Position numbers and translations under genes: made by a program. A stretch of DNA of 64,000 bases from Patescibacteria group bacterium. GTDB taxonomy: Bacteria; Patescibacteriota; Minisyncoccia; Phycocordibacterales; UBA918. The DNA lies in contig JBCCYW010000003.1 of assembly GCA_039188945.1 (NCBI GenBank), positions 8,573 through 72,572 of the forward strand, read 5' to 3'. The notes under the pieces are model-generated. The model saw only the letters and a list, made by a program, of their open reading frames with translations. It was not told where the DNA came from and searched no databases. Shown piece by piece: positions 1-64,000 of the stretch (position 1 is its first letter; each line of letters opens with the position of its first letter).

Positions 1-3000
1 CGGTACTTTCAACATTCTTCACCAAAGAAATACGTTCGGTACCAAACAACTCAAGACAGACACCATAGTTATCATTATCTAATCCTGGTGTCTGTACACC
101 AAACATCGCACAGGCTTCATTTTCTGCTCCCGCTCCTGGTGTCGTATCAACATACTGCATGTAGCGAATGATTTCACCTTGAGAGACAACTGACGTTGTG
201 CTGAAAATGCCGTCTGGAGCTCGACTAGTTTCAAAACCTGACGTATCAAGCCCAAATCCTCCACCAAACGCGAATGTCGCATTGGTACTAAAGAGACCCT
301 TATCACCACCATATTCATCGAGATTATTATCCTCAAAGTCATCCACCACAATAAACACTTCACTACTGGAGCTGGTCGAAGAAGCCGACACGTTACCGTA
401 GTACATGTAAATCTCAGTCACTTTGTCAGCTCCAAGAGTTGGCACCTCGACCCACACATCTGCACTGACTCCGGTAGAGAAACGTTCCTGCCAGTGGTCA
501 ATCTCTGTCACACCAGAACTATCAGTGAAGCGAAGATCATCAAAGTCAGTTTGCATATCAGCGTCATATGGAACCACCATCTTTACGGCTGCATTAGTAG
601 TTGTCGAGAGATCATTGTTATCAATCCTGATTCGTTGTCGTGAACTCCAATTGTTGTCGTACCACGTTCCTGGAGGCGCCCCTTCTCCCCCATCATCGTT
701 GCGCCAGCGGTAATGCGCCTGCTCAGTCAAAAGACAATCGCTATCGTCCCAACGAATCGAACTACAAGCATCGGTTCCATCTTGGTCATATACCTCACCA
801 GAGAGATTGCCGGTGTGTCCAGTGAACGTCCAACTATTAGTGGTTGTCGCGTCCAAATTAACGTTGATCCCTCCCGTAAAACCTCCATCAGTAAACCTAC
901 TGCCGGTAATAATTAATCCAGCATTGGCATTTAAGGTTGTCGAAGCAAGTGTGATCAATGACGCTCCATTGAGTGCTTGTGTGAAGCCACCATTATCGAG
1001 TGAGGTGATGGTTGGTGTGCCACTGAATTGTAGACCGTTAGTATCAAGGTCTTCAAAGTCAAAGTACTCAGCGTTGAAGACGCCCGCCAACACCTGAATG
1101 CTGTACTGGCCACTGCCCGGAGTCGAGATGGTAGTTGTACTATTAGCAATACCAATAATTTCAAGCGTACCGCTCACTAAGGTGGTAGTGGCGCCACTAG
1201 CGATGAACACATCGACCGCACGAGAAGACCCGCCAAGAGCCGCTCCATCAAAGTCAGTTGCGTAACTCCAGTACTCGGTTCCTGAAGTAATGTTGTAGTC
1301 ACCAAAGATCGCGAGATCACCATCATTATTTGCATGATCTTGTGAGTAGAGTGAAGAAGTTACCGGTACCGTGAGATTAGTAGATGAAGCATTCCAGGTG
1401 CTGACGTCAGTATTTTCACCAAGTATCACGGTGTCGTAGAGTTCAGCCGGAGTAGACTTGCTGTTGGTCTCATAGATTGAGCCACTATCCAAAACCAGAG
1501 TCGAGCCAAGCCAGGTTGTGGCTGCACCAATGTTGTTGGTAAATACGCCACCTACATAGAGCGTCGTACCACTAGACTGAATATAGGTAGTGGCTGCACT
1601 AAGCGAGAGATTGTTGGTAACCGTCGCGTTTGCTCCCACTGTCCAGCCACCAAGCGCACCACCGAACACCACATCGTAGAAGACGTTATTGCCAGGATAA
1701 ATTAATTCTCCAGTATCACCTGAATTAAAGAGAATTGAACTTGAAGCTGTAGCAAGCGTACCAGTTGCAGCAAGTGATCCACCGATAGAGAAGGTGCCGT
1801 CACCGATAGCAAGACTAGCTCCGGTAGTGATATCCAGGTCACCAAGCAATGAGGCGGAGACGTCTGAGAAGGTGTACGAGCCAAAGTTGTCGATAAACAA
1901 GTTGTTGAGGTCATTGCCGGAGAGTGTCACAGTGTAGGCTCCACTTGATGTAGCGAGCCTAACTGTTCCGCTGTTGTTCGTAATAGTGTCGTTCACGATA
2001 AAGTCGGCTCCTACCGCAAGAACTCCGCTCGGCAAGGTTACCGAACCAGTTGCCACCCGGAAGTAATCAGTAGTAGTGGCATTTGTGTCTGCCATTGTCC
2101 AACCACCACCAGTTCCAGCAAAGAGTACTGACCGAGTATCTGAGCCACCAAAGGTTACGGTATTACCACTACTGGTGGCATCAAAGACAATCCGACCACC
2201 ATTACTATCAAAGCTGCCGCCACTATTGACGAAGGATGCACCAATTGTAGTAGTGCCACTTGGCAGGGTGACCGCTCCGTTTTGAATTAAGAAGTTACTG
2301 CCCGTAGTAAGTGTTGTATCAGTGACTGTCCAACTTCCCGTACCATTAAAGACAAGGTTATAGAAATCGTCATCATTGATGTTGATAGTGCGAGCAGCTC
2401 CGGTGGTGGTAAAGGTAGTAGTTGCGGTACTTGCATCAAACACAGCGCCTGCAGCCGTGATCAAACTGCCACCAATCGAGTGTTCTTCTCCAGCAGCCAT
2501 TTGGAATGTTGCATTCGAAAGGAGTTCAACCGTACCGTCAAAGTCAGCCCCGGCGCCACCGCCAGAGACCGTCACATCTCCATCTGGCGCAAATGTTTTA
2601 CTCTCCCATACTACCAACTTGTGATTAGATGGCAAAACGAGCGTATCTGGTGAACCACCAGTAGCAGTGAACGGAATATCTGCGTCATCATCACTGTCCC
2701 AGGTATCCATATCATCGATAGTCAGCGGGTCGCCACTTTCGTGTCGCACAATCACTCGATTCTCATAGATATCCATATTTCCAATCGAAGACAGTGGATC
2801 TTGTGAGACAACGACACCAGAACCAGCACCATTACCAATATACACAGTGATAACATCTGAGAGTCCATAACTAATGCCGCTAAAGGTGTAATCGGCACTA
2901 CCAATAGCACATGAAGTACTCGCAAATGTAAGGCCGTCCATACTCAGGAAAATATTTGCCGTCGCGCCATCACAGATGCCAATACCTGATTCAGTCACAC

Positions 3001-6000
3001 CGTCGTCACTGTATACAGTACCCTCGATATTAATGATCGCCGCAGAGTCTTCCCACACTAAGAGACCCGGATCATCACCTGGATCATTATCAAAGTCTTC
3101 ACCCGCCAGATTGCCAGGCACATTAACAAACCGCCATGAGCTAGCAGCTGATCCAGTTGCGGTAACGTTAAACGCACTGATCGCAGTGGTGGTAGCAAAC
3201 CGGATATTGGTATAGTTAGGGGCTGGATTAGCACTAATCACTGAACCACCTACCGTCATACCAGAACCGCCCGCAATGGCGATTTCAAAGTCACCATGCG
3301 ACAAGTCAGTCACGTCAGGTGAACCCGAGAAAGTCAGACCATCAGCCGTAGTATCACGGAATTGGTAGTAGTTCATGTTGACGTCAGTCGAACCTCCCAG
3401 TCGGAAGTCATACGTACCTACGGTTAGCGCATCAATACTGGTAGTGGCGGTTGAAGATCCCAGGACAGTCAATGAACCTCCGGTATAGAGTACTGAGCCA
3501 CCTGCTTCAACGAGCACCGCCGCTTGACGTGCTCCTCCGCCAAGTGCCGCGCCATCAAAATCTTCGTTATAACTCCAGTAATCGTCAAAGCCGCTGTTCC
3601 TGTATTCACCATAGATATTTAGTGCCCCATCAACTCCCGCGTGATTTCGAGAGTAGACCGAGCTTGCATCGTTGGTGGTAATACTGGTTGATGTCGCATT
3701 CCAAAATCGTGGCTGTGTGCTAGAGGCAGTTACAATCGCTCCGTAGGTTTGCGAGGTTGTTTTTGCATTTACATCGTACGCCTGATCACCGTAGAGACGG
3801 AGCGTTGAACCAGTCCAATTGGTGGCTCCTCCAAGCATTGAGTTCGTGAAGGTATTGCCAACAGACAGCACCTGACCACCACTCATCGTAAAGTTGCCAG
3901 CACCTAACACCATATCCCCCGTCACTGTTGCGTGCTCGGTCATGGTAAAGGTACCAAGCCCATCAATAGTGAGGTCAGCAAACGGTGAACTGCCGGCGGC
4001 AATCGCCTCATTACTAACCACCTCACCAAACCGGACCGTTCCACCGTTAGCAGCAAATACCCCGTCGTTATCCCAGCTGCCGAAGGCTTCTAGAGTAGCT
4101 GTATCACTCGCTTCAATCGTACCAAGTTGCCCAATATAGATAAGTTCTGCTACCGCTAGAGCTGGATCGTTGGTATTAAGGTCAAGCGTTGACGTACCTT
4201 GATTACCGACCGTCAGACTATTGAAGACTTGGAGGTTGGTACTAGGACCAGTCGCCACAACATCTCCCCCAGCGTCAGTATCGATACGCAGATTGTAATA
4301 CGGTGTACGATCGATATTTGGTGTGGCGCCACTATAACGAACCGTACTGGTTCCTTGCTGGAAGGTACCGTTCGTGGCAAAGACATTACCTGAACCGGTG
4401 AGGTCGAAGGTCGCTTCTCCACCATCGAGGAGATGGTTAGTGGAGATGGTGAGGACGCTTCTTACGGTAGTTGTCGCATCACTCGCCATGGTGGTGCTGT
4501 CAGAATCTGTCACATTACCAAGCGTTAGGTTATTGAAGGTCCAACCTTGTGTTCCACCAAGCGTGTTATTACGCTCTATCGCAACCGTTCCTCCCGTCAT
4601 ATTAACCAGACCATTACCAGAGAACGAACCACTCTCGACAGTGACGTCTGAGACTCCTGATACGGTTCCGGTTGCTAAGTTAATTCCAGTTTGGGAGATA
4701 ATTGGTGTTTGTACTGCCCAGCCGCCGCCTACACCAGTAAAGTCAATATCGTAGAACGTAAATGTCGAGCTGGCGCGCGAATCGATAGTTTGACCAGTAT
4801 TGGTTGCCGTAAAGGTTACTGTTGAAGAAGCACCGCTAAACACGGCACCATTTTCGCCATAGAAGCCTCCACCAATCGTCACTGGGTCAGTACCGGCCAT
4901 GGTCAACGTACCTCCATTACCAATTGAAAGCGTTCCATCTTGTTCGGTCGTACCATACCCTGAGAGATTAATTTCACCACCCGGAATAAATTGCTTACTA
5001 TCCCAAACATAGAGGCCACTACCCGGCAGAACAGTGAGTAGATCTGGTGACGTGCTCGTAGAAGCAGTAAATGGAATGTCACTATCGTTATCGTTATCAA
5101 AGCGAGTCATATCAGCAATTGTCAGTGCTGCGATGTCTTCGTGACGAACAATCACTTGATTAGCGTAGATATCAAACCCTTCAATGCGACTCGGTACAGC
5201 CTGTTCTTGTGGTCGCATAGCAAACTGAATCGTCATGCTGTCCTGGTTGCCAAGCGATGTAATTTCAGCATCACCAGTAGCACCAAACTCTTCTTGTAGC
5301 TTGGTTGATACTGCGAATAGTCTGTCAGTGTTACCGGCTGGTGAGAGCGAGTCTTCGACCAACGTCTCCCAGTCTAGTGGCATGTCAACATTAGTGTCAC
5401 CAATCACCATCCACGCGGCAAACACTTGGGCTTTATCAGTGACTGTGGTGATTGATTCTGCTGCTGGCGAGTTATCGTTTAACTGATAATCCCACGTTGT
5501 TGCTACATCCAGTGGACTAGTGACATCTACTCCAGAGAGTGAGCCGATCCAGTACGCAATCTCGTCAGTACCATCGTTATTAGTAAAGGTATGAGTAGCG
5601 GGTTCAGTCGTCGCGTCAGTAACTACCCGATACCAAGCACCACCAAACACATCGGCTTCAGCATTCTCACCACGGGTTGCTATCTCAGTCCAGCCAGCCG
5701 GAGCACTAACGGTCGGATCATCATCCTTACCAATAATTACCACGAGGACATCATTGGTTACCACTGATGGAGTAGTGAGCACTACCGTTGCACCAGTAGC
5801 AAATTGTTGCTGATCAAATGATGAATCACGGACAGCAATATCTTCGTACACCGGATCAGTTGGGGTACCAAGTGGTGTCTGAGTTACCACCGCAGCTGAA
5901 ACTGACGTGGTTGCGGTCGGCGGTGTGGCAGCTGGCTGCAACGCGAATGTGCCAACATGAGGATCGCGAGTACCTGGCACCCCAACCATCTCAATTGATT

Positions 6001-9000
6001 GAGTAGTGCTCGGGGTAGCAAACTGTCGTGAAATAACACTGAGGTTCACATTGTTAGTGCCAACAATATTGTAGGCCCGAGTGTCCCAACCTTCATCACT
6101 AGCAACCTGAACTGCAACGTCGTTATCGACAAACCATGAACTAAGGACGTACGTATTGTTGACCGTTGTCACGACACTTGGAGTTTCCGGAGTTCCGTCA
6201 TCAAGCAGCTCTGTCCAGCCACTACTAACATCAATTGGTGTGGTCGTGTCGACATTCAAGAATGAACCAATCCAATACGAGTATCCTTGATTGTTATTAA
6301 GAGCGTTAAAGTCGTACGAAGTTGGTTCACTGCTAGCATCAGAAACCACCCTATACCAAATACCAGTATAAATATCATCATTGGCTGCGTCCCCAAATTC
6401 ATTAATAAGTGTCCAACCAGCTGGTGGCGTGATACCTGGATCATCATTCTTTCCAATAATGGCAACCAGAACTGAGTTATCTTCAATGGTGGTTGGTCGG
6501 GTGACTGTGGTGACTCCAGCCCCTGTTCCGACTCCACTGCCAGTCAGCTCATCCAAAAGGAAGATATCCATTGCTCCATTGGTGGCTTCAGAATTGAGAT
6601 ACGCAGTCACTTTCGGCTCGCCAACATACACAATGCCGGTCACTTCAAAACTTCCATCAGTCGGGTCACAAGCCGCTGTGTATGATGGACCACTATCGAG
6701 TACTACGGTCACATTTTGTGTGACACCATTACAGACACTGGCTGACGCGGTGGTTGAGCCATTATCGGCATAGACCGTACCGCGAATTGAGATTGCATAA
6801 TTACTATCGTCCCACTGAATTGTACCGGGATCTCCATCATCATCGTCAAATGATTCACCATAGCGATCACCAACCCCACCGCTAAAGAGCCAGAATGCAC
6901 TCGCCGTACCACTCGCCGTAACGTTTACTGAAGGACCTGAGACTGAGGCGAAATTAAGATCCGGATACTCTGTTGATGGTTGCGCATTGATGGTGCTTGC
7001 ATCAACGGTAACCGCTGTAGTGCCGCTCGCGATAGAGAAATCACCGTTGGTGAAATTAGTAACTGAAACAGAATCAAGGAGCTCAAAACCATTTACACCA
7101 GTACCGGTCATCGTAAAGTACTGCGCATTCAATGTTGCTCCCGAGAGCGACAAATCGAAGGTACCAGTGATCGCATCGACCGTTGTCGATGCCGTACTAC
7201 TACCAAGCATATTGAGAATGGCACTGCCAGAAAGACGAACTGACGTACCACTCGCAATCCGCACATCAACCTGACGAGGGCTACCGGAGATATCCGTGCC
7301 ATCAAAGTCAGTCGCACTACTCCAGTATTCTGCCCCAGTCGTTCTCGTGTAGTCACCAAAGATTCTAAGTTCACCATTATTGCCACCAAAATCTGGCATA
7401 TAGATTGATGACGTATCGAGAATGGTTGAGGTACTGATGGTTGAATTCCAGATCGTAATATCACTATCACCTGACACCTCGATCGTCGCATAGTCATCAC
7501 CTGAATCGAGTCGATCAGTGACAACATAATCGCCACCCGTAAGCACAAGGGTTGAATCAGTCCAGGTAGTTGAGGCCGCGGTGAAGCTGTTGCGGAAAAT
7601 GTTTTGTACCGACAAGGTAGTGTTTGGTGCCTGCACAAAACTATCACCCGTGACTAAGGTCGCATTATTTTCTACGGTCGTCGTACTTAGCGTCCAGCCA
7701 CCGCCAACGCCATTAAAGGAGAGGTTGTAGAAAATTCCCGTACCAAAGTCTATTGTCTCACCGAGATCGTTACTATCGAATGTAGTAGTGGCGTTATTGG
7801 CATCATAGGTACCGCTGTTGTTGAGCGCTGAACCACCAATTGTGAAGGTATCGCTCGGTGCGATGAGAAGCGCTCCAGAGACTGTTACGTCTCCATCGGC
7901 GTCTGCGTTGGCCTCGTTGAGTGTAAAGACCGGCGCTGCTTCGGTAAAGAGTTCTGAGCTAGTGGCGTAGAAACTCGTTGGTGCAAATTGATTATCGTAC
8001 TCAGTTGTAATCCATCCAGCGTCTCGCACGACTGATGAGAAACGGAGTTCATCGAGAAAACCATCAAGCTCTTCCCCGCCATCAAAGCCACCGAGAATTG
8101 AATCTTGGTCTTGCCCAATGATAAGTGCACCATCGTTAATATCGATTGCATCAAGTGTTTCGAGAGTTGGACTTTGATCATCTTCTTCAGCGTTAATGTA
8201 GAAGCGAACAATATTATTATCAGTATCACGCACTGTGTGGTAGGCTCGCCACGCACCATCGTTAATGAGTGAAATATCGACAAAATCAACCGTCCCTTCA
8301 TCAAACCATTCAAACTCATCACTATTATCAAGACGAATGAGAACCTCATTAAACTGTCCTGAGTTAGCACCTGATACAACAGCATGATCGTTCAATTCTG
8401 TTGTTTGGTACCACCACGACACAGTGACATCAGTTTGACCATCGAGAGTAGACGTAGCGATTTGAATGTAATCAGCATTCGCTTCGTCCCATTCTTGACC
8501 CTGGCCAATGAACCCAGTAGTTCCAGTAGCATCGACAAAGTCGTCACCATCTCGGCCATTGCCAGTACTGTCGGTGTAGACACCAATGTTACCGGTACCG
8601 GCGACTTCTTCTCCTAAGTGGTATACCGCCAAGTAATCATTAGTCCAAACATTATTTCGGCCGTACGTGTCAGTAGGGCTATAGGCAGTGGCGTTTACAT
8701 TGTTGTAATAGAGATAGAAGCGATTATCAGTACCGCTCGTCAGCATCGGTGCTTTAAAGTGTAGTTCTCCAGTCTGGGTATTCGTGTCGATGCTCACCAA
8801 CTCATAGGCGAGTTCGGTTGTTCCGTTACTACTTGTCATTCGAATATCAGCTCCATCGGCAGCAACGTTCGCCCAGAACACCGACCCAAGATCCGCTAGG
8901 TTTATATAGACCGGGAAGTCAATCATCGCTCCCGTAACTGAGGTTGAGGCAATATCAATCACCACCCGATCACTCCAGGCGGCTGCGTACCAACTATCAA

Positions 9001-12000
9001 GAACACCACTACCAAAGATTACGTTGTTAAAGGCAGCGTTATTAGTAGTAACATCAACACTACTGGCACTCGTAAAGACAACCGTGCCACCATTAGCAGT
9101 AAAGTCACCACTTCCGGAAACATCAAGCGTGTTCCCAATCGCTAACGCTCCTGACGGGAACGTCACTGTACCATCTTCAATAGCAAAGAGATTAGTAGTG
9201 GTCGCATTAGCATCAGTAAAGGTCCAGTCACCAGAGCCCGAGAACGTGACATCATAGAACTGATTCAGGAATTCTGTCCCGTTGAGGGTAATCACTTCAC
9301 TGCCAGAGCCATCAAACTCAACCTCGTTGTTGTTGTGCATGAACACTCCGTTGTTAATGAAGGAACCACCAACATTCAACTTACTTGTCGGCAATGCCAC
9401 CGTACCAGTCGCTACGGTAAAGTCACCGCTCACCACAACTGATGGTTCGGTGAAGGCTGGTGAAGTGGTGGCGTCGGCAAACGTGATATCGAAGAAACTC
9501 GAACCGCCTGAGGAAATATTGTGTGTTGCCTCGTCAGTCGTGGTCGCTGGGGTATATGCTTCGACACTGCTCGTAGCGTAGAAGTCAGTTGGCGTGAATT
9601 GGTTGCTGTATTCTGCCTCGACCCAGGAAGCGTCGCGGCTTGAGGTAGCGATACGGAGCTCGTCAATGTAACCCAAGAACGCACCACCACCAGCATTACC
9701 AGCCACCCGCAAACCACCTGTGTTTGAAGGGTTCTCATCAGCACCGCCTCCCTGCTGCACACTCTCAACTTGCACCCCGTCTTCATACACCAAGTTAAAC
9801 TGCGTCGTTGAAGTGACACCAATCGTAGTAAAGTGTCGCCAAATCGAAGGTGTTCTTGGGTTTATTGTATAAGCCGCCTGACCGTCATCACGACCAAAGT
9901 AGTGTAGGCCCGACGTACCGCCGGTCCAAGGCCTGAATTCAATATCATTTGGACCATCACCAGTTCCCCACTCCCAGACCGTCTCATTGTCAAAGTCATC
10001 CAAGAAGTACCATCCCGACGTCGTGAGACGATCACCAGATGTCCATGAGAAGTCGGTATCAATTAAATATCCAGCACTACCACTTGCATTAAGCGCTACA
10101 CCCACCTGACCACTGGTGGTTGCCATGGCTCCACCCAAAAGCAAGAGGTCGCGTCCTCGGCCAGAATCATCTGGAATAATAGTTCCAACGGTGCTGAAAT
10201 CATCATTAAAGTGATAGACCGCTTCATAATCTCGCCATACGGCGTAAGAACCATAGGTGTCAGTAGCTAGATAACCGTCGGCAGCAGGGTTATCAAAGTA
10301 GATATAGAAGGTTGTAGTAGCGGAGCTACTAATTGCATCTGCTAAGAAGTGAAGCTCACCAGTTTCTGCGCTGGCATCAAATTCAACCAGATCATATGGT
10401 AGTTCCGTCATACCATCATTAGTAGTAATTCTGATATCGTCACCGTCAGTTTGCACACTACCCCAGAAATCGCTACCTAAGGTAGAGAGGTCAACAAAAG
10501 TCGGGAAATTAGTCAGGGCACCACTAACTTCAGAATCTTGTACCACTATTGGTAATCGGCTTGCAAACGAGATGTCTGCGTACCAGTCTGCCGAACCTGG
10601 AATAGCGGCAGGATAAGACCGGTCGTCCGGAATAAATTCAACGTTACTCGAGCCAGCTAAGAAGGTGCCAGTGTTTGTCCAGTCACCGCCCACATAGAAG
10701 GCATACGTCGCACCAGACAATGTATCGTTCGCACCAATCGTAATATCATATGCTTTCACATCACTGGTAAGCGCTACAAACTTGCTCACGCCATCAATTA
10801 CCACATTACCGATATTTTGTAATGTTGTGCTCGATACATGATCATCGTTCCACGTTGCCGCAGCGTTTCCATCGAAGGTGGTAGTCGCCACTCCAAGCCA
10901 AGTAGCATTGGCACCAGTTGAGAGGTTACCCTGCAACGAAATATCATTTACACCTCGATCAAAGGTGCCACTCGCTACGGTTAGTGATCCGGACAGATCA
11001 AGAGCTGTTGCAATGGTATACGTCGCCGTACCCGCTCCAGCTCCCATTGAAAGGTTATGGAAATCAAGTGGCGATTCGGTACTAATGATGGTCTCACTTG
11101 AGCTGGTAGCCACCAAGTTGATGGTTGAGGTATCAGTAGAAGACGTGGCATTATTTTCCCACGAGCCACTCACAGTAAAGGTGTTGCCATCGAGCTCAAC
11201 GATACCGTCATTGACAAAATCATGCGTTGTCACGCTCACCGTCTGGGAACTACTAGCTGTGTATGTGGTACGAGGACCAATGTAGAGATTGGCATTGCCA
11301 CAACTACCGACCGCACACACATTGAGATTACCAGAGAGATCTACATCAAAGAAGATATCTTCATTACCTGAAATACTATTATCGTACGCGGCCAAATTAT
11401 TATTAAAGACCGTACTATCTTCATCGGCCTGGAGTGAAAGATGTTGTTCATAGAGTGTCACACCAGTAATATCACCAACCCCATCATACTCAAAGACCGC
11501 TACTGCCTCATCAGGATCAGCTGCTCCATCAACCCAGACAGTAATAATATCGCCAGCAAATGCGGTCACATTCGCAAGCGTCCAGGTGCCATCACCGGCA
11601 ATCGTACCGGTATTTAAGAGCGCTGGTCCGTTATTCACGGCTGCCATAATGGTACCGCTAGTAACTGGAGTCACTCGGTCATATTCATAGACAATGCCAG
11701 ACATATTGACACCTTCGCTCCATTCAAGTTGCCAATTATCAATTGATGGACACGAACCACCACCACAGGATAGGGTCGCAAATGGACGAATAATGCCATA
11801 GGTATTAATGTCGACATTGGTGAGATCTATTGGGCTGGTTGTGGTGCCAGTACTGTTGCCTGGAATTGCGCTATCTGGGATAAGTGCATACACTCCATCA
11901 CTTACTTGGTATTGCAGCTGATACAAAATATCACTGGTAGCTGGTGTACTATCTACCCAGGAGAAATTATCGAATTTTGGTCCTGCACCATCAGTGAAGA

Positions 12001-15000
12001 TAATATCCTCACCAGCAATCGTACCGGTCAAATCACCAGCATTAAGACGAGTCAGGTTACCAGCAGTATTTTCAAAGGCCACGATCGAAACAATTTCCTG
12101 AGTATGACCGTCAGCCAGTGAACCTTGTTCAGAGATACTGACAAAAATGTTTGAAGCATTGCTTGTGCCACCAAGATCCTTCTGAGCAAAACCACCCTGA
12201 CCACCATCTTCAGCATTATTTTGAATCAACGTAATTGCCGGTGTCGTTGAGAAGCCAGAAATACTTACTTGCGCCCCACCGTCATCAACATCACCATCGG
12301 GTGAGTTGAGGGATTGGAACACACTACCGCCCACATCAGTAGACGTCGTTGCATCTAACACTATGTAGTCGATATCTTCTGACCCAGAGCGACCACTTGT
12401 AGTATGACGACTTAACGCTAATGCGACCCTCATCTGACTACTAGTGACTTCAGTCTGGAAGGTTCCCCCACCATCTACGTGAGAAGATACCCACTCTGAG
12501 TCATTGTTTGTAGATACGGTAGTAATCGGTACTGGTATTCCTGAAAAAGCTGGTGTAAAGGTAATCACCTCACCAACAGTATTTGAGTATCCGTCTACTT
12601 GTGTGGCACTCACACTCTCTTGCGTACCAGCCAATAACCGAAAACCACTGCCACCATCATCAATCGTCCAGTCACCTGTTTCGGCTACCACATAATCTAC
12701 GTCGGTTGAGCCGGTAAAGTTGTTTTGGTAGTTATCTACTTTAATTTCAAATGAATTACTGGTCTTGTTACGAACCCGCACCGTTCGACCCGAAGCTTGT
12801 CCACCCGCTTGGAAGTCAAATTCAGGAGTACTCACCACCACCATATCGTTGTAAATATTTTGTGTATTGACCGTCGTCCAATTGTTGTTGGTGAGGGAAA
12901 TCGTTCCAAATTCACCGACAACATCAGTAATTTCTACTGAGTCAGAACTCGAGGCAATCACTCCAGCCAGTTCACCTTGATCAAATTGTTCCTGAGTCGT
13001 CTGGAACCAGGTTGATACTGAGACTGACGTTGAGGCGGTAAATGAATCTGGTTCTGACCACGGACTAAAGCTGTCGTTACCATTAGGGTCCTTGGCCCGC
13101 ACTCGCCACCAATAGGTAGTGTTGTTGGTGAGTGGCGTCTGGGTTGTGTAGGTGACAGTTGCTCCAGAAGCATACGGATTACCAGCACTGAAACCAGGAC
13201 TCGTGCTTGAGTTAAAGGTAGATGAGCTGGTGAGGAAATCAATGTCAGTACTGATTGATAGCTCATACTCAAGATTGTCGCCTTGTGGATCAGTTGTCGT
13301 GAAGTCGAATACCGGACTCAAGCCTGCGAACTTCTCGTTATCAAACGAATCACCGAGTGTCGGTGTGTTTACCCGAAGCCCCCACTTCACCGACCACTCC
13401 TGCAGTGAGACGGTTGTTCCTTCGAAGGTAGCTACTAAACGAATTTCGTTATAGACACTCGTATCAAGTTCAGAAATACTAATTGGTGAGGAAGTCGCGC
13501 CAATACTATTATTTGGAATCTGTGAATCAGGAATCAAGGTCCAGGTACCGCTATCGTTAAACTGCACCTGGACCGAACTGGTACCACTCGTAACCGTATC
13601 ACTCCAAGAGACTTCACCCCAGGCGTTGCCAAAGGTTGCATCATCAAAATCGATCGCCGTTGACGTCATGGTGGCAGGCGATGAAGCGAGTGCGACTTCC
13701 CCACTTGAAGTCGACATATTGCTAAGTTCGTTGGTTGAAAATTGGTCACCAGTTGTTTGGTACCACTCAGTAACTTCAATCAGGTCCTCGACGGTGAAAC
13801 TATACGGTGATGACCACTCGCTGGTCGTGGCTGAACCATTTGGATCATCAGCCCGCACTCGCCACCAGTACGTTGTACCCGTTGCTAAGCTTGTACCTGA
13901 TGTAAACCGAACCTGATTACCTGACGAGAATGGAGCCTTATCACCATTATTGTTGATGTTTTCAAATTCGAGGAAATTATCGTCAGAATTACGATCAATC
14001 AGTGGGCTAGCAAAATCTACGGTGTTCGCAACTTGCACCTGATAATCAATATCATCACCAGCAATGTCAGAAGACACAAACTCAAGCATCGGGGTTCTGG
14101 TAGCAGTCCGCTCGTTATCAAAGAACGCAAGCAAAGTTGGCACATTTGGTGGACCAACCGTCTCGAGTTGTGGGTATAAGGTATAGGTTGTCAGTGGCGC
14201 ACCACCACTTCGGGTCATGCGGAAACAATAGTTGATATTAATATCAACATTGGTCGCCTGAAGAACCCAGTCAAACTCAGCCACTTGACCAACGCCAATT
14301 TCATTTTGAATAAGGTTAGAAAGATTTCGCTCCTCGTACGTTCCAAACACCGTTGAGGATGCCAGGGTGGTAGAAGATAGAATGCGTCCATCTTGAATGA
14401 GCGGAATATCAAAACCTGAGAAGGCTGCGGTCGTACTACCCGGTTGCCCAACTTCAAACCAATTACTTTCAGCAATCAAAGAACATTGATCAGCCGCCGT
14501 CGCAGCACCATATTCAAGTCGGAATGCAGCAGAATTTTCAGTACCAGTAGCGGTACTGGCTTCAATATTCATTCGTAAGCGGATAACATCGCCATCCTGG
14601 AGTGCACCAGACCCAGTAATTGATTCTCCTTCAGTCACATTTGAATCACTAATTGGCCAGGTGGAAGTTGGAGTTTCGGTATTACCATTTTGATACCACA
14701 AGAATGAGAGTTGTTCATAGTCAGCGTCATTGGCCATTTCCTGTTGACCAAACGCAATAGTAAAGGCATCTGCTCCAAACTTACGTGCCTGCACGGTACC
14801 AACCAAGTTCTTCTCGTCACCAACGTTAGTACCGCTGTTCTGGATTGAACGATCTTCATAAATAGCATAAAACGGCACACCATTAGTCGACACGACCTGA
14901 TAGCCAGCTGGGTAGTTGAGCGTATCTCCATCAGTTCCTCCATTAAAGAGCACTTTGCCCGGATCTGTTGTATTAGGGGAACAAGTTGCACTCTCAATAA

Positions 15001-18000
15001 AACCACCCGTACTATCTTGGATCTCAAGCGAGACACTGCCAAAGCGAGGTGAACACACAACTGCTACATACGCCGCATCATTAGTCATGGCGTAACGAGT
15101 ACCAAACTCCATTTGTGGCCAGAACATTGTTGACTCATTACCGTCAGCGTCAGCTTGTTGAAGAGCCGTAACCGGTACCGTACTGCCGGTATAGCGAGCA
15201 GCCGGACCGGCTCCTTCAGAGTCAGCTCCGGTATCACATGTCACCTCAGCTTCATGATCACCCCGACTGACTGCAATACCGGTAGCACTTGAGCCGTCTG
15301 AACAAAACACATCAACTGTTGTACCCTGGACAGCAGAAAGATGAATGTTTTGTGTGTAGACACCGAAGAGGTCGCGAGTAGTTGGCGGATACGAAACAAT
15401 ACCATCGCCAGGAGTTGAGTTCTTATGTGTTACCACTGCTGGTAAGGTTGAGGTAATAATTGCACCAGCCCCATCAACTCCTTGACCAGAATCAGTAATA
15501 TCCAGATTAGCAGTGCCAGCCGAAGATGTCGCTACATTGAAAGTAGCACCAGCCGAGGCTGAAGCCGCTTCAAACACCCGTACAGTCGTGCTACCGAATG
15601 GAGAGAATGCGTACCAATCATTAACAGCCCGGTTCGTACCGATAGCATGGGTGGTGGTAGCAAAGCTAATTGGTGCGATCGAGTCAGTACTATCTTGCGT
15701 GTTTCCAGTTTGACCAGAGACAGTACCAGAAATAGGACCGAGAGCGCGAATGATGGTGTTTTCATCGACTGTCGTCGTACTAATCGACTCACCCTGGTTT
15801 AACGTTGTGGTCGCCAGACCATCAAAAGAGACCTGATTGTTATCGATGAGGCTCTGAATCGAAACTGAAGACACATCATCATCGACAATGTAGAACAGTT
15901 CAGTCAATCGACTATACGTAAAAGTGTCCACTTCATTACTGGTCGAAGTCACTCCAGAAGCACCGTAGTACAACCAAATAAGGGCTGTGCCACCGGCTGG
16001 AATCTCATCTACTTGCACCCATATATCGGCCTCTTGGGTTGATGAGCTGAAGTGCTGGATCCAGTAATCGAGCTCAACAAAATCAACCTCCTGAAGGGTT
16101 TCGGCGGTAGATGTACTTATGAATGTCGTCGGATTAGCGAGCGTTTCATATTCAAGATCAGCCCAATTGTCATCTCGAGTCGTGCTGGCAATACGCAATT
16201 CATCCATAAGACCGATAAATTGGTTTGAGGTATCAAAACTACCGACGGTCGTTTGTTCCTGACCGATAACCAACCCACCGTTCGCGACCAAAATTGCATC
16301 AATCGGTACCTCATCTTGAGTGCCGTTACCATTCTCACCATCAGGCACTCCGTTAAGGTAGAACGCCACCGTATCCTCAGAATCATCACCAGACAGGAGG
16401 AAGTGATCCCATTGATCATCACCCCAGTTTTGCCCATTGTCATAGCCTGTACTTTCGTTGTTAGCACTATGGACGAAGAAAATTTCATCGTCACCCGAGC
16501 CATCAAACTCAAGAGCAACTCGAAACTCATCATCTTCAACGACATTCGCAGCACTCAAGATAGTTCGCTCATCGGTCGCAGCTGCAACCGGCACTTTATA
16601 GAAACCAGAGACAGCGATATCAGTCACACCGGTAAGTGCCTCATCTGGCAGGTCAATATGGTCACCACTCGAATCACCAAGCTCGAGACCGCGACCAACA
16701 ATACCAGTCGTGTCATCAGAGGAGTTCTCATCATCACCATGGTACTCATTACTGGTTGAATCAAGATACACCTCATCATTACCAACCCCAGCTGCATCTT
16801 GGTCAAAGTGGTATACCGCAATAAAGTTATTGGTCCAGACATTGTGTGCCCCGTACACATCATCATCGGCATACGCTAAGGCATCTGGGTTGTCAAAGTA
16901 AATATAGAACTCATTATCCTCAGTACTCGAGAGGTCAGTTTTGAAATGTACTTCACCAAGACCACTTCCCGTATCTACTCGGACCACTTCACGTGGCAAC
17001 TCAACTCCGGCTCGAGTCGTGATGCGAATATCTCGTCCATCACTCGCTACCCCGGAGAAGAAGGTACTACCGAGGGTTCCAAGATCAAGATATACCGGGA
17101 AATTCGTAATATCGGCATCCACATTATCCCGTGAGATAGTGAAGAGCTGGCGCTGATTCCAGCTCGTGCTGTACCACACATCACCACCCGCTGGTACCGC
17201 AATCAGATCAGTACTCGTACTATAGAAACTAGTTGGATTCGCTTGCGTCGTGTACTCAGCGGCAATCCAGCCATCAGTTCGTACCCCATCAGCAAAGCGC
17301 GCTTCATCAACAAACCCATCGAGCAGTTGGTTGCCGCCGTTATTTTGTTCCACATTAGTGTCCTGCTCACTACCAATATTCAACCCATTGATATCAAAGG
17401 TCTGATCTGCATTATCAATATTAGTGTCAGCATAGAGCAGTGCGCCATCGACATACTGCCTCGTCTCATCGTCAAATTCATCACTAGATCTTGTATATAC
17501 ATACTGACGCCACGCACCATCACCAATATTAGACAGCAATACCTGATTGCCGTTTTCCTGACTATTATCGATGAATTGTTCCATCTGAGTAGCGTTTTCA
17601 ATCCAAGCAATCCACTCGTTGTTTTGGGACGTATTAAATCCAGAAAGAAGGGTGTGGTCTAACGAACTCAGTGAGTTGGACGTTTGATACCAGACCGAAT
17701 AGGTCATCTCAAGTTTGCTATCAGCCACTGCAACCGGAATATTAATATGGTCGACCAGGTCAACGCCGGAGGTCGTAGCAATATCAAACTCAACCCCGTC
17801 ACCAAGGCGCCCGGTCGTGCCAGTAGCTGATGTGTCATCTTCAGCGTTAAAGCCATTGCTCGTGCTATCAAGATACTCTCCGATATTATTCTGTCCCGGT
17901 TGGCCTTGATCTTGGAAGTGATACACCGCTGCATAGTTATTGGTCCACACGTTCTGAGAACCAAATTCAGACGTACTCGCGTAGGCGGTGGCATCAGGAT

Positions 18001-20971
18001 TATCGAAGTAAAGGTGAAAGGTACTATCGTCAGCCGTGTTAAGAACCGGCGCCCTAAAGTGCAACTCACCCTGATCACTACCAGTATCAATCCAAACTAA
18101 ATCAGTTGGTACTTCAGTAGCACCATCACTTCGCGTTACTCTGATATCACGACCGTCATTCGTAACGCCACTCCAAAAATCGTCACCAAGTGTCGACAGG
18201 TCAACGTACACTGGGAAATCAACCAAGGTCTCAGTAACTGATGTCGAAGCGATGTTAATTGCCACTCTTCCCTCCCAATTGAGATTGTAGTTGTTCTCAA
18301 CTACCGGACCATTCTCCGGGAAGAGGTTGTTTTCTACCCGCTCTTGAATAAACCGAATATCACTACCATCGTCAGCAACGTTCGTCCAGAAGTCACCAAG
18401 AGCACTGTCAATCTCAAAGAATATCTGCTGCTCAGTCAGTGTCTCGGTGCTGTTTGTGTTATCAATTTGAATTGGGATTCTGTACTGCCACTGACTTGAC
18501 CAGAATGGATCCAAGAGACCGTACTCACTACCGCCCACTGCTTCGATCCAATACTCACCACTGGAGAAAGCTGGGAAACTAACTTCCATCTTGAAGTACT
18601 TAGTTTCTCCAGGACGAATCGCAAACGTGTCAGGGGTGTGTCCATCTACCCTAAAGCTGTTCGGCACAAATTTTCGGTCAGGGCCAAAACCAAAGAACTC
18701 GCCTACTTGTTCAATAAAGCCAGGTTCTGGGAGTGTGCCTACAGCATATGTGGCAGCTTGCCAACCACCTGCATACTTAACCACTTCGTGTTCTCGTACT
18801 TTTACATTATCAACGTGACAAGCTGTGTTATCGCCATCAATTGAATTACAGGCCCGAACAATATTAGTGTTGCGACAGACATATGTCTGGGGTGTTTCGA
18901 TCGCTTCAGTTGTAGTAGCTTGTTCGCTAGTTCCAGTTGCAAGTGCTGTCGCTTGCGTGAACAAACGAGCATCTGTCAGAAGTTGAGAGGTTGTCGTCGT
19001 AGCAGTTGTGCTGGCTGATTCAGTATCTAGCGAAGCTGCTTCGGTCGAAGTAGCTTGGCTACCTTCGGACGGCTCAGATGAAGTAGCAGTTGCTTCTGGT
19101 AGCACTACAGACTCAGCACTAGTTGTTGCTTCAGTTTCGTCCGCCTCAAGTGGATCAACCAACGCCTCAGGAGTGAATGCCCGAGACATATCAAACAGTG
19201 AGTCAGAGATCGGCTCGCCAGAGTACTCCCATCCATCAGCGCAGTGATAGACAAATGGTCTGTATTCAGGAATTGTGACTTGTGTTGGTTTATTCTGATT
19301 CCATTCTTCTAGTGAGACAACCTCTCCCTTGGCATGCGGGAAGTAGGTTTGCAGTGAAAACGTATCTGTATTATTTGAGGTGTTGGTGACATTGAAGTAG
19401 GTCGTGATTTCGGTAAGACCGTTATACGTCAGCTCATCTGATTTGATGATCAAGGTTTCATCGCTATTTTCGTCGGTATTGTCAAACGTAATTTCACGCC
19501 CATCAGGTAGCACCAACACATCTCCTACCAGCGGATCAGGATTAAAGCCATCATCTTCGAGCAAAGTTGCAATGTCAATTGGTTCACCAGTATTTTCGAG
19601 TGTAAACAATTCTAACCACGCACTTTCGACAAAGAGATACTCGACGTGTTCTGGATTATTAGTGAAGCGAAGTTGGAACGTCAGATCTTTGAGAACAGCT
19701 GGGTCTTCAATTGTTGGTAGCGCAAAGAGATAGTATCCGCCATTAATACCATTTGACTGCTCTTCATCAAGTAGAATTTGACCATTTTCTACCCACGACT
19801 CTCCACCATCAAATGAGTAGCGAAGCTCTAATGACGTTACCTCATCACGAGTCTCTTTAGGGGCGCCAGCAAATGACAACCTGAATTGAGCACCGGTAAG
19901 TTCCAGCCCGTCTTCAAAAATTGGCATTGCAAAACCGGACAGAGTAAGTGTGTGGAGTGAACAGTTTTCGACACAGTCGCTCGTGCTCGTCGCCAGACTG
20001 CTGTCGTCAACCGTTTCACTGGTTGTAGCTGAAGACGGAACCTCGTCTATAACTACCTCACCCAGCAGCTCCTCAACCTCGTCTGTAAATTCATTTTCAG
20101 AACTTGTTGTTGTCGCCACCTCTTCCTCCTCAGGCACCTCTTCAACTAAATTTTCTTGTGCACTCAGTGTCTCAGTCGGTAGTATCTCAGTTACTGTTGT
20201 AGTACTTGCTGCTGCTTCTGATTCAGACACAATCTCTTCTGTATCTGTCTCAATGTCTTCACTACTAACAACCGTTTCAGTAGTGGTAGCAGCAGTAGTA
20301 AAGCCAAACACCCGAGTAACAGCACCGAAAGCAAAACTGAACAACGAATCGACTGTCTGGAGCACAGTAGTTGTTGAGGCCGCTTCTTCAGCATCTAGCT
20401 CGTTTGAGGACGTGGTCGCAGCTGAATCTGACTCAACAACATCCGGTACCTCAGGAGTTACCTCGTCTGCCTCAGAAATAGTAGGTTCGGTTGTTGTTGC
20501 AACCACCTCCACTGTTGTCGTTCCATTTTTTACCTCTGGCTCTGCGGGTACGTCAGGGGTGCTCGTGGCAACCACCTCAGTCGTCGTACTAACTTCAGTG
20601 GTAGTAGTAGCTGAAGAAGTAGCACTACCTAAAGAAATTACCGGCTCCTCTACAAGCATCACTTCTTCGTTTTCAAATTCATCTCGAAGCTCGCGCAACG
20701 TTTGATCACCAGTACTTAAGTACGCAGAATTAATTTCATTAAACTCTTGTGATAGGGCATATTGGTCGAGATTTTGGAAGGTCACCGTATCAGCATTCAC
20801 CCAGCCAACAGATTCAATTGACTCAGGGAAAACATTGACGCTACTAACCACAATCTGGCTTTCAGAAAACTGAGCAAACACTGCATATCCTGCAAAACTA
20901 GTTACCACCAGTGCTGTAAGAACAGAAACTTTCTTAATTCCAAACAAAGAAGCACTATTAAACCGCCTCAA
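1..20971 (-). CDS. Giant secreted surface protein, 3'-truncated by the window edge (>6,900 codons in window). N-terminal signal peptide; repeated DUF2341-like (FPxYxDLxxLGxxFWxxVxxDGxDIRxT...GELHFKA...YFDNPDAxAY) and LamG/concanavalin-like modules
   Basis: Own translation of the minus strand in frame with codon first bases at positions =1 mod 3. Open at the N-terminus (TTG at 20971 giving MRRFNSASLFGIKKVSVLTALVVTSFAGYAVFA-QFSE; in-frame GTG alternatives at 21043 and 21055; in-frame TGA at about 21149). Open for about 7.5 kb read codon-by-codon, and open again at positions 1-250. The ORF track lists no complete ORF in this frame over 21 kb: all 24 listed minus-strand ORFs here share one other frame (end =0 mod 3) and the plus-strand ORFs are low-complexity shadows. 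The track finder appears to need ATG plus an in-window stop, so it would miss this gene. Confidence 0.72.
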   Translation of the reverse strand, partial: MRRFNSASLFGIKKVSVLTALVVTSFAGYAVFAQFSESQIVVSSVNVFPESIESVGWVNADTVTFQNLDQYALSQEFNEINSAYLSTGDQTLRELRDEFENEEVMLVEEPVISLGSATSSATTTTEVSTTTEVVATSTPDVPAEPEVKNGTTTVEVVATTTEPTISEADEVTPEVPDVVESDSAATTSSNELDAEEAASTTTVLQTVDSLFSFAFGAVTRVFGFTTAATTTETVVSSEDIETDTEEIVSESEAAASTTTVTEILPTETLSAQENLVEEVPEEEEVATTTSSENEFTDEVEELLGEVVIDEVPSSATTSETVDDSSLATSTSDCVENCSLHTLTLSGFAMPIFEDGLELTGAQFRLSFAGAPKETRDEVTSLELRYSFDGGESWVENGQILLDEEQSNGINGGYYLFALPTIEDPAVLKDLTFQLRFTNNPEHVEYLFVESAWLELFTLENTGEPIDIATLLEDDGFNPDPLVGDVLVLPDGREITFDNTDENSDETLIIKSDELTYNGLTEITTYFNVTNTSNNTDTFSLQTYFPHAKGEVVSLEEWNQNKPTQVTIPEYRPFVYHCADGWEYSGEPISDSLFDMSRAFTPEALVDPLEADETEATTSAESVVLPEATATSSEPSEGSQATSTEAASLDTESASTTATTTTSQLLTDARLFTQATALATGTSEQATTTEAIETPQTYVCRNTNIVRACNSIDGDNTACHVDNVKVREHEVVKYAGGWQAATYAVGTLPEPGFIEQVGEFFGFGPDRKFVPNSFRVDGHTPDTFAIRPGETKYFKMEVSFPAFSSGEYWIEAVGGSEYGLLDPFWSSQWQYRIPIQIDNTNSTETLTEQQIFFEIDSALGDFWTNVADDGSDIRFIQERVENNLFPENGPVVENNYNLNWEGRVAINIASTSVTETLVDFPVYVDLSTLGDDFWSGVTNDGRDIRVTRSDGATEVPTDLVWIDTGSDQGELHFRAPVLNTADDSTFHLYFDNPDATAYASTSEFGSQNVWTNNYAAVYHFQDQGQPGQNNIGEYLDSTSNGFNAEDDTSATGTTGRLGDGVEFDIATTSGVDLVDHINIPVAVADSKLEMTYSVWYQTSNSLSSLDHTLLSGFNTSQNNEWIAWIENATQMEQFIDNSQENGNQVLLSNIGDGAWRQYVYTRSSDEFDDETRQYVDGALLYADTNIDNADQTFDINGLNIGSEQDTNVEQNNGGNQLLDGFVDEARFADGVRTDGWIAAEYTTQANPTSFYSTSTDLIAVPAGGDVWYSTSWNQRQLFTISRDNVDADITNFPVYLDLGTLGSTFFSGVASDGRDIRITTRAGVELPREVVRVDTGSGLGEVHFKTDLSSTEDNEFYIYFDNPDALAYADDDVYGAHNVWTNNFIAVYHFDQDAAGVGNDEVYLDSTSNEYHGDDENSSDDTTGIVGRGLELGDSSGDHIDLPDEALTGVTDIAVSGFYKVPVAAATDERTILSAANVVEDDEFRVALEFDGSGDDEIFFVHSANNESTGYDNGQNWGDDQWDHFLLSGDDSEDTVAFYLNGVPDGENGNGTQDEVPIDAILVANGGLVIGQEQTTVGSFDTSNQFIGLMDELRIASTTRDDNWADLEYETLANPTTFISTSTAETLQEVDFVELDYWIQHFSSSTQEADIWVQVDEIPAGGTALIWLYYGASGVTSTSNEVDTFTYSRLTELFYIVDDDVSSVSIQSLIDNNQVSFDGLATTTLNQGESISTTTVDENTIIRALGPISGTVSGQTGNTQDSTDSIAPISFATTTHAIGTNRAVNDWYAFSPFGSTTVRVFEAASASAGATFNVATSSAGTANLDITDSGQGVDGAGAIITSTLPAVVTHKNSTPGDGIVSYPPTTRDLFGVYTQNIHLSAVQGTTVDVFCSDGSSATGIAVSRGDHEAEVTCDTGADSEGAGPAARYTGSTVPVTALQQADADGNESTMFWPQMEFGTRYAMTNDAAYVAVVCSPRFGSVSLEIQDSTGGFIESATCSPNTTDPGKVLFNGGTDGDTLNYPAGYQVVSTNGVPFYAIYEDRSIQNSGTNVGDEKNLVGTVQARKFGADAFTIAFGQQEMANDADYEQLSFLWYQNGNTETPTSTWPISDSNVTEGESITGSGALQDGDVIRLRMNIEASTATGTENSAAFRLEYGAATAADQCSLIAESNWFEVGQPGSTTAAFSGFDIPLIQDGRILSSTTLASSTVFGTYEERNLSNLIQNEIGVGQVAEFDWVLQATNVDININYCFRMTRSGGAPLTTYTLYPQLETVGPPNVPTLLAFFDNERTATRTPMLEFVSSDIAGDDIDYQVQVANTVDFASPLIDRNSDDNFLEFENINNNGDKAPFSSGNQVRFTSGTSLATGTTYWWRVRADDPNGSATTSEWSSPYSFTVEDLIEVTEWYQTTGDQFSTNELSNMSTSSGEVALASSPATMTSTAIDFDDATFGNAWGEVSWSDTVTSGTSSVQVQFNDSGTWTLIPDSQIPNNSIGATSSPISISELDTSVYNEIRLVATFEGTTVSLQEWSVKWGLRVNTPTLGDSFDNEKFAGLSPVFDFTTTDPQGDNLEYELSISTDIDFLTSSSTFNSSTSPGFSAGNPYASGATVTYTTQTPLTNNTTYWWRVRAKDPNGNDSFSPWSEPDSFTASTSVSVSTWFQTTQEQFDQGELAGVIASSSDSVEITDVVGEFGTISLTNNNWTTVNTQNIYNDMVVVSTPEFDFQAGGQASGRTVRVRNKTSNSFEIKVDNYQNNFTGSTDVDYVVAETGDWTIDDGGSGFRLLAGTQESVSATQVDGYSNTVGEVITFTPAFSGIPVPITTVSTNNDSEWVSSHVDGGGTFQTEVTSSQMRVALALSRHTTSGRSGSEDIDYIVLDATTSTDVGGSVFQSLNSPDGDVDDGGAQVSISGFSTTPAITLIQNNAEDGGQGGFAQKDLGGTSNASNIFVSISEQGSLADGHTQEIVSIVAFENTAGNLTRLNAGDLTGTIAGEDIIFTDGAGPKFDNFSWVDSTPATSDILYQLQYQVSDGVYALIPDSAIPGNSTGTTTSPIDLTNVDINTYGIIRPFATLSCGGGSCPSIDNWQLEWSEGVNMSGIVYEYDRVTPVTSGTIMAAVNNGPALLNTGTIAGDGTWTLANVTAFAGDIITVWVDGAADPDEAVAVFEYDGVGDITGVTLYEQHLSLQADEDSTVFNNNLAAYDNSISGNEDIFFDVDLSGNLNVCAVGSCGNANLYIGPRTTYTASSSQTVSVTTHDFVNDGIVELDGNTFTVSGSWENNATSSTDTSTINLVATSSSETIISTESPLDFHNLSMGAGAGTATYTIATALDLSGSLTVASGTFDRGVNDISLQGNLSTGANATWLGVATTTFDGNAAATWNDDHVSSTTLQNIGNVVIDGVSKFVALTSDVKAYDITIGANDTLSGATYAFYVGGDWTNTGTFLAGSSNVEFIPDDRSYPAAIPGSADWYADISFASRLPIVVQDSEVSGALTNFPTFVDLSTLGSDFWGSVQTDGDDIRITTNDGMTELPYDLVEFDASAETGELHFLADAISSSATTTFYIYFDNPAADGYLATDTYGSYAVWRDYEAVYHFNDDFSTVGTIIPDDSGRGRDLLLLGGAMATTSGQVGVALNASGSAGYLIDTDFSWTSGDRLTTSGWYFLDDFDNETVWEWGTGDGPNDIEFRPWTGGTSGLHYFGRDDGQAAYTINPRTPSIWRHFTTIGVTSTTQFNLVYEDGVQVESVQQGGGADENPSNTGGLRVAGNAGGGAFLGYIDELRIATSSRDASWVEAEYSNQFTPTDFYATSSVEAYTPATTTDEATHNISSGGSSFFDITFADATTSPAFTEPSVVVSGDFTVATGTVALPTSKLNVGGSFINNGVFMHNNNEVEFDGSGSEVITLNGTEFLNQFYDVTFSGSGDWTFTDANATTTNLFAIEDGTVTFPSGALAIGNTLDVSGSGDFTANGGTVVFTSASSVDVTTNNAAFNNVIFGSGVLDSWYAAAWSDRVVIDIASTSVTGAMIDFPVYINLADLGSVFWANVAADGADIRMTSSNGTTELAYELVSIDTNTQTGELHFKAPMLTSGTDNRFYLYYNNVNATAYSPTDTYGRNNVWTNDYLAVYHLGEEVAGTGNIGVYTDSTGNGRDGDDFVDATGTTGFIGQGQEWDEANADYIQIATSTLDGQTDVTVSWWYQTTELNDHAVVSGANSGQFNEVLIRLDNSDEFEWFDEGTVDFVDISLINDGAWRAYHTVRDTDNNIVRFYINAEEDDQSPTLETLDAIDINDGALIIGQDQDSILGGFDGGEELDGFLDELRFSSVVRDAGWITTEYDNQFAPTSFYATSSELFTEAAPVFTLNEANADADGDVTVSGALLIAPSDTFTIGGSALNNSGTYDANNATTTFDSNDLGETIDFGTGIFYNLSFNGVGGGWTLSTTTVENNATLVTGDSFVQAPNTTLSVQNIFRNSFTAASTTWTDSTLVLTGGDYVVTDRLDSGDDYATIEVSGDSDITIWNSTISTSTILDTSSIYMPDFGGNNGELRIFGDYTRTTGAEYWSSATDFDGTDISGSPRQVDVRIASGTSVRLSGSAILNMLGSSTASTTVDAITGTFDLSLSGATLNAQYFTMTGTGVNGFELLDSVSVTNFTNGDFSIASGTTAVTVDASTINAQPSTEYPDLNFASVSGPSVNVTASGTASAFWLFSGGVGDRYGESFDDDDGDPGTIQWDDSNYAISIRGTVYADNGSTTASASVCNGVTQNVTVVLDSGPSYTAACDPTDGSFEVTGIVYVGEPKVTAYLNSEATNGAMDIFLLDELTGSGVGTGAGVTTVTRPTTIEDNSVLVAIIGKNDDPGITPPAGWTLINEFGDAANDDIYTGIWYRVVSDASSEPTSYDFNALNNNQGYSYWIGSFLNVDTTTPIDVSSGWTELLDDGTPETPSVVTTVNNTYVLSSWFVDNDVAVQVASDEGWDTRAYNIVGTNNVNLSVISRQFATPSTTQSIEMVGVPGTRDPHVGTFALQPAATPPTATTSVSAAVVTQTPLGTPTDPVYEDIAVRDSSFDQQQFATGATVVLTTPSVVTNDVLVVIIGKDDDPTVSAPAGWTEIATRGENAEADVFGGAWYRVVTDATTEPATHTFTNNDGTDEIAYWIGSLSGVDVTSPLDVATTWDYQLNDNSPAAESITTVTDKAQVFAAWMVIGDTNVDMPLDWETLVEDSLSPAGNTDRLFAVSTKLQEEFGATGDAEITSLGNQDSMTIQFAMRPQEQAVPSRIEGFDIYANQVIVRHEDIAALTIADMTRFDNDNDSDIPFTASTSTSPDLLTVLPGSGLYVWDSKQFIPGGEINLSGYGTTEQDGTLSIGNGGTLTMAGTDPVTIGGGFYGENGAVFSGASSTVTFTATNTGQTIDSRASSTFTFYDIDFTGVGGGWAVQTPIISQTGINLATGTVSGVSDVTVESGSFSGNGLVNMTGGTVAIERNNTLGGTQGWTFNNLTLGNVTDSDSTTMASDATTTVRSVLTISTNHLLDGGEATFDLTGSGNVFATNGTFQQGTSTVRYSGATPNIDRTPYYNLRIDTDAGGDVVATGPSTNLQVFNSLTVGNQGTSTLDLNTNDPALAVAELIYIGQLGTIEASDTATLEAFGSWDNDGVFAANGGTVRFGEVVSNEAIAAGSSPFADLTIDGLGTFTMTEHATVTGDMVLGAGNFTMSGGQVLSVGNTFTNSMLGGATNWTGSTLRLYGDQAYDVNAKTTSQTYGAIVTASSTQPRFWNATSTSITTNDASSVYSRNHAGVDGALNIYGEYRNSGFDDYWSYNEDFDGAALGGGARQAAVLVEAGGSVLYTGGSLTVLGSSTATTSIDALTVGTYDFRLGGSTDVNMNYYQFRDTTADGLTFSGSPDVTDLSHGDFEIAIAGGSGMTVGGSVISANPAPNYTNIRFATTTAISAFNVTATGSAASSWRFVNVPGNLAGEDFDNDPGDDPGLLVWEDSAAIINIEGTVYSDDGVTESGIGICDGATANIFLSMDGLTFASTSCAIGSADYTFSGISYGLSDVITVYIGNGAGSGVVVSQDPLSSIGNMDIYENRVIVRHESGDPLTIDDMDTWDSDDDADIPFTATGGSPDTLVLPSNHKLVVWESKTFAPDGDVTVSGGGAGADFDGTVELLSNATFQMAAGEEHSIGGSLITAAGAVFDASTATTTFTTTGAARTININDDDFYNLVFNGTGSWTVTDTTLTTGSNFLIQNGAVTLPSGTTTIGASFVNSGGSFDSNGGRIVFDATSSGNTVTFGGSDTRSVLFAGTGGGWTMADTNATTTDYFRVATGSVTLPSGVLAVGADFIVNDTITNNSGTVRLATSSGAYTVTLSGNDLNNLFIDNFGSYTFSDVSASLLGDLDITTGASLAIGDGTFSIGGSLAATGTLATASSSILFNSGDTGELIYPGNNVFYDVVFGGALGGWTVGANATVTNNLSLSAATTYIQSSGTTLYVGGVFTNNIGAATTWLGSTLVLDSGSIYETNSKSTPAELYDTVILGENTDVSTWNASSTNLTVPVTSSLYSQDHANNDGDLAIFGDYNITSGTEYWSYATDFDGAALGGSSRAVDVFIASGATTTLVSGTLEIIGIANSTTTISTPGSGQYSIQVLAGVFNAEYFDFEDLDTNGLQFSGTPTITSLDNGGFTQALNGASLITLASTTLNANAGLIITGSRFTDGGFTGGINVNLDATTTNSWTFTGHTGNLSGEVYDQDGTDACSSIRWDDSDCLLTEQAHYRWRNDDGGEGAPPGTWYDNNWSSRQRIRIDNNDLSTTTNAAVKMVVPYDADMQTDFDDLRFTDSSGVTEIDHWQERFSTGVSADVWVEVPTLGADKVTEIYMYYGNVSASSTSSSSEVFIVVDDFEDNNLDEYGGDKGLFSTNATFAFGGGFGLDTSGFETSRAPDGIFSTTSVVSQGEIIRYMQYVDTTPGAGAENEACAMFGVQTPGLDNDNYGVCLELFGTERISLVKNVEST

Positions 20972-21086
20972 TTGGTCTTTGAGCGCTGTAAATATCGATA
21001 TATTGAATTTTTGTCTTGTTTTGTGAGACTCTTTTTTGTTCACACCACAAGCCACCCAAGATTCTGCGCAGGCAGAAATTGGGCTA

Positions 21087-21098
21087 ATTATAATTATA
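21087..21098 (-). promoter_or_regulatory. Two overlapping TATAAT -10-like hexamers upstream of the giant gene
   Basis: Minus-strand reading gives GATATAATTATAATTAGCCC just downstream of the 21101-21123 hairpin and upstream of candidate start codons. No clear -35 box. Confidence 0.35.
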
Positions 21099-21100
21099 TC

Positions 21101-21123
21101 GCGCAGTCCTAGATGGACTGCGC
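21101..21123. terminator. Perfect 9-bp inverted repeat gcgcagtcc-tagat-ggactgcgc. Probable terminator of the 21159..22739 gene, or an operator
   Basis: Seen directly. Lies 36 bp downstream of the stop of the upstream minus-strand gene and is followed on the minus strand by an A/T-rich tract. Confidence 0.5.
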
Positions 21124-21158
21124 GATACGCCTCAAATATGTGGATTGGTCAGTGTTTT

Positions 21159-22739
21159 TTACTTCAGAATCGACTTTACATCATTGATTTCTTTTTCTAT
21201 CAAGGTCTCTGATACTTCGAGTGCCTGGTTAAGTCCTTCGACCGCTTCTTTTTCACCTTTTGAGAGTCGTTTTCGTTTGGTGATACTGTTTACTTGGTCA
21301 TAAATTTCATCACGCAGGGCTGAGAATATCTTCTCCATTTGATCCTGAATTTCACGAGTTTCTTTTCTCAGTTTTTCTTCCCGAAGATGATTCTGTTTCT
21401 TCTCGTACCAGATGAATGCAATCAACATGATGATAATGAGCACGAGCACCATGATCAGGATGTTTACTGCGCTGAAGAATGCCCAGAAACTTGACTCTTC
21501 GTCCACCTCTTGCGGTGGCAGCCAGCCAGCTGTGATGAGCACTGGTACCGAACTCTCTGTCTCGTTACCAGCCTTGTCAGAAGCAACTACTCGTACCGTG
21601 TATGTACCATCTTCAAGTTCACCAAGCAGGTACCCGAGGCGTGCTTCGTCAGGAGTGATTTCAAAAGGTTCCTGGTCAGCAATTGTCATCTCATACACCT
21701 CGATACCTGATGTTTCATCGTTTGCCTCGAAGGTCAGAAGCGGGAATGACGAGGCAGTAGTACCGGCCTGTACATTGATCTCAAAGTCTTCTGGCGGTGT
21801 TGTGTCAATCTGAATCTTTCGATTAAGGACCGTTCCCCATCCAACTTGGTTGCGGAATTTGATACTCAAGTATTGAACTCCATCAGAGACCACATCACTG
21901 TTAATGATGAACTCTTCGATCGGCGGATCATAAACGGCATCCTCGTTCTCTTCGGGCTGATTTTCCGAAGACGTGGCAATTTCAACCGCAACTACATTTA
22001 CATCAAATGGTAGTGTCCAGCTGAAAATACCATCGGTTGTACTGTACCAAGTATCTGGATCAAGGAATTCTTGCGAACCAATTTCTGGTGCACGAGGCGG
22101 ATCACCAAAGGCGATGGCTGCGTTGTCTGCATCTGGCTCAGGTTCTGGTTCCGGAGTAGGAGTTGGGGTCGGGTCAGGTGTTGGTATCGGCGCACCACCA
22201 ACCGTAAACGTGGCGCCACTAGCATTCTCAAATACATCAGTACCAAGACCATCTGCTGCTAAAACTGACGCTGAGTTGAAGGTTACCGCGCCATCACCTT
22301 CACCAACCGCTCGCCACGTTACCGTGACTAGTGTGGAATCTGCGGTGAAAGGAGTTGGACTACCTCCCCCGAAGGTAATGGTCCCGGCTGAGTTTGAGAA
22401 TTCAGGTTCAGTTGTCCAAAGCGAGAACACCGAGCCATCTCGAGAGACACTCACTACCTGCAAAACAGCTGTATCAAATGAGAGATTTGCTTCAACAGCG
22501 TTCACGTTATCACCGCTTGGTAACACTCGAACGGTAGACGTAAATGTTTGACCATTATTGTACGTTCCGCTAGCAGGTGACACTGAGAGATCTGCCGCCT
22601 TGGCGGTAGTAGCACCAAGCACGAAAAAGGCTACGGCAACAACCGCTCCTAAGAACAAGGTATTCCGAATTAAACTGAAAAGTACAGACTGAAGAACAAA
22701 CATAGCTTCCCTCGGTGGATTACTCCGCTGCCGATACAT
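21159..22739 (-). CDS. Membrane-anchored surface protein with an N-terminal cohesin-like domain, Pro/Thr/Glu linker, Ig-like region, C-terminal TM helix and charged coiled-coil tail
   Basis: ORF track 526 aa. Segment LSVSPASGTYNNGQTFTSTVRVLPSGDNVNAVEANLSFDTAVLQVVSV...GTITFGG...TVTWRAVGEGDGAVTFNSASV matches cohesin-domain architecture. PTPDPTPTPTPEPEPEP linker. TM helix VNILIMVLVLIIIMLIAFIWY. Start may be the internal Met (MFVLQSV...). Confidence 0.55.
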   Translation of the reverse strand: MYRQRSNPPREAMFVLQSVLFSLIRNTLFLGAVVAVAFFVLGATTAKAADLSVSPASGTYNNGQTFTSTVRVLPSGDNVNAVEANLSFDTAVLQVVSVSRDGSVFSLWTTEPEFSNSAGTITFGGGSPTPFTADSTLVTVTWRAVGEGDGAVTFNSASVLAADGLGTDVFENASGATFTVGGAPIPTPDPTPTPTPEPEPEPDADNAAIAFGDPPRAPEIGSQEFLDPDTWYSTTDGIFSWTLPFDVNVVAVEIATSSENQPEENEDAVYDPPIEEFIINSDVVSDGVQYLSIKFRNQVGWGTVLNRKIQIDTTPPEDFEINVQAGTTASSFPLLTFEANDETSGIEVYEMTIADQEPFEITPDEARLGYLLGELEDGTYTVRVVASDKAGNETESSVPVLITAGWLPPQEVDEESSFWAFFSAVNILIMVLVLIIIMLIAFIWYEKKQNHLREEKLRKETREIQDQMEKIFSALRDEIYDQVNSITKRKRLSKGEKEAVEGLNQALEVSETLIEKEINDVKSILK

Positions 22740-22742
22740 CTA

Positions 22743-23210
22743 TTATGACATACGTCGGCGGCGTTTATCTTGAGTAATCTTCAGTTTTACTTTTTCTTTT
22801 TCTTCAGGTTTTAGAAGTGGTAGAACAAGGATCAAAACTCCATTTTTAATTTTTGCTTCAGCTTTCTCGATTTCAACACTCTCAGGCAAAATAATTCGTC
22901 GATAGAATTCTCCCCAAACACACTCTTCAGTAAAGAAAGCCCCGGCCGGCTTCTTTTTAGGAAACACGAGATACTCAGGGCGCAGACGCCGTCCTTCAAT
23001 CAGCACAATGTCCGCATCACCCTCAATTGAGACATGCACATCGTTTAGGTCGGCCCCAGCTGCTTGCGCGTAAATCACAATCATCTGTTCGGTTTGGTAG
23101 ACGTCAACATCAAGCTGCGCGATTTTATCAACCGCTGTTTCTTCTTCACTTGATTGCAGTGACGCGCCAGCGCGGACACCCCGACCTTTTAGTCTTTGCA
23201 GAAAGGACAT
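22743..23210 (-). CDS. Hsp20/alpha-crystallin family small heat-shock protein
   Basis: ORF track 155 aa. LDVDVYQTEQMIVIYAQAAGADLNDVHVSIEGD..LVIEG....GEFYRRIILPESVEIEKAEAKIKNGVLILVLPL is the alpha-crystallin domain signature. Gaps of 4 and 56 nt to neighbours. Confidence 0.85.
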   Translation of the reverse strand: MSFLQRLKGRGVRAGASLQSSEEETAVDKIAQLDVDVYQTEQMIVIYAQAAGADLNDVHVSIEGDADIVLIEGRRLRPEYLVFPKKKPAGAFFTEECVWGEFYRRIILPESVEIEKAEAKIKNGVLILVLPLLKPEEKEKVKLKITQDKRRRRMS

Positions 23211-23265
23211 AGATAGCTAAATAATACCTTGTTGCTGTATAAATAAGGTGCGTTTTACCCACATC

Positions 23266-25245
23266 TTACCCAGTCCAATTAAAGAGCAGGATTGAGAAGT
23301 CGGTCAGTGTGACATTGCCATCACGATTGATGTCTGCCGGGGGATCAGAAGCACCACCATCAGTTCCCCACCAAAAAAGTAAAATTGAGAAGTCGATGAG
23401 ATTCACACTTCCGTCTCGGTTCAGGTCTGCATCCAGAGCGATTTCTGCTTCCTGACCAACTCCATAAAATGTGTAGCCTGAGAAGTCAGTTTCAATTGGG
23501 TCGTCATTAACGTCTGTTCCGTTGGCTCGAGCTCGTACTTTATACGTACCTCGTGCAAAGCCAGTGGTATCAACTTCAACCGACCAGCGGCCGCGGTTGT
23601 CAGATTCAGTGACCAGTGTTTCAAGTGACGCAGACGAACCGTCTTGTTCATTCTCGATTGTTACCGTAGCGTCAGGCAGGGTGTAACCACTGATCACAAC
23701 CAGATCACCAATCTCAGCTGGATCAGGTTCAACCAAAATAGATGGCATAACATTCACATTAGACAAACTCGAAGTTCGTGAACCAGTGACTGTAAATGAA
23801 GTACTGAAGGTTGATGAGCGAACATTCTCATCGTCAACACCATATACACCAAACGTATAAACACCCCGCGCAATTTCATCGATTGTCACACTGTACCGAC
23901 CATCGCTATCAGAGGTATCTGTTTCTGCGATATTGCCATCAACCAAGGCAACAATCGTACTAAACGGGAAAGCATACCCATTGATAATCACCCGTCCATC
24001 ACCACTTTCAAACGGTGCATCGGTACTTTCAAAACCACCACCTGATTCATCATCATCGTCGTCACCAGAGCTACCGCCACCACCGCCACCAGAACCGCCA
24101 GTACCAGCATCACCACCTTCTGCGGGAGTTTCACCGCTGGAGTTACCGGTTGTACCGCCTGAGCCGCTACCGTCTCCTGTGCCTTCATTGCCTGAGCCGC
24201 TACCGTCTCCCGAAACATCTCCTTCTTCGTTCGCCGTACCCGTTGGAATATCGTTTACCGTGAACTGAATCACATAATCGTCAGTATTGAAGTTACCTTC
24301 ATCATCGATACATCGTACGTAGAAGGTGTTCACACTATTTGGCACAATTGCCACCACTTCTGAATGAAAAATTAAACCGGTTGTATCAAAGACATTCGCA
24401 GCTGACGATCCATACGCCACACCAGAGCTGGCAGAAAATTGACACACCGCCAACTCGTCAGTTTCTAAACTGATTTCTACGTTGAGTGTTGTACCACCCA
24501 CAGTTGTGGTCGGGGCACCATTAAAGCGGAACGGTGGCACTGTCTCAGTAGTATCAAGAGACGGCACATTTACCTCTTCAATGAGATACAGAACTGGATT
24601 TGCATTAGCGACTAATCCCCCGTCATAGATTTCAAGGGTCATATCATTGCGACCTAGTGACGGGCCATTTTCAATTGGCTCAATATCTGCGGCAGTCGTG
24701 GTGGTTCCGGTTGAGCTACTGAAATTAATGCTGAAAACATTAGATTTCGATGTGTGATTACCAATTAAAATCTGCACCTGATCCCCTTGACTAAGGCCGG
24801 TAGACGAATTGAGTGTGTATTCAATTAATCCGGGACTACCAGTAGTTATGGTCACACCGTCAAAGGTTGCGTCTGGAGATGATGAAGAGAGGCGAGGTGT
24901 ACCATTGACCACCATCTCGACATTTCTCACGTCACTAAATGTCGACGTTGCTAGAATAGTGAAACCAGTTGGTGGTGTAATATCAATTCTGGCCCCCGGA
25001 GACACAGCAATGTTTGTGGTAAAACCAATCGTATGGTTTGCAGGATCACCAGGCGTCGAGTCAGACAACGTATCGCTATACGTCAAGATATTGTTGTTGG
25101 TCGCACTTGCACTCTGTGGCGCAATAACAAACAAACTCAGTACAAAAAAACTGATCAGCACAAAATGTTCTAGCTGAGCTAGTTTGCTATACATATATAT
25201 GTATAGTTTACCGTGTGCAACTAGTACAAATGACGCTTCGTACAC
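23266..25245 (-). CDS. Secreted protein with a C-terminal type-I dockerin domain (two Ca-binding repeats), Gly/Ser-rich linker and Ig-like domains
   Basis: ORF track 659 aa. C-terminus LDADLNRDGSVNLIDFSILLFWWG...ADINRDGNVTLTDFSILLFNW has two canonical DxNxDGxxxxxD dockerin loops. N-terminal signal peptide (likely start MYSKLAQLEHFVLISFFVLSLFVIAPQSASA at about 25194). G/S/D low-complexity linker around 24040-24240. Confidence 0.7.
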   Translation of the reverse strand: MYEASFVLVAHGKLYIYMYSKLAQLEHFVLISFFVLSLFVIAPQSASATNNNILTYSDTLSDSTPGDPANHTIGFTTNIAVSPGARIDITPPTGFTILATSTFSDVRNVEMVVNGTPRLSSSSPDATFDGVTITTGSPGLIEYTLNSSTGLSQGDQVQILIGNHTSKSNVFSINFSSSTGTTTTAADIEPIENGPSLGRNDMTLEIYDGGLVANANPVLYLIEEVNVPSLDTTETVPPFRFNGAPTTTVGGTTLNVEISLETDELAVCQFSASSGVAYGSSAANVFDTTGLIFHSEVVAIVPNSVNTFYVRCIDDEGNFNTDDYVIQFTVNDIPTGTANEEGDVSGDGSGSGNEGTGDGSGSGGTTGNSSGETPAEGGDAGTGGSGGGGGGSSGDDDDDESGGGFESTDAPFESGDGRVIINGYAFPFSTIVALVDGNIAETDTSDSDGRYSVTIDEIARGVYTFGVYGVDDENVRSSTFSTSFTVTGSRTSSLSNVNVMPSILVEPDPAEIGDLVVISGYTLPDATVTIENEQDGSSASLETLVTESDNRGRWSVEVDTTGFARGTYKVRARANGTDVNDDPIETDFSGYTFYGVGQEAEIALDADLNRDGSVNLIDFSILLFWWGTDGGASDPPADINRDGNVTLTDFSILLFNWTG

Positions 25246-25248
25246 AGG

Positions 25249-26052
25249 CTACTGCACGCAGCGAAAACCAACTGCTGTACCCGAGAAACTCGCCTTTGTC
25301 TGCATATGTGAGGTATAGATACCGGCGTCTCGCTGACTGCCATAAAATCCTCCTTTCATAATTCCGTACGTACCCGTGTTGTCAGACCAAAAGTAGTCTC
25401 CAGCAAACAGCTCACCAGGAGTTTCTGTAGTAGCTACAGCAATTCCTTCACTATCAACCTCACTAACATAGCCCTCTTCAGGTAAAGCTCTATTTTTATA
25501 TTGTCCAGCGATCACATCACCGCTGACCCACTCCCAGACATTTCCAACCATATCTGACACACCGCTGGGAGTTCGACAGTTTTCATACTCTCCAGTCTCA
25601 CGAAGTTCTCGACTACCCACATTACACTCTTGATCTGAGTTTATGAGGGCTTGTGCTACTACGTACCATTCAGACGCAGCTGGCAAGCGAGCTTCGCGAC
25701 GAGCACAGATAGCACTGGCTTGATCTCGGGTGACGTGGCGCCAGGGTAAAACACCCGGCTCAGATCGTCCGGAGCAAGTCTGCATTTGGAGATTCTGTTG
25801 TGTCTCATTGCTTGTGGCTGGATGAGCATATAAACAATCTCCTCCAGCACTTACCTCAAATTGATCGATACACGAAAAAGTAATCCCTGCTGCGACAGCG
25901 ACCATACCATCTGGACAAGCTGTTGCGTCTGTCGCGATGAGTTGTCCAAGTAACGTAGACTTCGAACCTCGCAATGTATCGGTGGCATCAATACCAAAAG
26001 CCGTTATCACAACCGCTCCTACCACTACTGCTATACCTTTTACCCATTTCAT
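25249..26052 (-). CDS. FGE-sulfatase (SUMF1/formylglycine-generating-enzyme family) domain protein, N-terminal TM/signal. Paralog 1 of 3
   Basis: ORF track 267 aa. MVGNVWEWV...GGFYGS...GFRCV motifs of the FGE-sulfatase domain. TM/signal KGIAVVVGAVVITAFGI. Confidence 0.75.
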   Translation of the reverse strand: MKWVKGIAVVVGAVVITAFGIDATDTLRGSKSTLLGQLIATDATACPDGMVAVAAGITFSCIDQFEVSAGGDCLYAHPATSNETQQNLQMQTCSGRSEPGVLPWRHVTRDQASAICARREARLPAASEWYVVAQALINSDQECNVGSRELRETGEYENCRTPSGVSDMVGNVWEWVSGDVIAGQYKNRALPEEGYVSEVDSEGIAVATTETPGELFAGDYFWSDNTGTYGIMKGGFYGSQRDAGIYTSHMQTKASFSGTAVGFRCVQ

Positions 26053-26053
26053 A

Positions 26054-26878
26054 TTACTGACTTATCGCACAACGAAAACCAATCGCTTCTCCAGCAAAAC
26101 TAGGATCAATATGAGCGTGTGTAGTAAACACCCCAGCATCTTCCCGGCTGCCATAAAATCCACCGCGCATGACGACATATCTACCTGAATCATCAGGCGA
26201 CCAAAAATAATCATCACCAAATAATTCACTCGGTGATGCGCTGGTGGTGTCAGCCAAGCCATTGCCTGACACCGATGTCACATATCCTTCTTCTGGTAGC
26301 TCGCGCTGCGCAACTGAACCTTCGACAACCTCAGCATCGACCCACTCCCAGACATTGCCGACCATATCAAACGCCTCAACTCCAGATACGCATGCTGACC
26401 ATGTCCCAGTCTCGGTCTTCGTACCGGCGATGTTACATGCACCTCCGGTATCTGGCGTTGCCTGACTAGCCACATACCATTCACGTAAAGTAGGTAACCG
26501 TTTACCAGCTTTCCGGCACAAGGCTTCAGCTTGATGCTTTGCCACGTTAGTCCATGGTTGCACGTCTGGTTCTGATACCGGTTCACAACTGCCAGAGTTA
26601 AGGTTCTCGGTAGTTGCGGCAGCACTTCTTGGTAGCGAGGTTGGACAAGAACGATCTGGGCTCACTTCATACTGATCGATACAAAACGAAGCGGCACCAT
26701 CGTCAACAAATACCATACCTTCCGGGCAACTCTGGCGAGATGCGCGATCAGCTAGTATGCCAAGAGCCGACTGTGATCCGCGAAGCAGGTCTGTAGCGTC
26801 AATCGTAAAACTTGTGAGTGCAATAATACCCACACCAACAAAAATAAACCTCGCCCCTCCAATGACGAAACGCTTCAT
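26054..26878 (-). CDS. FGE-sulfatase domain protein, paralog 2 of 3
   Basis: ORF track 274 aa. MVGNVWEWVDAEV...RGGFYGS...GFRCA. 1-nt gap to paralog 1. Confidence 0.75.
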   Translation of the reverse strand: MKRFVIGGARFIFVGVGIIALTSFTIDATDLLRGSQSALGILADRASRQSCPEGMVFVDDGAASFCIDQYEVSPDRSCPTSLPRSAAATTENLNSGSCEPVSEPDVQPWTNVAKHQAEALCRKAGKRLPTLREWYVASQATPDTGGACNIAGTKTETGTWSACVSGVEAFDMVGNVWEWVDAEVVEGSVAQRELPEEGYVTSVSGNGLADTTSASPSELFGDDYFWSPDDSGRYVVMRGGFYGSREDAGVFTTHAHIDPSFAGEAIGFRCAISQ

Positions 26879-26905
26879 TCTCTACAGTATACGACCGGGC
26901 TAGGG

Positions 26906-27730
26906 TTACAGGACAATGTCTTGTACACACCGGAAGCCGATACCATTAGTCTTAAGCGTAGGCGCCACTGAGTAATTTTGAGAAAAAATACCAGCATCAC
27001 TACCCGCCCCATAAAAACCACCGCGTAACACCCCACGAACTCCTTCTCTGTTTACCCATGCATAATCATCGCCAAACTCAGGAACCGGCGTCGGTGAAGT
27101 AGAAGCAACCACTCCGTACTGATCAACCATTGCCACAAAGCCTGGTTCGGGAAGTGTTATCTCTTCACGAACGACACCCTCACGGACAGTCTCATTCGTC
27201 CACTCCCAAACATTTCCAACTAAGTCATAGACTCCTGACTGACTAGAGCAACGACCAGTTCCGGTCATTTCAGGATTAGAACCACTGTCAACCACACAAT
27301 CAGACTGCTCTGTAAGTCCAAGCGCTGTTCGATACCATTCTTCTGAGCTGGGCAAACGTTTGCCAACTCTGGCACATAACTGCTCTGCTTGGGTTTGACT
27401 CACAAACCGCCACGGCATAGCTTCGGCTTCTGAAACAGGCTCACAGCTTACTTCGTCAATATTCTGTCTACTCAATTGCTCATTACGGCTATCACGCTGA
27501 GGACAAGCTGACCCTGGAGAAGATTCATATTGATCAAAACAAACCGCGTGTGTACCGAACACCATACGCACGGTACCGACAGGACAAACGTTAACTCCCT
27601 CACTGACTAAGCCACGCAATAAACTTGAGTTGCCCTGAAACACATCTGCCGCTTGCAAACCAAGGGTTGAGATCACTACCGCTGCTCCACCAACCAGGAG
27701 GGTTTTAGGTAGCCTGCGAACGTTGCTCAT
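26906..27730 (-). CDS. FGE-sulfatase domain protein, paralog 3 of 3
   Basis: ORF track ORF 26906..27781. LVGNVWEWT...RGGFYGA...GFRCV. Start trimmed to the internal Met (MSNVRRLPKTLLVGGAAVVIS) to avoid a 77-nt overlap with the upstream gene. Confidence 0.7.
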   Translation of the reverse strand: MSNVRRLPKTLLVGGAAVVISTLGLQAADVFQGNSSLLRGLVSEGVNVCPVGTVRMVFGTHAVCFDQYESSPGSACPQRDSRNEQLSRQNIDEVSCEPVSEAEAMPWRFVSQTQAEQLCARVGKRLPSSEEWYRTALGLTEQSDCVVDSGSNPEMTGTGRCSSQSGVYDLVGNVWEWTNETVREGVVREEITLPEPGFVAMVDQYGVVASTSPTPVPEFGDDYAWVNREGVRGVLRGGFYGAGSDAGIFSQNYSVAPTLKTNGIGFRCVQDIVL

Positions 27731-28145
27731 ACCGAAGCTGTTCTCGACCACGTACGTAGTCGAGAATATAATTAAGCACAATTAGTACCAATAGGATAAA
27801 GAGGATGGTGCTTAGTACGTACGTTGAAATATCGATATCTTGAGTTGTACCAGTTTGCGTCGATAGATTTATGGCAATTTCTCGGTCGGCTACTGCTGCC
27901 TCGCGCTCATCCAGTTCGCGTTCTCGCTCAGTAATTGCAGCGGTCATTTGGTTAAGTTCAGTTGGCGCCACACCAACACTCACACCAACCGCGGCGCCTA
28001 AATAATTTTGGGTTGATTGTGACAACTGGCTAGTTGTTGTTGATAACAAGCCACTATCAAAGACAAGAATGAAAGCAGTAACAACAGCGGCTACCCGAAG
28101 TAAGACATGGTAAAACGGTACATTCATAGGTCCACTATAGCACAA
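27705..28145 (-). CDS. Small membrane protein with central coiled coil (hypothetical)
   Basis: ORF track 146 aa. N- and C-terminal hydrophobic segments flank ERERELDEREAAVADREIAINL. Confidence 0.45.
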   Translation of the reverse strand: MCYSGPMNVPFYHVLLRVAAVVTAFILVFDSGLLSTTTSQLSQSTQNYLGAAVGVSVGVAPTELNQMTAAITERERELDEREAAVADREIAINLSTQTGTTQDIDISTYVLSTILFILLVLIVLNYILDYVRGREQLRYEQRSQAT

Positions 28146-28157
28146 GCACGTACTGTG

Positions 28158-29228
28158 CTACGCAAAGAGCAGTAGCAAAACAATCAGGAAGAGAGCCGTG
28201 ACAACCAGCATCACAATCATGACCATAAAGAGTGTTGATGTGCCGCGAGACTGGCGACGCCGCACTAATCGGCGACCGCCACCATACGCAGCCAAGGTTC
28301 GGCGGATGTAGGCCCGAACTCCAAAGTACGTAGCGAGCAGTAACACCGCAAGCACCCCGAGAGCTGGACCAATAATATCCATTGGCAAAATCCAGAAAGA
28401 GACAGTACTGAATATCGTTGATTTTCGTCCGTCCGCTCCGTACGTCAGACTAACTACAGCATTGTACCGACCAAAACCAGGACCTTCATCTTCCCAACTA
28501 ACAACAAAATCTCGATCAGTTCCTGGGAATACTCCCCCTTCAGATTCATTTAGGGTTAGTAAGGCAACCCGTTCACCGAACATATTGAACACCTCAAGCG
28601 GACCAAATGGTCGAACCAGGACGTTTCCAGCATTCCTAATCGTAGCCGTAAATGCAACATCAGTTGAACCATAGATATAATTGTCAGTTGAGAACGAGCG
28701 TAGCTGAGCACTCTCAACCGCATCCCCCGCAACACGGATACTCACAATATTAGCCACTTCATACCCAACTGCAGCACCGACCGTTCGAAGTCGAGGTGGA
28801 TCAACCGAAACAAACACTCCACCGAAGTGACTTCCAGGAGAGGCGTCTTCAGGGACACGCAACGTAAACGAGACCTCTTGTTCACTACTGGCGCCAAGGG
28901 TTATTTCTTCAGTGGATAGTTCAATCCACTCGGACAGTTCAAAGCCAGTTTTTTCAGTATTTTCATTTGCGAACACTGGTACACCACCATCGCGAACACC
29001 AATGATATCACGCTTAAACAGGTAGATAGTTTGTTCGACGTCAGCCAAGTTACTCACCGTAACGGTATACTGCTTTTCTTCACCCGGCACTGCCGGTTCC
29101 TCAATCGTGGCGGGCTTAATACCAATACCTGCTGAACCCTGCGCCAATGCAGATTCTGCCGTAAATAACCCCATCACTGCTAGTGACAGAGCAATAAGAA
29201 AAGTCGTTCGCTTCATTCCGAGTAACAT
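28158..29228 (-). CDS. Cell-surface protein with signal peptide, beta-rich ectodomain, C-terminal TM anchor and Arg-rich tail. Possibly DUF916/DUF3324-like
   Basis: ORF track 356 aa. Signal peptide MKRTTFLIALSLAVMGLFTAESALA. GIGIKPATIEEPAVPGEEKQYTVTVSN. C-terminal WILPMDIIGPALGVLAVLLLATYF then RRTLAAYGGGRRLVRRRQSR. Family assignment is tentative. Confidence 0.5.
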   Translation of the reverse strand: MLLGMKRTTFLIALSLAVMGLFTAESALAQGSAGIGIKPATIEEPAVPGEEKQYTVTVSNLADVEQTIYLFKRDIIGVRDGGVPVFANENTEKTGFELSEWIELSTEEITLGASSEQEVSFTLRVPEDASPGSHFGGVFVSVDPPRLRTVGAAVGYEVANIVSIRVAGDAVESAQLRSFSTDNYIYGSTDVAFTATIRNAGNVLVRPFGPLEVFNMFGERVALLTLNESEGGVFPGTDRDFVVSWEDEGPGFGRYNAVVSLTYGADGRKSTIFSTVSFWILPMDIIGPALGVLAVLLLATYFGVRAYIRRTLAAYGGGRRLVRRRQSRGTSTLFMVMIVMLVVTALFLIVLLLLFA

Positions 29229-29365
29229 ATAGACTAACGAATATCCCTCTATGGTATCACTACTTGAGAGAACACTCTAAAGAATCTTTGTATAACTTAA
29301 AATCCATACATCTCAAGTGAGTTAACGCATAAAATACCCGCGAGCATACCTATATACGTATAAGA

Positions 29366-29396
29366 AAAACCTCCCAGGAGGAGGTTTTTCTTAGCT
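29366..29396. terminator. Rho-independent terminator: aaaaacctcc-cagga-ggaggttttt, perfect 10-bp stem with flanking A/T runs (bidirectional)
   Basis: Seen directly. Just downstream (lower coordinates) of the stop of the 29419..30549 minus-strand gene. Confidence 0.7.
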
Positions 29397-29418
29397 CTAC
29401 GTTTGCAGGGTTGATCAC

Positions 29419-30549
29419 CTAGAAGGTCGGGGTTGCAATGTAAGTGAGGGTAGCGTTGTAGTCATCACCCGCTTCCTGGAGACCAGTAATCTCGATCTGA
29501 TAGCCTACCGTGGTCGAACCAACACTGTTTGTTGTACCATCAGCCGGACCATCGTGTTCGAAGATCTGACGTGGCGTCGTGCTGGCCGCGACCCAACATC
29601 CTTCCGTAGCTGCTGCTGGACAACCTTGGAATTCCCCAGCGTTCAGGTCATCAGCTGATGTAAGACCCCAGTGACCATAGGTATCCTCTTGCAAGATAGT
29701 CTCTGCCGGGTCAGCCCAGTCACCTGGTGTATTAACGTATGTACCATCAGAGAAACCATCAATGTCAGCACCAGAAGCTGAACTCAACTGCTGATCAGTT
29801 TCAACGGTTACTACGAATCCGTTACGGGCGTTCGTTGAAACATTAAGTCGTTGAGCAAGTGTCTCAATAATATCTTGAGTTACGACACCGAATGGAATTG
29901 CGGTCGGTGTAGTTGATCCAGTAGTTGATGTACCGTTTACTGGCGTAGACGTAGCCAAGCCACTAACGGTGAAGTCGAACGAGGTAAGGACTTCTGCTGT
30001 AACAAGTACGGTATCAACAATTGCTACTCGTGTAGCACCAGTGTCTTGATCACCAGCGGTAAGGGTAATTTCGTACGAGGTGTTTGACGTAGATGGGTTA
30101 GTGATTTGGTCACCTGAACCACCTGCGTTAGCACCGATTCGAACAGTAGTAGTCGAACCAGCTGCAATTGGGTTTACCATAGTGATGGTAACGGTTGGAC
30201 TAGCTACTACTGCAGTGTAGTCTGTACCACCGCCGGTAAGAAGGACTCCGTCATCGAGGACGGCTACGTCATCAGCGCCTACGCCACCGAAAACGAATTC
30301 ACCACCCGCAACTGGGAACGTGAGGACGATAGTCTCCGCTGCCAAGACTGAGTCAACAACAGCGAACTCTAACTCATGGTCTGACCCGGCACTTGGTGCT
30401 GAGTCAGTTAGGGTGTCCTGAAACCCTACGACGTTTGCTGCTTCAGCACTATGTGTGTACACCCCTACTGAGAGAAGTAACAGTGCAGACGCAACGAGCA
30501 TCGCGACTACTCGGTGCGCAGAGCCAACGTAAGTTGGTAATGCGAACAT
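29419..30549 (-). CDS. Secreted Thr/Gly/Ala-rich surface protein (hypothetical). Its N-terminal domain is paralogous to the N-terminus of the dockerin protein
   Basis: ORF track 376 aa. Signal peptide VAMLVASALLLLSVGVYTHSAEA. VVGFQDTLTDSAPSAGSDHELEFAV resembles ILTYSDTLSDSTPGDPANHTIGFTT in 23266..25245. Confidence 0.55.
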   Translation of the reverse strand: MFALPTYVGSAHRVVAMLVASALLLLSVGVYTHSAEAANVVGFQDTLTDSAPSAGSDHELEFAVVDSVLAAETIVLTFPVAGGEFVFGGVGADDVAVLDDGVLLTGGGTDYTAVVASPTVTITMVNPIAAGSTTTVRIGANAGGSGDQITNPSTSNTSYEITLTAGDQDTGATRVAIVDTVLVTAEVLTSFDFTVSGLATSTPVNGTSTTGSTTPTAIPFGVVTQDIIETLAQRLNVSTNARNGFVVTVETDQQLSSASGADIDGFSDGTYVNTPGDWADPAETILQEDTYGHWGLTSADDLNAGEFQGCPAAATEGCWVAASTTPRQIFEHDGPADGTTNSVGSTTVGYQIEITGLQEAGDDYNATLTYIATPTF

Positions 30550-30859
30550 GTTCTTTGTATTAAATTAAATGCTAAATAACTTTTGTACTCATGCAGACAA
30601 TACATGCGTACGTCACGATGGAAATGTTTATGTGGAGAAGTGAAAGTTCGAAGCTTACGAGAAAATCTCAGCCTGCCTCGTATTCACCCATTTCTATCGC
30701 TCTGTCTATAAGTATAAAACGTTTGCGACACTTGTCTTTGTCCTACTGTTGATAACTTTCAAGTTTATTGTCTGCTATTTGAGGCTTGTTTTGCAACCTA
30801 TTGTAAATTCTATTGGTACAAGTCTTAGACACTACTATCAAGTACAGTTGTCTTTTCGC

Positions 30860-32113
30860 TCATTTGGCCGCTACGGTAGCGATGTCACTCCACCTGGTTG
30901 TATAGGCAGGTGAGACTAATTCTTTCTTAGTTTGCCACTTACTGCGCAGCTTCCGATCACCCGCTCGCAAGGTCTCCCGACCAAGCTTCGCGTTAACTGC
31001 ATCAATCACCTCCATCAACCCCTGACGTTCCTCGAGTTCTTGGTCAACAAACAATGGTTGTTGAGTCCCAGCAGTAGCGACAATCCCACTTATTATTACA
31101 CCAGCTTTTTTATAAGGGACCTTAGGTTCATATAATTGTTTCGTGAGCTTTATTGCTTCTTTTATATAGAGAATAGTATCGTCTGATGGGACATCGAGAA
31201 TAGCTTCGGCTGAACCACCGCGCAACATATAGTCTCCGTGTCGGCTCGGTCTAATCATGACTCTTATATGAGTCGCTTTCGCCCCCATTTCGCGCAAGTC
31301 TTCTAGTGCGTGCCGCACATGATATGCCACCGCGTCTTCCAACACCAAAAGGTCGTCTGTACTGGAAGCAAATGAGCGAGTACTCATAATACTTTTCTGG
31401 AGATCAAGCCGATTCTTAAGGCGCTCAACTGACGCCCCCGAAAGTTCTTGTTGTAAGCGCTTTCCAGCTATACCAAACAACTTTTGTACTCGCTCAGTAT
31501 CAGCATTGATTAAATCTTTAATGGTTACTAGACCATGTCCTTTCATTTCTCTGGCTCGACCTCCCCCAATTCCCCACACTTCGCCAAGAGGAATATCGTT
31601 AATTTCACTCATATTGGTGGGATCAAGTAAGTAAATACCGTCCCCTTTCTTAGCTTTACTATTAGCTAATTTAGCTAGGGTTTTAGTACTCGCCAAACCG
31701 ATCGAAACCGGCATCCCTACCTTTGTCTGAATAGCGTTTCTGATGCGCACGACTTTCTCTTGTGCTTCTTCAATTGAAACAGCACTTAGGGTAAAAAACG
31801 CCTCATCCACCGAATACTGCTCTACCGTATCAATTTCTTGCCGCATCACCGCAAATACCCGCCGGGACACCTCTCGATAGTGCGGAAAATTGCTTGAAAA
31901 TACCGCTGTCCTTTTGTCTTTTATAATGTCCTTTATCTTAAAAAACGGGATTCCCATCGGGATTCCCATATCTTTTATCTCCTGACTACGAGCCACCACA
32001 CATCCGTCGTTACTCGAGAGCACCATGGTCGGCACATCTCTCAAATCAGGCCGAAACAACCGTTCACACGAGACAAAAAAATTATTGCAATCAAGGAGAC
32101 CAATAAATGTCAT
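30860..32113 (-). CDS. umuC: Y-family translesion DNA polymerase, UmuC-like (Pol V catalytic subunit/DinB family)
   Basis: ORF track 417 aa. N-terminus LDCNNFFVSCERLFRPDLRDVPTMVLSSNDGCVVARSQEIKDMGIPMG closely parallels E. coli UmuC DVNAFYASCETVFRPDLWGKPVVVLSNNDGCVIARNAEAKALGVKMG. Confidence 0.85.
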   Translation of the reverse strand: MTFIGLLDCNNFFVSCERLFRPDLRDVPTMVLSSNDGCVVARSQEIKDMGIPMGIPFFKIKDIIKDKRTAVFSSNFPHYREVSRRVFAVMRQEIDTVEQYSVDEAFFTLSAVSIEEAQEKVVRIRNAIQTKVGMPVSIGLASTKTLAKLANSKAKKGDGIYLLDPTNMSEINDIPLGEVWGIGGGRAREMKGHGLVTIKDLINADTERVQKLFGIAGKRLQQELSGASVERLKNRLDLQKSIMSTRSFASSTDDLLVLEDAVAYHVRHALEDLREMGAKATHIRVMIRPSRHGDYMLRGGSAEAILDVPSDDTILYIKEAIKLTKQLYEPKVPYKKAGVIISGIVATAGTQQPLFVDQELEERQGLMEVIDAVNAKLGRETLRAGDRKLRSKWQTKKELVSPAYTTRWSDIATVAAK

Positions 32114-32275
32114 CTCTCAAATAGTACCTTAGTTTTTAATGATTTCGACTAACCAACAGAGTATAAGGTAAGTCTCTAGACAAAAATCTAAATATTTACT
32201 AGTGAGTGGCGAGAAGGTGAGAAGTTTATAAATAAAATAATAGTGTTATGGTGAATCTTGCTAACGATTTAAATA

Positions 32276-32303
32276 TTGACACAATGTTATTTTATTTTAT
32301 ACT
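32276..32303 (+). promoter_or_regulatory. Near-consensus sigma70-type promoter TTGACA-N16-TATACT
   Basis: Seen directly: ttgaca at 32276-32281 and tatact at 32298-32303, in an AT-rich 200-bp intergenic region 17 bp upstream of the 32320 ORF. Confidence 0.5.
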
Positions 32304-32319
32304 CTAGACCAGTAGTGTA

Positions 32320-32862
32320 TTGAAAAATACCGAAAATCACACGAAGGAGACTGAAGTGTCTACTGAAAGTACGAAATCAGCTCCAGAATCTGTTGATCAA
32401 GTTGGATTAGCTCTCGTCGATGGTCAAGAGCGCTCTATCCAGCTTAGAGAGATGATGGTTAAGCTGGGGGTCACGTGGACCGTTAGGCTTCATCCGGATG
32501 ACTTTCTGCAAGCACAGCAGATTCTTGACTCTGAGAAAACATTCACTCACTTCAACTTAGGAAAAACGATCCATAAAGTTGGTGAAGAGTATGCTCTTGT
32601 TAAAATCGTAAAGTCAGGCGCAAGTGATAGACCTCCACTTATTGACTATACACAAGCAGTCTCTGTGAAGTGTTCAAGGGTTCTGGATGAAGTTAGCTAT
32701 TTGGACATCTCTAGTAGTGACTACCGATTTTCGTTACCCAATATTCAGAGTAGATCTGAATTGGAACGAGCAATGTGTAACAGATACTGCTCCGTTAGAA
32801 ACTTGACTGAGACTGCAGTGCTAAATATGACAGTCACCCTCACAGAGTTCAAACTTTCCTGA
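32320..32862 (+). CDS. Hypothetical protein (orphan plus-strand gene between umuC and the GH18-like gene). Alternative GTG start at 32357 with AAGGAGA RBS
   Basis: ORF track 180 aa. Strong upstream promoter. No recognisable motif. Confidence 0.45.
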   Translation: MKNTENHTKETEVSTESTKSAPESVDQVGLALVDGQERSIQLREMMVKLGVTWTVRLHPDDFLQAQQILDSEKTFTHFNLGKTIHKVGEEYALVKIVKSGASDRPPLIDYTQAVSVKCSRVLDEVSYLDISSSDYRFSLPNIQSRSELERAMCNRYCSVRNLTETAVLNMTVTLTEFKLS

Positions 32863-32961
32863 ATTAATCTAAAACGAAGGAGTATCAGAGCCGCCAATTA
32901 ACTTCGAGAGAAAGTTGGTTGGACGGCTTTTTCCTATATAAAACTTGAATCAATTTGTAGA

Positions 32962-34206
32962 CTAAAACAAATCCCAAATATCTTGATCCTCTTCTCCGTC
33001 GATCTTAAAGAGGGCTATGCCACGTAAATCGTAGTCATCAGCGAGATCGAGCTTGTCTTCTACCGCCTTAGCATCACTCCAGGTAATCATCCGAACGGGA
33101 ATCTCGATATCAGCATAGGTTGCTACTAGCAAGGCTTTGGCGGCCGCCTCATAGCCTTTTGGGGTGCCCGCTGGGATTGGTAGCGCGTTAAAAATCTTCC
33201 AAATTGAGTCTTCTGGAAAGTAGGTGATCACGGCTTCCCCGCCCTCAGTGCGACCAATTGGTGCATCATAAATTTCCGCCAGCTCTTCGATTCGTGGTGG
33301 ATTAAGGGTTGCCACGAGCTCATAGTCTTTATACCACTCAGACGCCACGGTAACGTCCCAGGCGCGACCGTAGGTTGGAATACCGAGTACCACCTTGTCT
33401 TCATCGAAATCCTCGAGCGCAAACTCCAGCACATGCTCCACCCAGTCAACATCAGCGACTGGGTTATACGGTACTCCACGACGCTCGTTGTTAAACACAA
33501 TATCAGCCCGCTGCTGATCGTACGCCATAATTTCAATCCAATCACAGTGGCGATTCATCGCTCGATAATCATTGGCGTACTGGATGGTTTCTGGCATTTG
33601 GTCGTCTCGCCAGCGGTGCTCTGGGCGCATCCGAGCCTCTACCGTACAAGAAAGGTCGCGTCGCCCAAGCTCATCTTCAAGTTCTTCCAGGAAATCTGAG
33701 AAGTAATCAATAGTTTTGGCTAGCTTTTGTTCGTAATCAATATTTACACCATCGAAGCGATACTGACGTACCATATCGACAATTTCCTCGATATGATCTG
33801 CTCGCTTGTCTTCATCACTTAAAACTTCATGAATCGCTGGACCATCAAACCAAGCAATCGTCGGAATCACCTCGACCCGCTCATCATCAGCCTCATCAAA
33901 CAAATCGTCCCAGTGATCATCGCGAAAATTTACTTTATTGACCAAGCGACCACGATCATCTACCTCGAACACAAATGGGTAAATTACATCGAGCTCGTCA
34001 AGATTATCTAAGGCCACCTCAGCGCCAGCTTCTTCCGTCCACCAAGGAATCCAACCAGACATATCATAAGAAGCTGCAAAAATATTGCGCGGAAAGAGGA
34101 TTGATAACAAAAACAGCACCAAAACCAGCCATAGCAAACCATCGCCAGCTCGACGCCCAAATTCTCGTTTATTCATACTGTTTATGACGCCTCTATTCAC
34201 CATTTC
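32962..34206 (-). CDS. Membrane-anchored glycoside hydrolase family 18-like protein (chitinase/peptidoglycan-hydrolase-like). Variant catalytic motif DGVNIDYE
   Basis: ORF track ORF 32962..34281. FDGVNIDYEQ resembles the GH18 DGxDxDWE motif; GIALFKIDGEED is GH18-like. Start trimmed to an internal Met because the annotated N-terminus overlaps the NUDIX gene. TM helix LLWLVLVLFLLSILF. Confidence 0.5.
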   Translation of the reverse strand, partial: EMVNRGVINSMNKREFGRRAGDGLLWLVLVLFLLSILFPRNIFAASYDMSGWIPWWTEEAGAEVALDNLDELDVIYPFVFEVDDRGRLVNKVNFRDDHWDDLFDEADDERVEVIPTIAWFDGPAIHEVLSDEDKRADHIEEIVDMVRQYRFDGVNIDYEQKLAKTIDYFSDFLEELEDELGRRDLSCTVEARMRPEHRWRDDQMPETIQYANDYRAMNRHCDWIEIMAYDQQRADIVFNNERRGVPYNPVADVDWVEHVLEFALEDFDEDKVVLGIPTYGRAWDVTVASEWYKDYELVATLNPPRIEELAEIYDAPIGRTEGGEAVITYFPEDSIWKIFNALPIPAGTPKGYEAAAKALLVATYADIEIPVRMITWSDAKAVEDKLDLADDYDLRGIALFKIDGEEDQDIWDLF

Positions 34207-34612
34207 TTTCTTTGAGACAGTCTGACAATCGATGCTTGAGGAAGGGAACAACATCATCACGAGACAAGACTTCTTCCACACTCATCCACTGCCATCGCTG
34301 GCCTTCGTCACCAAACACAATACTTTCTGCAAGTTCGGCAGGAATTTCTACCCCGCAAGCAAAAGCCTGGAGATTGTGATCATGCATTGCTGGATAAGCT
34401 TTCTGCCAAAAAACCATTTCGGGTGTAATACTAATACCAAACTCTTCCTGCGTTTCTCTCTGCAGTGTCTCAAATACCGTCTCTTCTCCTTCTCTTCCAC
34501 CACCAGGAAAATCCCACATATTTGCAAAACGGAGACCGGGTTTGTCATCTCTCAAATAGACCAAAAGCTGGTTATTGTGAAATACCGCTGCTTTTACTCC
34601 GTTGAAATCCAT
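34193..34612 (-). CDS. NUDIX hydrolase
   Basis: ORF track ORF 34193..34648. Nudix box GGGREGEETVFETLQRETQEEFGI (GX5EX7REUXEEXGU). Start moved to MDFNGVKAAVF, giving an ATGA-type overlap with umuD. Confidence 0.75.
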   Translation of the reverse strand: MDFNGVKAAVFHNNQLLVYLRDDKPGLRFANMWDFPGGGREGEETVFETLQRETQEEFGISITPEMVFWQKAYPAMHDHNLQAFACGVEIPAELAESIVFGDEGQRWQWMSVEEVLSRDDVVPFLKHRLSDCLKERNGE

Positions 34613-35046
34613 TAAAAAATTCTTACCGAACCAACGACAGTGCCCCATAGATATACATCTTCACTCTCATTTACCATGATCGGAGCATAGGCTTCGTTTT
34701 CCGAAACCAGAGCTGGATCGTTACCGACTTTGGTGTAGCGTTTGACCACTAATTCACCATACACCGCCGCTACCACGATCTTACCTTCTTTGGCATCAAT
34801 AGCGCGGTCAATCACCAACACATCGCCGTCAAAAATACCTGCCCCCTCCATCGAATCACCCGACACCCGAACAAAGAAAGTGGAAGCCGGGTTTTCAACT
34901 ACCAAATCATTAATATCAAGCGCTTTTTCTACCAAATCATCACCCGGAGCTGGAAAACCAGCTGCTGGTTGACTGGCGTATAGTGGTGCCTCAACGGGGT
35001 TGCCTGGCTGCATTTTGGCCACATCGACCGCTTTCGTTTCACTCAT
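34612..35046 (-). CDS. umuD: UmuD-like S24 peptidase (translesion polymerase accessory/self-cleaving subunit). Not a full LexA: no N-terminal HTH domain
   Basis: ORF track ORF 34612..35115. QPAAGFPAPGDDLVEKALDINDLVVENPASTFFVRVSGDSMEGAGIFDGDVLVIDRA...VKRY aligns with E. coli UmuD [57 protein letters not shown]...VKK (Ser-Lys dyad). Probable start MSETKAV. Confidence 0.72.
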   Translation of the reverse strand: MSETKAVDVAKMQPGNPVEAPLYASQPAAGFPAPGDDLVEKALDINDLVVENPASTFFVRVSGDSMEGAGIFDGDVLVIDRAIDAKEGKIVVAAVYGELVVKRYTKVGNDPALVSENEAYAPIMVNESEDVYLWGTVVGSVRIF

Positions 35047-35114
35047 AGAGGCTAGTATAGCGGCAAACGAAACAGCCGGCCAGCACGTAGTGCTGGCCGG
35101 CTGTTTCTTCAGCA

Positions 35115-36233
35115 TTAGACTATCAGCGCCCCACTCGTGACAAAACTATGTAGATAGAAGAGTCCACTCATGAGGACCAATAGTCCAAAGCCATAGGCAA
35201 TCTGCACTGGCCGTTGGTGCTGCGCCTCAATCACAATAGACAACGCTAAAGCTAGTGCCACAAACAAGCCAATCAGAACGTACAGAGTTTGCAATACGAC
35301 ATTAGGTCGAGTGGCAACTGAACCAATAAATGTCCCGATATCTTCTGCAGCAATTTCGCTCACCGTCTCGGCTGGTGGCGCTGGCGCTAAGCCAGAGCTC
35401 GTTGCTACCGTTTCGGTAAACACCGAAACCGATTCATCCTCAATCTCAACTTCGGCAATAACCGGTTCTTCTGATTCAGCAACTTGAATTGGTTCTGATT
35501 CCACTTCAGTTGCCACTTCTTCTAGCACAACTGGTTCAGATTCTGGTTCCGGAAGCTCAATAATATCGATTGTTTCGGCCAACACTGCGCTTGGTTCAGG
35601 TGATTCGGTCGCTTGAGCCACCACCAGTTCACTGACTGGCTCTGGTCGAGCAATAGCTGGTGTTCCAAATAATTGAACAACGTAGACAGTATCAAAACCT
35701 TGGTAGCGTCCACGAGCGGTACCAACGCCTATTTCGGTAAATTTTTGATCAACAATATTGGCGCGGTGTGATGGAGAATCCATCCAGGCATCCACCACTT
35801 CATCTGAATCGCTAAAATGGATGGCGAGGTTTTCTCCAGCGTGCGCAAAATCATACGACACCTCACCAAACCAATGCCATGGCGATACACCATCTGGGCT
35901 GTAGTGTGAGAAATATTGACCTTCCGCCATGTGTTGTGCTTTAAGCTCAGCCGCCTCATCGAGTGTTAGACTCCGCTGCAGAGCACTCGCACCATTGTCA
36001 GCCCGCTCGTCGTTTGTTAATTCAACCACCACACTAGGCAAAATAGTCGAGACCAGCCAGTCTGAAGTCATCCAAAACTGCGAGTGGAGGTTAGCGGCGG
36101 TAAAGGTAAGCAATACCAAACCGAGCATCGCCAACATAGCGGCCCGTTGCAAAATATGCGGTGTATAATCATTCCCTTCGTGTGGAATAAAGTAATTATG
36201 GACGTGTTTTTTCACTTTTATATTATAACACAA
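35115..36233 (-). CDS. CAP/SCP (YkwD-like) domain extracellular protein with acidic linker and C-terminal TM anchor
   Basis: ORF track 372 aa. HYSPDG...NLAIHFSDSDEVVDAWMDSPSHRANIVDQKFTEIGVG is the CAP/SCP_bacterial signature. The start may be the internal Met before the first TM (MLAMLGLVLL). Confidence 0.65.
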   Translation of the reverse strand: MCYNIKVKKHVHNYFIPHEGNDYTPHILQRAAMLAMLGLVLLTFTAANLHSQFWMTSDWLVSTILPSVVVELTNDERADNGASALQRSLTLDEAAELKAQHMAEGQYFSHYSPDGVSPWHWFGEVSYDFAHAGENLAIHFSDSDEVVDAWMDSPSHRANIVDQKFTEIGVGTARGRYQGFDTVYVVQLFGTPAIARPEPVSELVVAQATESPEPSAVLAETIDIIELPEPESEPVVLEEVATEVESEPIQVAESEEPVIAEVEIEDESVSVFTETVATSSGLAPAPPAETVSEIAAEDIGTFIGSVATRPNVVLQTLYVLIGLFVALALALSIVIEAQHQRPVQIAYGFGLLVLMSGLFYLHSFVTSGALIV

Positions 36234-36360
36234 ATTGTACTAAAGATCAATTATATCCAGGTCCAGTAAGTCCAGGCTCAAGTCAGCGAACGTCCGCGAG
36301 GGTTACGTGCCTATCTCTTTCGTCAAGCATCCAAGCGTGTGAGCTGATTTGAGCTTGGAC

Positions 36361-37005
36361 TTATGTTTCTGTAATAAGCCTACCGTATACCACTAAATTA
36401 TGGCTATACCGCTGCTCCCCTTTGTCAAAGGTACCTGAGCAGGTAATTAATCGTAGCCCAGCGTGATCAATGTCTCCGTACACGAGCTGCGTTGGGAAAC
36501 CAGCCTGTTCATAACGGGCTAGCTCAGTAATTTCAAAAGTGGCCACACTCCCATCTTCTCGCTCAATATCTACCGTATCCCCTGGCTCAAGCTCTCCTAG
36601 CGACCAAAATATAGCTGGTCCATCCACTGAATCAACATGACCAAGAATGATCGAGGGACCAAGTTCACCGGGCGTAGGGCTATACTGATACCAACCAACT
36701 TCTTCATAACCGTCTGGAACTTCCACTTCCCCGTTGGTTTCAAGCCCAAGCGGAGCAGTGAACGGTGCTTCGAGGTTTAACTTCGGGATCGAGAGAATAA
36801 CTGGTGCTGACTCTGGAAGCAATTCGCCTTGTATAACCAGTGGCTTTGTTTCTTCGATACCATTTTCAAGGACTTTTTTCTCATACTGATGTAGGAAGTC
36901 ACCAATAAACAGTGCTCCCAGCAATCCACCCAGCACAAAAGCCACTACAAGTGTGTAGCGGCTTTTGTAGTTTAGGATAAATGCTTTCAGCTTACTCAGT
37001 CGCAT
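36361..37005 (-). CDS. Sortase (class E/F-like transpeptidase)
   Basis: ORF track ORF 36361..37053. Catalytic His in PSIILGHVD and Cys in LRLITCSG (TLXTC motif). N-terminal TM anchor. Start trimmed to MRLSKLK to limit overlap with the upstream giant gene. Confidence 0.8.
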   Translation of the reverse strand: MRLSKLKAFILNYKSRYTLVVAFVLGGLLGALFIGDFLHQYEKKVLENGIEETKPLVIQGELLPESAPVILSIPKLNLEAPFTAPLGLETNGEVEVPDGYEEVGWYQYSPTPGELGPSIILGHVDSVDGPAIFWSLGELEPGDTVDIEREDGSVATFEITELARYEQAGFPTQLVYGDIDHAGLRLITCSGTFDKGEQRYSHNLVVYGRLITET

Positions 37006-40000
37006 TACGACGAGTATAGAGAAGGAATCCGAAGAATACAACCAGGATTGCAAGATTGACTACTGAACCAGCGGCCTGAGCGCCACCAGCACCCGCATTT
37101 GGTGCCCCGAGTGGAACTATACTCACCTGCTCACCAGCTACAATTCCTTCAGGTGTAACCAGATCACCTCCCTGACCATCACCAGTTGGACTCACTTCGA
37201 CTTCACAGGTTCGAGTTCGACTACCTCGACTCACTTCCATCAAGAAGGTAGTGTCTTCGGTGATAGTAGTTTCAAATGAACCATCATCAACATCAGTCGG
37301 ATCGTCTGAGCTAAAGATCTCGGTTCCATTTGCAAACAACACAATATCAGTCGTTCGTCGTGTCTCCCAGGTAAGGGTTACTTCCCCATTATCCTCATCT
37401 GCTTCAAAGAGTGTACAACGTGGTGCGCTTGATCCACCAGAACCGCCGCCGCCACTTGGTGTGTCAGCTACTTCGATCAGACCAAAGTTGAATGGACCGA
37501 AGCTTGGCACCTGAGCGTGGGCCGTCGGAATAATGAATTCACGTACCGATTGCAAGAACGTAGTAGCCACAACTTCTGGTACGGTTACCACATGCTCACC
37601 GCTATCAGGGAAAACATTTTGCCAACCACCTTGCGTTACCTGAGTGATAGTCCAGGTTCCCGCTGGTACATTCAATTTGTAGTAGCCAGTTGAGTCTGTA
37701 GTAGTTGAGAAGGTTTGCTCGCCATCGGTTGCTTTGACGGTCCACCCACTCAAACGTGACTCCTCCTCATCAATTACATCATCTTCATCCTCATCATTCC
37801 ACACGAAGCCATCGAGCATGTAGAGTTGTTGCTGATTATCTTGGAATTGATTTCCGAAGTCACAGCGGTATTCACCTCCATTAGCGTACTCAAACACACA
37901 TACTCCCGGATCTTCTGGAGCGGTCTGCGTCCAGCCGATTTGGTTAGCTTCTGAGATAGTCCATTCGCCTTCTGGCAACCAGAAATAGTAGTACCCTTCG
38001 GTATCAGTCGTGGTTGATACTTCAGTTTCTCCATTAGATGCGAAGATAGTCCAGTTTGGCAGATACTGTTCTTGATCATCTTTCTCACCATTTCCATTCT
38101 CATCACTCCACTTGTAGCCATCGACATAGAATTCTTTCGGTTCTTCAGGATCAGGCATAGTAGTGACTGCACATTGAGCCAAACCATCGACAGTCAACTT
38201 GTAGAGCAGGCCAGCTGGATTCTGACGATTGTTGGCGTTCTGATTTCCAACATTAGTAACCTCGATTACCAATTCATTATTTCCTTCAACTAAGGCACTC
38301 GTCACGTCTTTTGAGGTCTGCGTGTGTGACTGGAAATTATTGTTTTGACCAGACCGGTCGATCACTAATTCACCATTAAGGTATGCTTTGTAACGATTAT
38401 CTGCGGCCACTTCAAGCAAGCCCGTGTGTGGACCAGATACCGTAAAGGTTTCCTTGAAGGTATAGGTCTCGTCTTGATCAGGGTTCTCAACAAACTCACT
38501 GTTCCAAATCCACGTTGCATCATCAATGTCTGCTGTCCAATTTGGGTGTACGTAGGTAGAAGTTGCGTAGGTATTACCCTCAACAACAACTGTCCCACTA
38601 TCACTCACCATTTCAATTGAACACTTCGGCGCTTCTTCACACACCAACGACACGTTGTCGAGGAACGTACCTGATGAATTTGGTACCCCAGCGTCTTGGA
38701 AAGAAATGTCTGTCACATAATTCTCAGCTGTGAAGCTATATGAATCACTCGCCCAAGCAACATCGCTTCCTCCAGCCATACCGTTAGTAACTTCTACATC
38801 ACCATCAACCAATACTTCGAGCTGATTCTGCGCCGCATTGGTGTCTGGTCGTGGTGAGAAGTCCCAACTCAGTACGTAATTCTCTCCCGGAATGGTTGGA
38901 ATTCCTTGCGTAATCTTCACGGAAGCTTCTTCGCTACCTCCACCACTCGGGCCTTCCCAGTCACCATCAAGCTCTGCGTACTGATCACCATCTGACGCTG
39001 CCCAACCCTGAACATCTCGTTGTAATTCAAGCGATGCCTCATCTGGTGCGCCGGCAAAATCGTCAACAAACTCAACTGTCCACGCGAGCGCAGGATAGGT
39101 AGTGAGATCAAAGATATCCCACGCACCATCGACTTCAGGTGCCTCGAATGACGGATTTGTGATGAGATTAACACCAGGCTCACAGGTCAGCTTTGGCTTT
39201 TCGACATTCCAAGCCACACAGTAGTATGTTTCACCATTCTTAAGATCATCAATTCGATCGTAGTTGTCGTAGTTCTTTACATCGATGTGACAGTACATTT
39301 CTGCGGTAACATCATCAGTATTCCTCTTACCTTCTGCTTCATGTGTAAATGGAATATATCCCTCCTGGAGTACCTCACGGAACCAGAGATGTTTTCCTTC
39401 CCGATAGTCATCAGCAGAAAGCGTGATTGAAGCCTTGCCGTCTTGATCAGTTGGACCGAAGGTGTTCCAAGGATCACCAGCTTCACCCATAAATTCATCT
39501 CCAGGATCAAAGGCGTTTTTAGGACCCCACTGGAATTCCCAATCTGGTTCAAGACGACAGCTGTCGTTATTAGCTACCCAATCAGCGGCAGTACTTTCGT
39601 CCATGTCTGGACCTCCCTTACCATAATTCGGCAACTGGGACTCATCCGTACATACGATCTTGTGTGCCACGATAGTAATTTGATCTTCCGGCACAGGACA
39701 AAATGATCCATCTCCCCAAGCAAATGGTCCGGTCTGCAAGAGTGGTGTATCAGCGACAAATGGACTGAGTGTGAATGGGTAGAAACCATCTTCACGTGTA
39801 TACGCATAGTACGTACCATCTTTACCAGCCGCACTGGTAATTCGTTGATTTCCAACCGCTAGAGTGCCGAGCAGTGTCTCAGCGTAGCTCATGCTGTCGA
39901 TGCTATACACTTGCCCTTTATTTCGTACATAGACAATCACATCATCTTCGTACACGACATCACCACCCGCTACATCTAGATCAAGATCATGAAGCTTCGT

Positions 40001-42421
40001 CGCAGCGCCAGAAACTGGATTGATTTTGTAGAGAGCATCGTTATTTTCTGTAAGAGCATACAGAGTCCCATCAGGAGCAAACTCCATAGCAACGGGCTTT
40101 TTGCTCTTTATACCGGTATTGCCAATCGTAGTAATAGCTCCCAGGTCGTTATCAAGTGTCACCAGCTCTCCAGTAGCTCTATTAATCGAATAGACTTGCT
40201 CATCTGACGACACAGCAAGCACTGGAAAGAGGTCAATGTCGTACGTGCCAAATAGTGTGGCCGCTCCAGTCATTTCATTAACGGTATGTAAGCTGCTTTG
40301 CGCTGGCGCATCAGTTTCAGTATCGAGATACAAAAGCCCGGCCTCACACTGATAGACCTCTGGTTCAGGCTCTTTCACGAAACACACCGCGGTGTTATCA
40401 ATCAATGACCCGAGACCATTAGCATCTCCCATGTCGGCGAACGAAATGTCAGTCTCTTCGCCAGTAGCTACAAATGTAGTGGTGTGAGTATCCCAAGACT
40501 TTTCACTAAGTCCATTACCCGAACCAGTAGCGCTAAGAACCTCAATATCATCTACAAGAGCTTGTACCTTGTTATCATTTTCACCAGTACGTGGACGCGG
40601 TGAAAAATCAAAACGAAGTTCATAGGTTGCTCCCGGAATAGTCTCAATAGTCTGTGTGATTTTACTTGGTGCGGTGGTATCAAGCTCAAGATTTTGCTCA
40701 CCATCTGAAGCGGGACCAAATAGTCCGCGCCAGATCTCACCAGTAATGCTACTGTCGTCAGACACCTTGGTTACTACCCAATCGGTGATCGAGCTGAGCG
40801 TCCAGCTCTGGCTGATTGCAGGATCTTCAAACGAAGGGTTTTCGAGAAGATTCTCACCAATCTGACACACCGGCGGAATGATAATCTCAGTCGGTTCAAA
40901 ATCGTAAGTTGTCTTATGAATGACATTATCAGCCAGTACGCCAATAACAAGTTCATCGACATGACTTTCAAGTCCAGCATTTGATGAACCACCCTTGAGG
41001 AAGAATTGTCCTAGTTCACCAACCTGAATACCCGCATGAGGCGCAATCGTGAGCACTTCAGCAGCGGTACAAGGACTACCTTGTGTACACGCACCACCAA
41101 GTGCGCTACCGCTAGATGCCCACCACTTGCCAGCCAGCGCATCCCAGGTTTTCCATTCATTCAATGCTTCGGTGTCACTACTTGGATTTGAGTGATAAGG
41201 CTCAAAAATGAGTCGGCCCTGCCAAGTCTCAACATCATCATCAAGGTTCTCATCGAAGTTAAACGCTAGCGCAATGTTTGTAACATTATCTTCTGCAATC
41301 TTGTACGTGCTGTACATAAGCATGGTGAGCGCGTCGAGTCGTGTGCCAGCGAAGTTATTGGTGGCGATACCATACTGGTCGCCAGCTTCTGGGAGTGTCA
41401 GCAGTACATTACCTTCACCAATTTTTTGGGTGTCAGGATCAAATGAGAATTCGTAACGACCAGCTTTGCTGGTAGTGGTTGGTACATTTGTGTCACCACT
41501 CTCAGCGTCACTGTCTACCCAAAAGTACCAGTCAGATGGCACTGACAGTGCAAGCTCATCTTCTTTAACGACAACCGTTTTTTCGCGAACTTCTGGTTCC
41601 GGTATAGGGCATTTGGTTCCAGCTAGTCCAGCCGTGTCAGTGCTGCCAAGTAAGTTCCAGACAATGTTTGAACCGTCCCAATTATCAATCTTAATGGGAG
41701 CACCTTGATTAAATGGAGTACGTCCTGGCCGTCCTGCAACCGTATCTGGTAGTCCAAACTCTTCAATGAATTTACTCTCGAATGAACTAGGAGTGACGTT
41801 ATTGTTCTCTCCGAATGGGATTGTTGTAGTTACACCAGTTTTGTTTTCGTAACCAAAGTACGCAATGTATTTACCATCATTATTGGGATCATCTTCCCAA
41901 CACTCAAAAATACCGTTGAGTTCCTTGGCGGTTGGCAGTGGATCAGATTGTTGGACAGCTGCTTCGCCAGAGTATGTCTGATCTAAATTCGCATTAGTGA
42001 AACTAACGTTAAGCACCTCGTTACCCTCATTATCTTCGAGAATAAACGATTCACTGCCGGAGTTATTCCATACATTTGAAGTACCCCAGATTGCATCGCA
42101 CGTACTGGTTGGAGCTACGTCCTGACAGACTTTATAGCTTTCTCCAGTCGCAAGTGTCACCGCCCCGAATGTATACGAGAAGCTTGCAGCGTCTTTGACC
42201 TCCCAATTAAATAGATCGAGAGCACCGGTGCCTGAATACGAAATAGTAAACGACTCAGGTCCTGATGACGGATTTGCTAATACGGCCCCCGTTACCAATC
42301 CATCTGCCGCTGCATGCGCGACAAAAAAAGACGCTGGAAAAGCGCTCAACATCATCGATACAGCAGTAACGACCGCAAGGAAGCGTGCTGTGGCACGGTT
42401 GGTTGATGTAAAAATATTCAT
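36992..42421 (-). CDS. 1,800-aa secreted multidomain surface protein: signal peptide, two CBM4/9-like modules (NLLENPSFEDP, NLITNPSFEAP), beta-propeller-like region, two CnaB/SdrD-B-like repeats, and a C-terminal Gly/Ala-rich segment followed by a hydrophobic anchor and basic tail (sortase-substrate-like)
   Basis: ORF track 1820-aa ORF 36992..42454. Probable start MNIFTSTNRATARFLAVVTAVSMMLSAFPASFFVAHAAA. C-terminus ...IVPLGAPNAGAGGAQAAGSVVNLAILVVFFGFLLYTRRNATE. Immediately followed by the sortase gene. Confidence 0.8.
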   Translation of the reverse strand: MNIFTSTNRATARFLAVVTAVSMMLSAFPASFFVAHAAADGLVTGAVLANPSSGPESFTISYSGTGALDLFNWEVKDAASFSYTFGAVTLATGESYKVCQDVAPTSTCDAIWGTSNVWNNSGSESFILEDNEGNEVLNVSFTNANLDQTYSGEAAVQQSDPLPTAKELNGIFECWEDDPNNDGKYIAYFGYENKTGVTTTIPFGENNNVTPSSFESKFIEEFGLPDTVAGRPGRTPFNQGAPIKIDNWDGSNIVWNLLGSTDTAGLAGTKCPIPEPEVREKTVVVKEDELALSVPSDWYFWVDSDAESGDTNVPTTTSKAGRYEFSFDPDTQKIGEGNVLLTLPEAGDQYGIATNNFAGTRLDALTMLMYSTYKIAEDNVTNIALAFNFDENLDDDVETWQGRLIFEPYHSNPSSDTEALNEWKTWDALAGKWWASSGSALGGACTQGSPCTAAEVLTIAPHAGIQVGELGQFFLKGGSSNAGLESHVDELVIGVLADNVIHKTTYDFEPTEIIIPPVCQIGENLLENPSFEDPAISQSWTLSSITDWVVTKVSDDSSITGEIWRGLFGPASDGEQNLELDTTAPSKITQTIETIPGATYELRFDFSPRPRTGENDNKVQALVDDIEVLSATGSGNGLSEKSWDTHTTTFVATGEETDISFADMGDANGLGSLIDNTAVCFVKEPEPEVYQCEAGLLYLDTETDAPAQSSLHTVNEMTGAATLFGTYDIDLFPVLAVSSDEQVYSINRATGELVTLDNDLGAITTIGNTGIKSKKPVAMEFAPDGTLYALTENNDALYKINPVSGAATKLHDLDLDVAGGDVVYEDDVIVYVRNKGQVYSIDSMSYAETLLGTLAVGNQRITSAAGKDGTYYAYTREDGFYPFTLSPFVADTPLLQTGPFAWGDGSFCPVPEDQITIVAHKIVCTDESQLPNYGKGGPDMDESTAADWVANNDSCRLEPDWEFQWGPKNAFDPGDEFMGEAGDPWNTFGPTDQDGKASITLSADDYREGKHLWFREVLQEGYIPFTHEAEGKRNTDDVTAEMYCHIDVKNYDNYDRIDDLKNGETYYCVAWNVEKPKLTCEPGVNLITNPSFEAPEVDGAWDIFDLTTYPALAWTVEFVDDFAGAPDEASLELQRDVQGWAASDGDQYAELDGDWEGPSGGGSEEASVKITQGIPTIPGENYVLSWDFSPRPDTNAAQNQLEVLVDGDVEVTNGMAGGSDVAWASDSYSFTAENYVTDISFQDAGVPNSSGTFLDNVSLVCEEAPKCSIEMVSDSGTVVVEGNTYATSTYVHPNWTADIDDATWIWNSEFVENPDQDETYTFKETFTVSGPHTGLLEVAADNRYKAYLNGELVIDRSGQNNNFQSHTQTSKDVTSALVEGNNELVIEVTNVGNQNANNRQNPAGLLYKLTVDGLAQCAVTTMPDPEEPKEFYVDGYKWSDENGNGEKDDQEQYLPNWTIFASNGETEVSTTTDTEGYYYFWLPEGEWTISEANQIGWTQTAPEDPGVCVFEYANGGEYRCDFGNQFQDNQQQLYMLDGFVWNDEDEDDVIDEEESRLSGWTVKATDGEQTFSTTTDSTGYYKLNVPAGTWTITQVTQGGWQNVFPDSGEHVVTVPEVVATTFLQSVREFIIPTAHAQVPSFGPFNFGLIEVADTPSGGGGSGGSSAPRCTLFEADEDNGEVTLTWETRRTTDIVLFANGTEIFSSDDPTDVDDGSFETTITEDTTFLMEVSRGSRTRTCEVEVSPTGDGQGGDLVTPEGIVAGEQVSIVPLGAPNAGAGGAQAAGSVVNLAILVVFFGFLLYTRRNATE

Positions 42422-42535
42422 AAAAATAGCCTCTAAACTACTAATCCCACACACAGAGAAAATGCGTGTACGCCCATCCTACACCTTTATTTCATTCCTG
42501 CAAAGTTTATGAAATGGGATTAGCTTTTAGTCAAG

Positions 42536-43438
42536 CTATTGCATTGACTCACCGATCCTGCGGACCGTATCCATGCCAGCACAAGCACCCATCATATTAG
42601 TGTCGATTACTTCAGCTTCGAGCTCTTGAGCTCGCAACTCAGCATCATCTTTATGAGCATACATACGCTCCACGAAGGCTCGTCGCTCTCCGGCCATCTC
42701 TTGCAAACTCACCGCGTTATCAAACATCCACGGGAAAACGCCACAAGCATGAAACGTTCGCTCCTCCTCACCCAATAAGCCGAGTACTCGCACCTGGTTA
42801 CCTGTCTTTAACGTAAAGATGTCTTGATCATACAGGTCAGCGATCTGCAGCTTCCATTCACTACCAGTGATATCGATAAAGCGGATAATGTTATCACCCT
42901 GCAAACCATGGACCTGACCAACCAAACGACCTTCCTCAGGCTGTTGCCAGAGCGCCAACTCACGATTTTCTTGCGAAGAATAATAAGGCATCATGTCGCC
43001 AATTTTGTTATCAATCAAGCCCCCAAGACCAGCCGCCTGAAGCCCTAAGCCCCCAAAGACACTGAGTGCGAGACTGCTTACTACAATTGTCGACAATGAG
43101 TAACGATAGCCCCGACCTGAGTTCTTAAAGTTGTAGTACGCAGCCACCACCATCAAAAACAACACCACCACCCACAGATACGGTAGTGCGCTGACAATAA
43201 AGGTAAATGAATTCTCATGAGTGGCTTCATAAAACGCGTAGCGTGTATGGAGAATAGAGAATACCGAGATTGCAACCGCTAAGGCCCCCACCACAATGGA
43301 GACAGCCCACAGCATGCGCATCAGGCACTGAGCACAGAAAAATACCACCCATGGAGTTGGTTTGATTTGCTCTTCGTTTATCTTATCCATCACGCTATTG
43401 GTGAGAGCTGATTCTGTTTTATGATTATCCATACTCAT
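42536..43438 (-). CDS. Multi-pass membrane protein, putative anti-sigma factor partnered with the upstream ECF sigma gene
   Basis: ORF track 300 aa. 3-nt gap after the sigma gene. Several TM helices. No recognisable catalytic motif. Role inferred from position only. Confidence 0.35.
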   Translation of the reverse strand: MSMDNHKTESALTNSVMDKINEEQIKPTPWVVFFCAQCLMRMLWAVSIVVGALAVAISVFSILHTRYAFYEATHENSFTFIVSALPYLWVVVLFLMVVAAYYNFKNSGRGYRYSLSTIVVSSLALSVFGGLGLQAAGLGGLIDNKIGDMMPYYSSQENRELALWQQPEEGRLVGQVHGLQGDNIIRFIDITGSEWKLQIADLYDQDIFTLKTGNQVRVLGLLGEEERTFHACGVFPWMFDNAVSLQEMAGERRAFVERMYAHKDDAELRAQELEAEVIDTNMMGACAGMDTVRRIGESMQ

Positions 43439-43440
43439 AC

Positions 43441-44028
43441 TTAAATACGCACTGATTCTATATTTATTTTGTCTCGCAACTGCTTCTTTCCGCGATGAAT
43501 CAAGGTACCCACCGAACCAACTGGGATCTTCAAAATGTCTGAAATTTCCTCATATTCTTTATGTTCAAAAAAGCGAAGAATGAGTACTTGTTTATATTTC
43601 TCGTCAACCAACATTAACGCTGACTCCAGCTCAACGGCATTGATTGCTTTATCAAACTGCACTTCAGATGAATCATTTTCGCTGGCGATAATACCTAAGA
43701 TCTCATCGCTATCACCAACCAAGTGACCCTCTGGGCGCACATTTCGCTTACGATACCAACTAATCGCTTCGTTATGAGCAATCCGGTAAATCCAAGATGA
43801 AAACGAGAGATCAGGGTTGAAGGCGTTCAGGTTTCGATAGACCTTAATAAAAATCTCTTGTAAGACATCTTGACGATCTTCAACCGTGCGGACCCCAAGA
43901 CGAGTCACGTATCGTCCTAATTTATCTTCGTATCGCTCAACAATATGCCCAAAAAAGGCATTTTCATTCAGGGCGAGACGAACAATTTCTTCGTCTGACA
44001 TAATTTCTTTTTCGTCCAGAAGACTCAT
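43441..44028 (-). CDS. ECF-type RNA polymerase sigma-70 family factor
   Basis: ORF track ORF 43441..44049. Region 2: DRQDVLQEIFIKVYRNLNAFNPDLSFSSWIYRIAHNEAISWYRKR. Region 4 HTH: EISDILKIPVGSVGTLIHRGKKQLR. Start probably MSLLDEKEIMSDEEI. Confidence 0.8.
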   Translation of the reverse strand: MSLLDEKEIMSDEEIVRLALNENAFFGHIVERYEDKLGRYVTRLGVRTVEDRQDVLQEIFIKVYRNLNAFNPDLSFSSWIYRIAHNEAISWYRKRNVRPEGHLVGDSDEILGIIASENDSSEVQFDKAINAVELESALMLVDEKYKQVLILRFFEHKEYEEISDILKIPVGSVGTLIHRGKKQLRDKINIESVRI

Positions 44029-44087
44029 ACGTACTACGGCAGCCACCATAATTTATTGCAGCGGTCCAAATGTAGTAGAATACTCGC

Positions 44088-44609
44088 ATGAAATTAGGAA
44101 AAATAAAACTCACACTCATGGTGCTTAGTGCTCTATTTGTGCTTCCCCAAGCAAGCCAAGCATACTTCACCACTGACCAATCAGCTTTTCTGATTAGTGA
44201 TAACGCTGCTCTACTAACCATTTCGTATAGTTTCGGTTTCTCTAGCCGAGAAGCACTTCTACCTATTGCTGCAGTACGTGGTGAAACTGAAAGTCAGGCT
44301 GTACTGGGTTATGAGTTGTTGGAAGATAGCCGAGCCAGTACCAGCGTTGGGACAGCCGCTGGAATCATTGTCAGCGACGCCGAAGTTCGTAACGGTCAGT
44401 ACTATATTCCAGCCGGACAGACCGCTGACTTTACGTTGGTAGTTGTCCTTACCACCGAACCAACTGACCCAGAGATTGACTACGCTCTCCAGGTTAGCCA
44501 CCTACCCTTTACTATGATCACAGCCGATGGCACGGTACTAGAAAATGGTCTGACTGACAGCGAGCTCTCCTACTACATCTCACCTGAAGTAGACCTCAAC
44601 GAAGAGTAA
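44088..44609 (+). CDS. Secreted hypothetical protein (signal peptide), divergent from the sigma gene
   Basis: ORF track 173 aa. Signal peptide MKLGKIKLTLMVLSALFVLPQASQA. Confidence 0.5.
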   Translation: MKLGKIKLTLMVLSALFVLPQASQAYFTTDQSAFLISDNAALLTISYSFGFSSREALLPIAAVRGETESQAVLGYELLEDSRASTSVGTAAGIIVSDAEVRNGQYYIPAGQTADFTLVVVLTTEPTDPEIDYALQVSHLPFTMITADGTVLENGLTDSELSYYISPEVDLNEE

Positions 44610-44613
44610 ATAT

Positions 44614-45330
44614 ATGTCTGACGAACCAGTCCGACTCAACAAATACCTCGCCCATGAAGGCATCGCTTCTCGACGAGAGGCTGATGCGCTGATTGCAGCC
44701 GGAAAAGTTTTCGTCAATGGCGAGAAGGCTGAACTTGGCACTAAAGTGACGAGTGCTGATGAGGTCACTCTCACCGGAACACAAAAAACAAAAAAGTACC
44801 TAGCCTACTACAAAGGTCGCGGTGTTATTACGCATTCACCAGGTGAAAACGAGACCGACATCATGGAAAAGCTGGCGGCTGATTATGGTATTACCGATGT
44901 TAATCCGATTGGTCGTTTAGACAAAGATTCTGAAGGCTTGATCCTTCTCTCCACTGACGGCCGTATCACTGGACCACTCTTAGATCCTGAAGCTAATCAC
45001 GAGAAAGAATATGATGTCACCGTTGATAAGCCAATCAACCAATGGTTTTTACGCCATATGGCTGAAGGTGTTGATATTGAAGGCTATCAAACCAAGCCTA
45101 CCGCCATTACCGCCAACGAGAAGAATAGGAAGCGGTTCAGACTCATTCTAACTGAAGGTAAGAAGCACCAAATTCGGCGGATGTGTGCCGCTCTTGGCTA
45201 CCAAGTGCAGGATCTCAAACGAGTTCGTATTGTGAATATTGAATTAGGTGACCTAAAACCAAATCAATTTCGAAACATCAAAGGTGGTGAGCTTGCAAAA
45301 CTACTGCATTCTCTTGCTATAAAAAAGTAG
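44614..45330 (+). CDS. rRNA pseudouridine synthase, RsuA/RluB family (S4 domain plus catalytic Asp motif)
   Basis: ORF track 238 aa. S4 domain RLNKYLAHEGIASRREADALIAAGKVFVNG. Catalytic GRLDKDSEGLILLSTDG. Confidence 0.85.
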   Translation: MSDEPVRLNKYLAHEGIASRREADALIAAGKVFVNGEKAELGTKVTSADEVTLTGTQKTKKYLAYYKGRGVITHSPGENETDIMEKLAADYGITDVNPIGRLDKDSEGLILLSTDGRITGPLLDPEANHEKEYDVTVDKPINQWFLRHMAEGVDIEGYQTKPTAITANEKNRKRFRLILTEGKKHQIRRMCAALGYQVQDLKRVRIVNIELGDLKPNQFRNIKGGELAKLLHSLAIKK

Positions 45331-45341
45331 ACGCCGCAATG

Positions 45342-45821
45342 TTAGCGACGCCATACTAGCGAGATGAGCAAGAAAAGACCAGCTGTAAGTGCGGCAGCAA
45401 GGCTACCAAGAGCTATTGCTAACTGACAGAGTGCCAAAATAGCCGGATACCCAAGCAAAGCAAAGATCAGCAGATCATGCGGCCACGAATCACCACCAAA
45501 TATAAACTTTAAGCAAACGAGCGTACACACCATGGGCAACAGTACGTGAGGTCTTAGATCGACCTCTTCCACTATTCCATGTTGAGCAGTATCAAATAGG
45601 CGTCTTCCTTCTTTGGCTGAGGAAATGATCGTCAGCACCAACAAGCAATGCAGCAAGTACCAATCGTAGAGTGTTGTGAGCACGATCTCGATTGGTCCAT
45701 TTTCTGTATTTTCGTGGTTAGCCACCATAACGAGCGCTAGGCTAAATACAGTGGCGATGAGTGTGACAAGAAATGGCAGCGGCAAATTCAGCAACCATCT
45801 TGCCAATTGCCGTACCATCAT
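45342..45821 (-). CDS. Hypothetical integral membrane protein
   Basis: ORF track 159 aa, 4-5 predicted TM helices. Confidence 0.4.
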   Translation of the reverse strand: MMVRQLARWLLNLPLPFLVTLIATVFSLALVMVANHENTENGPIEIVLTTLYDWYLLHCLLVLTIISSAKEGRRLFDTAQHGIVEEVDLRPHVLLPMVCTLVCLKFIFGGDSWPHDLLIFALLGYPAILALCQLAIALGSLAAALTAGLFLLISLVWRR

Positions 45822-45956
45822 CTCGTGTCCTTTCCGTTTTCTTATTTAGTTATCTATTGCTTTAGGAAAAAAGTCAATCACCACGGTGGGTTACCGGAAA
45901 ACGCAATGTGCGCAAAGTAGTATAGAATCAATCCAACTAAAGCAATCACTGTGTAT

Positions 45957-46607
45957 TTAATCAGCATGAAGCGGTCGATTACGATATCGCCACGTTGCGT
46001 ACATCAGTCCAAGTAATAGCAAGATACCCAGCGGTAGGTAGACTCTCGAAACGGTAAACAATTTGAAAATTGAATAACCGTGGAAGGCGTGGGCAGATCG
46101 AATGCTGGCTAGTGAGCTAAAGTAACCGACACCACTTTCCTCAGTACCCATCCAAAGGGCATATTGGCCGAGGTTCTCTGGATTACTAACTTCCAGTCGG
46201 TACACCCCAGGTTCAAGCTCACCTTCAAACACTTCTCCACTGAGATAATCAATCCGACTGTCAGGGTCAGTCACCTCAATCCATTCACCGTCTTCTCGTT
46301 TCAGACGCATGATTTCAGTCACCCCACCGCGATCTTTTTCACGCACTAAAATAACCGAAAAGGTTGGATCAATCTCACCGTCCTGATAAGCCAATATGTG
46401 CGCTTGAAATGGAGCAGGATCTCTCAAGACAAATTGGTAGGTGTCTGGAAAACCTACCAATTCTCCAAGATACTGGATTCGGTCAGTTGGTTGCTCAACA
46501 TCATAGACCGCGTATTGTTGTGGTAATTCGTTACGCTCAACCGAGAACGCTATGGCTACCACCGGTAAAAAGAAGAAGGTTAGAAAACAAACAAGGCGTT
46601 TCATCAT
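45957..46607 (-). CDS. Hypothetical exported protein with N-terminal signal and C-terminal TM anchor
   Basis: ORF track 216 aa. Confidence 0.4.
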   Translation of the reverse strand: MMKRLVCFLTFFFLPVVAIAFSVERNELPQQYAVYDVEQPTDRIQYLGELVGFPDTYQFVLRDPAPFQAHILAYQDGEIDPTFSVILVREKDRGGVTEIMRLKREDGEWIEVTDPDSRIDYLSGEVFEGELEPGVYRLEVSNPENLGQYALWMGTEESGVGYFSSLASIRSAHAFHGYSIFKLFTVSRVYLPLGILLLLGLMYATWRYRNRPLHAD

Positions 46608-46627
46608 GACAGTATACCAACCATTAC

Positions 46628-47128
46628 TTATTCTTCATCAAACACTTGCCAAATGCTCGACATTGCCTGAGCGAACGCACTTTCGGTTGAGAAACGGGTG
46701 CCACAGGTGTCTAGACTGAACTGCTGATCGCCAGCAGTAATCTCATACAGTAAGTCATTTCCAGCCCCAAACGAAGGACAGCTAACTGGCTCGACCAGCT
46801 CAGAGGCAGTAACAAAATTGGTTTCTCTGATGGCCGAGTTCACCTCTTCAAGCTGTGAAGGGGTGATTTCAGTTTCTAGTAATTCACTATTCCCACCCGC
46901 ACTAAATCGCAGCTGGCCATCACTACGCAGTTGAAACGCCGCGCAAGCACCGTCGGTCTCGCACCCACCGTACTCTTCGGCCACAATGACATAGTCAGGA
47001 TCAAGATTAGTCAGACTTTCTTCTAAAGTAACTGCCGTAGGCACAAACCCAATCACATATAGATATCCCCCGGTCACCATACCGATTACAAAGGTAGAAA
47101 TAATGAGTTGTTTGTCTTGCTTTTTCAC
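46628..47128 (-). CDS. Hypothetical membrane-anchored protein with 6 Cys in the ectodomain
   Basis: ORF track 166 aa. N-terminal TM helix IISTFVIGMVTGGYLYVIGFV. Confidence 0.4.
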   Translation of the reverse strand: MKKQDKQLIISTFVIGMVTGGYLYVIGFVPTAVTLEESLTNLDPDYVIVAEEYGGCETDGACAAFQLRSDGQLRFSAGGNSELLETEITPSQLEEVNSAIRETNFVTASELVEPVSCPSFGAGNDLLYEITAGDQQFSLDTCGTRFSTESAFAQAMSSIWQVFDEE

Positions 47129-47140
47129 ACTGTCATTATA

Positions 47141-47161
47141 CTGCGGAGAGAGGGGGATTCG
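47141..47161. repeat. 21-nt direct repeat tgcggagagagggggattcga. Duplicate of the tRNA-Ser 3' end (T-loop/acceptor); second copy at 47284-47304
   Basis: Seen directly. 21/21 identical, 143 bp apart, same orientation. The lower copy lacks the rest of the tRNA (no G-run for the T-stem). Confidence 0.8.
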
Positions 47162-47284
47162 ATTCTTACAGAATCAGTACAGGTTGTCGCTCGTTTTACA
47201 AACGAGCTGGCAACCTTTTCGAATCCTTCTCCTCACCCAATGATAATGCACTCACATGGTTCCCGTCCATGTTCGCACATCATT

Positions 47285-47371
47285 GCGGAGAGAGGGGGAT
47301 TCGAACCCCCGATACGGTTGCCCGTATACATCCTTTCCAAGGATGCGCGATCGACCACTCTGCCATCTCTC
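47285..47371 (-). tRNA. tRNA-Ser, anticodon GGA (long variable arm; CCA not encoded)
   Basis: Reverse complement reads GGAGAGATGGCAGAGTGGTCGATCGCGCATCCTTGGAAAGGATGTATACGGGCAACCGTATCGGGGGTTCGAATCCCCCTCTCTCCG. 7-bp acceptor. Anticodon stem CATCC/GGATG with loop TTGGAAA (anticodon GGA). Variable-arm hairpin ATACGG-GCAA-CCGTAT. T-arm GGGGG-TTCGAAT-CCCCC. Confidence 0.85.
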
Positions 47372-47560
47372 CATCTGTTTCGTCGCACCGTGCCTGCATA
47401 CTTATACACCACCCGGCCACTTCTGCGTAGCGGACAGTCTAACAAACTCTTTTTATTTATTCGAGATCAAGATCGTGAAAGGCTTTATCGACCGTATCGA
47501 CTCAAACAACTGATGAATAGTGTCTATCTCCTCAAACCTCCCCATAATAAAAATTTTATA

Positions 47561-48283
47561 TCACTCACTTTCATCATCACCTAGTTCTAATAACCGAGGC
47601 TCAGGATCAGTCACTTTGTAGAACAATTCAACGAAACTAGCGGATTCTTCTTTGTCTATTGGACCATCAAACTGTGCCTTAAAATGATCCACAAATAGCT
47701 CAAACCAGCTCTCTTGCAACTCTTGAGCGCAACGATCTCTATTACTGCGATCCTCAGCTACCTGATCAGCGTAACTAACTAAGTCTTCTCGGAGTCTAGT
47801 GTCTTGCAAAGCTATATTCACAACTTCCATAAACTTCAATGCGTATTGCTGCTGTTCTACTAGTTCCTTGTCAGGATATTTTTCCTCAAAAAACTCCATA
47901 ACTTCCGCAGTTCCAGTCAAAGCTACATCACAATGATAATCGAATACTGCATATGCACGCTCTCTTTTCTCTTCTTCATCCATAGTCGCTAGATTTTTTG
48001 CTTCAATCTGCCGGCCAGCATGAGCCGCCATCATATTTTTGTAAAAGATTTCTTTTGCACCACGTTCAGGACGCTGCGCCTCATTAAGTAGTTCTGATAC
48101 TGAAAAATCATGTTTAGTGCTTGTTTCCCGCAAAATGCTCTCCGCTCCCATTGAGCGGACTGATCCATAGGTTTGCGGAACCATAAGATTTGCTACTCGC
48201 AATGACTCAATTAAATTATCAGCACTTTGTTCTAAAGATTCTTTGCGCAAAGGATCTTCATTAGCTGGGAAACTCTCTGACAT
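47561..48283 (-). CDS. Hypothetical cytoplasmic acidic protein
   Basis: ORF track 240 aa. No recognisable motif. Confidence 0.45.
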   Translation of the reverse strand: MSESFPANEDPLRKESLEQSADNLIESLRVANLMVPQTYGSVRSMGAESILRETSTKHDFSVSELLNEAQRPERGAKEIFYKNMMAAHAGRQIEAKNLATMDEEEKRERAYAVFDYHCDVALTGTAEVMEFFEEKYPDKELVEQQQYALKFMEVVNIALQDTRLREDLVSYADQVAEDRSNRDRCAQELQESWFELFVDHFKAQFDGPIDKEESASFVELFYKVTDPEPRLLELGDDESE

Positions 48284-48300
48284 AAACCACGCTCTTTGGA

Positions 48301-49194
48301 TTAAATATTTTTACTTCGCAGACGAGCAATCCGCTCTGCTGCAGGAGGATGGGTTTGAAAAAGATTACTCAAGCGCTGCATCAGACCTTTACCATGCTTT
48401 CCAAATGGATCAGAGATAAACAAATGAGCGGTCGCGTGACTAGCTCGCTGCATTGGTCGACCTTGGTTAGAAATCTTTTCCAAGGCTGATGCCAGCCCCT
48501 CTGGATAACGAGTTAATAATGCGCCTGTAGCATCAGCCAAATACTCACGTTTGCGAGAGATCGCTAGCTGGATCATCTGAGCAGCGATTGGCGCCAAGAT
48601 AATGCCAACAATACCAATGATGAGAAACGCTGGGTGTCGATCTCGGTTGCCGCCGTCCCAGAATAGTGAGCGAGCAAACATATCAGCCACAATCGCTACA
48701 AATCCAGCCAGCACTACAGCTACTGTCATCACCAGCATGTCGCGGTTACCAACATGAGCGAGTTCGTGTGCCATCACTCCTTCAATTTCATTTCGATCAA
48801 GTATCGCCAACAGCCCAGTAGTTGCAGCCACCACCGCATGTTCAGGATTACGACCAGTCGCAAAAGCATTAGGGGCTGGGTCCTCAACGACATACACCTT
48901 GGGCATCGGTAATCCTGCCGTAATCGATAAGTTCTCAACGATATTAATAAGATCACGGTGTTGTGCTGGGTCGGCTGGCTTAGCATTGGTCATGCGCAGG
49001 ACAATTTTATCTGAGTACCAGTAACTCCAGATGTTCATGAGAAACGCAAAACCAACCGCTACATAGAGAATGAGTGGATTGCCAACATACCAGCTAATAC
49101 CATAACCAATCGCAATTACGAATACCAAAAAGCTACCCATCAAGAAATAGGTCTTCCAAATATTTCGTGACTGCTGCGTATAGAGAGTTGCCAT
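48301..49194 (-). CDS. htpX: HtpX-type M48 zinc metalloprotease (membrane)
   Basis: ORF track 297 aa. HEXXH in VMAHELAHVGNRDM. N-terminal TM helices. Typical HtpX length. Confidence 0.88.
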   Translation of the reverse strand: MATLYTQQSRNIWKTYFLMGSFLVFVIAIGYGISWYVGNPLILYVAVGFAFLMNIWSYWYSDKIVLRMTNAKPADPAQHRDLINIVENLSITAGLPMPKVYVVEDPAPNAFATGRNPEHAVVAATTGLLAILDRNEIEGVMAHELAHVGNRDMLVMTVAVVLAGFVAIVADMFARSLFWDGGNRDRHPAFLIIGIVGIILAPIAAQMIQLAISRKREYLADATGALLTRYPEGLASALEKISNQGRPMQRASHATAHLFISDPFGKHGKGLMQRLSNLFQTHPPAAERIARLRSKNI

Positions 49195-49224
49195 CGTGCT
49201 TAGTACGTTTGTGCTAATTCAATC

Positions 49225-49608
49225 TTACAGCGGAATACCCTGTGGAGTTTCTTCAGACTTGTATTGTACATCATCTGACCAGTGCAAGAAATGTCGGTGC
49301 TTGTAGCCTCCTTTATCATGATGATTGGCGTCTCGTGCAGCCTGCACAGTTGCCTCATCGATTTCAAGTTGTTCGAGAATAGCGTCCAATACTTCCATCA
49401 TGTCGCAATATTCTTCCAAGAAATCTTCTTTGGTACGCGTCATTGAAAGCGACGTAGCTTCTTCACGGATTTTCTTAAAGAGTTCTTGCTGAAATTCCTG
49501 AATGTCAGAGATCGGGCGAATATCACACTTATGACCTTTCTTTTCAATCTTCTCCTTCGTGTGATCACGTACGAGCTTGTTGTAATAAATACGAGTGAGT
49601 TGTGACAT
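49225..49608 (-). CDS. MazG-like nucleotide pyrophosphohydrolase domain protein (tentative)
   Basis: ORF track 127 aa. KLVRDHTKEKI...EEATSL...EEYCDMMEVLDAILEQL resembles the all-alpha MazG/house-cleaning NTP-PPase pattern. Confidence 0.4.
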   Translation of the reverse strand: MSQLTRIYYNKLVRDHTKEKIEKKGHKCDIRPISDIQEFQQELFKKIREEATSLSMTRTKEDFLEEYCDMMEVLDAILEQLEIDEATVQAARDANHHDKGGYKHRHFLHWSDDVQYKSEETPQGIPL

Positions 49609-49619
49609 AGTGTCAAAGA

Positions 49620-50234
49620 TTAGAAGTCAACCTTAACGTTCTCACGCTCTTCTGGAGCATCATCAAGGTCAAAGTATTGTTCTTCTTTGAAGTTGAACAT
49701 GTTACCAATAATGTTTGAAGGAAATGACTGCAACGCAATCGCGAGGTCGCGTACGTTGGTGTTGTAAAACCGTCGAGCGGCTTGGATTTTATTCTCTGTG
49801 TCAGAGAGTTCGGTCTGGAGTTGTGAGAAATTCTGATTTGCCTTGAGGTCTGGATACGCTTCAGCCACCGCCAACAGTTTGCCAAGCGCACCAGTTAGCG
49901 CATTCTCGGCTCCTGCCATGGCAGTAATCTGCTCTGGTGTAATGCCGGTAGGGTCAACATGAACCTTAGTGGCTTCAGCCCGAGCGTTCGTTACCGCGTC
50001 GAAGGTTTCGCGTTCATGAGCCGCGTAACCCTTCACGGTTTCTACCAGGTTTGGAATGAGGTCGTAGCGACGTTTAAGCTGCACATCAATATCAGCCCAG
50101 GCTTCTTTCGCCCGTTGTGTAAGTTTTACAAAATTATTGTAGGCGTAGATGACATACAACACTGCCACCACAACTACTCCAAGTACAATCCACGTAATCA
50201 TCATAAGTGTTTTTATCCCGTAATTGTAAGCCAT
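49620..50234 (-). CDS. lemA: LemA family membrane protein
   Basis: ORF track 204 aa. N-terminal TM helix, then AYNNFVKLTQRAKEAWADIDVQLKRRYDLIPNLVETVKGYAAHERETFDAVTNAR, characteristic of LemA. Adjacent to htpX as is commonly seen. Confidence 0.8.
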   Translation of the reverse strand: MAYNYGIKTLMMITWIVLGVVVVAVLYVIYAYNNFVKLTQRAKEAWADIDVQLKRRYDLIPNLVETVKGYAAHERETFDAVTNARAEATKVHVDPTGITPEQITAMAGAENALTGALGKLLAVAEAYPDLKANQNFSQLQTELSDTENKIQAARRFYNTNVRDLAIALQSFPSNIIGNMFNFKEEQYFDLDDAPEERENVKVDF

Positions 50235-50275
50235 TTTACCATGAGTTGTACTTGAAACAATCGATTAATGAGCTT

Positions 50276-51010
50276 ATGATGCGCAAAGAATCTGAACCGT
50301 TCAGGGAGCTTACAATGAGCAAGAGAGAAGTCTATGAGGGTCTGCTTGTCCCAGCATTAATGCAACTTGGTGCAAACGACGAAACAAATGCGAAAGAGGT
50401 TGCTGCAGAGGTCTATGATTTCTATGCCGAGCCGTTTCGAAACTACCACGGAGTTGATCATCCGCTAGATATGATAGATCAGTGGTTTAAATATAAAAAA
50501 GCCACAGAAACTGGCAGCGTGAATCTAAAATCTCGCAACCAAGATGAAGACCCTGTCTTGATCGCAATGATTTTCTTTCACGATGTCATCTATCGCATCG
50601 GGCGAGAACCTGGTTTCAGCGAGAAAGCTTCAGCTGCGTGGGCTGGTGAGAAATTGAGTGATCTTGGTATCAGCCAGGATCATATTGATTGGATCAAAGC
50701 TGGCATACTCGCGACCATCGATCATCGTGTGCCTGAAAGCACTAATGTTCCACATATCAGGACTATAGGACTTTTACTTGATCTAGATCTATGGATCTTG
50801 GCAGAGTCGTGGGATACATTTCAAGCAGCCGATGAGCAGCTCTGGCCAGAGTTTCAACCGATTGTCTTGCGTGAAGAATTTCTTGCTGGTAGGGCTCAAT
50901 GGGCAGCGAGTTTTGCTGAAGGACGTATCAGCATCTTCAACACCGATTACTTCAAACAAAGAGTAAGTGTTGCCCTGATGAACTTGACGCAACGAGCTGG
51001 CATGATCTGA
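50276..51010 (+). CDS. Hypothetical protein (possible HD-like phosphohydrolase; weak)
   Basis: ORF track ORF 50207..51010. Start moved to MMRKESEPF to avoid overlap with lemA. Only weak H...HD spacing (FFHDVIY). Confidence 0.4.
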   Translation: MMRKESEPFRELTMSKREVYEGLLVPALMQLGANDETNAKEVAAEVYDFYAEPFRNYHGVDHPLDMIDQWFKYKKATETGSVNLKSRNQDEDPVLIAMIFFHDVIYRIGREPGFSEKASAAWAGEKLSDLGISQDHIDWIKAGILATIDHRVPESTNVPHIRTIGLLLDLDLWILAESWDTFQAADEQLWPEFQPIVLREEFLAGRAQWAASFAEGRISIFNTDYFKQRVSVALMNLTQRAGMI

Positions 51011-51012
51011 CA

Positions 51013-51060
51013 AAAACAGCGCGGGATCCTAACGGAACCCGCGCTGTTTCTTTATGTTGA
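51013..51060 (+). terminator. Rho-independent terminator acagcgcggg...cccgcgctgt followed by TTTCTTTATGTT
   Basis: Seen directly, 3 nt after the stop of the 50276..51010 gene. Confidence 0.65.
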
Positions 51061-51151
51061 AAATTGGAGTCTACTACCAAGCGATACGAGTGAAATGAAA
51101 GCGGACGGTAGTCCATGTTCATTTCCGAGTGAGCGAAGGTAGAAAGAATGT

Positions 51152-51179
51152 AAAAAAGCTGACTTTCGTCAGCTTTTTT
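51152..51179. terminator. Perfect 12-bp hairpin aaaaaagctgac-tttc-gtcagctttttt, bidirectional terminator downstream of groEL
   Basis: Seen directly, 7 nt after the groEL stop on the minus strand. Confidence 0.75.
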
Positions 51180-51185
51180 ACATTC

Positions 51186-53164
<1,979 letters not shown>

Positions 53165-53342
53165 AAATATTTCAAATTTTAATTACGTACTATAAAGTGA
53201 ACATTACTACGCCTACCTCACCAAAAAAGTTACCGTCATTCCGGTAGCCGCGCCGCTATTATACGAAAGCTTGCGGTGGTGTCAAAACCTATACTCTATT
53301 GCGTCCCCCTCACCTTTCTGCTACTATCACTCGCGACATATG

Positions 53343-53579
53343 GGAATTATTCAATCAGTGCTCCCAGCACTGCCGTTTATCCAGATTATTCTCTCCATCC
53401 TCCTCGTCGCAGCCATTCTGCTGCAACAACGTGGATCGAGTCTCGGCGGTGCCTTTGGTGGCGACAACTTCCAAGCCTCATTTCATAAGCGCCGTGGCGC
53501 TGAGGAATTTCTATTCCGACTCTCAATCGGTTTAGCAGTGTTGTTTGTGCTCTCAGCCTTTTTGAACATCCTCGCGTAA
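53343..53579 (+). CDS. secG: Preprotein translocase subunit SecG
   Basis: ORF track ORF 53271..53579, trimmed to MGIIQSVLPALPFIQIILSILLVAAILLQQRGSSLGGAFGG...RRGAEEFLFRLSIGLAVLFVLSAFLNILA. Two TM helices with a Gly-rich loop, typical SecG. Confidence 0.7.
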   Translation, partial: GIIQSVLPALPFIQIILSILLVAAILLQQRGSSLGGAFGGDNFQASFHKRRGAEEFLFRLSIGLAVLFVLSAFLNILA

Positions 53580-53651
53580 GCGATTCCATAATACATACTG
53601 TCAGATAGAAGTATTTCTTTGCGTATATATACGTAGTATTGAACCAACTCT

Positions 53652-55364
53652 ATGGCTGATGATCGATCGGATAGACTCCTGAATCTTATTGAACGAAAAC
53701 CTACCAGTGACCGCCTGCTGTTGCGGATACTGTTTTTTACTGTGATTGCTAGCGGTCTTGTGTTTGCACTTAGTCTCAATAGTCAGTTTATCTCAGAAAC
53801 CCCAACCAGCGGCGGTGTCTTGGAAGAAGGAGTGATTGGTACCCCACGCTTTGTGAATCCTGTCCTGGCAGTCACCCGCGCTGACCAAGATATGACTGCC
53901 TTGGTATACAGCGGACTCTTAGAAGTATCTCCAGAAGGAGATTTGGTTCCTGACGTTGCCGAGTCAGTTACGGTTTCGGAAGACGGCAGGACCTACAATA
54001 TCGTGGTCCGTCAGGATGTGCGCTTCCACGATGGTGTTCAACTAACTGCTCGCGATGTCGCCTATACCATCGCCCTCATTCAAAATCCTGACCTCAAGAG
54101 TCCGCTGCGCGGTAATTGGAATGGTGTGCTAGTGGAAGAACTAGGAGAATACGAATTGAATGTCGTACTGGAAGAAGCCTACTCACCATTTATCGAAAAC
54201 TTCACCTTCGGAATCCTACCTCGTCATATTTGGGACGAACTACCAATTGAACAATTGCCATTTAGTCAACACAATACCGAACCAATCGGTTCTGGGCCAT
54301 TCCAAATTAGTGAGGTAGAGCGCAACCGCTCTGGTCTCATTAACACGTATACCCTCTCGCAGTTCCCCGATCTACCAGACCCAGCTCGCTTAGATCGTGT
54401 CGTCGTGCGGTTTTATGAAAATGAAGCTGACGTTGACGAAGCCCTCATGGCTGGTGAAATTACCAGCAGTGCAAATCTAACCAGCGGTACGGTTCGCACG
54501 CTTAATGAGAATGACTACACGGTCACACAGACCACCCTGCCACGAACCTTTGGTATTTTCTTCAACCAAAATCGTTCGATTGTAACTCGCGATCTTGATG
54601 TTCGTGAAGCCCTCAACGCTGCCATTGATCGTGAGATGCTAATAGAAGACGTACTACTCGGATACGGAGTACCCGCCACTGGCCCAGTACCCAATGGTTT
54701 CTTACGCGAAACTCTAGCCACATCATCAGCAACAGTGTCCACATCCTCACTCGAAGCAGCTCGTGCTATTCTTATCGCTGCTGGCTGGGAAGAGGCTGAA
54801 GATAGCACCTGGCAAACTGAGATTGACGATATAGAGTACACCCTGTCAGTTACCCTCCGTACCGCGAACACCCCATTGTTTGAAGCTACCGCCAACGCAG
54901 TAGCTGATCGGTGGCGTGAGCTTGGGGTCTTAGTAAATGTTGAGCAATTTGAGCAAGCTGACCTCTTGCAAGCAGTTATTCGTCCACGTGAGTTCGAAGC
55001 ATTACTCTTTGGCACTGACCTCAGTCGTGCCGTCGACCTCTTCCCTTTCTGGCATTCTTCACAAAAAGATGACCCTGGTCTTAACATTGCACAATATGCA
55101 AATATTGAGGCCGATGCCTTCTTAGAAACCGCTCGTGTGAGCCAAGATGAAGAGGAAGTAGAAGCAGCATTACAAGCAGTTGATGAATTGATTCAAGCAG
55201 AAGTTCCGGCTCTCTTTCTTTTCTCTCCAGTACTGACCTATGTCACGAGCAATGAATTTACACTACCAACACTATCAAAGTTAAGCCGTCCACACGAACG
55301 ATTTATGAATATTGAGAACTGGCACGCCAAAACTGGCGCCCTCTGGCCATTTTTTAATGAGTAA
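53652..55364 (+). CDS. ABC transporter substrate-binding protein, family 5 (peptide/nickel/oligopeptide type)
   Basis: ORF track 570 aa. N-terminal anchor/signal. Architecture and motifs of SBP_bac_5 (VRQDVRFHDGVQLTARDVAYTI..., RNRSGLINTYTL). Confidence 0.75.
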   Translation: MADDRSDRLLNLIERKPTSDRLLLRILFFTVIASGLVFALSLNSQFISETPTSGGVLEEGVIGTPRFVNPVLAVTRADQDMTALVYSGLLEVSPEGDLVPDVAESVTVSEDGRTYNIVVRQDVRFHDGVQLTARDVAYTIALIQNPDLKSPLRGNWNGVLVEELGEYELNVVLEEAYSPFIENFTFGILPRHIWDELPIEQLPFSQHNTEPIGSGPFQISEVERNRSGLINTYTLSQFPDLPDPARLDRVVVRFYENEADVDEALMAGEITSSANLTSGTVRTLNENDYTVTQTTLPRTFGIFFNQNRSIVTRDLDVREALNAAIDREMLIEDVLLGYGVPATGPVPNGFLRETLATSSATVSTSSLEAARAILIAAGWEEAEDSTWQTEIDDIEYTLSVTLRTANTPLFEATANAVADRWRELGVLVNVEQFEQADLLQAVIRPREFEALLFGTDLSRAVDLFPFWHSSQKDDPGLNIAQYANIEADAFLETARVSQDEEEVEAALQAVDELIQAEVPALFLFSPVLTYVTSNEFTLPTLSKLSRPHERFMNIENWHAKTGALWPFFNE

Positions 55365-55396
55365 TTAACAAGTAACAACGTAGTAATTAATATAAT

Positions 55397-57376
55397 ATGA
55401 ATAAACCATCTAATAACCGATCAACCAACCGAGGACCGCGACGGACACCAGGTAACCGAACTCGAACAACTCGACCGGGCACTGGTAGTACGTCTCGCAG
55501 CACCCAGAAGCCAACCGGCAACCGGCGCCCAGCCCGAGGTCGCTCTGGCGGCAACCCAAGTGGTGGCGGACAGCGTCGCCGTCCAGCCGGACGAGGCGGA
55601 CAACGGCGTAATCATCGTCGTCCGAGCAAAAACCCAGCTCTCCAACACCGCATGGAGGACGCCGAAAAGACATCACTTCATCTTCCCGAGATTACCGATG
55701 AAGATACAGTACGAATCATTCCTGTATCTGGCGTAGAGGAAGTTGGAAGAAACATGAATATTATTGAAACGATTGATGGCATCGTGCTTATTGACGCCGG
55801 ATTTCAATTTGTCTCAGAAGGAGGTGGTACGCCAGGGATTGATTACATCCTTCCTAACACCCAGTACCTGGAAGACCGCAAAGACAAAATTCTTGGCATG
55901 ATCGTTAGCCATGGTCACCTCGACCATATTGGTGGGATTCCTTTTATCATGGAACGAATTGGCTATCCTCCTATCTATACGCAATACCTGACATCTTTGA
56001 TGATCAAGAAGCGCCAAGAGGAGTTCCCTCACATGGAACCGCTTGAAATTGACGTCGTCAAAGAAGGTCAGTCGTTTATGCTTGGTAAAACTCGTATCAA
56101 GACCTTCCCTGTCACTCACTCTATTCCCGATTCAATGGGTATCTCAGTTGAAACCAAGCATGGTGACGTTGTATTTACCGGTGACATTCGCCTCACTCAT
56201 GACGGCGAGGATGTCGACCAAGAAGAGAAGAAATCATGGGAGGCAGTTGGAAAGAATAACAACCTTCTTCTGATGGCTGACTCGACTGGAGCACACCAGG
56301 AAGGTTTTTCAGCGCCAGAGTCAATTGTCTTTGAGAACCTGGAAAAGATCATTAAGGATGCTTCTGGACGTCTTATTATCGGTACCTTTGCATCTCAGTT
56401 TGAGCGGTTGATCCACGTCGTTAAGATGTGTGAAAAGTACGGCAAAGTTGTTATTCCTGAAGGACGTAGCATCAAGACTCATATTGATATCGCCATTACC
56501 GCTAAGATGATGGAAGTAAAGCCAGGTGTTATTGTGAGCGCTCAAGAAGCTGAAGACTACCCTCGTGACCGAGTGGTTGTACTTGCTACTGGTGCTCAAG
56601 GTGAAGAATTTGCTGCCCTCATGCGCATGGCTACCGATAAGCATAAAAGTATTACTCTGGACGAGCGAGACACTATCGTACTCTCTTCTTCAGTCATTCC
56701 TGGTAATGAAGTCGCGGTACAAATATTGAAAGACAACATCTACCGCAAGAACGTCCGGATCGTTAATTACAAAACCCAAGGTGGAGTTCACTCGTCTGGT
56801 CACGGAAACGCTGGTGAGCTGCGTTGGGTGCGACAAACGGTAAAACCAAAATTCCTGATGCCCGTACATGGTCATCACTTTATGTTGAAGAGTCATATGT
56901 ACGACGCGGTTGAACATGGCATGCCAAGAGAAAACGTGATTGTGCCAGACAATGGAACAATCCTTGATATCAGAAATGGCGAAGAACTGATCGTACATAA
57001 AGAAAAGGCTCCAACAGAAGATATTTTGGTAGACGGCTTTACGGTGGGTGCTAAACAAGAAGTGGTTTTGCGTGACCGGCTGTCACTCGCCCAAGACGGG
57101 ATGTTTGTGATTATTGCAACGGTGAATACCCGGACCGGTAAGTTACGTAAGTCTCCAGACATCATTTCGCGAGGTTTTGTGTACTTGCGTGAGAACCAGC
57201 AACTCCTCTCTGAGGCTCGGGTACTAATTAAGAAAACAGTTGAGAAGCAGACAGAAAAGATGCATCCGATTGATCTCGACTATGTGAAGGACAATCTCAC
57301 CGATGTCGTGAGTGGCTTCCTCATGCAGAAGACCCAAAAGACACCGATGGTGATTCCAGTGTTGATTGGAATTTAA
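55397..57376 (+). CDS. rnj: Ribonuclease J (metallo-beta-lactamase/beta-CASP RNase) with about 100-aa Arg/Gly/Pro-rich N-terminal extension
   Basis: ORF track 659 aa. HGHLDHIGG zinc motif. beta-CASP and C-terminal domain layout of RNase J. N-terminus NRSTNRGPRRTPGNRTRTTRPG...GGQRRRPAGRGGQRRNHRRP is low-complexity and basic. Confidence 0.88.
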   Translation: MNKPSNNRSTNRGPRRTPGNRTRTTRPGTGSTSRSTQKPTGNRRPARGRSGGNPSGGGQRRRPAGRGGQRRNHRRPSKNPALQHRMEDAEKTSLHLPEITDEDTVRIIPVSGVEEVGRNMNIIETIDGIVLIDAGFQFVSEGGGTPGIDYILPNTQYLEDRKDKILGMIVSHGHLDHIGGIPFIMERIGYPPIYTQYLTSLMIKKRQEEFPHMEPLEIDVVKEGQSFMLGKTRIKTFPVTHSIPDSMGISVETKHGDVVFTGDIRLTHDGEDVDQEEKKSWEAVGKNNNLLLMADSTGAHQEGFSAPESIVFENLEKIIKDASGRLIIGTFASQFERLIHVVKMCEKYGKVVIPEGRSIKTHIDIAITAKMMEVKPGVIVSAQEAEDYPRDRVVVLATGAQGEEFAALMRMATDKHKSITLDERDTIVLSSSVIPGNEVAVQILKDNIYRKNVRIVNYKTQGGVHSSGHGNAGELRWVRQTVKPKFLMPVHGHHFMLKSHMYDAVEHGMPRENVIVPDNGTILDIRNGEELIVHKEKAPTEDILVDGFTVGAKQEVVLRDRLSLAQDGMFVIIATVNTRTGKLRKSPDIISRGFVYLRENQQLLSEARVLIKKTVEKQTEKMHPIDLDYVKDNLTDVVSGFLMQKTQKTPMVIPVLIGI

Positions 57377-57613
57377 TTTGGTGTGCTACACTTCTCCAGA
57401 GTAGACAAAAGGAGACTCAGCATGGATGGAGTTACAGTCGAAGATTTTGCTAACCTGCCTGGAGATTTGGATTTTCCAGTACTGATCAGACCAACCTACC
57501 CTCTCGGTGGCTGCAGCAAACTTGAGGCGAAAGATCTCAATGAGCTGACTTCATTGTTGTGGGAGAAGTGTATGCCCCCAGTCGTGCTAAGCTGCAAGAC
57601 ATAAACAAGATGT

Positions 57614-57650
57614 GAGGTCCGTGGAAAATTACCACGGACCTCTCTTCTGT
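57614..57650 (+). terminator. Hairpin gaggtccgtgg-aaaatta-ccacggacctc (11-bp perfect stem) followed by a T-rich tract
   Basis: Seen directly, downstream of rnj and the small 57383..57604 ORF. Confidence 0.6.
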
Positions 57651-57667
57651 TTAGTACACTAGTACTA

Positions 57668-58870
57668 ATGCCAGTGCATGGCCGACACCCGCTACATCGT
57701 CGAAACCCAGCCCACATCGGGTTCTGGTTGATTTATGTGATCTCGGTCATTTTCACCTTTCACACCCTCCTGACCGCTTACAACAACTCCACTTATATGG
57801 AGCAGTTTGTGAATCCTGCCGTTATTGGCGCGCTTTACAGTATTGGCTCAGCGCTAGCGGTATTCTCATTCTTATTTATATCAAGGGTATTACGGAAGGT
57901 TGGCAACGTCCGTCTTACCTTGTGGCTAGCAATTATTGAACTCCTCTCACTTGTCGCTCTTGGCCTCGCCACCGATCCACGCACCGCCATTATTGCGTTT
58001 GTGGTCTTTCTCACCCTCAACCCGCTTCTTTATTTAAGTATTGATATCTTTTCCGAGAGCCTGATTGGCGACAACGAAGATTCAACTGGATCAAAGCGTG
58101 GTCTCACTCTGGGACTCATGAGCATGGCAGCGGTAATCGCTCCACTCACTATGGGCTATCTGGTCGGTGATGATAGCTCCAATCTACCCAATACGTACTT
58201 TGCTTCAGCAGCGGTGATGACACTCTTTGTACTGATTATTATTGCTCGCTTCGACTCCTTTAAAGATCCCGAGTACAAGGAAATTAAAGTCTTACAGGCA
58301 ATTCAATCCTTTTGGGACAATACCGATGTCCGTGGTGTATTCCTCGCTCACTTTCTCTTACAGTTCTTCTTTGCGTGGATGGTTATCTACTTCCCACTCT
58401 ATCTCGCTACTGAAATTATGTTGCCGTGGGATGAGATTGGTGCCATCATCGCAGTAGGACTCTTTGCATATGTATTATTTGAATATCCAATTGGCATTGT
58501 GGCTGACCGCTGGACCGGAGAAAAAGAAATGATGGCGATTGGATTTGTGATATTAGCCGTTGCCTCAGCCAGTATTTCGTATATGGGAGCCGCCACGGTT
58601 GCTGGATGGATGGCGCTCATGTTTGTGAGTCGGATTGGTGCCAGCTTAGTTGAAGCCACTACCGAAAGTTACTTCTTCAAACATGTAGATGGTAGCGATG
58701 CTAATGTCATGAGCTTCTTCCGTCTCACCCGCCCACTCGCCAACTTGATTGGTGCTCTCGCCGGCACCATTACCCTGCTCTACCTCCCTTTCAATCTTAT
58801 TTTTGTCATTCTTGGACTCCTGATGATTCCGGGTATTTTCATCACCCTAACCATCAAAGATACAAAATAA
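57668..58870 (+). CDS. MFS-type transporter (12 TM)
   Basis: ORF track 400 aa. Repeated hydrophobic helices. Loop motif LTLGLMSMAAVIAPLTMGYLVGD. Start may lie further downstream. Confidence 0.7.
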   Translation: MPVHGRHPLHRRNPAHIGFWLIYVISVIFTFHTLLTAYNNSTYMEQFVNPAVIGALYSIGSALAVFSFLFISRVLRKVGNVRLTLWLAIIELLSLVALGLATDPRTAIIAFVVFLTLNPLLYLSIDIFSESLIGDNEDSTGSKRGLTLGLMSMAAVIAPLTMGYLVGDDSSNLPNTYFASAAVMTLFVLIIIARFDSFKDPEYKEIKVLQAIQSFWDNTDVRGVFLAHFLLQFFFAWMVIYFPLYLATEIMLPWDEIGAIIAVGLFAYVLFEYPIGIVADRWTGEKEMMAIGFVILAVASASISYMGAATVAGWMALMFVSRIGASLVEATTESYFFKHVDGSDANVMSFFRLTRPLANLIGALAGTITLLYLPFNLIFVILGLLMIPGIFITLTIKDTK

Positions 58871-58900
58871 AAGATCAGCCCGTAAGCTGATCTTTATCTT
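58869..58900. terminator. Hairpin aaagatcagc-ccgtaa-gctgatcttt followed by ATCTTTTTCC
   Basis: Seen directly. Overlaps the MFS stop codon and is shared with the convergent small ORF. Confidence 0.65.
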
Positions 58901-59041
58901 TTTCCCGTGAACCCTCAGTTGATTTGTGGCCAGGCTTTAATTCATCTGGAACCTGGTAACCATCATCGATTTCTTCACCAGTAAGCAGATTCTGCATCAG
59001 TTCAGACACTTCTTCCGGACTCTTAAGATGATCGTTGTTCA
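58875..59041 (-). CDS. Small acidic hypothetical protein (55 aa; below the ORF-track size cutoff)
   Basis: Own translation MNNDHLKSPEEVSELMQNLLTGEEIDDGYQVPDELKPGHKSTEGSREKDKDQLTG*. AAGAGGA Shine-Dalgarno 4 nt upstream of the ATG. Sits between the MFS gene and the HhH-GPD gene. Confidence 0.3.
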
Positions 59042-59057
59042 TTTTCCTCTTAATCTC

Positions 59058-59873
59058 CTATGTAGGCAATTGAAATTTTGTTCTTTCTTTACTAACTATA
59101 CCCTCAGCTAGCAACTTCTCCAATTGCGCATCAACGCGTAACTCATCAAACGGAAGCTTATGTAATTGTTTTCTAGTACAGGATTCACTAGAAAGCAGAC
59201 GAATAATGGCACCGCGAATCTGACGGTCACTACCTTTGAAGGTCGATTGTTTCGCATATTGTTTGCTTTGCGTAGTGTTATTACCTTCTGTTTGTTTGAG
59301 GTGCGAGCCGTAGTCCATAAGTGCCCAGTACCATTCTCGCGCTCGGTCACGGTCGAGAGTCTTCTCTACTAGTTTTAGTATCTCCTTATCATCAACGTCA
59401 GTCTGGTTCTTAAAAAAATGATGGAGGTAAACCGTTCGGATGTTTGTTTCGATAATTGGGACGGCTTGATTGTACGCAAAGGCCATCACCGCTCCAGCGG
59501 TGTAAGGACCAACACCCGGAAGATCGAGTAGGCCATCGTAGGTTTTGGGAAATGTTCCCTTAAGATCATTCGTTACGACTTGCGCTGCTTCCCATAACCG
59601 CTTCGCTCGAGAGTTGTAGCCCAAGCCTTGCCACATTCGTAACACCTCACCAAGTGGCGCGGCAGCTAGCTGCCGTGCCATCCCCCATCGCATCATAAAA
59701 TCTCGATACTTCGGCTCCACCCGACTCACCTGCGTCTGCTGCAACATTACTTCTGACACCAAAATATCGTATGGCTTACAATGTTTCTTTTTGCGCCACT
59801 GCAAATCATGACGGGCTTTTTTACTGTAAAAATCCCAGACTGTCTTAACAAACCTTCTCTCCTTTTGATTCAT
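59058..59873 (-). CDS. HhH-GPD superfamily base-excision DNA glycosylase (endonuclease III/MutY-like; no 4Fe-4S Cys cluster visible)
   Basis: ORF track 271 aa. MLQQTQVSRV...W.GLGYNSRAKRLWEAAQVV...LLDLPGVGPYTAGAVMAFAY is the helix-hairpin-helix GPD signature. Confidence 0.75.
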   Translation of the reverse strand: MNQKERRFVKTVWDFYSKKARHDLQWRKKKHCKPYDILVSEVMLQQTQVSRVEPKYRDFMMRWGMARQLAAAPLGEVLRMWQGLGYNSRAKRLWEAAQVVTNDLKGTFPKTYDGLLDLPGVGPYTAGAVMAFAYNQAVPIIETNIRTVYLHHFFKNQTDVDDKEILKLVEKTLDRDRAREWYWALMDYGSHLKQTEGNNTTQSKQYAKQSTFKGSDRQIRGAIIRLLSSESCTRKQLHKLPFDELRVDAQLEKLLAEGIVSKERTKFQLPT

Positions 59874-60097
59874 TATTCAACTACCCGGTAGGTTGCTTGG
59901 GGACGCTCCGGGATAATCCACCACGCAATTCCATACACAATAGCAACCGGTACAATTGCTGTCATGAGAGCTAACAATATAATCCCCAGTCGCCATAGCA
60001 CTGGATCGCCACCAAAGTAGTCTGAGAGGCCGCTCATTACGCCACCAATCGCTTTATTGTCATCATTTCGATACAATCGTTTTTCCATGTCCAACAT
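59873..60097 (-). CDS. PspC-domain small membrane protein
   Basis: ORF track 74 aa. LYRNDDNKAIGGVMSGLSDYFGGDPVLWRLGIILLALMT is the PspC domain followed by a TM helix. Confidence 0.65.
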   Translation of the reverse strand: MLDMEKRLYRNDDNKAIGGVMSGLSDYFGGDPVLWRLGIILLALMTAIVPVAIVYGIAWWIIPERPQATYRVVE

Positions 60098-60783
60098 TAT
60101 AGCTCATAGATCACATCCTTGCGCTCAACCACGATCTCCCAATCACGTAATTTTGCATGGTCAAATAATTTCTGATTAGGGTTAAAACAAATTGGCCGCT
60201 CAACAGCTTCTAGCAGTGTGATGTCGCCTTCAGTATCACCAACTGCAATTGATCCCTCTTGCGTTACATCTTCTTTCTCGATCACCCGAGATACAATATT
60301 GGCCTTGTTCTCGATGAGGTGAATATCGATCATGTCACCCGTAAAGCGATCCTGGGGACCAATCTCATAAATTCGGCCATATACTTTGTCAAAACCATAC
60401 TGCGCACAGAACTCATCAAGAATGGTTTTTGGTGACTGCGAGATTGCTACCACATAATAATCACTAGCCTTAAGTGAGCTAATGAGATCGCGCGTGTAGC
60501 GATACACATGCTTGCTCTGCTCGGCCACCACTGCCCGACCAACATCAGCTAAGTCACCATAAAACACTCCTTTAATATGCTCCATATAACTCTGCACCAC
60601 GGCAGCAATATAGGCTTCGTAACTTCCCTCTCGATTGACCCACGCCACAAACTCTTTCTGGTACGACTGTCTTGCTTCAGGCGGAAAGACCTCTTGCTCC
60701 ACCAACGTCTCGACCAACTCAATTAAGAGGCTGGAGCGAAAGATAGTACCGTCTACATCAAAAAAGGCTGCTCGTTTACTCAT
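60097..60783 (-). CDS. HAD-superfamily hydrolase (subfamily IB-like)
   Basis: ORF track 228 aa. Motif I FFDVDGTIFRSS. Later motifs VVAISQSP, GDTEGD. Confidence 0.75.
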   Translation of the reverse strand: MSKRAAFFDVDGTIFRSSLLIELVETLVEQEVFPPEARQSYQKEFVAWVNREGSYEAYIAAVVQSYMEHIKGVFYGDLADVGRAVVAEQSKHVYRYTRDLISSLKASDYYVVAISQSPKTILDEFCAQYGFDKVYGRIYEIGPQDRFTGDMIDIHLIENKANIVSRVIEKEDVTQEGSIAVGDTEGDITLLEAVERPICFNPNQKLFDHAKLRDWEIVVERKDVIYEL

Positions 60784-60947
60784 GTCAATGTATTAACTCA
60801 CTTATTATCTTCTGCGTCCAGGAATCTACTTTAGGAAAGAAGTAGATTCGGACATATACCACGAGAGCATTTCCATTTTTATATTCCTGTCAGTCATTAA
60901 AAAATTAGGTCAATTCAGAATAATCGCTGCGCTCATTTCTTCATTTA

Positions 60948-60976
60948 ACATCAAAAAAGGCTGCTCGTTTACTCAT
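60948..60976 (-). repeat. 29-bp perfect direct duplicate of the HAD gene start (acatcaaaaaaggctgctcgtttactcat). Other copy at 60755-60783
   Basis: Seen directly. The duplicate encodes the micro-ORF MSKRAAFFDVK* starting 2 nt after the stop of the 60979..61854 gene. Confidence 0.8.
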
Positions 60977-60978
60977 AC

Positions 60979-61854
60979 TTATCGAATCTCTATAAAAGTT
61001 GGGCCAAACGAACGCCACACCTCTGGTGAGACTTTTTTCTTATCAAATCGACCCTCAATTTGTTCACCCACTGCCTCAACCTCAATCGACTCATCAGGAT
61101 AGACAGCGTCTACATATAATAATTGCCCCGAGCCGTCAGCTCGTGAATACTCCATTAAGCTACCCGTGGTAGGCCTCACGCTCATGTGAATACCCTTTTG
61201 ACCGCGCAATAACTGGTGCCAACGGCCGGATACTCGAGGACGTACGGTTGGCCAAGGGATCATCCGCTGCTTTACATGAAGACGATACGTTACATACTCA
61301 ATATCCTGCAGTGGCAAGGCCAGTTCTGCCGCCGCAAATTCATCATTGAGGATGGCTCTGATTTTAGTGGTGTCAGGGTGATACACATCATAAATACTAC
61401 CGACCTCAAGATCTGGAAGTACGTCAGTTTTTTCTGACACCAAACCATCTTTCTCAACCCAGGCTTTTTCTCCGGCTCGCTCAACGTGCGCCCAACGACC
61501 CTGGTAACCAATCACCTCCACTATCATGCCGTAACGGAGCGTTCCAATAATAGTATCGAGTGCTCGAACTGGTCGTTGATAGCAAAACAAACCTTCGATA
61601 GCCACGAAGGCCCGACCCTCGTCGAATCGATACTCTCCAACCGACACTCCCACTTTTTGAGGTTCACTGTTCGCTGACGCAGGAACTCGGACCGCAGCCG
61701 ACTGTACCTGTGAGGTATATAGCGCAAGAGCATCCTTTACTTCAGTAGCAACCTGAGTGACTGGAGATGAGCTAGGAGCAGCTTTTTTCTCAATTTCTTT
61801 GCCGGTTGCAAAATCAGTTAGTTCGACGAGTACTTCCTTGAGTGCAACAATCAT
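60979..61854 (-). CDS. Hypothetical protein with probable bacterial SH3-like domain
   Basis: ORF track 291 aa. GTLRYGMIVEVIGYQGRWAHVERAGEKAWVEKDGL resembles SH3b. Confidence 0.45.
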   Translation of the reverse strand: MIVALKEVLVELTDFATGKEIEKKAAPSSSPVTQVATEVKDALALYTSQVQSAAVRVPASANSEPQKVGVSVGEYRFDEGRAFVAIEGLFCYQRPVRALDTIIGTLRYGMIVEVIGYQGRWAHVERAGEKAWVEKDGLVSEKTDVLPDLEVGSIYDVYHPDTTKIRAILNDEFAAAELALPLQDIEYVTYRLHVKQRMIPWPTVRPRVSGRWHQLLRGQKGIHMSVRPTTGSLMEYSRADGSGQLLYVDAVYPDESIEVEAVGEQIEGRFDKKKVSPEVWRSFGPTFIEIR

Positions 61855-61862
61855 AGTTCTGG

Positions 61863-62981
61863 CTAGAGAGTATTAAGTTGACGATAGGCCTGAAGAACAA
61901 TAGTCCCAACAACAGTGCTGAGGAAAATGATAAATACCAGCACACCAACTACTGGAATGAAGAATGAGGTTTCAAGCGCTAATGCACCAACCACAATCCA
62001 AAGTGGCGAGACCACCATCTGTTTATGAGCTAGCTGAGAAAGCCAGGCACCGATAGTGATCGGTAGCATTGCTAGCGAGTACAACACAACACCAATCCAG
62101 AGCACCAGAAGCAAAAGACCGATCAGTATTCCAATCACCGTAGCCAAGAGAAGTGATACGACAAGTGGTGTGGCTAACATCACCATCAAACCAACGAGTG
62201 ACTTTAACCAAAACCGATTCATCGTAAACAGCACCACCTCCGTTACACGAGGGCGCAAAAATACGTACAGCGTCAATGCCGCGAAGAGCAATATAAAGAG
62301 CGGGATGAGAATAGCCTGCAACTGATCCCTCACATCAATTTCTTCCGCGACTTCTGTTAGAGCAACGTCTCCAACTACTATTGCATTAGGAGAACGTTGG
62401 ATATCTCTCGGACTCACGTAAAGTACATCGCCACCAATGTCTGCACGATCACCAAGCGTCAACTGTGTAGCTCGCACATCAACCGTGCCACCAACCCGGC
62501 TATCAATCCGTACTCGGTCAGCTGCCCCCATAATGTTGCCGCCAATTGGTCCGGCAATTTCAATATCGCCTCCGAAAAACAACACGTCTCCTTGTACTGA
62601 CGCAGTAGAGAGGACCTTTACTGACCCACCAATGATCATAAGGTCTCCGGTAATCGTTTCTGCTACCGTCACATCACCAGCAATAATTCTCACATCATCA
62701 CCAACCGTGGCATGGACTTGAGCTGAACCAGCTACCACAAAAATATCCTCGTTTACCGTTCCGTTAATGGTAATGTTTCCAGCCGCGGCGTACATGTCTG
62801 CAGTGACCGTCCCCGACATCGATGCGATTCCAGCTGTTACATAGAAGTCACCATCTACGAGCTGCTCTTCAGAAACACTAACGGTTTCTCCCGTACGGTA
62901 CACCGTATTCGCAGCAGCAACACTGCTGCTCAAGTATGCAATTCCGATAACGACAACTGCTAATGAAAAAATTCGTAACAT
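61863..62981 (-). CDS. Bactofilin-like beta-helical repeat protein with N-terminal signal and C-terminal multi-TM region
   Basis: ORF track 372 aa. Repeated G-x-V/I hexad-like repeats (ITINGTVNEDIFVVAGSAQVHATVGDDVRIIAGDVTVAETITGDLMIIGGSVKV...) then 4 TM helices. Confidence 0.5.
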   Translation of the reverse strand: MLRIFSLAVVVIGIAYLSSSVAAANTVYRTGETVSVSEEQLVDGDFYVTAGIASMSGTVTADMYAAAGNITINGTVNEDIFVVAGSAQVHATVGDDVRIIAGDVTVAETITGDLMIIGGSVKVLSTASVQGDVLFFGGDIEIAGPIGGNIMGAADRVRIDSRVGGTVDVRATQLTLGDRADIGGDVLYVSPRDIQRSPNAIVVGDVALTEVAEEIDVRDQLQAILIPLFILLFAALTLYVFLRPRVTEVVLFTMNRFWLKSLVGLMVMLATPLVVSLLLATVIGILIGLLLLVLWIGVVLYSLAMLPITIGAWLSQLAHKQMVVSPLWIVVGALALETSFFIPVVGVLVFIIFLSTVVGTIVLQAYRQLNTL

Positions 62982-62984
62982 ACA

Positions 62985-63731
62985 CTACTGATTAGCCTCT
63001 TCACTGAGCTCTTTAGCTACCTCTTCGATCGCCTGATTCTCTTCCTCCACCTTTTGCTCCTCACGCTTGATAGTAGAAACTGCAATATTTTGATTCTGCT
63101 GTTCAGATAGATTCATGAGGAGAAAGATAACTACTGCAGCAAAGATAATACCAAGAAAGTTCAGCCCAAGAATAAGCGATGCCCCTTTGATAATAATTGG
63201 GTCTAGAGCAGCAATCCCGACACCCACTGCGGCCAGTGGCGGAATGAGCGCAACTGCAATCGCTACTCCCGGCAAGGTTGCGCTCCACTCAGGTCGAGCC
63301 ATAACATACGCTACCGCTGCACCAGCCACCACTGCCACAAAAAAGTGCAGGAGATGTGGTTCAGTACGACTCATCACTTCAGCTGTAGCGTACATAGTAG
63401 CGTCACCAAAGAAAAAAGCCGCAATCACCGACAAGCCAAGTCCTGCTCCGACTGACTTTGTCAGAGTAGAAACAGAGCGCCCTAGCACGTTGTAATTGCT
63501 CATTACCAAACCTAAAGCAACTCCTAGAATCGGATACATCAGTGGAGCAATGAGCATACTCCCAATTACAATCGAACCACTATTTAAAAGCAGTCCCATT
63601 GTCGCCATTAACGTGGAGAGGCCAATTAGATAGAAATAATCAAAATCAGGCGTACTGTTCTCCATGAGTTGACGAACAAGAGCCGCTTTGTCTTTGTCTT
63701 GGATTGCCCGCAGTCGTGCAAATAAGGTCAT
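62985..63731 (-). CDS. DUF389-family integral membrane protein
   Basis: ORF track 248 aa. LLNSGSIVIGSMLIAPLMYPILGVALGL matches the DUF389/TIGR00341 signature. Confidence 0.6.
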   Translation of the reverse strand: MTLFARLRAIQDKDKAALVRQLMENSTPDFDYFYLIGLSTLMATMGLLLNSGSIVIGSMLIAPLMYPILGVALGLVMSNYNVLGRSVSTLTKSVGAGLGLSVIAAFFFGDATMYATAEVMSRTEPHLLHFFVAVVAGAAVAYVMARPEWSATLPGVAIAVALIPPLAAVGVGIAALDPIIIKGASLILGLNFLGIIFAAVVIFLLMNLSEQQNQNIAVSTIKREEQKVEEENQAIEEVAKELSEEANQ

Positions 63732-63791
63732 AGAATAAGGCTATTATTATCGATAGCGATAGTATACCTGGCTTCAATGGTGAATGAAAGT

Positions 63792-64000
63792 TAGATGCAG
63801 CTGGCCAGACTCAACCCTTCCAGAAAAGTCGGTTGCTCCCCACTTTTTATTTGGTTAAACCGTTCAAGGCTAACTTTGTCAACCGCACAATCAATCGAAT
63901 CTTGCTCGATAACGTAGGTCTCTACATCAATACCAGCAGTTTCAATCAAGCTGCGCTGTGATTCACTCAACGGTAGCTCGCGCAGGGGAATTGGGTCAAT
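63792..64000 (-). CDS. 3' end of a gene whose N-terminus lies beyond the window (hypothetical)
   Basis: Minus-strand translation ...LPLSESQRSLIETAGIDVETYVIEQDSIDCAVDKVSLERFNQIKSGEQPTFLEGLSLASCI* reaches a stop near 63792. Frame at the window edge not fully verified. Confidence 0.3.

Follow-up and report, generated by a model that had tools for sequence, protein, structure and literature searches.

The question raised by this locus is whether four neighbouring genes, encoding an ECF-type sigma factor, a membrane protein, a very large secreted protein and a sortase, make up a module for display of an adhesin at the cell surface, and which signal the sortase would recognize. The genes lie in a 64-kb stretch of DNA (the window; all coordinates are positions within it) from a tiny uncultured bacterium of the Patescibacteria (CPR). 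Inspection of the ORF list of the window confirmed the order of the original prediction, with all four ORFs on the minus strand: sigma, a 300-aa protein with three transmembrane (TM) helices (TM300), the large protein and the sortase. The gap between the sigma and membrane protein genes, predicted as 3 nt, was measured as 2 nt, or 8 nt when the second ATG is used. The conserved arrangement is real and is a variant of known biology. The answer that we favour, and consider fairly probable, is a cell-surface display module in which an adhesin and a coupled class F sortase, acting on a non-LPXTG signal, would be under the control of the sigma/TM300 pair.

The sortase gene (36361..37005, minus strand) encodes 214 aa from ATG 37005; the longest ORF is 36361-37053. 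With this start, favoured by the N-termini of homologues, the gene overlaps the end of the adhesin gene by 14 nt, as had been claimed for the adhesin stop; the start at 36945 in the NCBI model would instead leave a gap of 46 nt. Of 59 loci, 51 have a sortase ORF that overlaps the stop codon of the substrate gene or begins within 30 nt of it. Assignment by HMM gave class F (NF033748, 174.2 bits, cut-off 166), the only class above its cut-off, with the next classes (E, GN and D) at about 20 bits or less. The catalytic residues are His123 (LGHVDS), Cys189 (ITCSG) and Arg199 (QRYSHN); among 26 homologues the His and Cys never vary, and 90% or more retain the Arg. A hydrophobic segment near the N-terminus (VVAFVLGGLLGALFIGDFL) has the character of a membrane anchor. 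The HMM class, the His-Cys-Arg triad and the N-terminal anchor are shared with the class F sortase of Propionibacterium (Cutibacterium) acnes (Di Girolamo et al. 2019), described as a housekeeping sortase for LPXTG (PMC8225981, PMC13251363). Unlike that enzyme, the sortase described here is paired with a substrate without LPXTG, in a dedicated and tightly coupled gene pair. In the literature both the substrates and the physiological roles of enzymes of class F have been termed unknown, and deleting four class F genes in Actinoplanes gave no phenotype (PMC13251363). A sortase is encoded in more than half of CPR genomes (PMC6744442).

The putative substrate is a secreted multidomain surface protein of 1,809 aa (36992..42421, minus strand; NCBI MEM9336485.1), an adhesin candidate for which ATG 42421 is the likely start; the longest ORF is 36992-42454 (1,820 aa). 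Its domains, all on the minus strand, were a lamin-tail-like domain (41999..42286; PF00932, 32.8 bits, just under the cut-off of 34.3), a first DUF642/choice-of-anchor C domain opening with NLLENPSFEDP (40385..40849; PF04862, 45.5 bits, cut-off 27), a beta-propeller-like repeat region of the DUF4394/DUF6923 kind (39887..40207; PF14339, 33.5 bits, cut-off 29.6), a second DUF642 domain opening with NLITNPSFEAP (38648..39073; PF04862, 28.6 bits, cut-off 27) and two SdrD_B stalk domains of CnaB-like fold (37595..38107; PF17210, 57.5 bits in two stretches, cut-off 29.7). A PA14-like region was also found. Since the protein scored above the cut-off of PF04862 and below that of TIGR04362 (104.9 bits, cut-off 120), it belongs to DUF642 as defined in Pfam and falls outside the NCBIfam subfamily. 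The earlier domain calls were right at the level of the fold and wrong in the names, now DUF642 and SdrD_B. For the two DUF642 domains, the CBM4/9 label was rejected, the sole match being PF22637 (CBM_4_9_1) at E = 0.021 and 15.5 bits (cut-off 27). The repeats called CnaB-like correspond to two domains of the related SdrD_B model, above cut-off, and Cna_B itself was not among the matches. The protein presumably serves as an adhesin.

The C-terminal sorting signal (36995..37153, minus strand) consists of a conserved block (VAGEQVSIVPLGAPNAGAGG), a hydrophobic segment of 17 residues and the tail TRRNATE, so that the protein ends in ..VAGEQVSIVPLGAPNAGAGGAQAAG-SVVNLAILVVFFGFLLY-TRRNATE; the core motif, VPLGAPNAGAGG, is encoded at 37082-37117 (minus strand). 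The predicted tripartite architecture without LPXTG was borne out: PLGAPNAGAGG is followed by the 17-residue hydrophobic stretch and by the basic TRRNATE at the extreme C-terminus, and LPxTG, LAxTG, NPxTG and LPxTA are absent throughout the whole adhesin. Assignment as an LPXTG anchor (TIGR01167) was rejected, as no such pentapeptide precedes the hydrophobic segment and the window tail had no match to the HMM.

The C-termini of substrates were aligned across related loci. Of 80 related sortase loci, 59 carry the signal on the gene that immediately precedes the sortase, with the consensus ..VLGEQVSxVPxGAPN(T/A)GAGG followed by hydrophobic residues and then a basic tail, and the candidate motif VPLGAPNAG proposed earlier is part of this strongly conserved signal adjoining class F sortase genes. 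Among 66 unique tails, proline occupies position P(-2) in 64, the three glycines of the motif are invariant, and P1 is Thr in 48 and Ala in 17; Thr and Ala alternate at P1 where the sortases are close relatives (L003 and L014, for instance). The hydrophobic segments of many related tails are short and weakly hydrophobic. A profile of 70 tails from other loci matched the window tail at E = 9.4e-15, its only match in the six frames of the 64-kb window; a second protein with a sortase-type signal was not found there with this profile. The substrate genes, usually one per locus, encode proteins of 167-1,820 aa with very variable domain content.

The NCBIfam model NF058571 (GVDTG-CTERM) picked up 47 of 71 related tails at E <= 10, which, with the match of the 70-tail profile to the window tail, indicates homology across the family. 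The window tail itself was matched neither by NF058571 at E <= 10 (curated cut-off 29 bits) nor by any other of the curated sorting-signal models searched. Thirteen Patescibacteria tails scanned singly against NF058571 scored 14-28 bits, under the 29-bit cut-off, and an actinomycete tail that also adjoins a class F sortase (L077) scored 47.1 bits. Since the model is weak on these tails and exceeds its cut-off only on the actinomycete tail, the Patescibacteria signal is a divergent branch of a curated kind. Curated databases already contain a motif of this sort, with NF058571 covering a sister branch. Both branches have tripartite signals with a P-x-G-(G/A)-(V/P)-(D/N)-(T/A)-G-x-G-G core, and in both the signal-bearing gene immediately precedes a gene for a class F sortase (for example in L076, L077 and L080). 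The Patescibacteria tails differ from GVDTG-CTERM in having GAPN(T/A)G and an additional conserved VLGEQVS block. In the literature searched, no paper on a signal of this kind was found, and no CPR sorting signal was found described.

The lack of LPXTG, the failure of every curated sorting-signal model to recognize the window tail and the extension of the conservation to about 20 residues ahead of the motif, an uncommon feature among sortase signals, would all fit a different explanation, in which the C-terminal element is a plain membrane anchor behind a conserved linker, or is processed by some other enzyme, and the sortase acts on other proteins. This is very unlikely in view of the tight coupling with a class F sortase gene that the same 51 of 59 loci show, in both Patescibacteria and actinomycetes, the tripartite architecture with an x-P-x-(T/A)-G core resembling LPXTG, the relation of the tails to the curated GVDTG sorting domain and the finding of no other window protein with a sortase-type signal. 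Nor is the sortase likely to be a polymerase like the class C pilus sortases, one that would assemble a fibre from adhesin copies and not attach them singly to the wall. Such a role would agree with the dedicated one-to-one pairing of sortase and substrate and with the SdrD_B/CnaB-like stalks, typical of Gram-positive pilins and adhesins; we regard it as highly improbable, as the class C model was not among the sortase-class matches, class F alone being above cut-off, and as there is usually a single substrate gene per locus, very variable in size and domains.

In the favoured reading, that of a display module, the core would be a two-gene operon for the large secreted protein and the translationally coupled, membrane-anchored class F sortase. 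The adhesin would combine lectin-like DUF642, PA14-like and propeller-like modules with an SdrD_B stalk. Its putative signal has the consensus P-x-G-A-P-N-(T/A)-G-x-G-G, ahead of the hydrophobic segment and basic tail, and ..IVPLGAPNAGAGG.. is the predicted target peptide of the sortase. By analogy with LPXTG, split between T and G, cleavage would occur after the Thr/Ala position (here between ..GAPNA and GAGG), and the sortase would then link the adhesin covalently to the cell wall.

The gene for the ECF-type sigma factor (43441..44028, minus strand; MEM9336487.1) encodes 195 aa from the NCBI start at ATG 44028. The longest ORF is 43441-44049 (202 aa), and an alternative start is ATG 44001, alignments with homologues beginning at about residue 17. 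Only regions 2 and 4 are present, as Pfam Sigma70_r2 (residues 36-103) and r4_2 (residues 140-191 of the 202-aa ORF), and the score against TIGR02937 (104.2 bits, cut-off 42.9) places the protein among the ECF sigma factors. The nearest solved structure is that of Bacillus subtilis SigW (5WUQ, E = 1e-22). The protein was rejected as a SigW equivalog, with 111.3 bits against 209 for NF007223 and 105.1 against 243.1 for TIGR02948, below both cut-offs; SigW is merely the nearest relative. SigW promoters have the elements TGAAAC and CGTA (PMC5758882).

TM300 (42536..43438, minus strand) begins 2 nt after the sigma stop. The pairing of the two genes is obligatory: a TM300 homologue directly follows an ECF sigma gene at all 22 places examined, the window included, and in each of 17 loci the gap between them lay in the range of -20 to +13 nt. 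Three divergent TM300 homologues also lie directly behind an ECF sigma gene, with different genes downstream. The family is large (2,538 cluster representatives) and uncharacterized. The AF2 model of TM300 (pLDDT 82) has an N-terminal helix (residues 11-23), three TM helices and an OB-fold, and the predicted topology is N-in, with the OB-fold outside after the three helices; this outside domain carries two conserved cysteines. No match was found in Pfam or NCBIfam, a profile search of the PDB returned nothing below E = 0.39, Foldseek returned generic OB-folds only, and the HxxxCxxC motif is absent from the TM300 alignment. Membership in a known anti-sigma domain (zinc-binding class I/zf-HC2, RskA or RsbN) was rejected, there being no sequence or fold match. 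The layout is that of an anti-sigma gene, coupled directly downstream of an ECF sigma gene and encoding a cytoplasmic N-terminus followed by TM segments. This adjacency and the predicted topology, which are the sole grounds for the assignment, suggest that TM300 may be the cognate anti-sigma factor and sensor.

Upstream of the adhesin gene a promoter block (42465..42503, minus strand) was recognized from sequence motifs, with two overlapping readings on that strand. The sigma-70-type reading, which has the form of a good promoter of that kind, is TTGCAG (42503-42498), 16 nt and TAGGAT (42481-42476). The ECF-type reading, found in the search for a target motif upstream of 42454, is TGAAAT (42494-42489), 16 nt and CGTA (42472-42469), that is, TGAAAT-N16-CGTA at 42494-42469. 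A similar motif before the sigma gene, TGCAAT-N16-CGTA (44035..44060, minus strand), is a candidate autoregulatory ECF-type promoter; its CGTA stands 6 nt ahead of ATG 44028, in a leaderless geometry. Of 10 sigma-adjacent loci, 4 had a perfect TGAAA-N17/18-CGTA ahead of the substrate gene (0.02 expected), against 1 of 40 other loci, and the latter (L009) has a sigma pair 0.9 kb upstream. The ECF-type motif before the substrate gene is confined to loci that carry the sigma pair. Before the sigma gene itself the motif was perfect in 3 of 17 loci (0.03 expected) and matched at 8 or more of 9 positions in 7 of 17 upstream regions, against 0.72 expected from shuffles. L001, L021 and L056 have it at an identical offset, and CGTA stands 6-7 nt ahead of an ATG in the window, L001 and L056. 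Similar motifs adjoin the sigma pairs of two distant loci, L081 and L082. The sigma-70-type promoter (TTGCAn-16/17-TAnnAT) before the substrate gene also occurs in loci with no sigma pair nearby, and it is the sole recognizable signal in some loci that carry the pair (for example L084 and L001). On these motifs, the adhesin-sortase operon is probably controlled by the sigma factor; the control is probable and not proven because the ECF motif overlaps a sigma-70-type promoter found also in loci without sigma.

The order sigma, TM300, signal-bearing protein and sortase was found in 10 of 46 loci with sufficient upstream sequence, and additionally in L084. A sigma pair was located within 10 kb in 15 of the 46 eligible loci, directly upstream in those 10, and about two thirds of the related sortase loci lack it. 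The original prediction of a single co-regulated unit was upheld in so far as the exact order recurs in other loci; it is qualified in that the adhesin gene has a promoter of its own and the sigma pair is often missing. For these two reasons the block is described as a module and not as one obligatory transcript. The flanking gene order is kept as well (rluB, a 173-aa protein, ..., a CAP-domain protein and a LexA-like protein), so the adjacency of the sigma pair may in part be inherited synteny.

Synteny without regulation is a possibility to which we give distinctly less weight. The operon would then be constitutive, expressed from the sigma-70-type promoter only; sigma/TM300 would be an independent envelope regulator, placed upstream by chance in one Paceibacteria lineage, and TGAAA..CGTA would reflect spacer or leader conservation or the site of another factor. 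The occurrence of TTGCAn-16/17-TAnnAT with and without the pair, the many sortase loci without it and the conserved wider gene order are in keeping with this, as is the position of sigma/TM300 pairs ahead of unrelated genes, for a MacB-like ABC exporter (L081) and for VKOR (L082). However, the spacer positions (TGAAA, AGGAG) and CGTA are kept among loci whose sortases are only 55-65% identical, and a plain sigma-70 promoter needs none of that; moreover, the motif is confined to loci with the sigma pair, and the adhesin motif agrees with both the sigma-gene motif and the SigW consensus.

Under the favoured reading of sigma/TM300 control, TM300 would hold the sigma factor through its short cytoplasmic N-terminal helix, and its OB-fold with the two conserved cysteines would sense a signal from outside, for which the original prediction supposed envelope stress, a hypothetical trigger. 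The freed sigma factor would boost transcription of its own gene and of the adhesin-sortase operon from TGAAA-N16/17-CGTA promoters, and these ECF-type promoters would overlie a basal promoter of the sigma-70 type. The likeness to SigW/RsiW of Bacillus subtilis lies in the nearest solved sigma factor, a near-identical promoter motif (TGAAAC-N16-CGTA) and autoregulation, here a candidate from the motif. In contrast to RsiW, TM300 has no zinc-binding anti-sigma domain (no HxxxCxxC) and no Pfam match, and the putative target is an adhesin-sortase operon, unlike the detoxification genes of SigW. Streptomyces sigma-BldN is an ECF sigma factor with an adjacent, sequence-unique membrane anti-sigma factor, RsbN, and drives chaplin transcription (PMC6101532). 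Some chaplins of Streptomyces are anchored by a sortase, of class E (PMC8225981). The two systems resemble each other in the ECF sigma gene with an adjacent membrane protein (the anti-sigma factor RsbN there, putatively TM300 here) and in sortase-linked surface proteins as targets, putative ones in the present case. They differ in that the Streptomyces sortase is of class E with LAXTG and the present one of class F, that the BldN target genes are dispersed away from sigma whereas the adhesin-sortase operon adjoins the sigma pair, and that TM300, with three TM helices and an outside OB-fold, has no similarity to RsbN.

More speculatively, TM300 might be the founder of a new anti-sigma class, in which a short helix at the N-terminus binds the sigma factor, three TM helices span the membrane and a disulfide-bonded OB-fold on the outside serves as the sensor. 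In Patescibacteria that depend on a host, an outside cue, for example contact with a host cell wall, would make it set free a SigW-like ECF sigma factor, leading to display of the lectin-rich adhesin along with the class F sortase dedicated to it, which would recognize an extended signal of about 20 residues with Thr/Ala at the cleavage position. We hold this view only tentatively.

For class F sortases in the Patescibacteria, the locus provides a concrete candidate recognition sequence and a one-to-one pair of enzyme and substrate, and the Patescibacteria signal is now linked to the GVDTG signal of actinomycetes. Should the motif work in vitro, it could widen the set of sortase tags for protein engineering. 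If the more speculative reading above is true, class F sortases would gain a defined class of substrates. The TM300 family may control the display of surface adhesins in these mostly host-attached bacteria.

All four minus-strand open reading frames named in the original prediction were present in the window. The sigma factor, the large protein and TM300 (a 300-aa membrane protein and putative anti-sigma factor or sensor) matched the proteins of the NCBI MAG exactly, the sortase matched at 99% identity, and all were located on one 89.5-kb contig. The sigma ORF (43441-44049, minus strand) contained Pfam regions 2 and 4 only and passed TIGR02937 with 104 bits (cut-off 42.9), in keeping with its designation as an ECF sigma factor. 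The TM300 ORF (42536-43438, minus strand) followed in the order predicted, with its start 2 nt past the sigma stop rather than after a gap of 3 nt. The large protein ORF (36992-42454, minus strand) encodes 1,809 aa from the NCBI start (ATG 42421), with the N-terminus MNIFTSTNRATARFLAVV... and GAGG 8-9 nt upstream of the start. The longest sortase ORF begins at TTG 37053 (minus strand), but ATG 37005 was preferred because the N-termini of 25 homologues align there; from this start the protein has 214 aa and the N-terminus MRLSKLKAFILNYKSRYTLVVAF.., and its gene overlaps the end of the large gene by 14 nt. TTG 37053 (62-nt overlap) and the NCBI start (GTG 36945) were rejected for the same reason.

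The sortase was assigned by HMM to class F (NCBIfam, 174.2 bits, cut-off 166), with all remaining classes at or below about 20 bits. Of the catalytic residues, His123 and Cys189 do not vary among the homologues, and Arg199 is conserved in at least 90% of them; among solved sortase structures the nearest was 4D70 (E = 0.007), with no close template. No second sortase or second sigma factor was found elsewhere in the window.

From its N-terminus, the large protein comprises a signal peptide, a lamin-tail-like domain slightly under threshold, a first DUF642 domain (45.5 bits, beginning NLLENPSFEDP), a propeller-like DUF4394/DUF6923 region, a second DUF642 domain (28.6 bits, after NLITNPSFEAP), a PA14-like region (sub-threshold), two SdrD_B domains (57.5 bits), a stretch of about 90 aa with no domain assignment and, at the extreme end, the sorting signal. 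The earlier labels CBM4/9 and CnaB thus held approximately for the fold and not for the family names, DUF642 and SdrD_B being presumably similar in fold to CBM4/9 and CnaB, respectively. LPxTG, LAxTG, NPxTG and LPxTA are all absent from the entire protein, as predicted for the canonical motif. The C-terminal 140 aa gave no matches in a word-indexed homology search. The protein may function as an adhesin.

Related loci were collected by a genome scan with the sortase alignment, which gave 80 loci (L001-L080), mostly from Patescibacteria and a few from actinomycetes. A signal was present at the end of the gene directly upstream of the sortase (the substrate gene) in 59 of the 80 under a strict pattern, and in about 65 by eye. 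The 66 unique tails shared the consensus P-x-G-x-V-L-G-E-Q-V-S-x-V-P-x-G-A-P-N-T-G-A-G-G-(T/A)-(S/A)-P, followed by about 20-45 more residues with a hydrophobic stretch and basic residues. Three Gly are invariant and Pro occupies -2 in 64/66 tails; at P1, where LPXTG has its Thr, 48 tails carry T, 17 carry A and one carries S. The candidate motif VPLGAPNAG of the original prediction falls within this conserved signal, and the alignment of C-termini supports it. The window protein is of the Ala type (..IVPLGAPNAGAGG..), with ..EQVSIVPLGAPNAGAGGAQ.. spanning the predicted cleavage site and A1777 at P1. Since close sortase relatives are paired with T in some loci and with A in others (GAADTG in L003 and GAADAG in L014, at 74% sortase identity), both residues are probably accepted by the enzyme. 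The carrier proteins are otherwise diverse and range from 167 to 1,820 aa; in 51 of the 59 loci the start of the sortase ORF lies before the substrate stop or at most 30 nt beyond it. A profile of the 70 non-window tails matched the window protein (E = 9.4e-15) and detected no second signal-bearing protein in the six-frame translation of the window. Substrate and sortase are a dedicated pair with a non-LPXTG signal; cleavage would occur after the Thr/Ala position, and the large protein would thereby be anchored to the wall.

The tails were also compared with NCBIfam NF058571 ('GVDTG sorting domain'), which matched 47/71 at E <= 10. Its 29-bit cut-off was passed only by an actinomycete tail (L077, MPVGGMQTGAGG.., 47.1 bits); Patescibacteria tails scanned singly scored 14-28 bits, and no match was reported for the window tail. 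In the alignment, G-V-D-T-G corresponds to A-P-N-(T/A)-G of the Patescibacteria signal. Pfam searches of the tails gave no matches, and no paper mentioning a GVDTG-type signal was found in the literature searched. Given the weak NF058571 scores and the lack of such a paper, the Patescibacteria signal is, as judged by sequence, a divergent branch, scoring below threshold, of a kind that is curated yet unpublished. The roles of class F sortases are called unknown in reviews and a 2026 study (PMC8225981, PMC13251363), the exception being the P. acnes enzyme, which is LPXTG-specific; CPR papers note only that sortases are common (e.g. PMC6744442).

Several features of the collected loci were recorded separately. 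The hydrophobic segment before the basic tail is short and weak in L039, L040, L047, L056 and L057, about 10 residues (e.g. SLPTLVAILS); segments of about this length, found in many related tails, are unusually short for membrane retention. Large proteins of L013 (13787-17741, plus strand) and L073 (10708-15399, plus strand) carry the signal peptide of the window protein (..ARxxAVxxxxSxxLSAFPASFF), have no sortase signal and terminate in ..TKWKINDIVCPG..; the gene in L013 comes after a sigma/TM300 pair and a TGAAA..CGTA motif. L008 (PWWA01000121.1), labelled Candidatus Woesearchaeota archaeon, encodes the same class F sortase, at 58% identity, together with a substrate that bears the signal, and is probably a mis-binned Patescibacteria contig.

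Homologues of both sigma and TM300 were found in 17 of the 80 loci and were always adjacent (gap -20 to +13 nt). In 46 loci the substrate gene was complete and at least 1.8 kb of sequence was available upstream; TM300 immediately preceded the substrate gene in 10 of these and was present anywhere in the locus in 15. The predicted succession of sigma factor, membrane protein, secreted protein and sortase recurred in exactly this order in 11 loci (L001, L012, L018, L019, L021, L029, L030, L036, L055, L056 and L084). Three divergent TM300 relatives (30-38% identity) each lie directly after an ECF sigma gene, and the genes downstream of the pair differ: a MacB-like ABC exporter in L081, VKOR in L082, and substrate and sortase in L084. 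Adjacency is constant even with differing downstream genes, and the sigma/TM300 pairing is therefore obligatory. In L081 (2747-7311, plus strand) the pair precedes a lipoprotein and the MacA/MacB-like exporter, with a terminator-like hairpin and then TGAAG-N17-CGTA ahead of the exporter operon; in L082 (8981-9990, plus strand) it precedes VKOR and DUF8173.

TM300 had no match in Pfam or NCBIfam, every relative is annotated as hypothetical, and a profile search returned 2,538 cluster representatives among 1.84 billion proteins. Its AlphaFold model (mean pLDDT 82) consists of an N-terminal helix (residues 11-23, conserved pattern LKxxVLxRIxxExxxPRSR), three TM helices, a five-stranded OB-fold (171-236) and a long helix; Cys232 and Cys286 are conserved. 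Positively charged residues ahead of TM1 and in the TM2-TM3 loop put the modelled OB-fold outside the cell. Fold and profile searches of the PDB gave generic OB-folds only (Foldseek E > 6e-3) and no anti-sigma factor, and Pfam searches with the divergent relatives gave only sub-threshold noise. TM300 is a new type of membrane partner for a sigma factor; its pairing is as expected of a cognate anti-sigma factor, and it would act as one.

The region from TM300 to the large gene contains a block, TTGCAnnnnTGAAAnAnAGGAGTACnATTnnCGTAnCACG, that is conserved in the window, L009, L012, L013, L018, L029, L030 and L055 and allows two readings. The search for an ECF target upstream of 42454 yielded TGAAA(T)-N16/17-CGTA (42494-42469, minus strand), close to the promoter consensus (PMC5758882) of SigW, the closest solved relative of the window sigma factor. 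The perfect motif precedes the substrate gene in 4/10 sigma-adjacent loci, where shuffled sequences would give 0.02; its one occurrence in the 40 other loci was in L009, where a pair lies 0.9 kb upstream. A similar motif before the sigma gene was perfect in 3/17 loci (0.03 expected) and matched at 8/9 or better in 7/17 (0.72 expected), at one shared offset in the window, L001, L021 and L056. The distant loci carry TGAAG-N17-CGTA (L081) and TGAAAT-N16-CGTT (L082) beside their pairs. The same block also fits the sigma-70 pattern TTGCAn-16/17-TAnnAT, with TTGCAG (42503-42498) and TAGGAT (42481-42476) on the minus strand. Loci that lack the pair (L016, L026, L038) also have such signals ahead of the substrate gene, and in some pair-bearing loci (L001, L084) no other signals are clear. 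The reading as an ECF promoter alone was dropped on account of these overlapping signals, and a sigma-70 promoter alone, with the TGAAA..CGTA element as another conserved site, is a serious rival. The probable reading is a dual promoter, in which an ECF promoter overlies a basal sigma-70 one in part of the lineage. Terminator prediction gave none in the interval from the sigma pair to the large gene, nor any past the sortase; the CAP-domain gene after the sortase has a separate promoter (TTGATC-17-TATAAT).

Upstream of the sigma gene, the distance from CGTA to an ATG is 6-7 nt in the window, L001 and L056, an arrangement that points to a leaderless, autoregulated sigma mRNA. A -10-like element precedes the start codon by 6 nt in three window genes: CGTA-N6-ATG for the sigma gene (44028-44038, minus strand), TAGAAT-N6-ATG for a 173-aa protein gene (44081-44090, plus strand) and TATAAT-N6-GTG for the CAP-domain protein gene (36215-36250, minus strand). 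This suggests that leaderless mRNAs are frequent in the genome. The substrate leader (42425-42468, minus strand) starts with a possible hairpin, CACG...CGTG, also present in the leaders of L012, L013, L016, L018, L029, L030 and L055, sigma-bearing and sigma-less alike. A conserved hairpin was rejected, as RNAalifold on a MAFFT alignment gave no consensus pairs and the window fold was weak (z = -1.7). An Rfam scan of 35000-45500 gave nothing credible.

The 173-aa secreted protein (44088-44609, plus strand), divergent from the sigma gene, had no Pfam match. At least 10 sigma-bearing loci have a homologue in the same place, and homologues also lie upstream of the substrate gene where the pair is absent (e.g. 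L016, L026, L038, L059); the protein may belong to the module. A wider gene order is kept in many Paceibacteria-type loci (window 30860-36233, minus strand, and 44614-45330, plus strand; L013, L019, L051, L073): pseudouridine synthase, 173-aa protein, [sigma, TM300], substrate and sortase, then CAP/YkwD-domain membrane protein and LexA/UmuD-like, chitinase-like and Y-family polymerase-like proteins, the last three labels coming from reading the sequences alone. The CAP-domain gene is next after the sortase in about 40 of the 80 loci. At the left end of the window, a reading frame that stays open for more than 7,048 codons (2-21148, minus strand) runs past the boundary, its C-terminus lying beyond; it encodes an N-terminal hydrophobic segment, three DUF2341 domains, a pentaxin/LamG-like domain and Ig-like domains. 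Two secreted proteins adjoin it (21159-22739 and 23266-25245, minus strand), one with a cohesin domain (31 bits) and the other with a C-terminal dockerin domain (29 bits), and there may be a cohesin-dockerin surface assembly in this CPR genome.

The observation behind the original prediction was confirmed and its interpretation largely borne out. In the window lineage the substrate-sortase pair is probably under the control of the SigW-like ECF sigma factor and TM300; that the trigger might be envelope stress is suggested by the family name only. Sortase sorting and ECF sigma factors under anti-sigma control are kinds already known, and the module is a variant of both. With it, class F sortases gain a substrate class that can be tested, and an uncharacterised family of sigma-coupled sensors in CPR bacteria comes to light.
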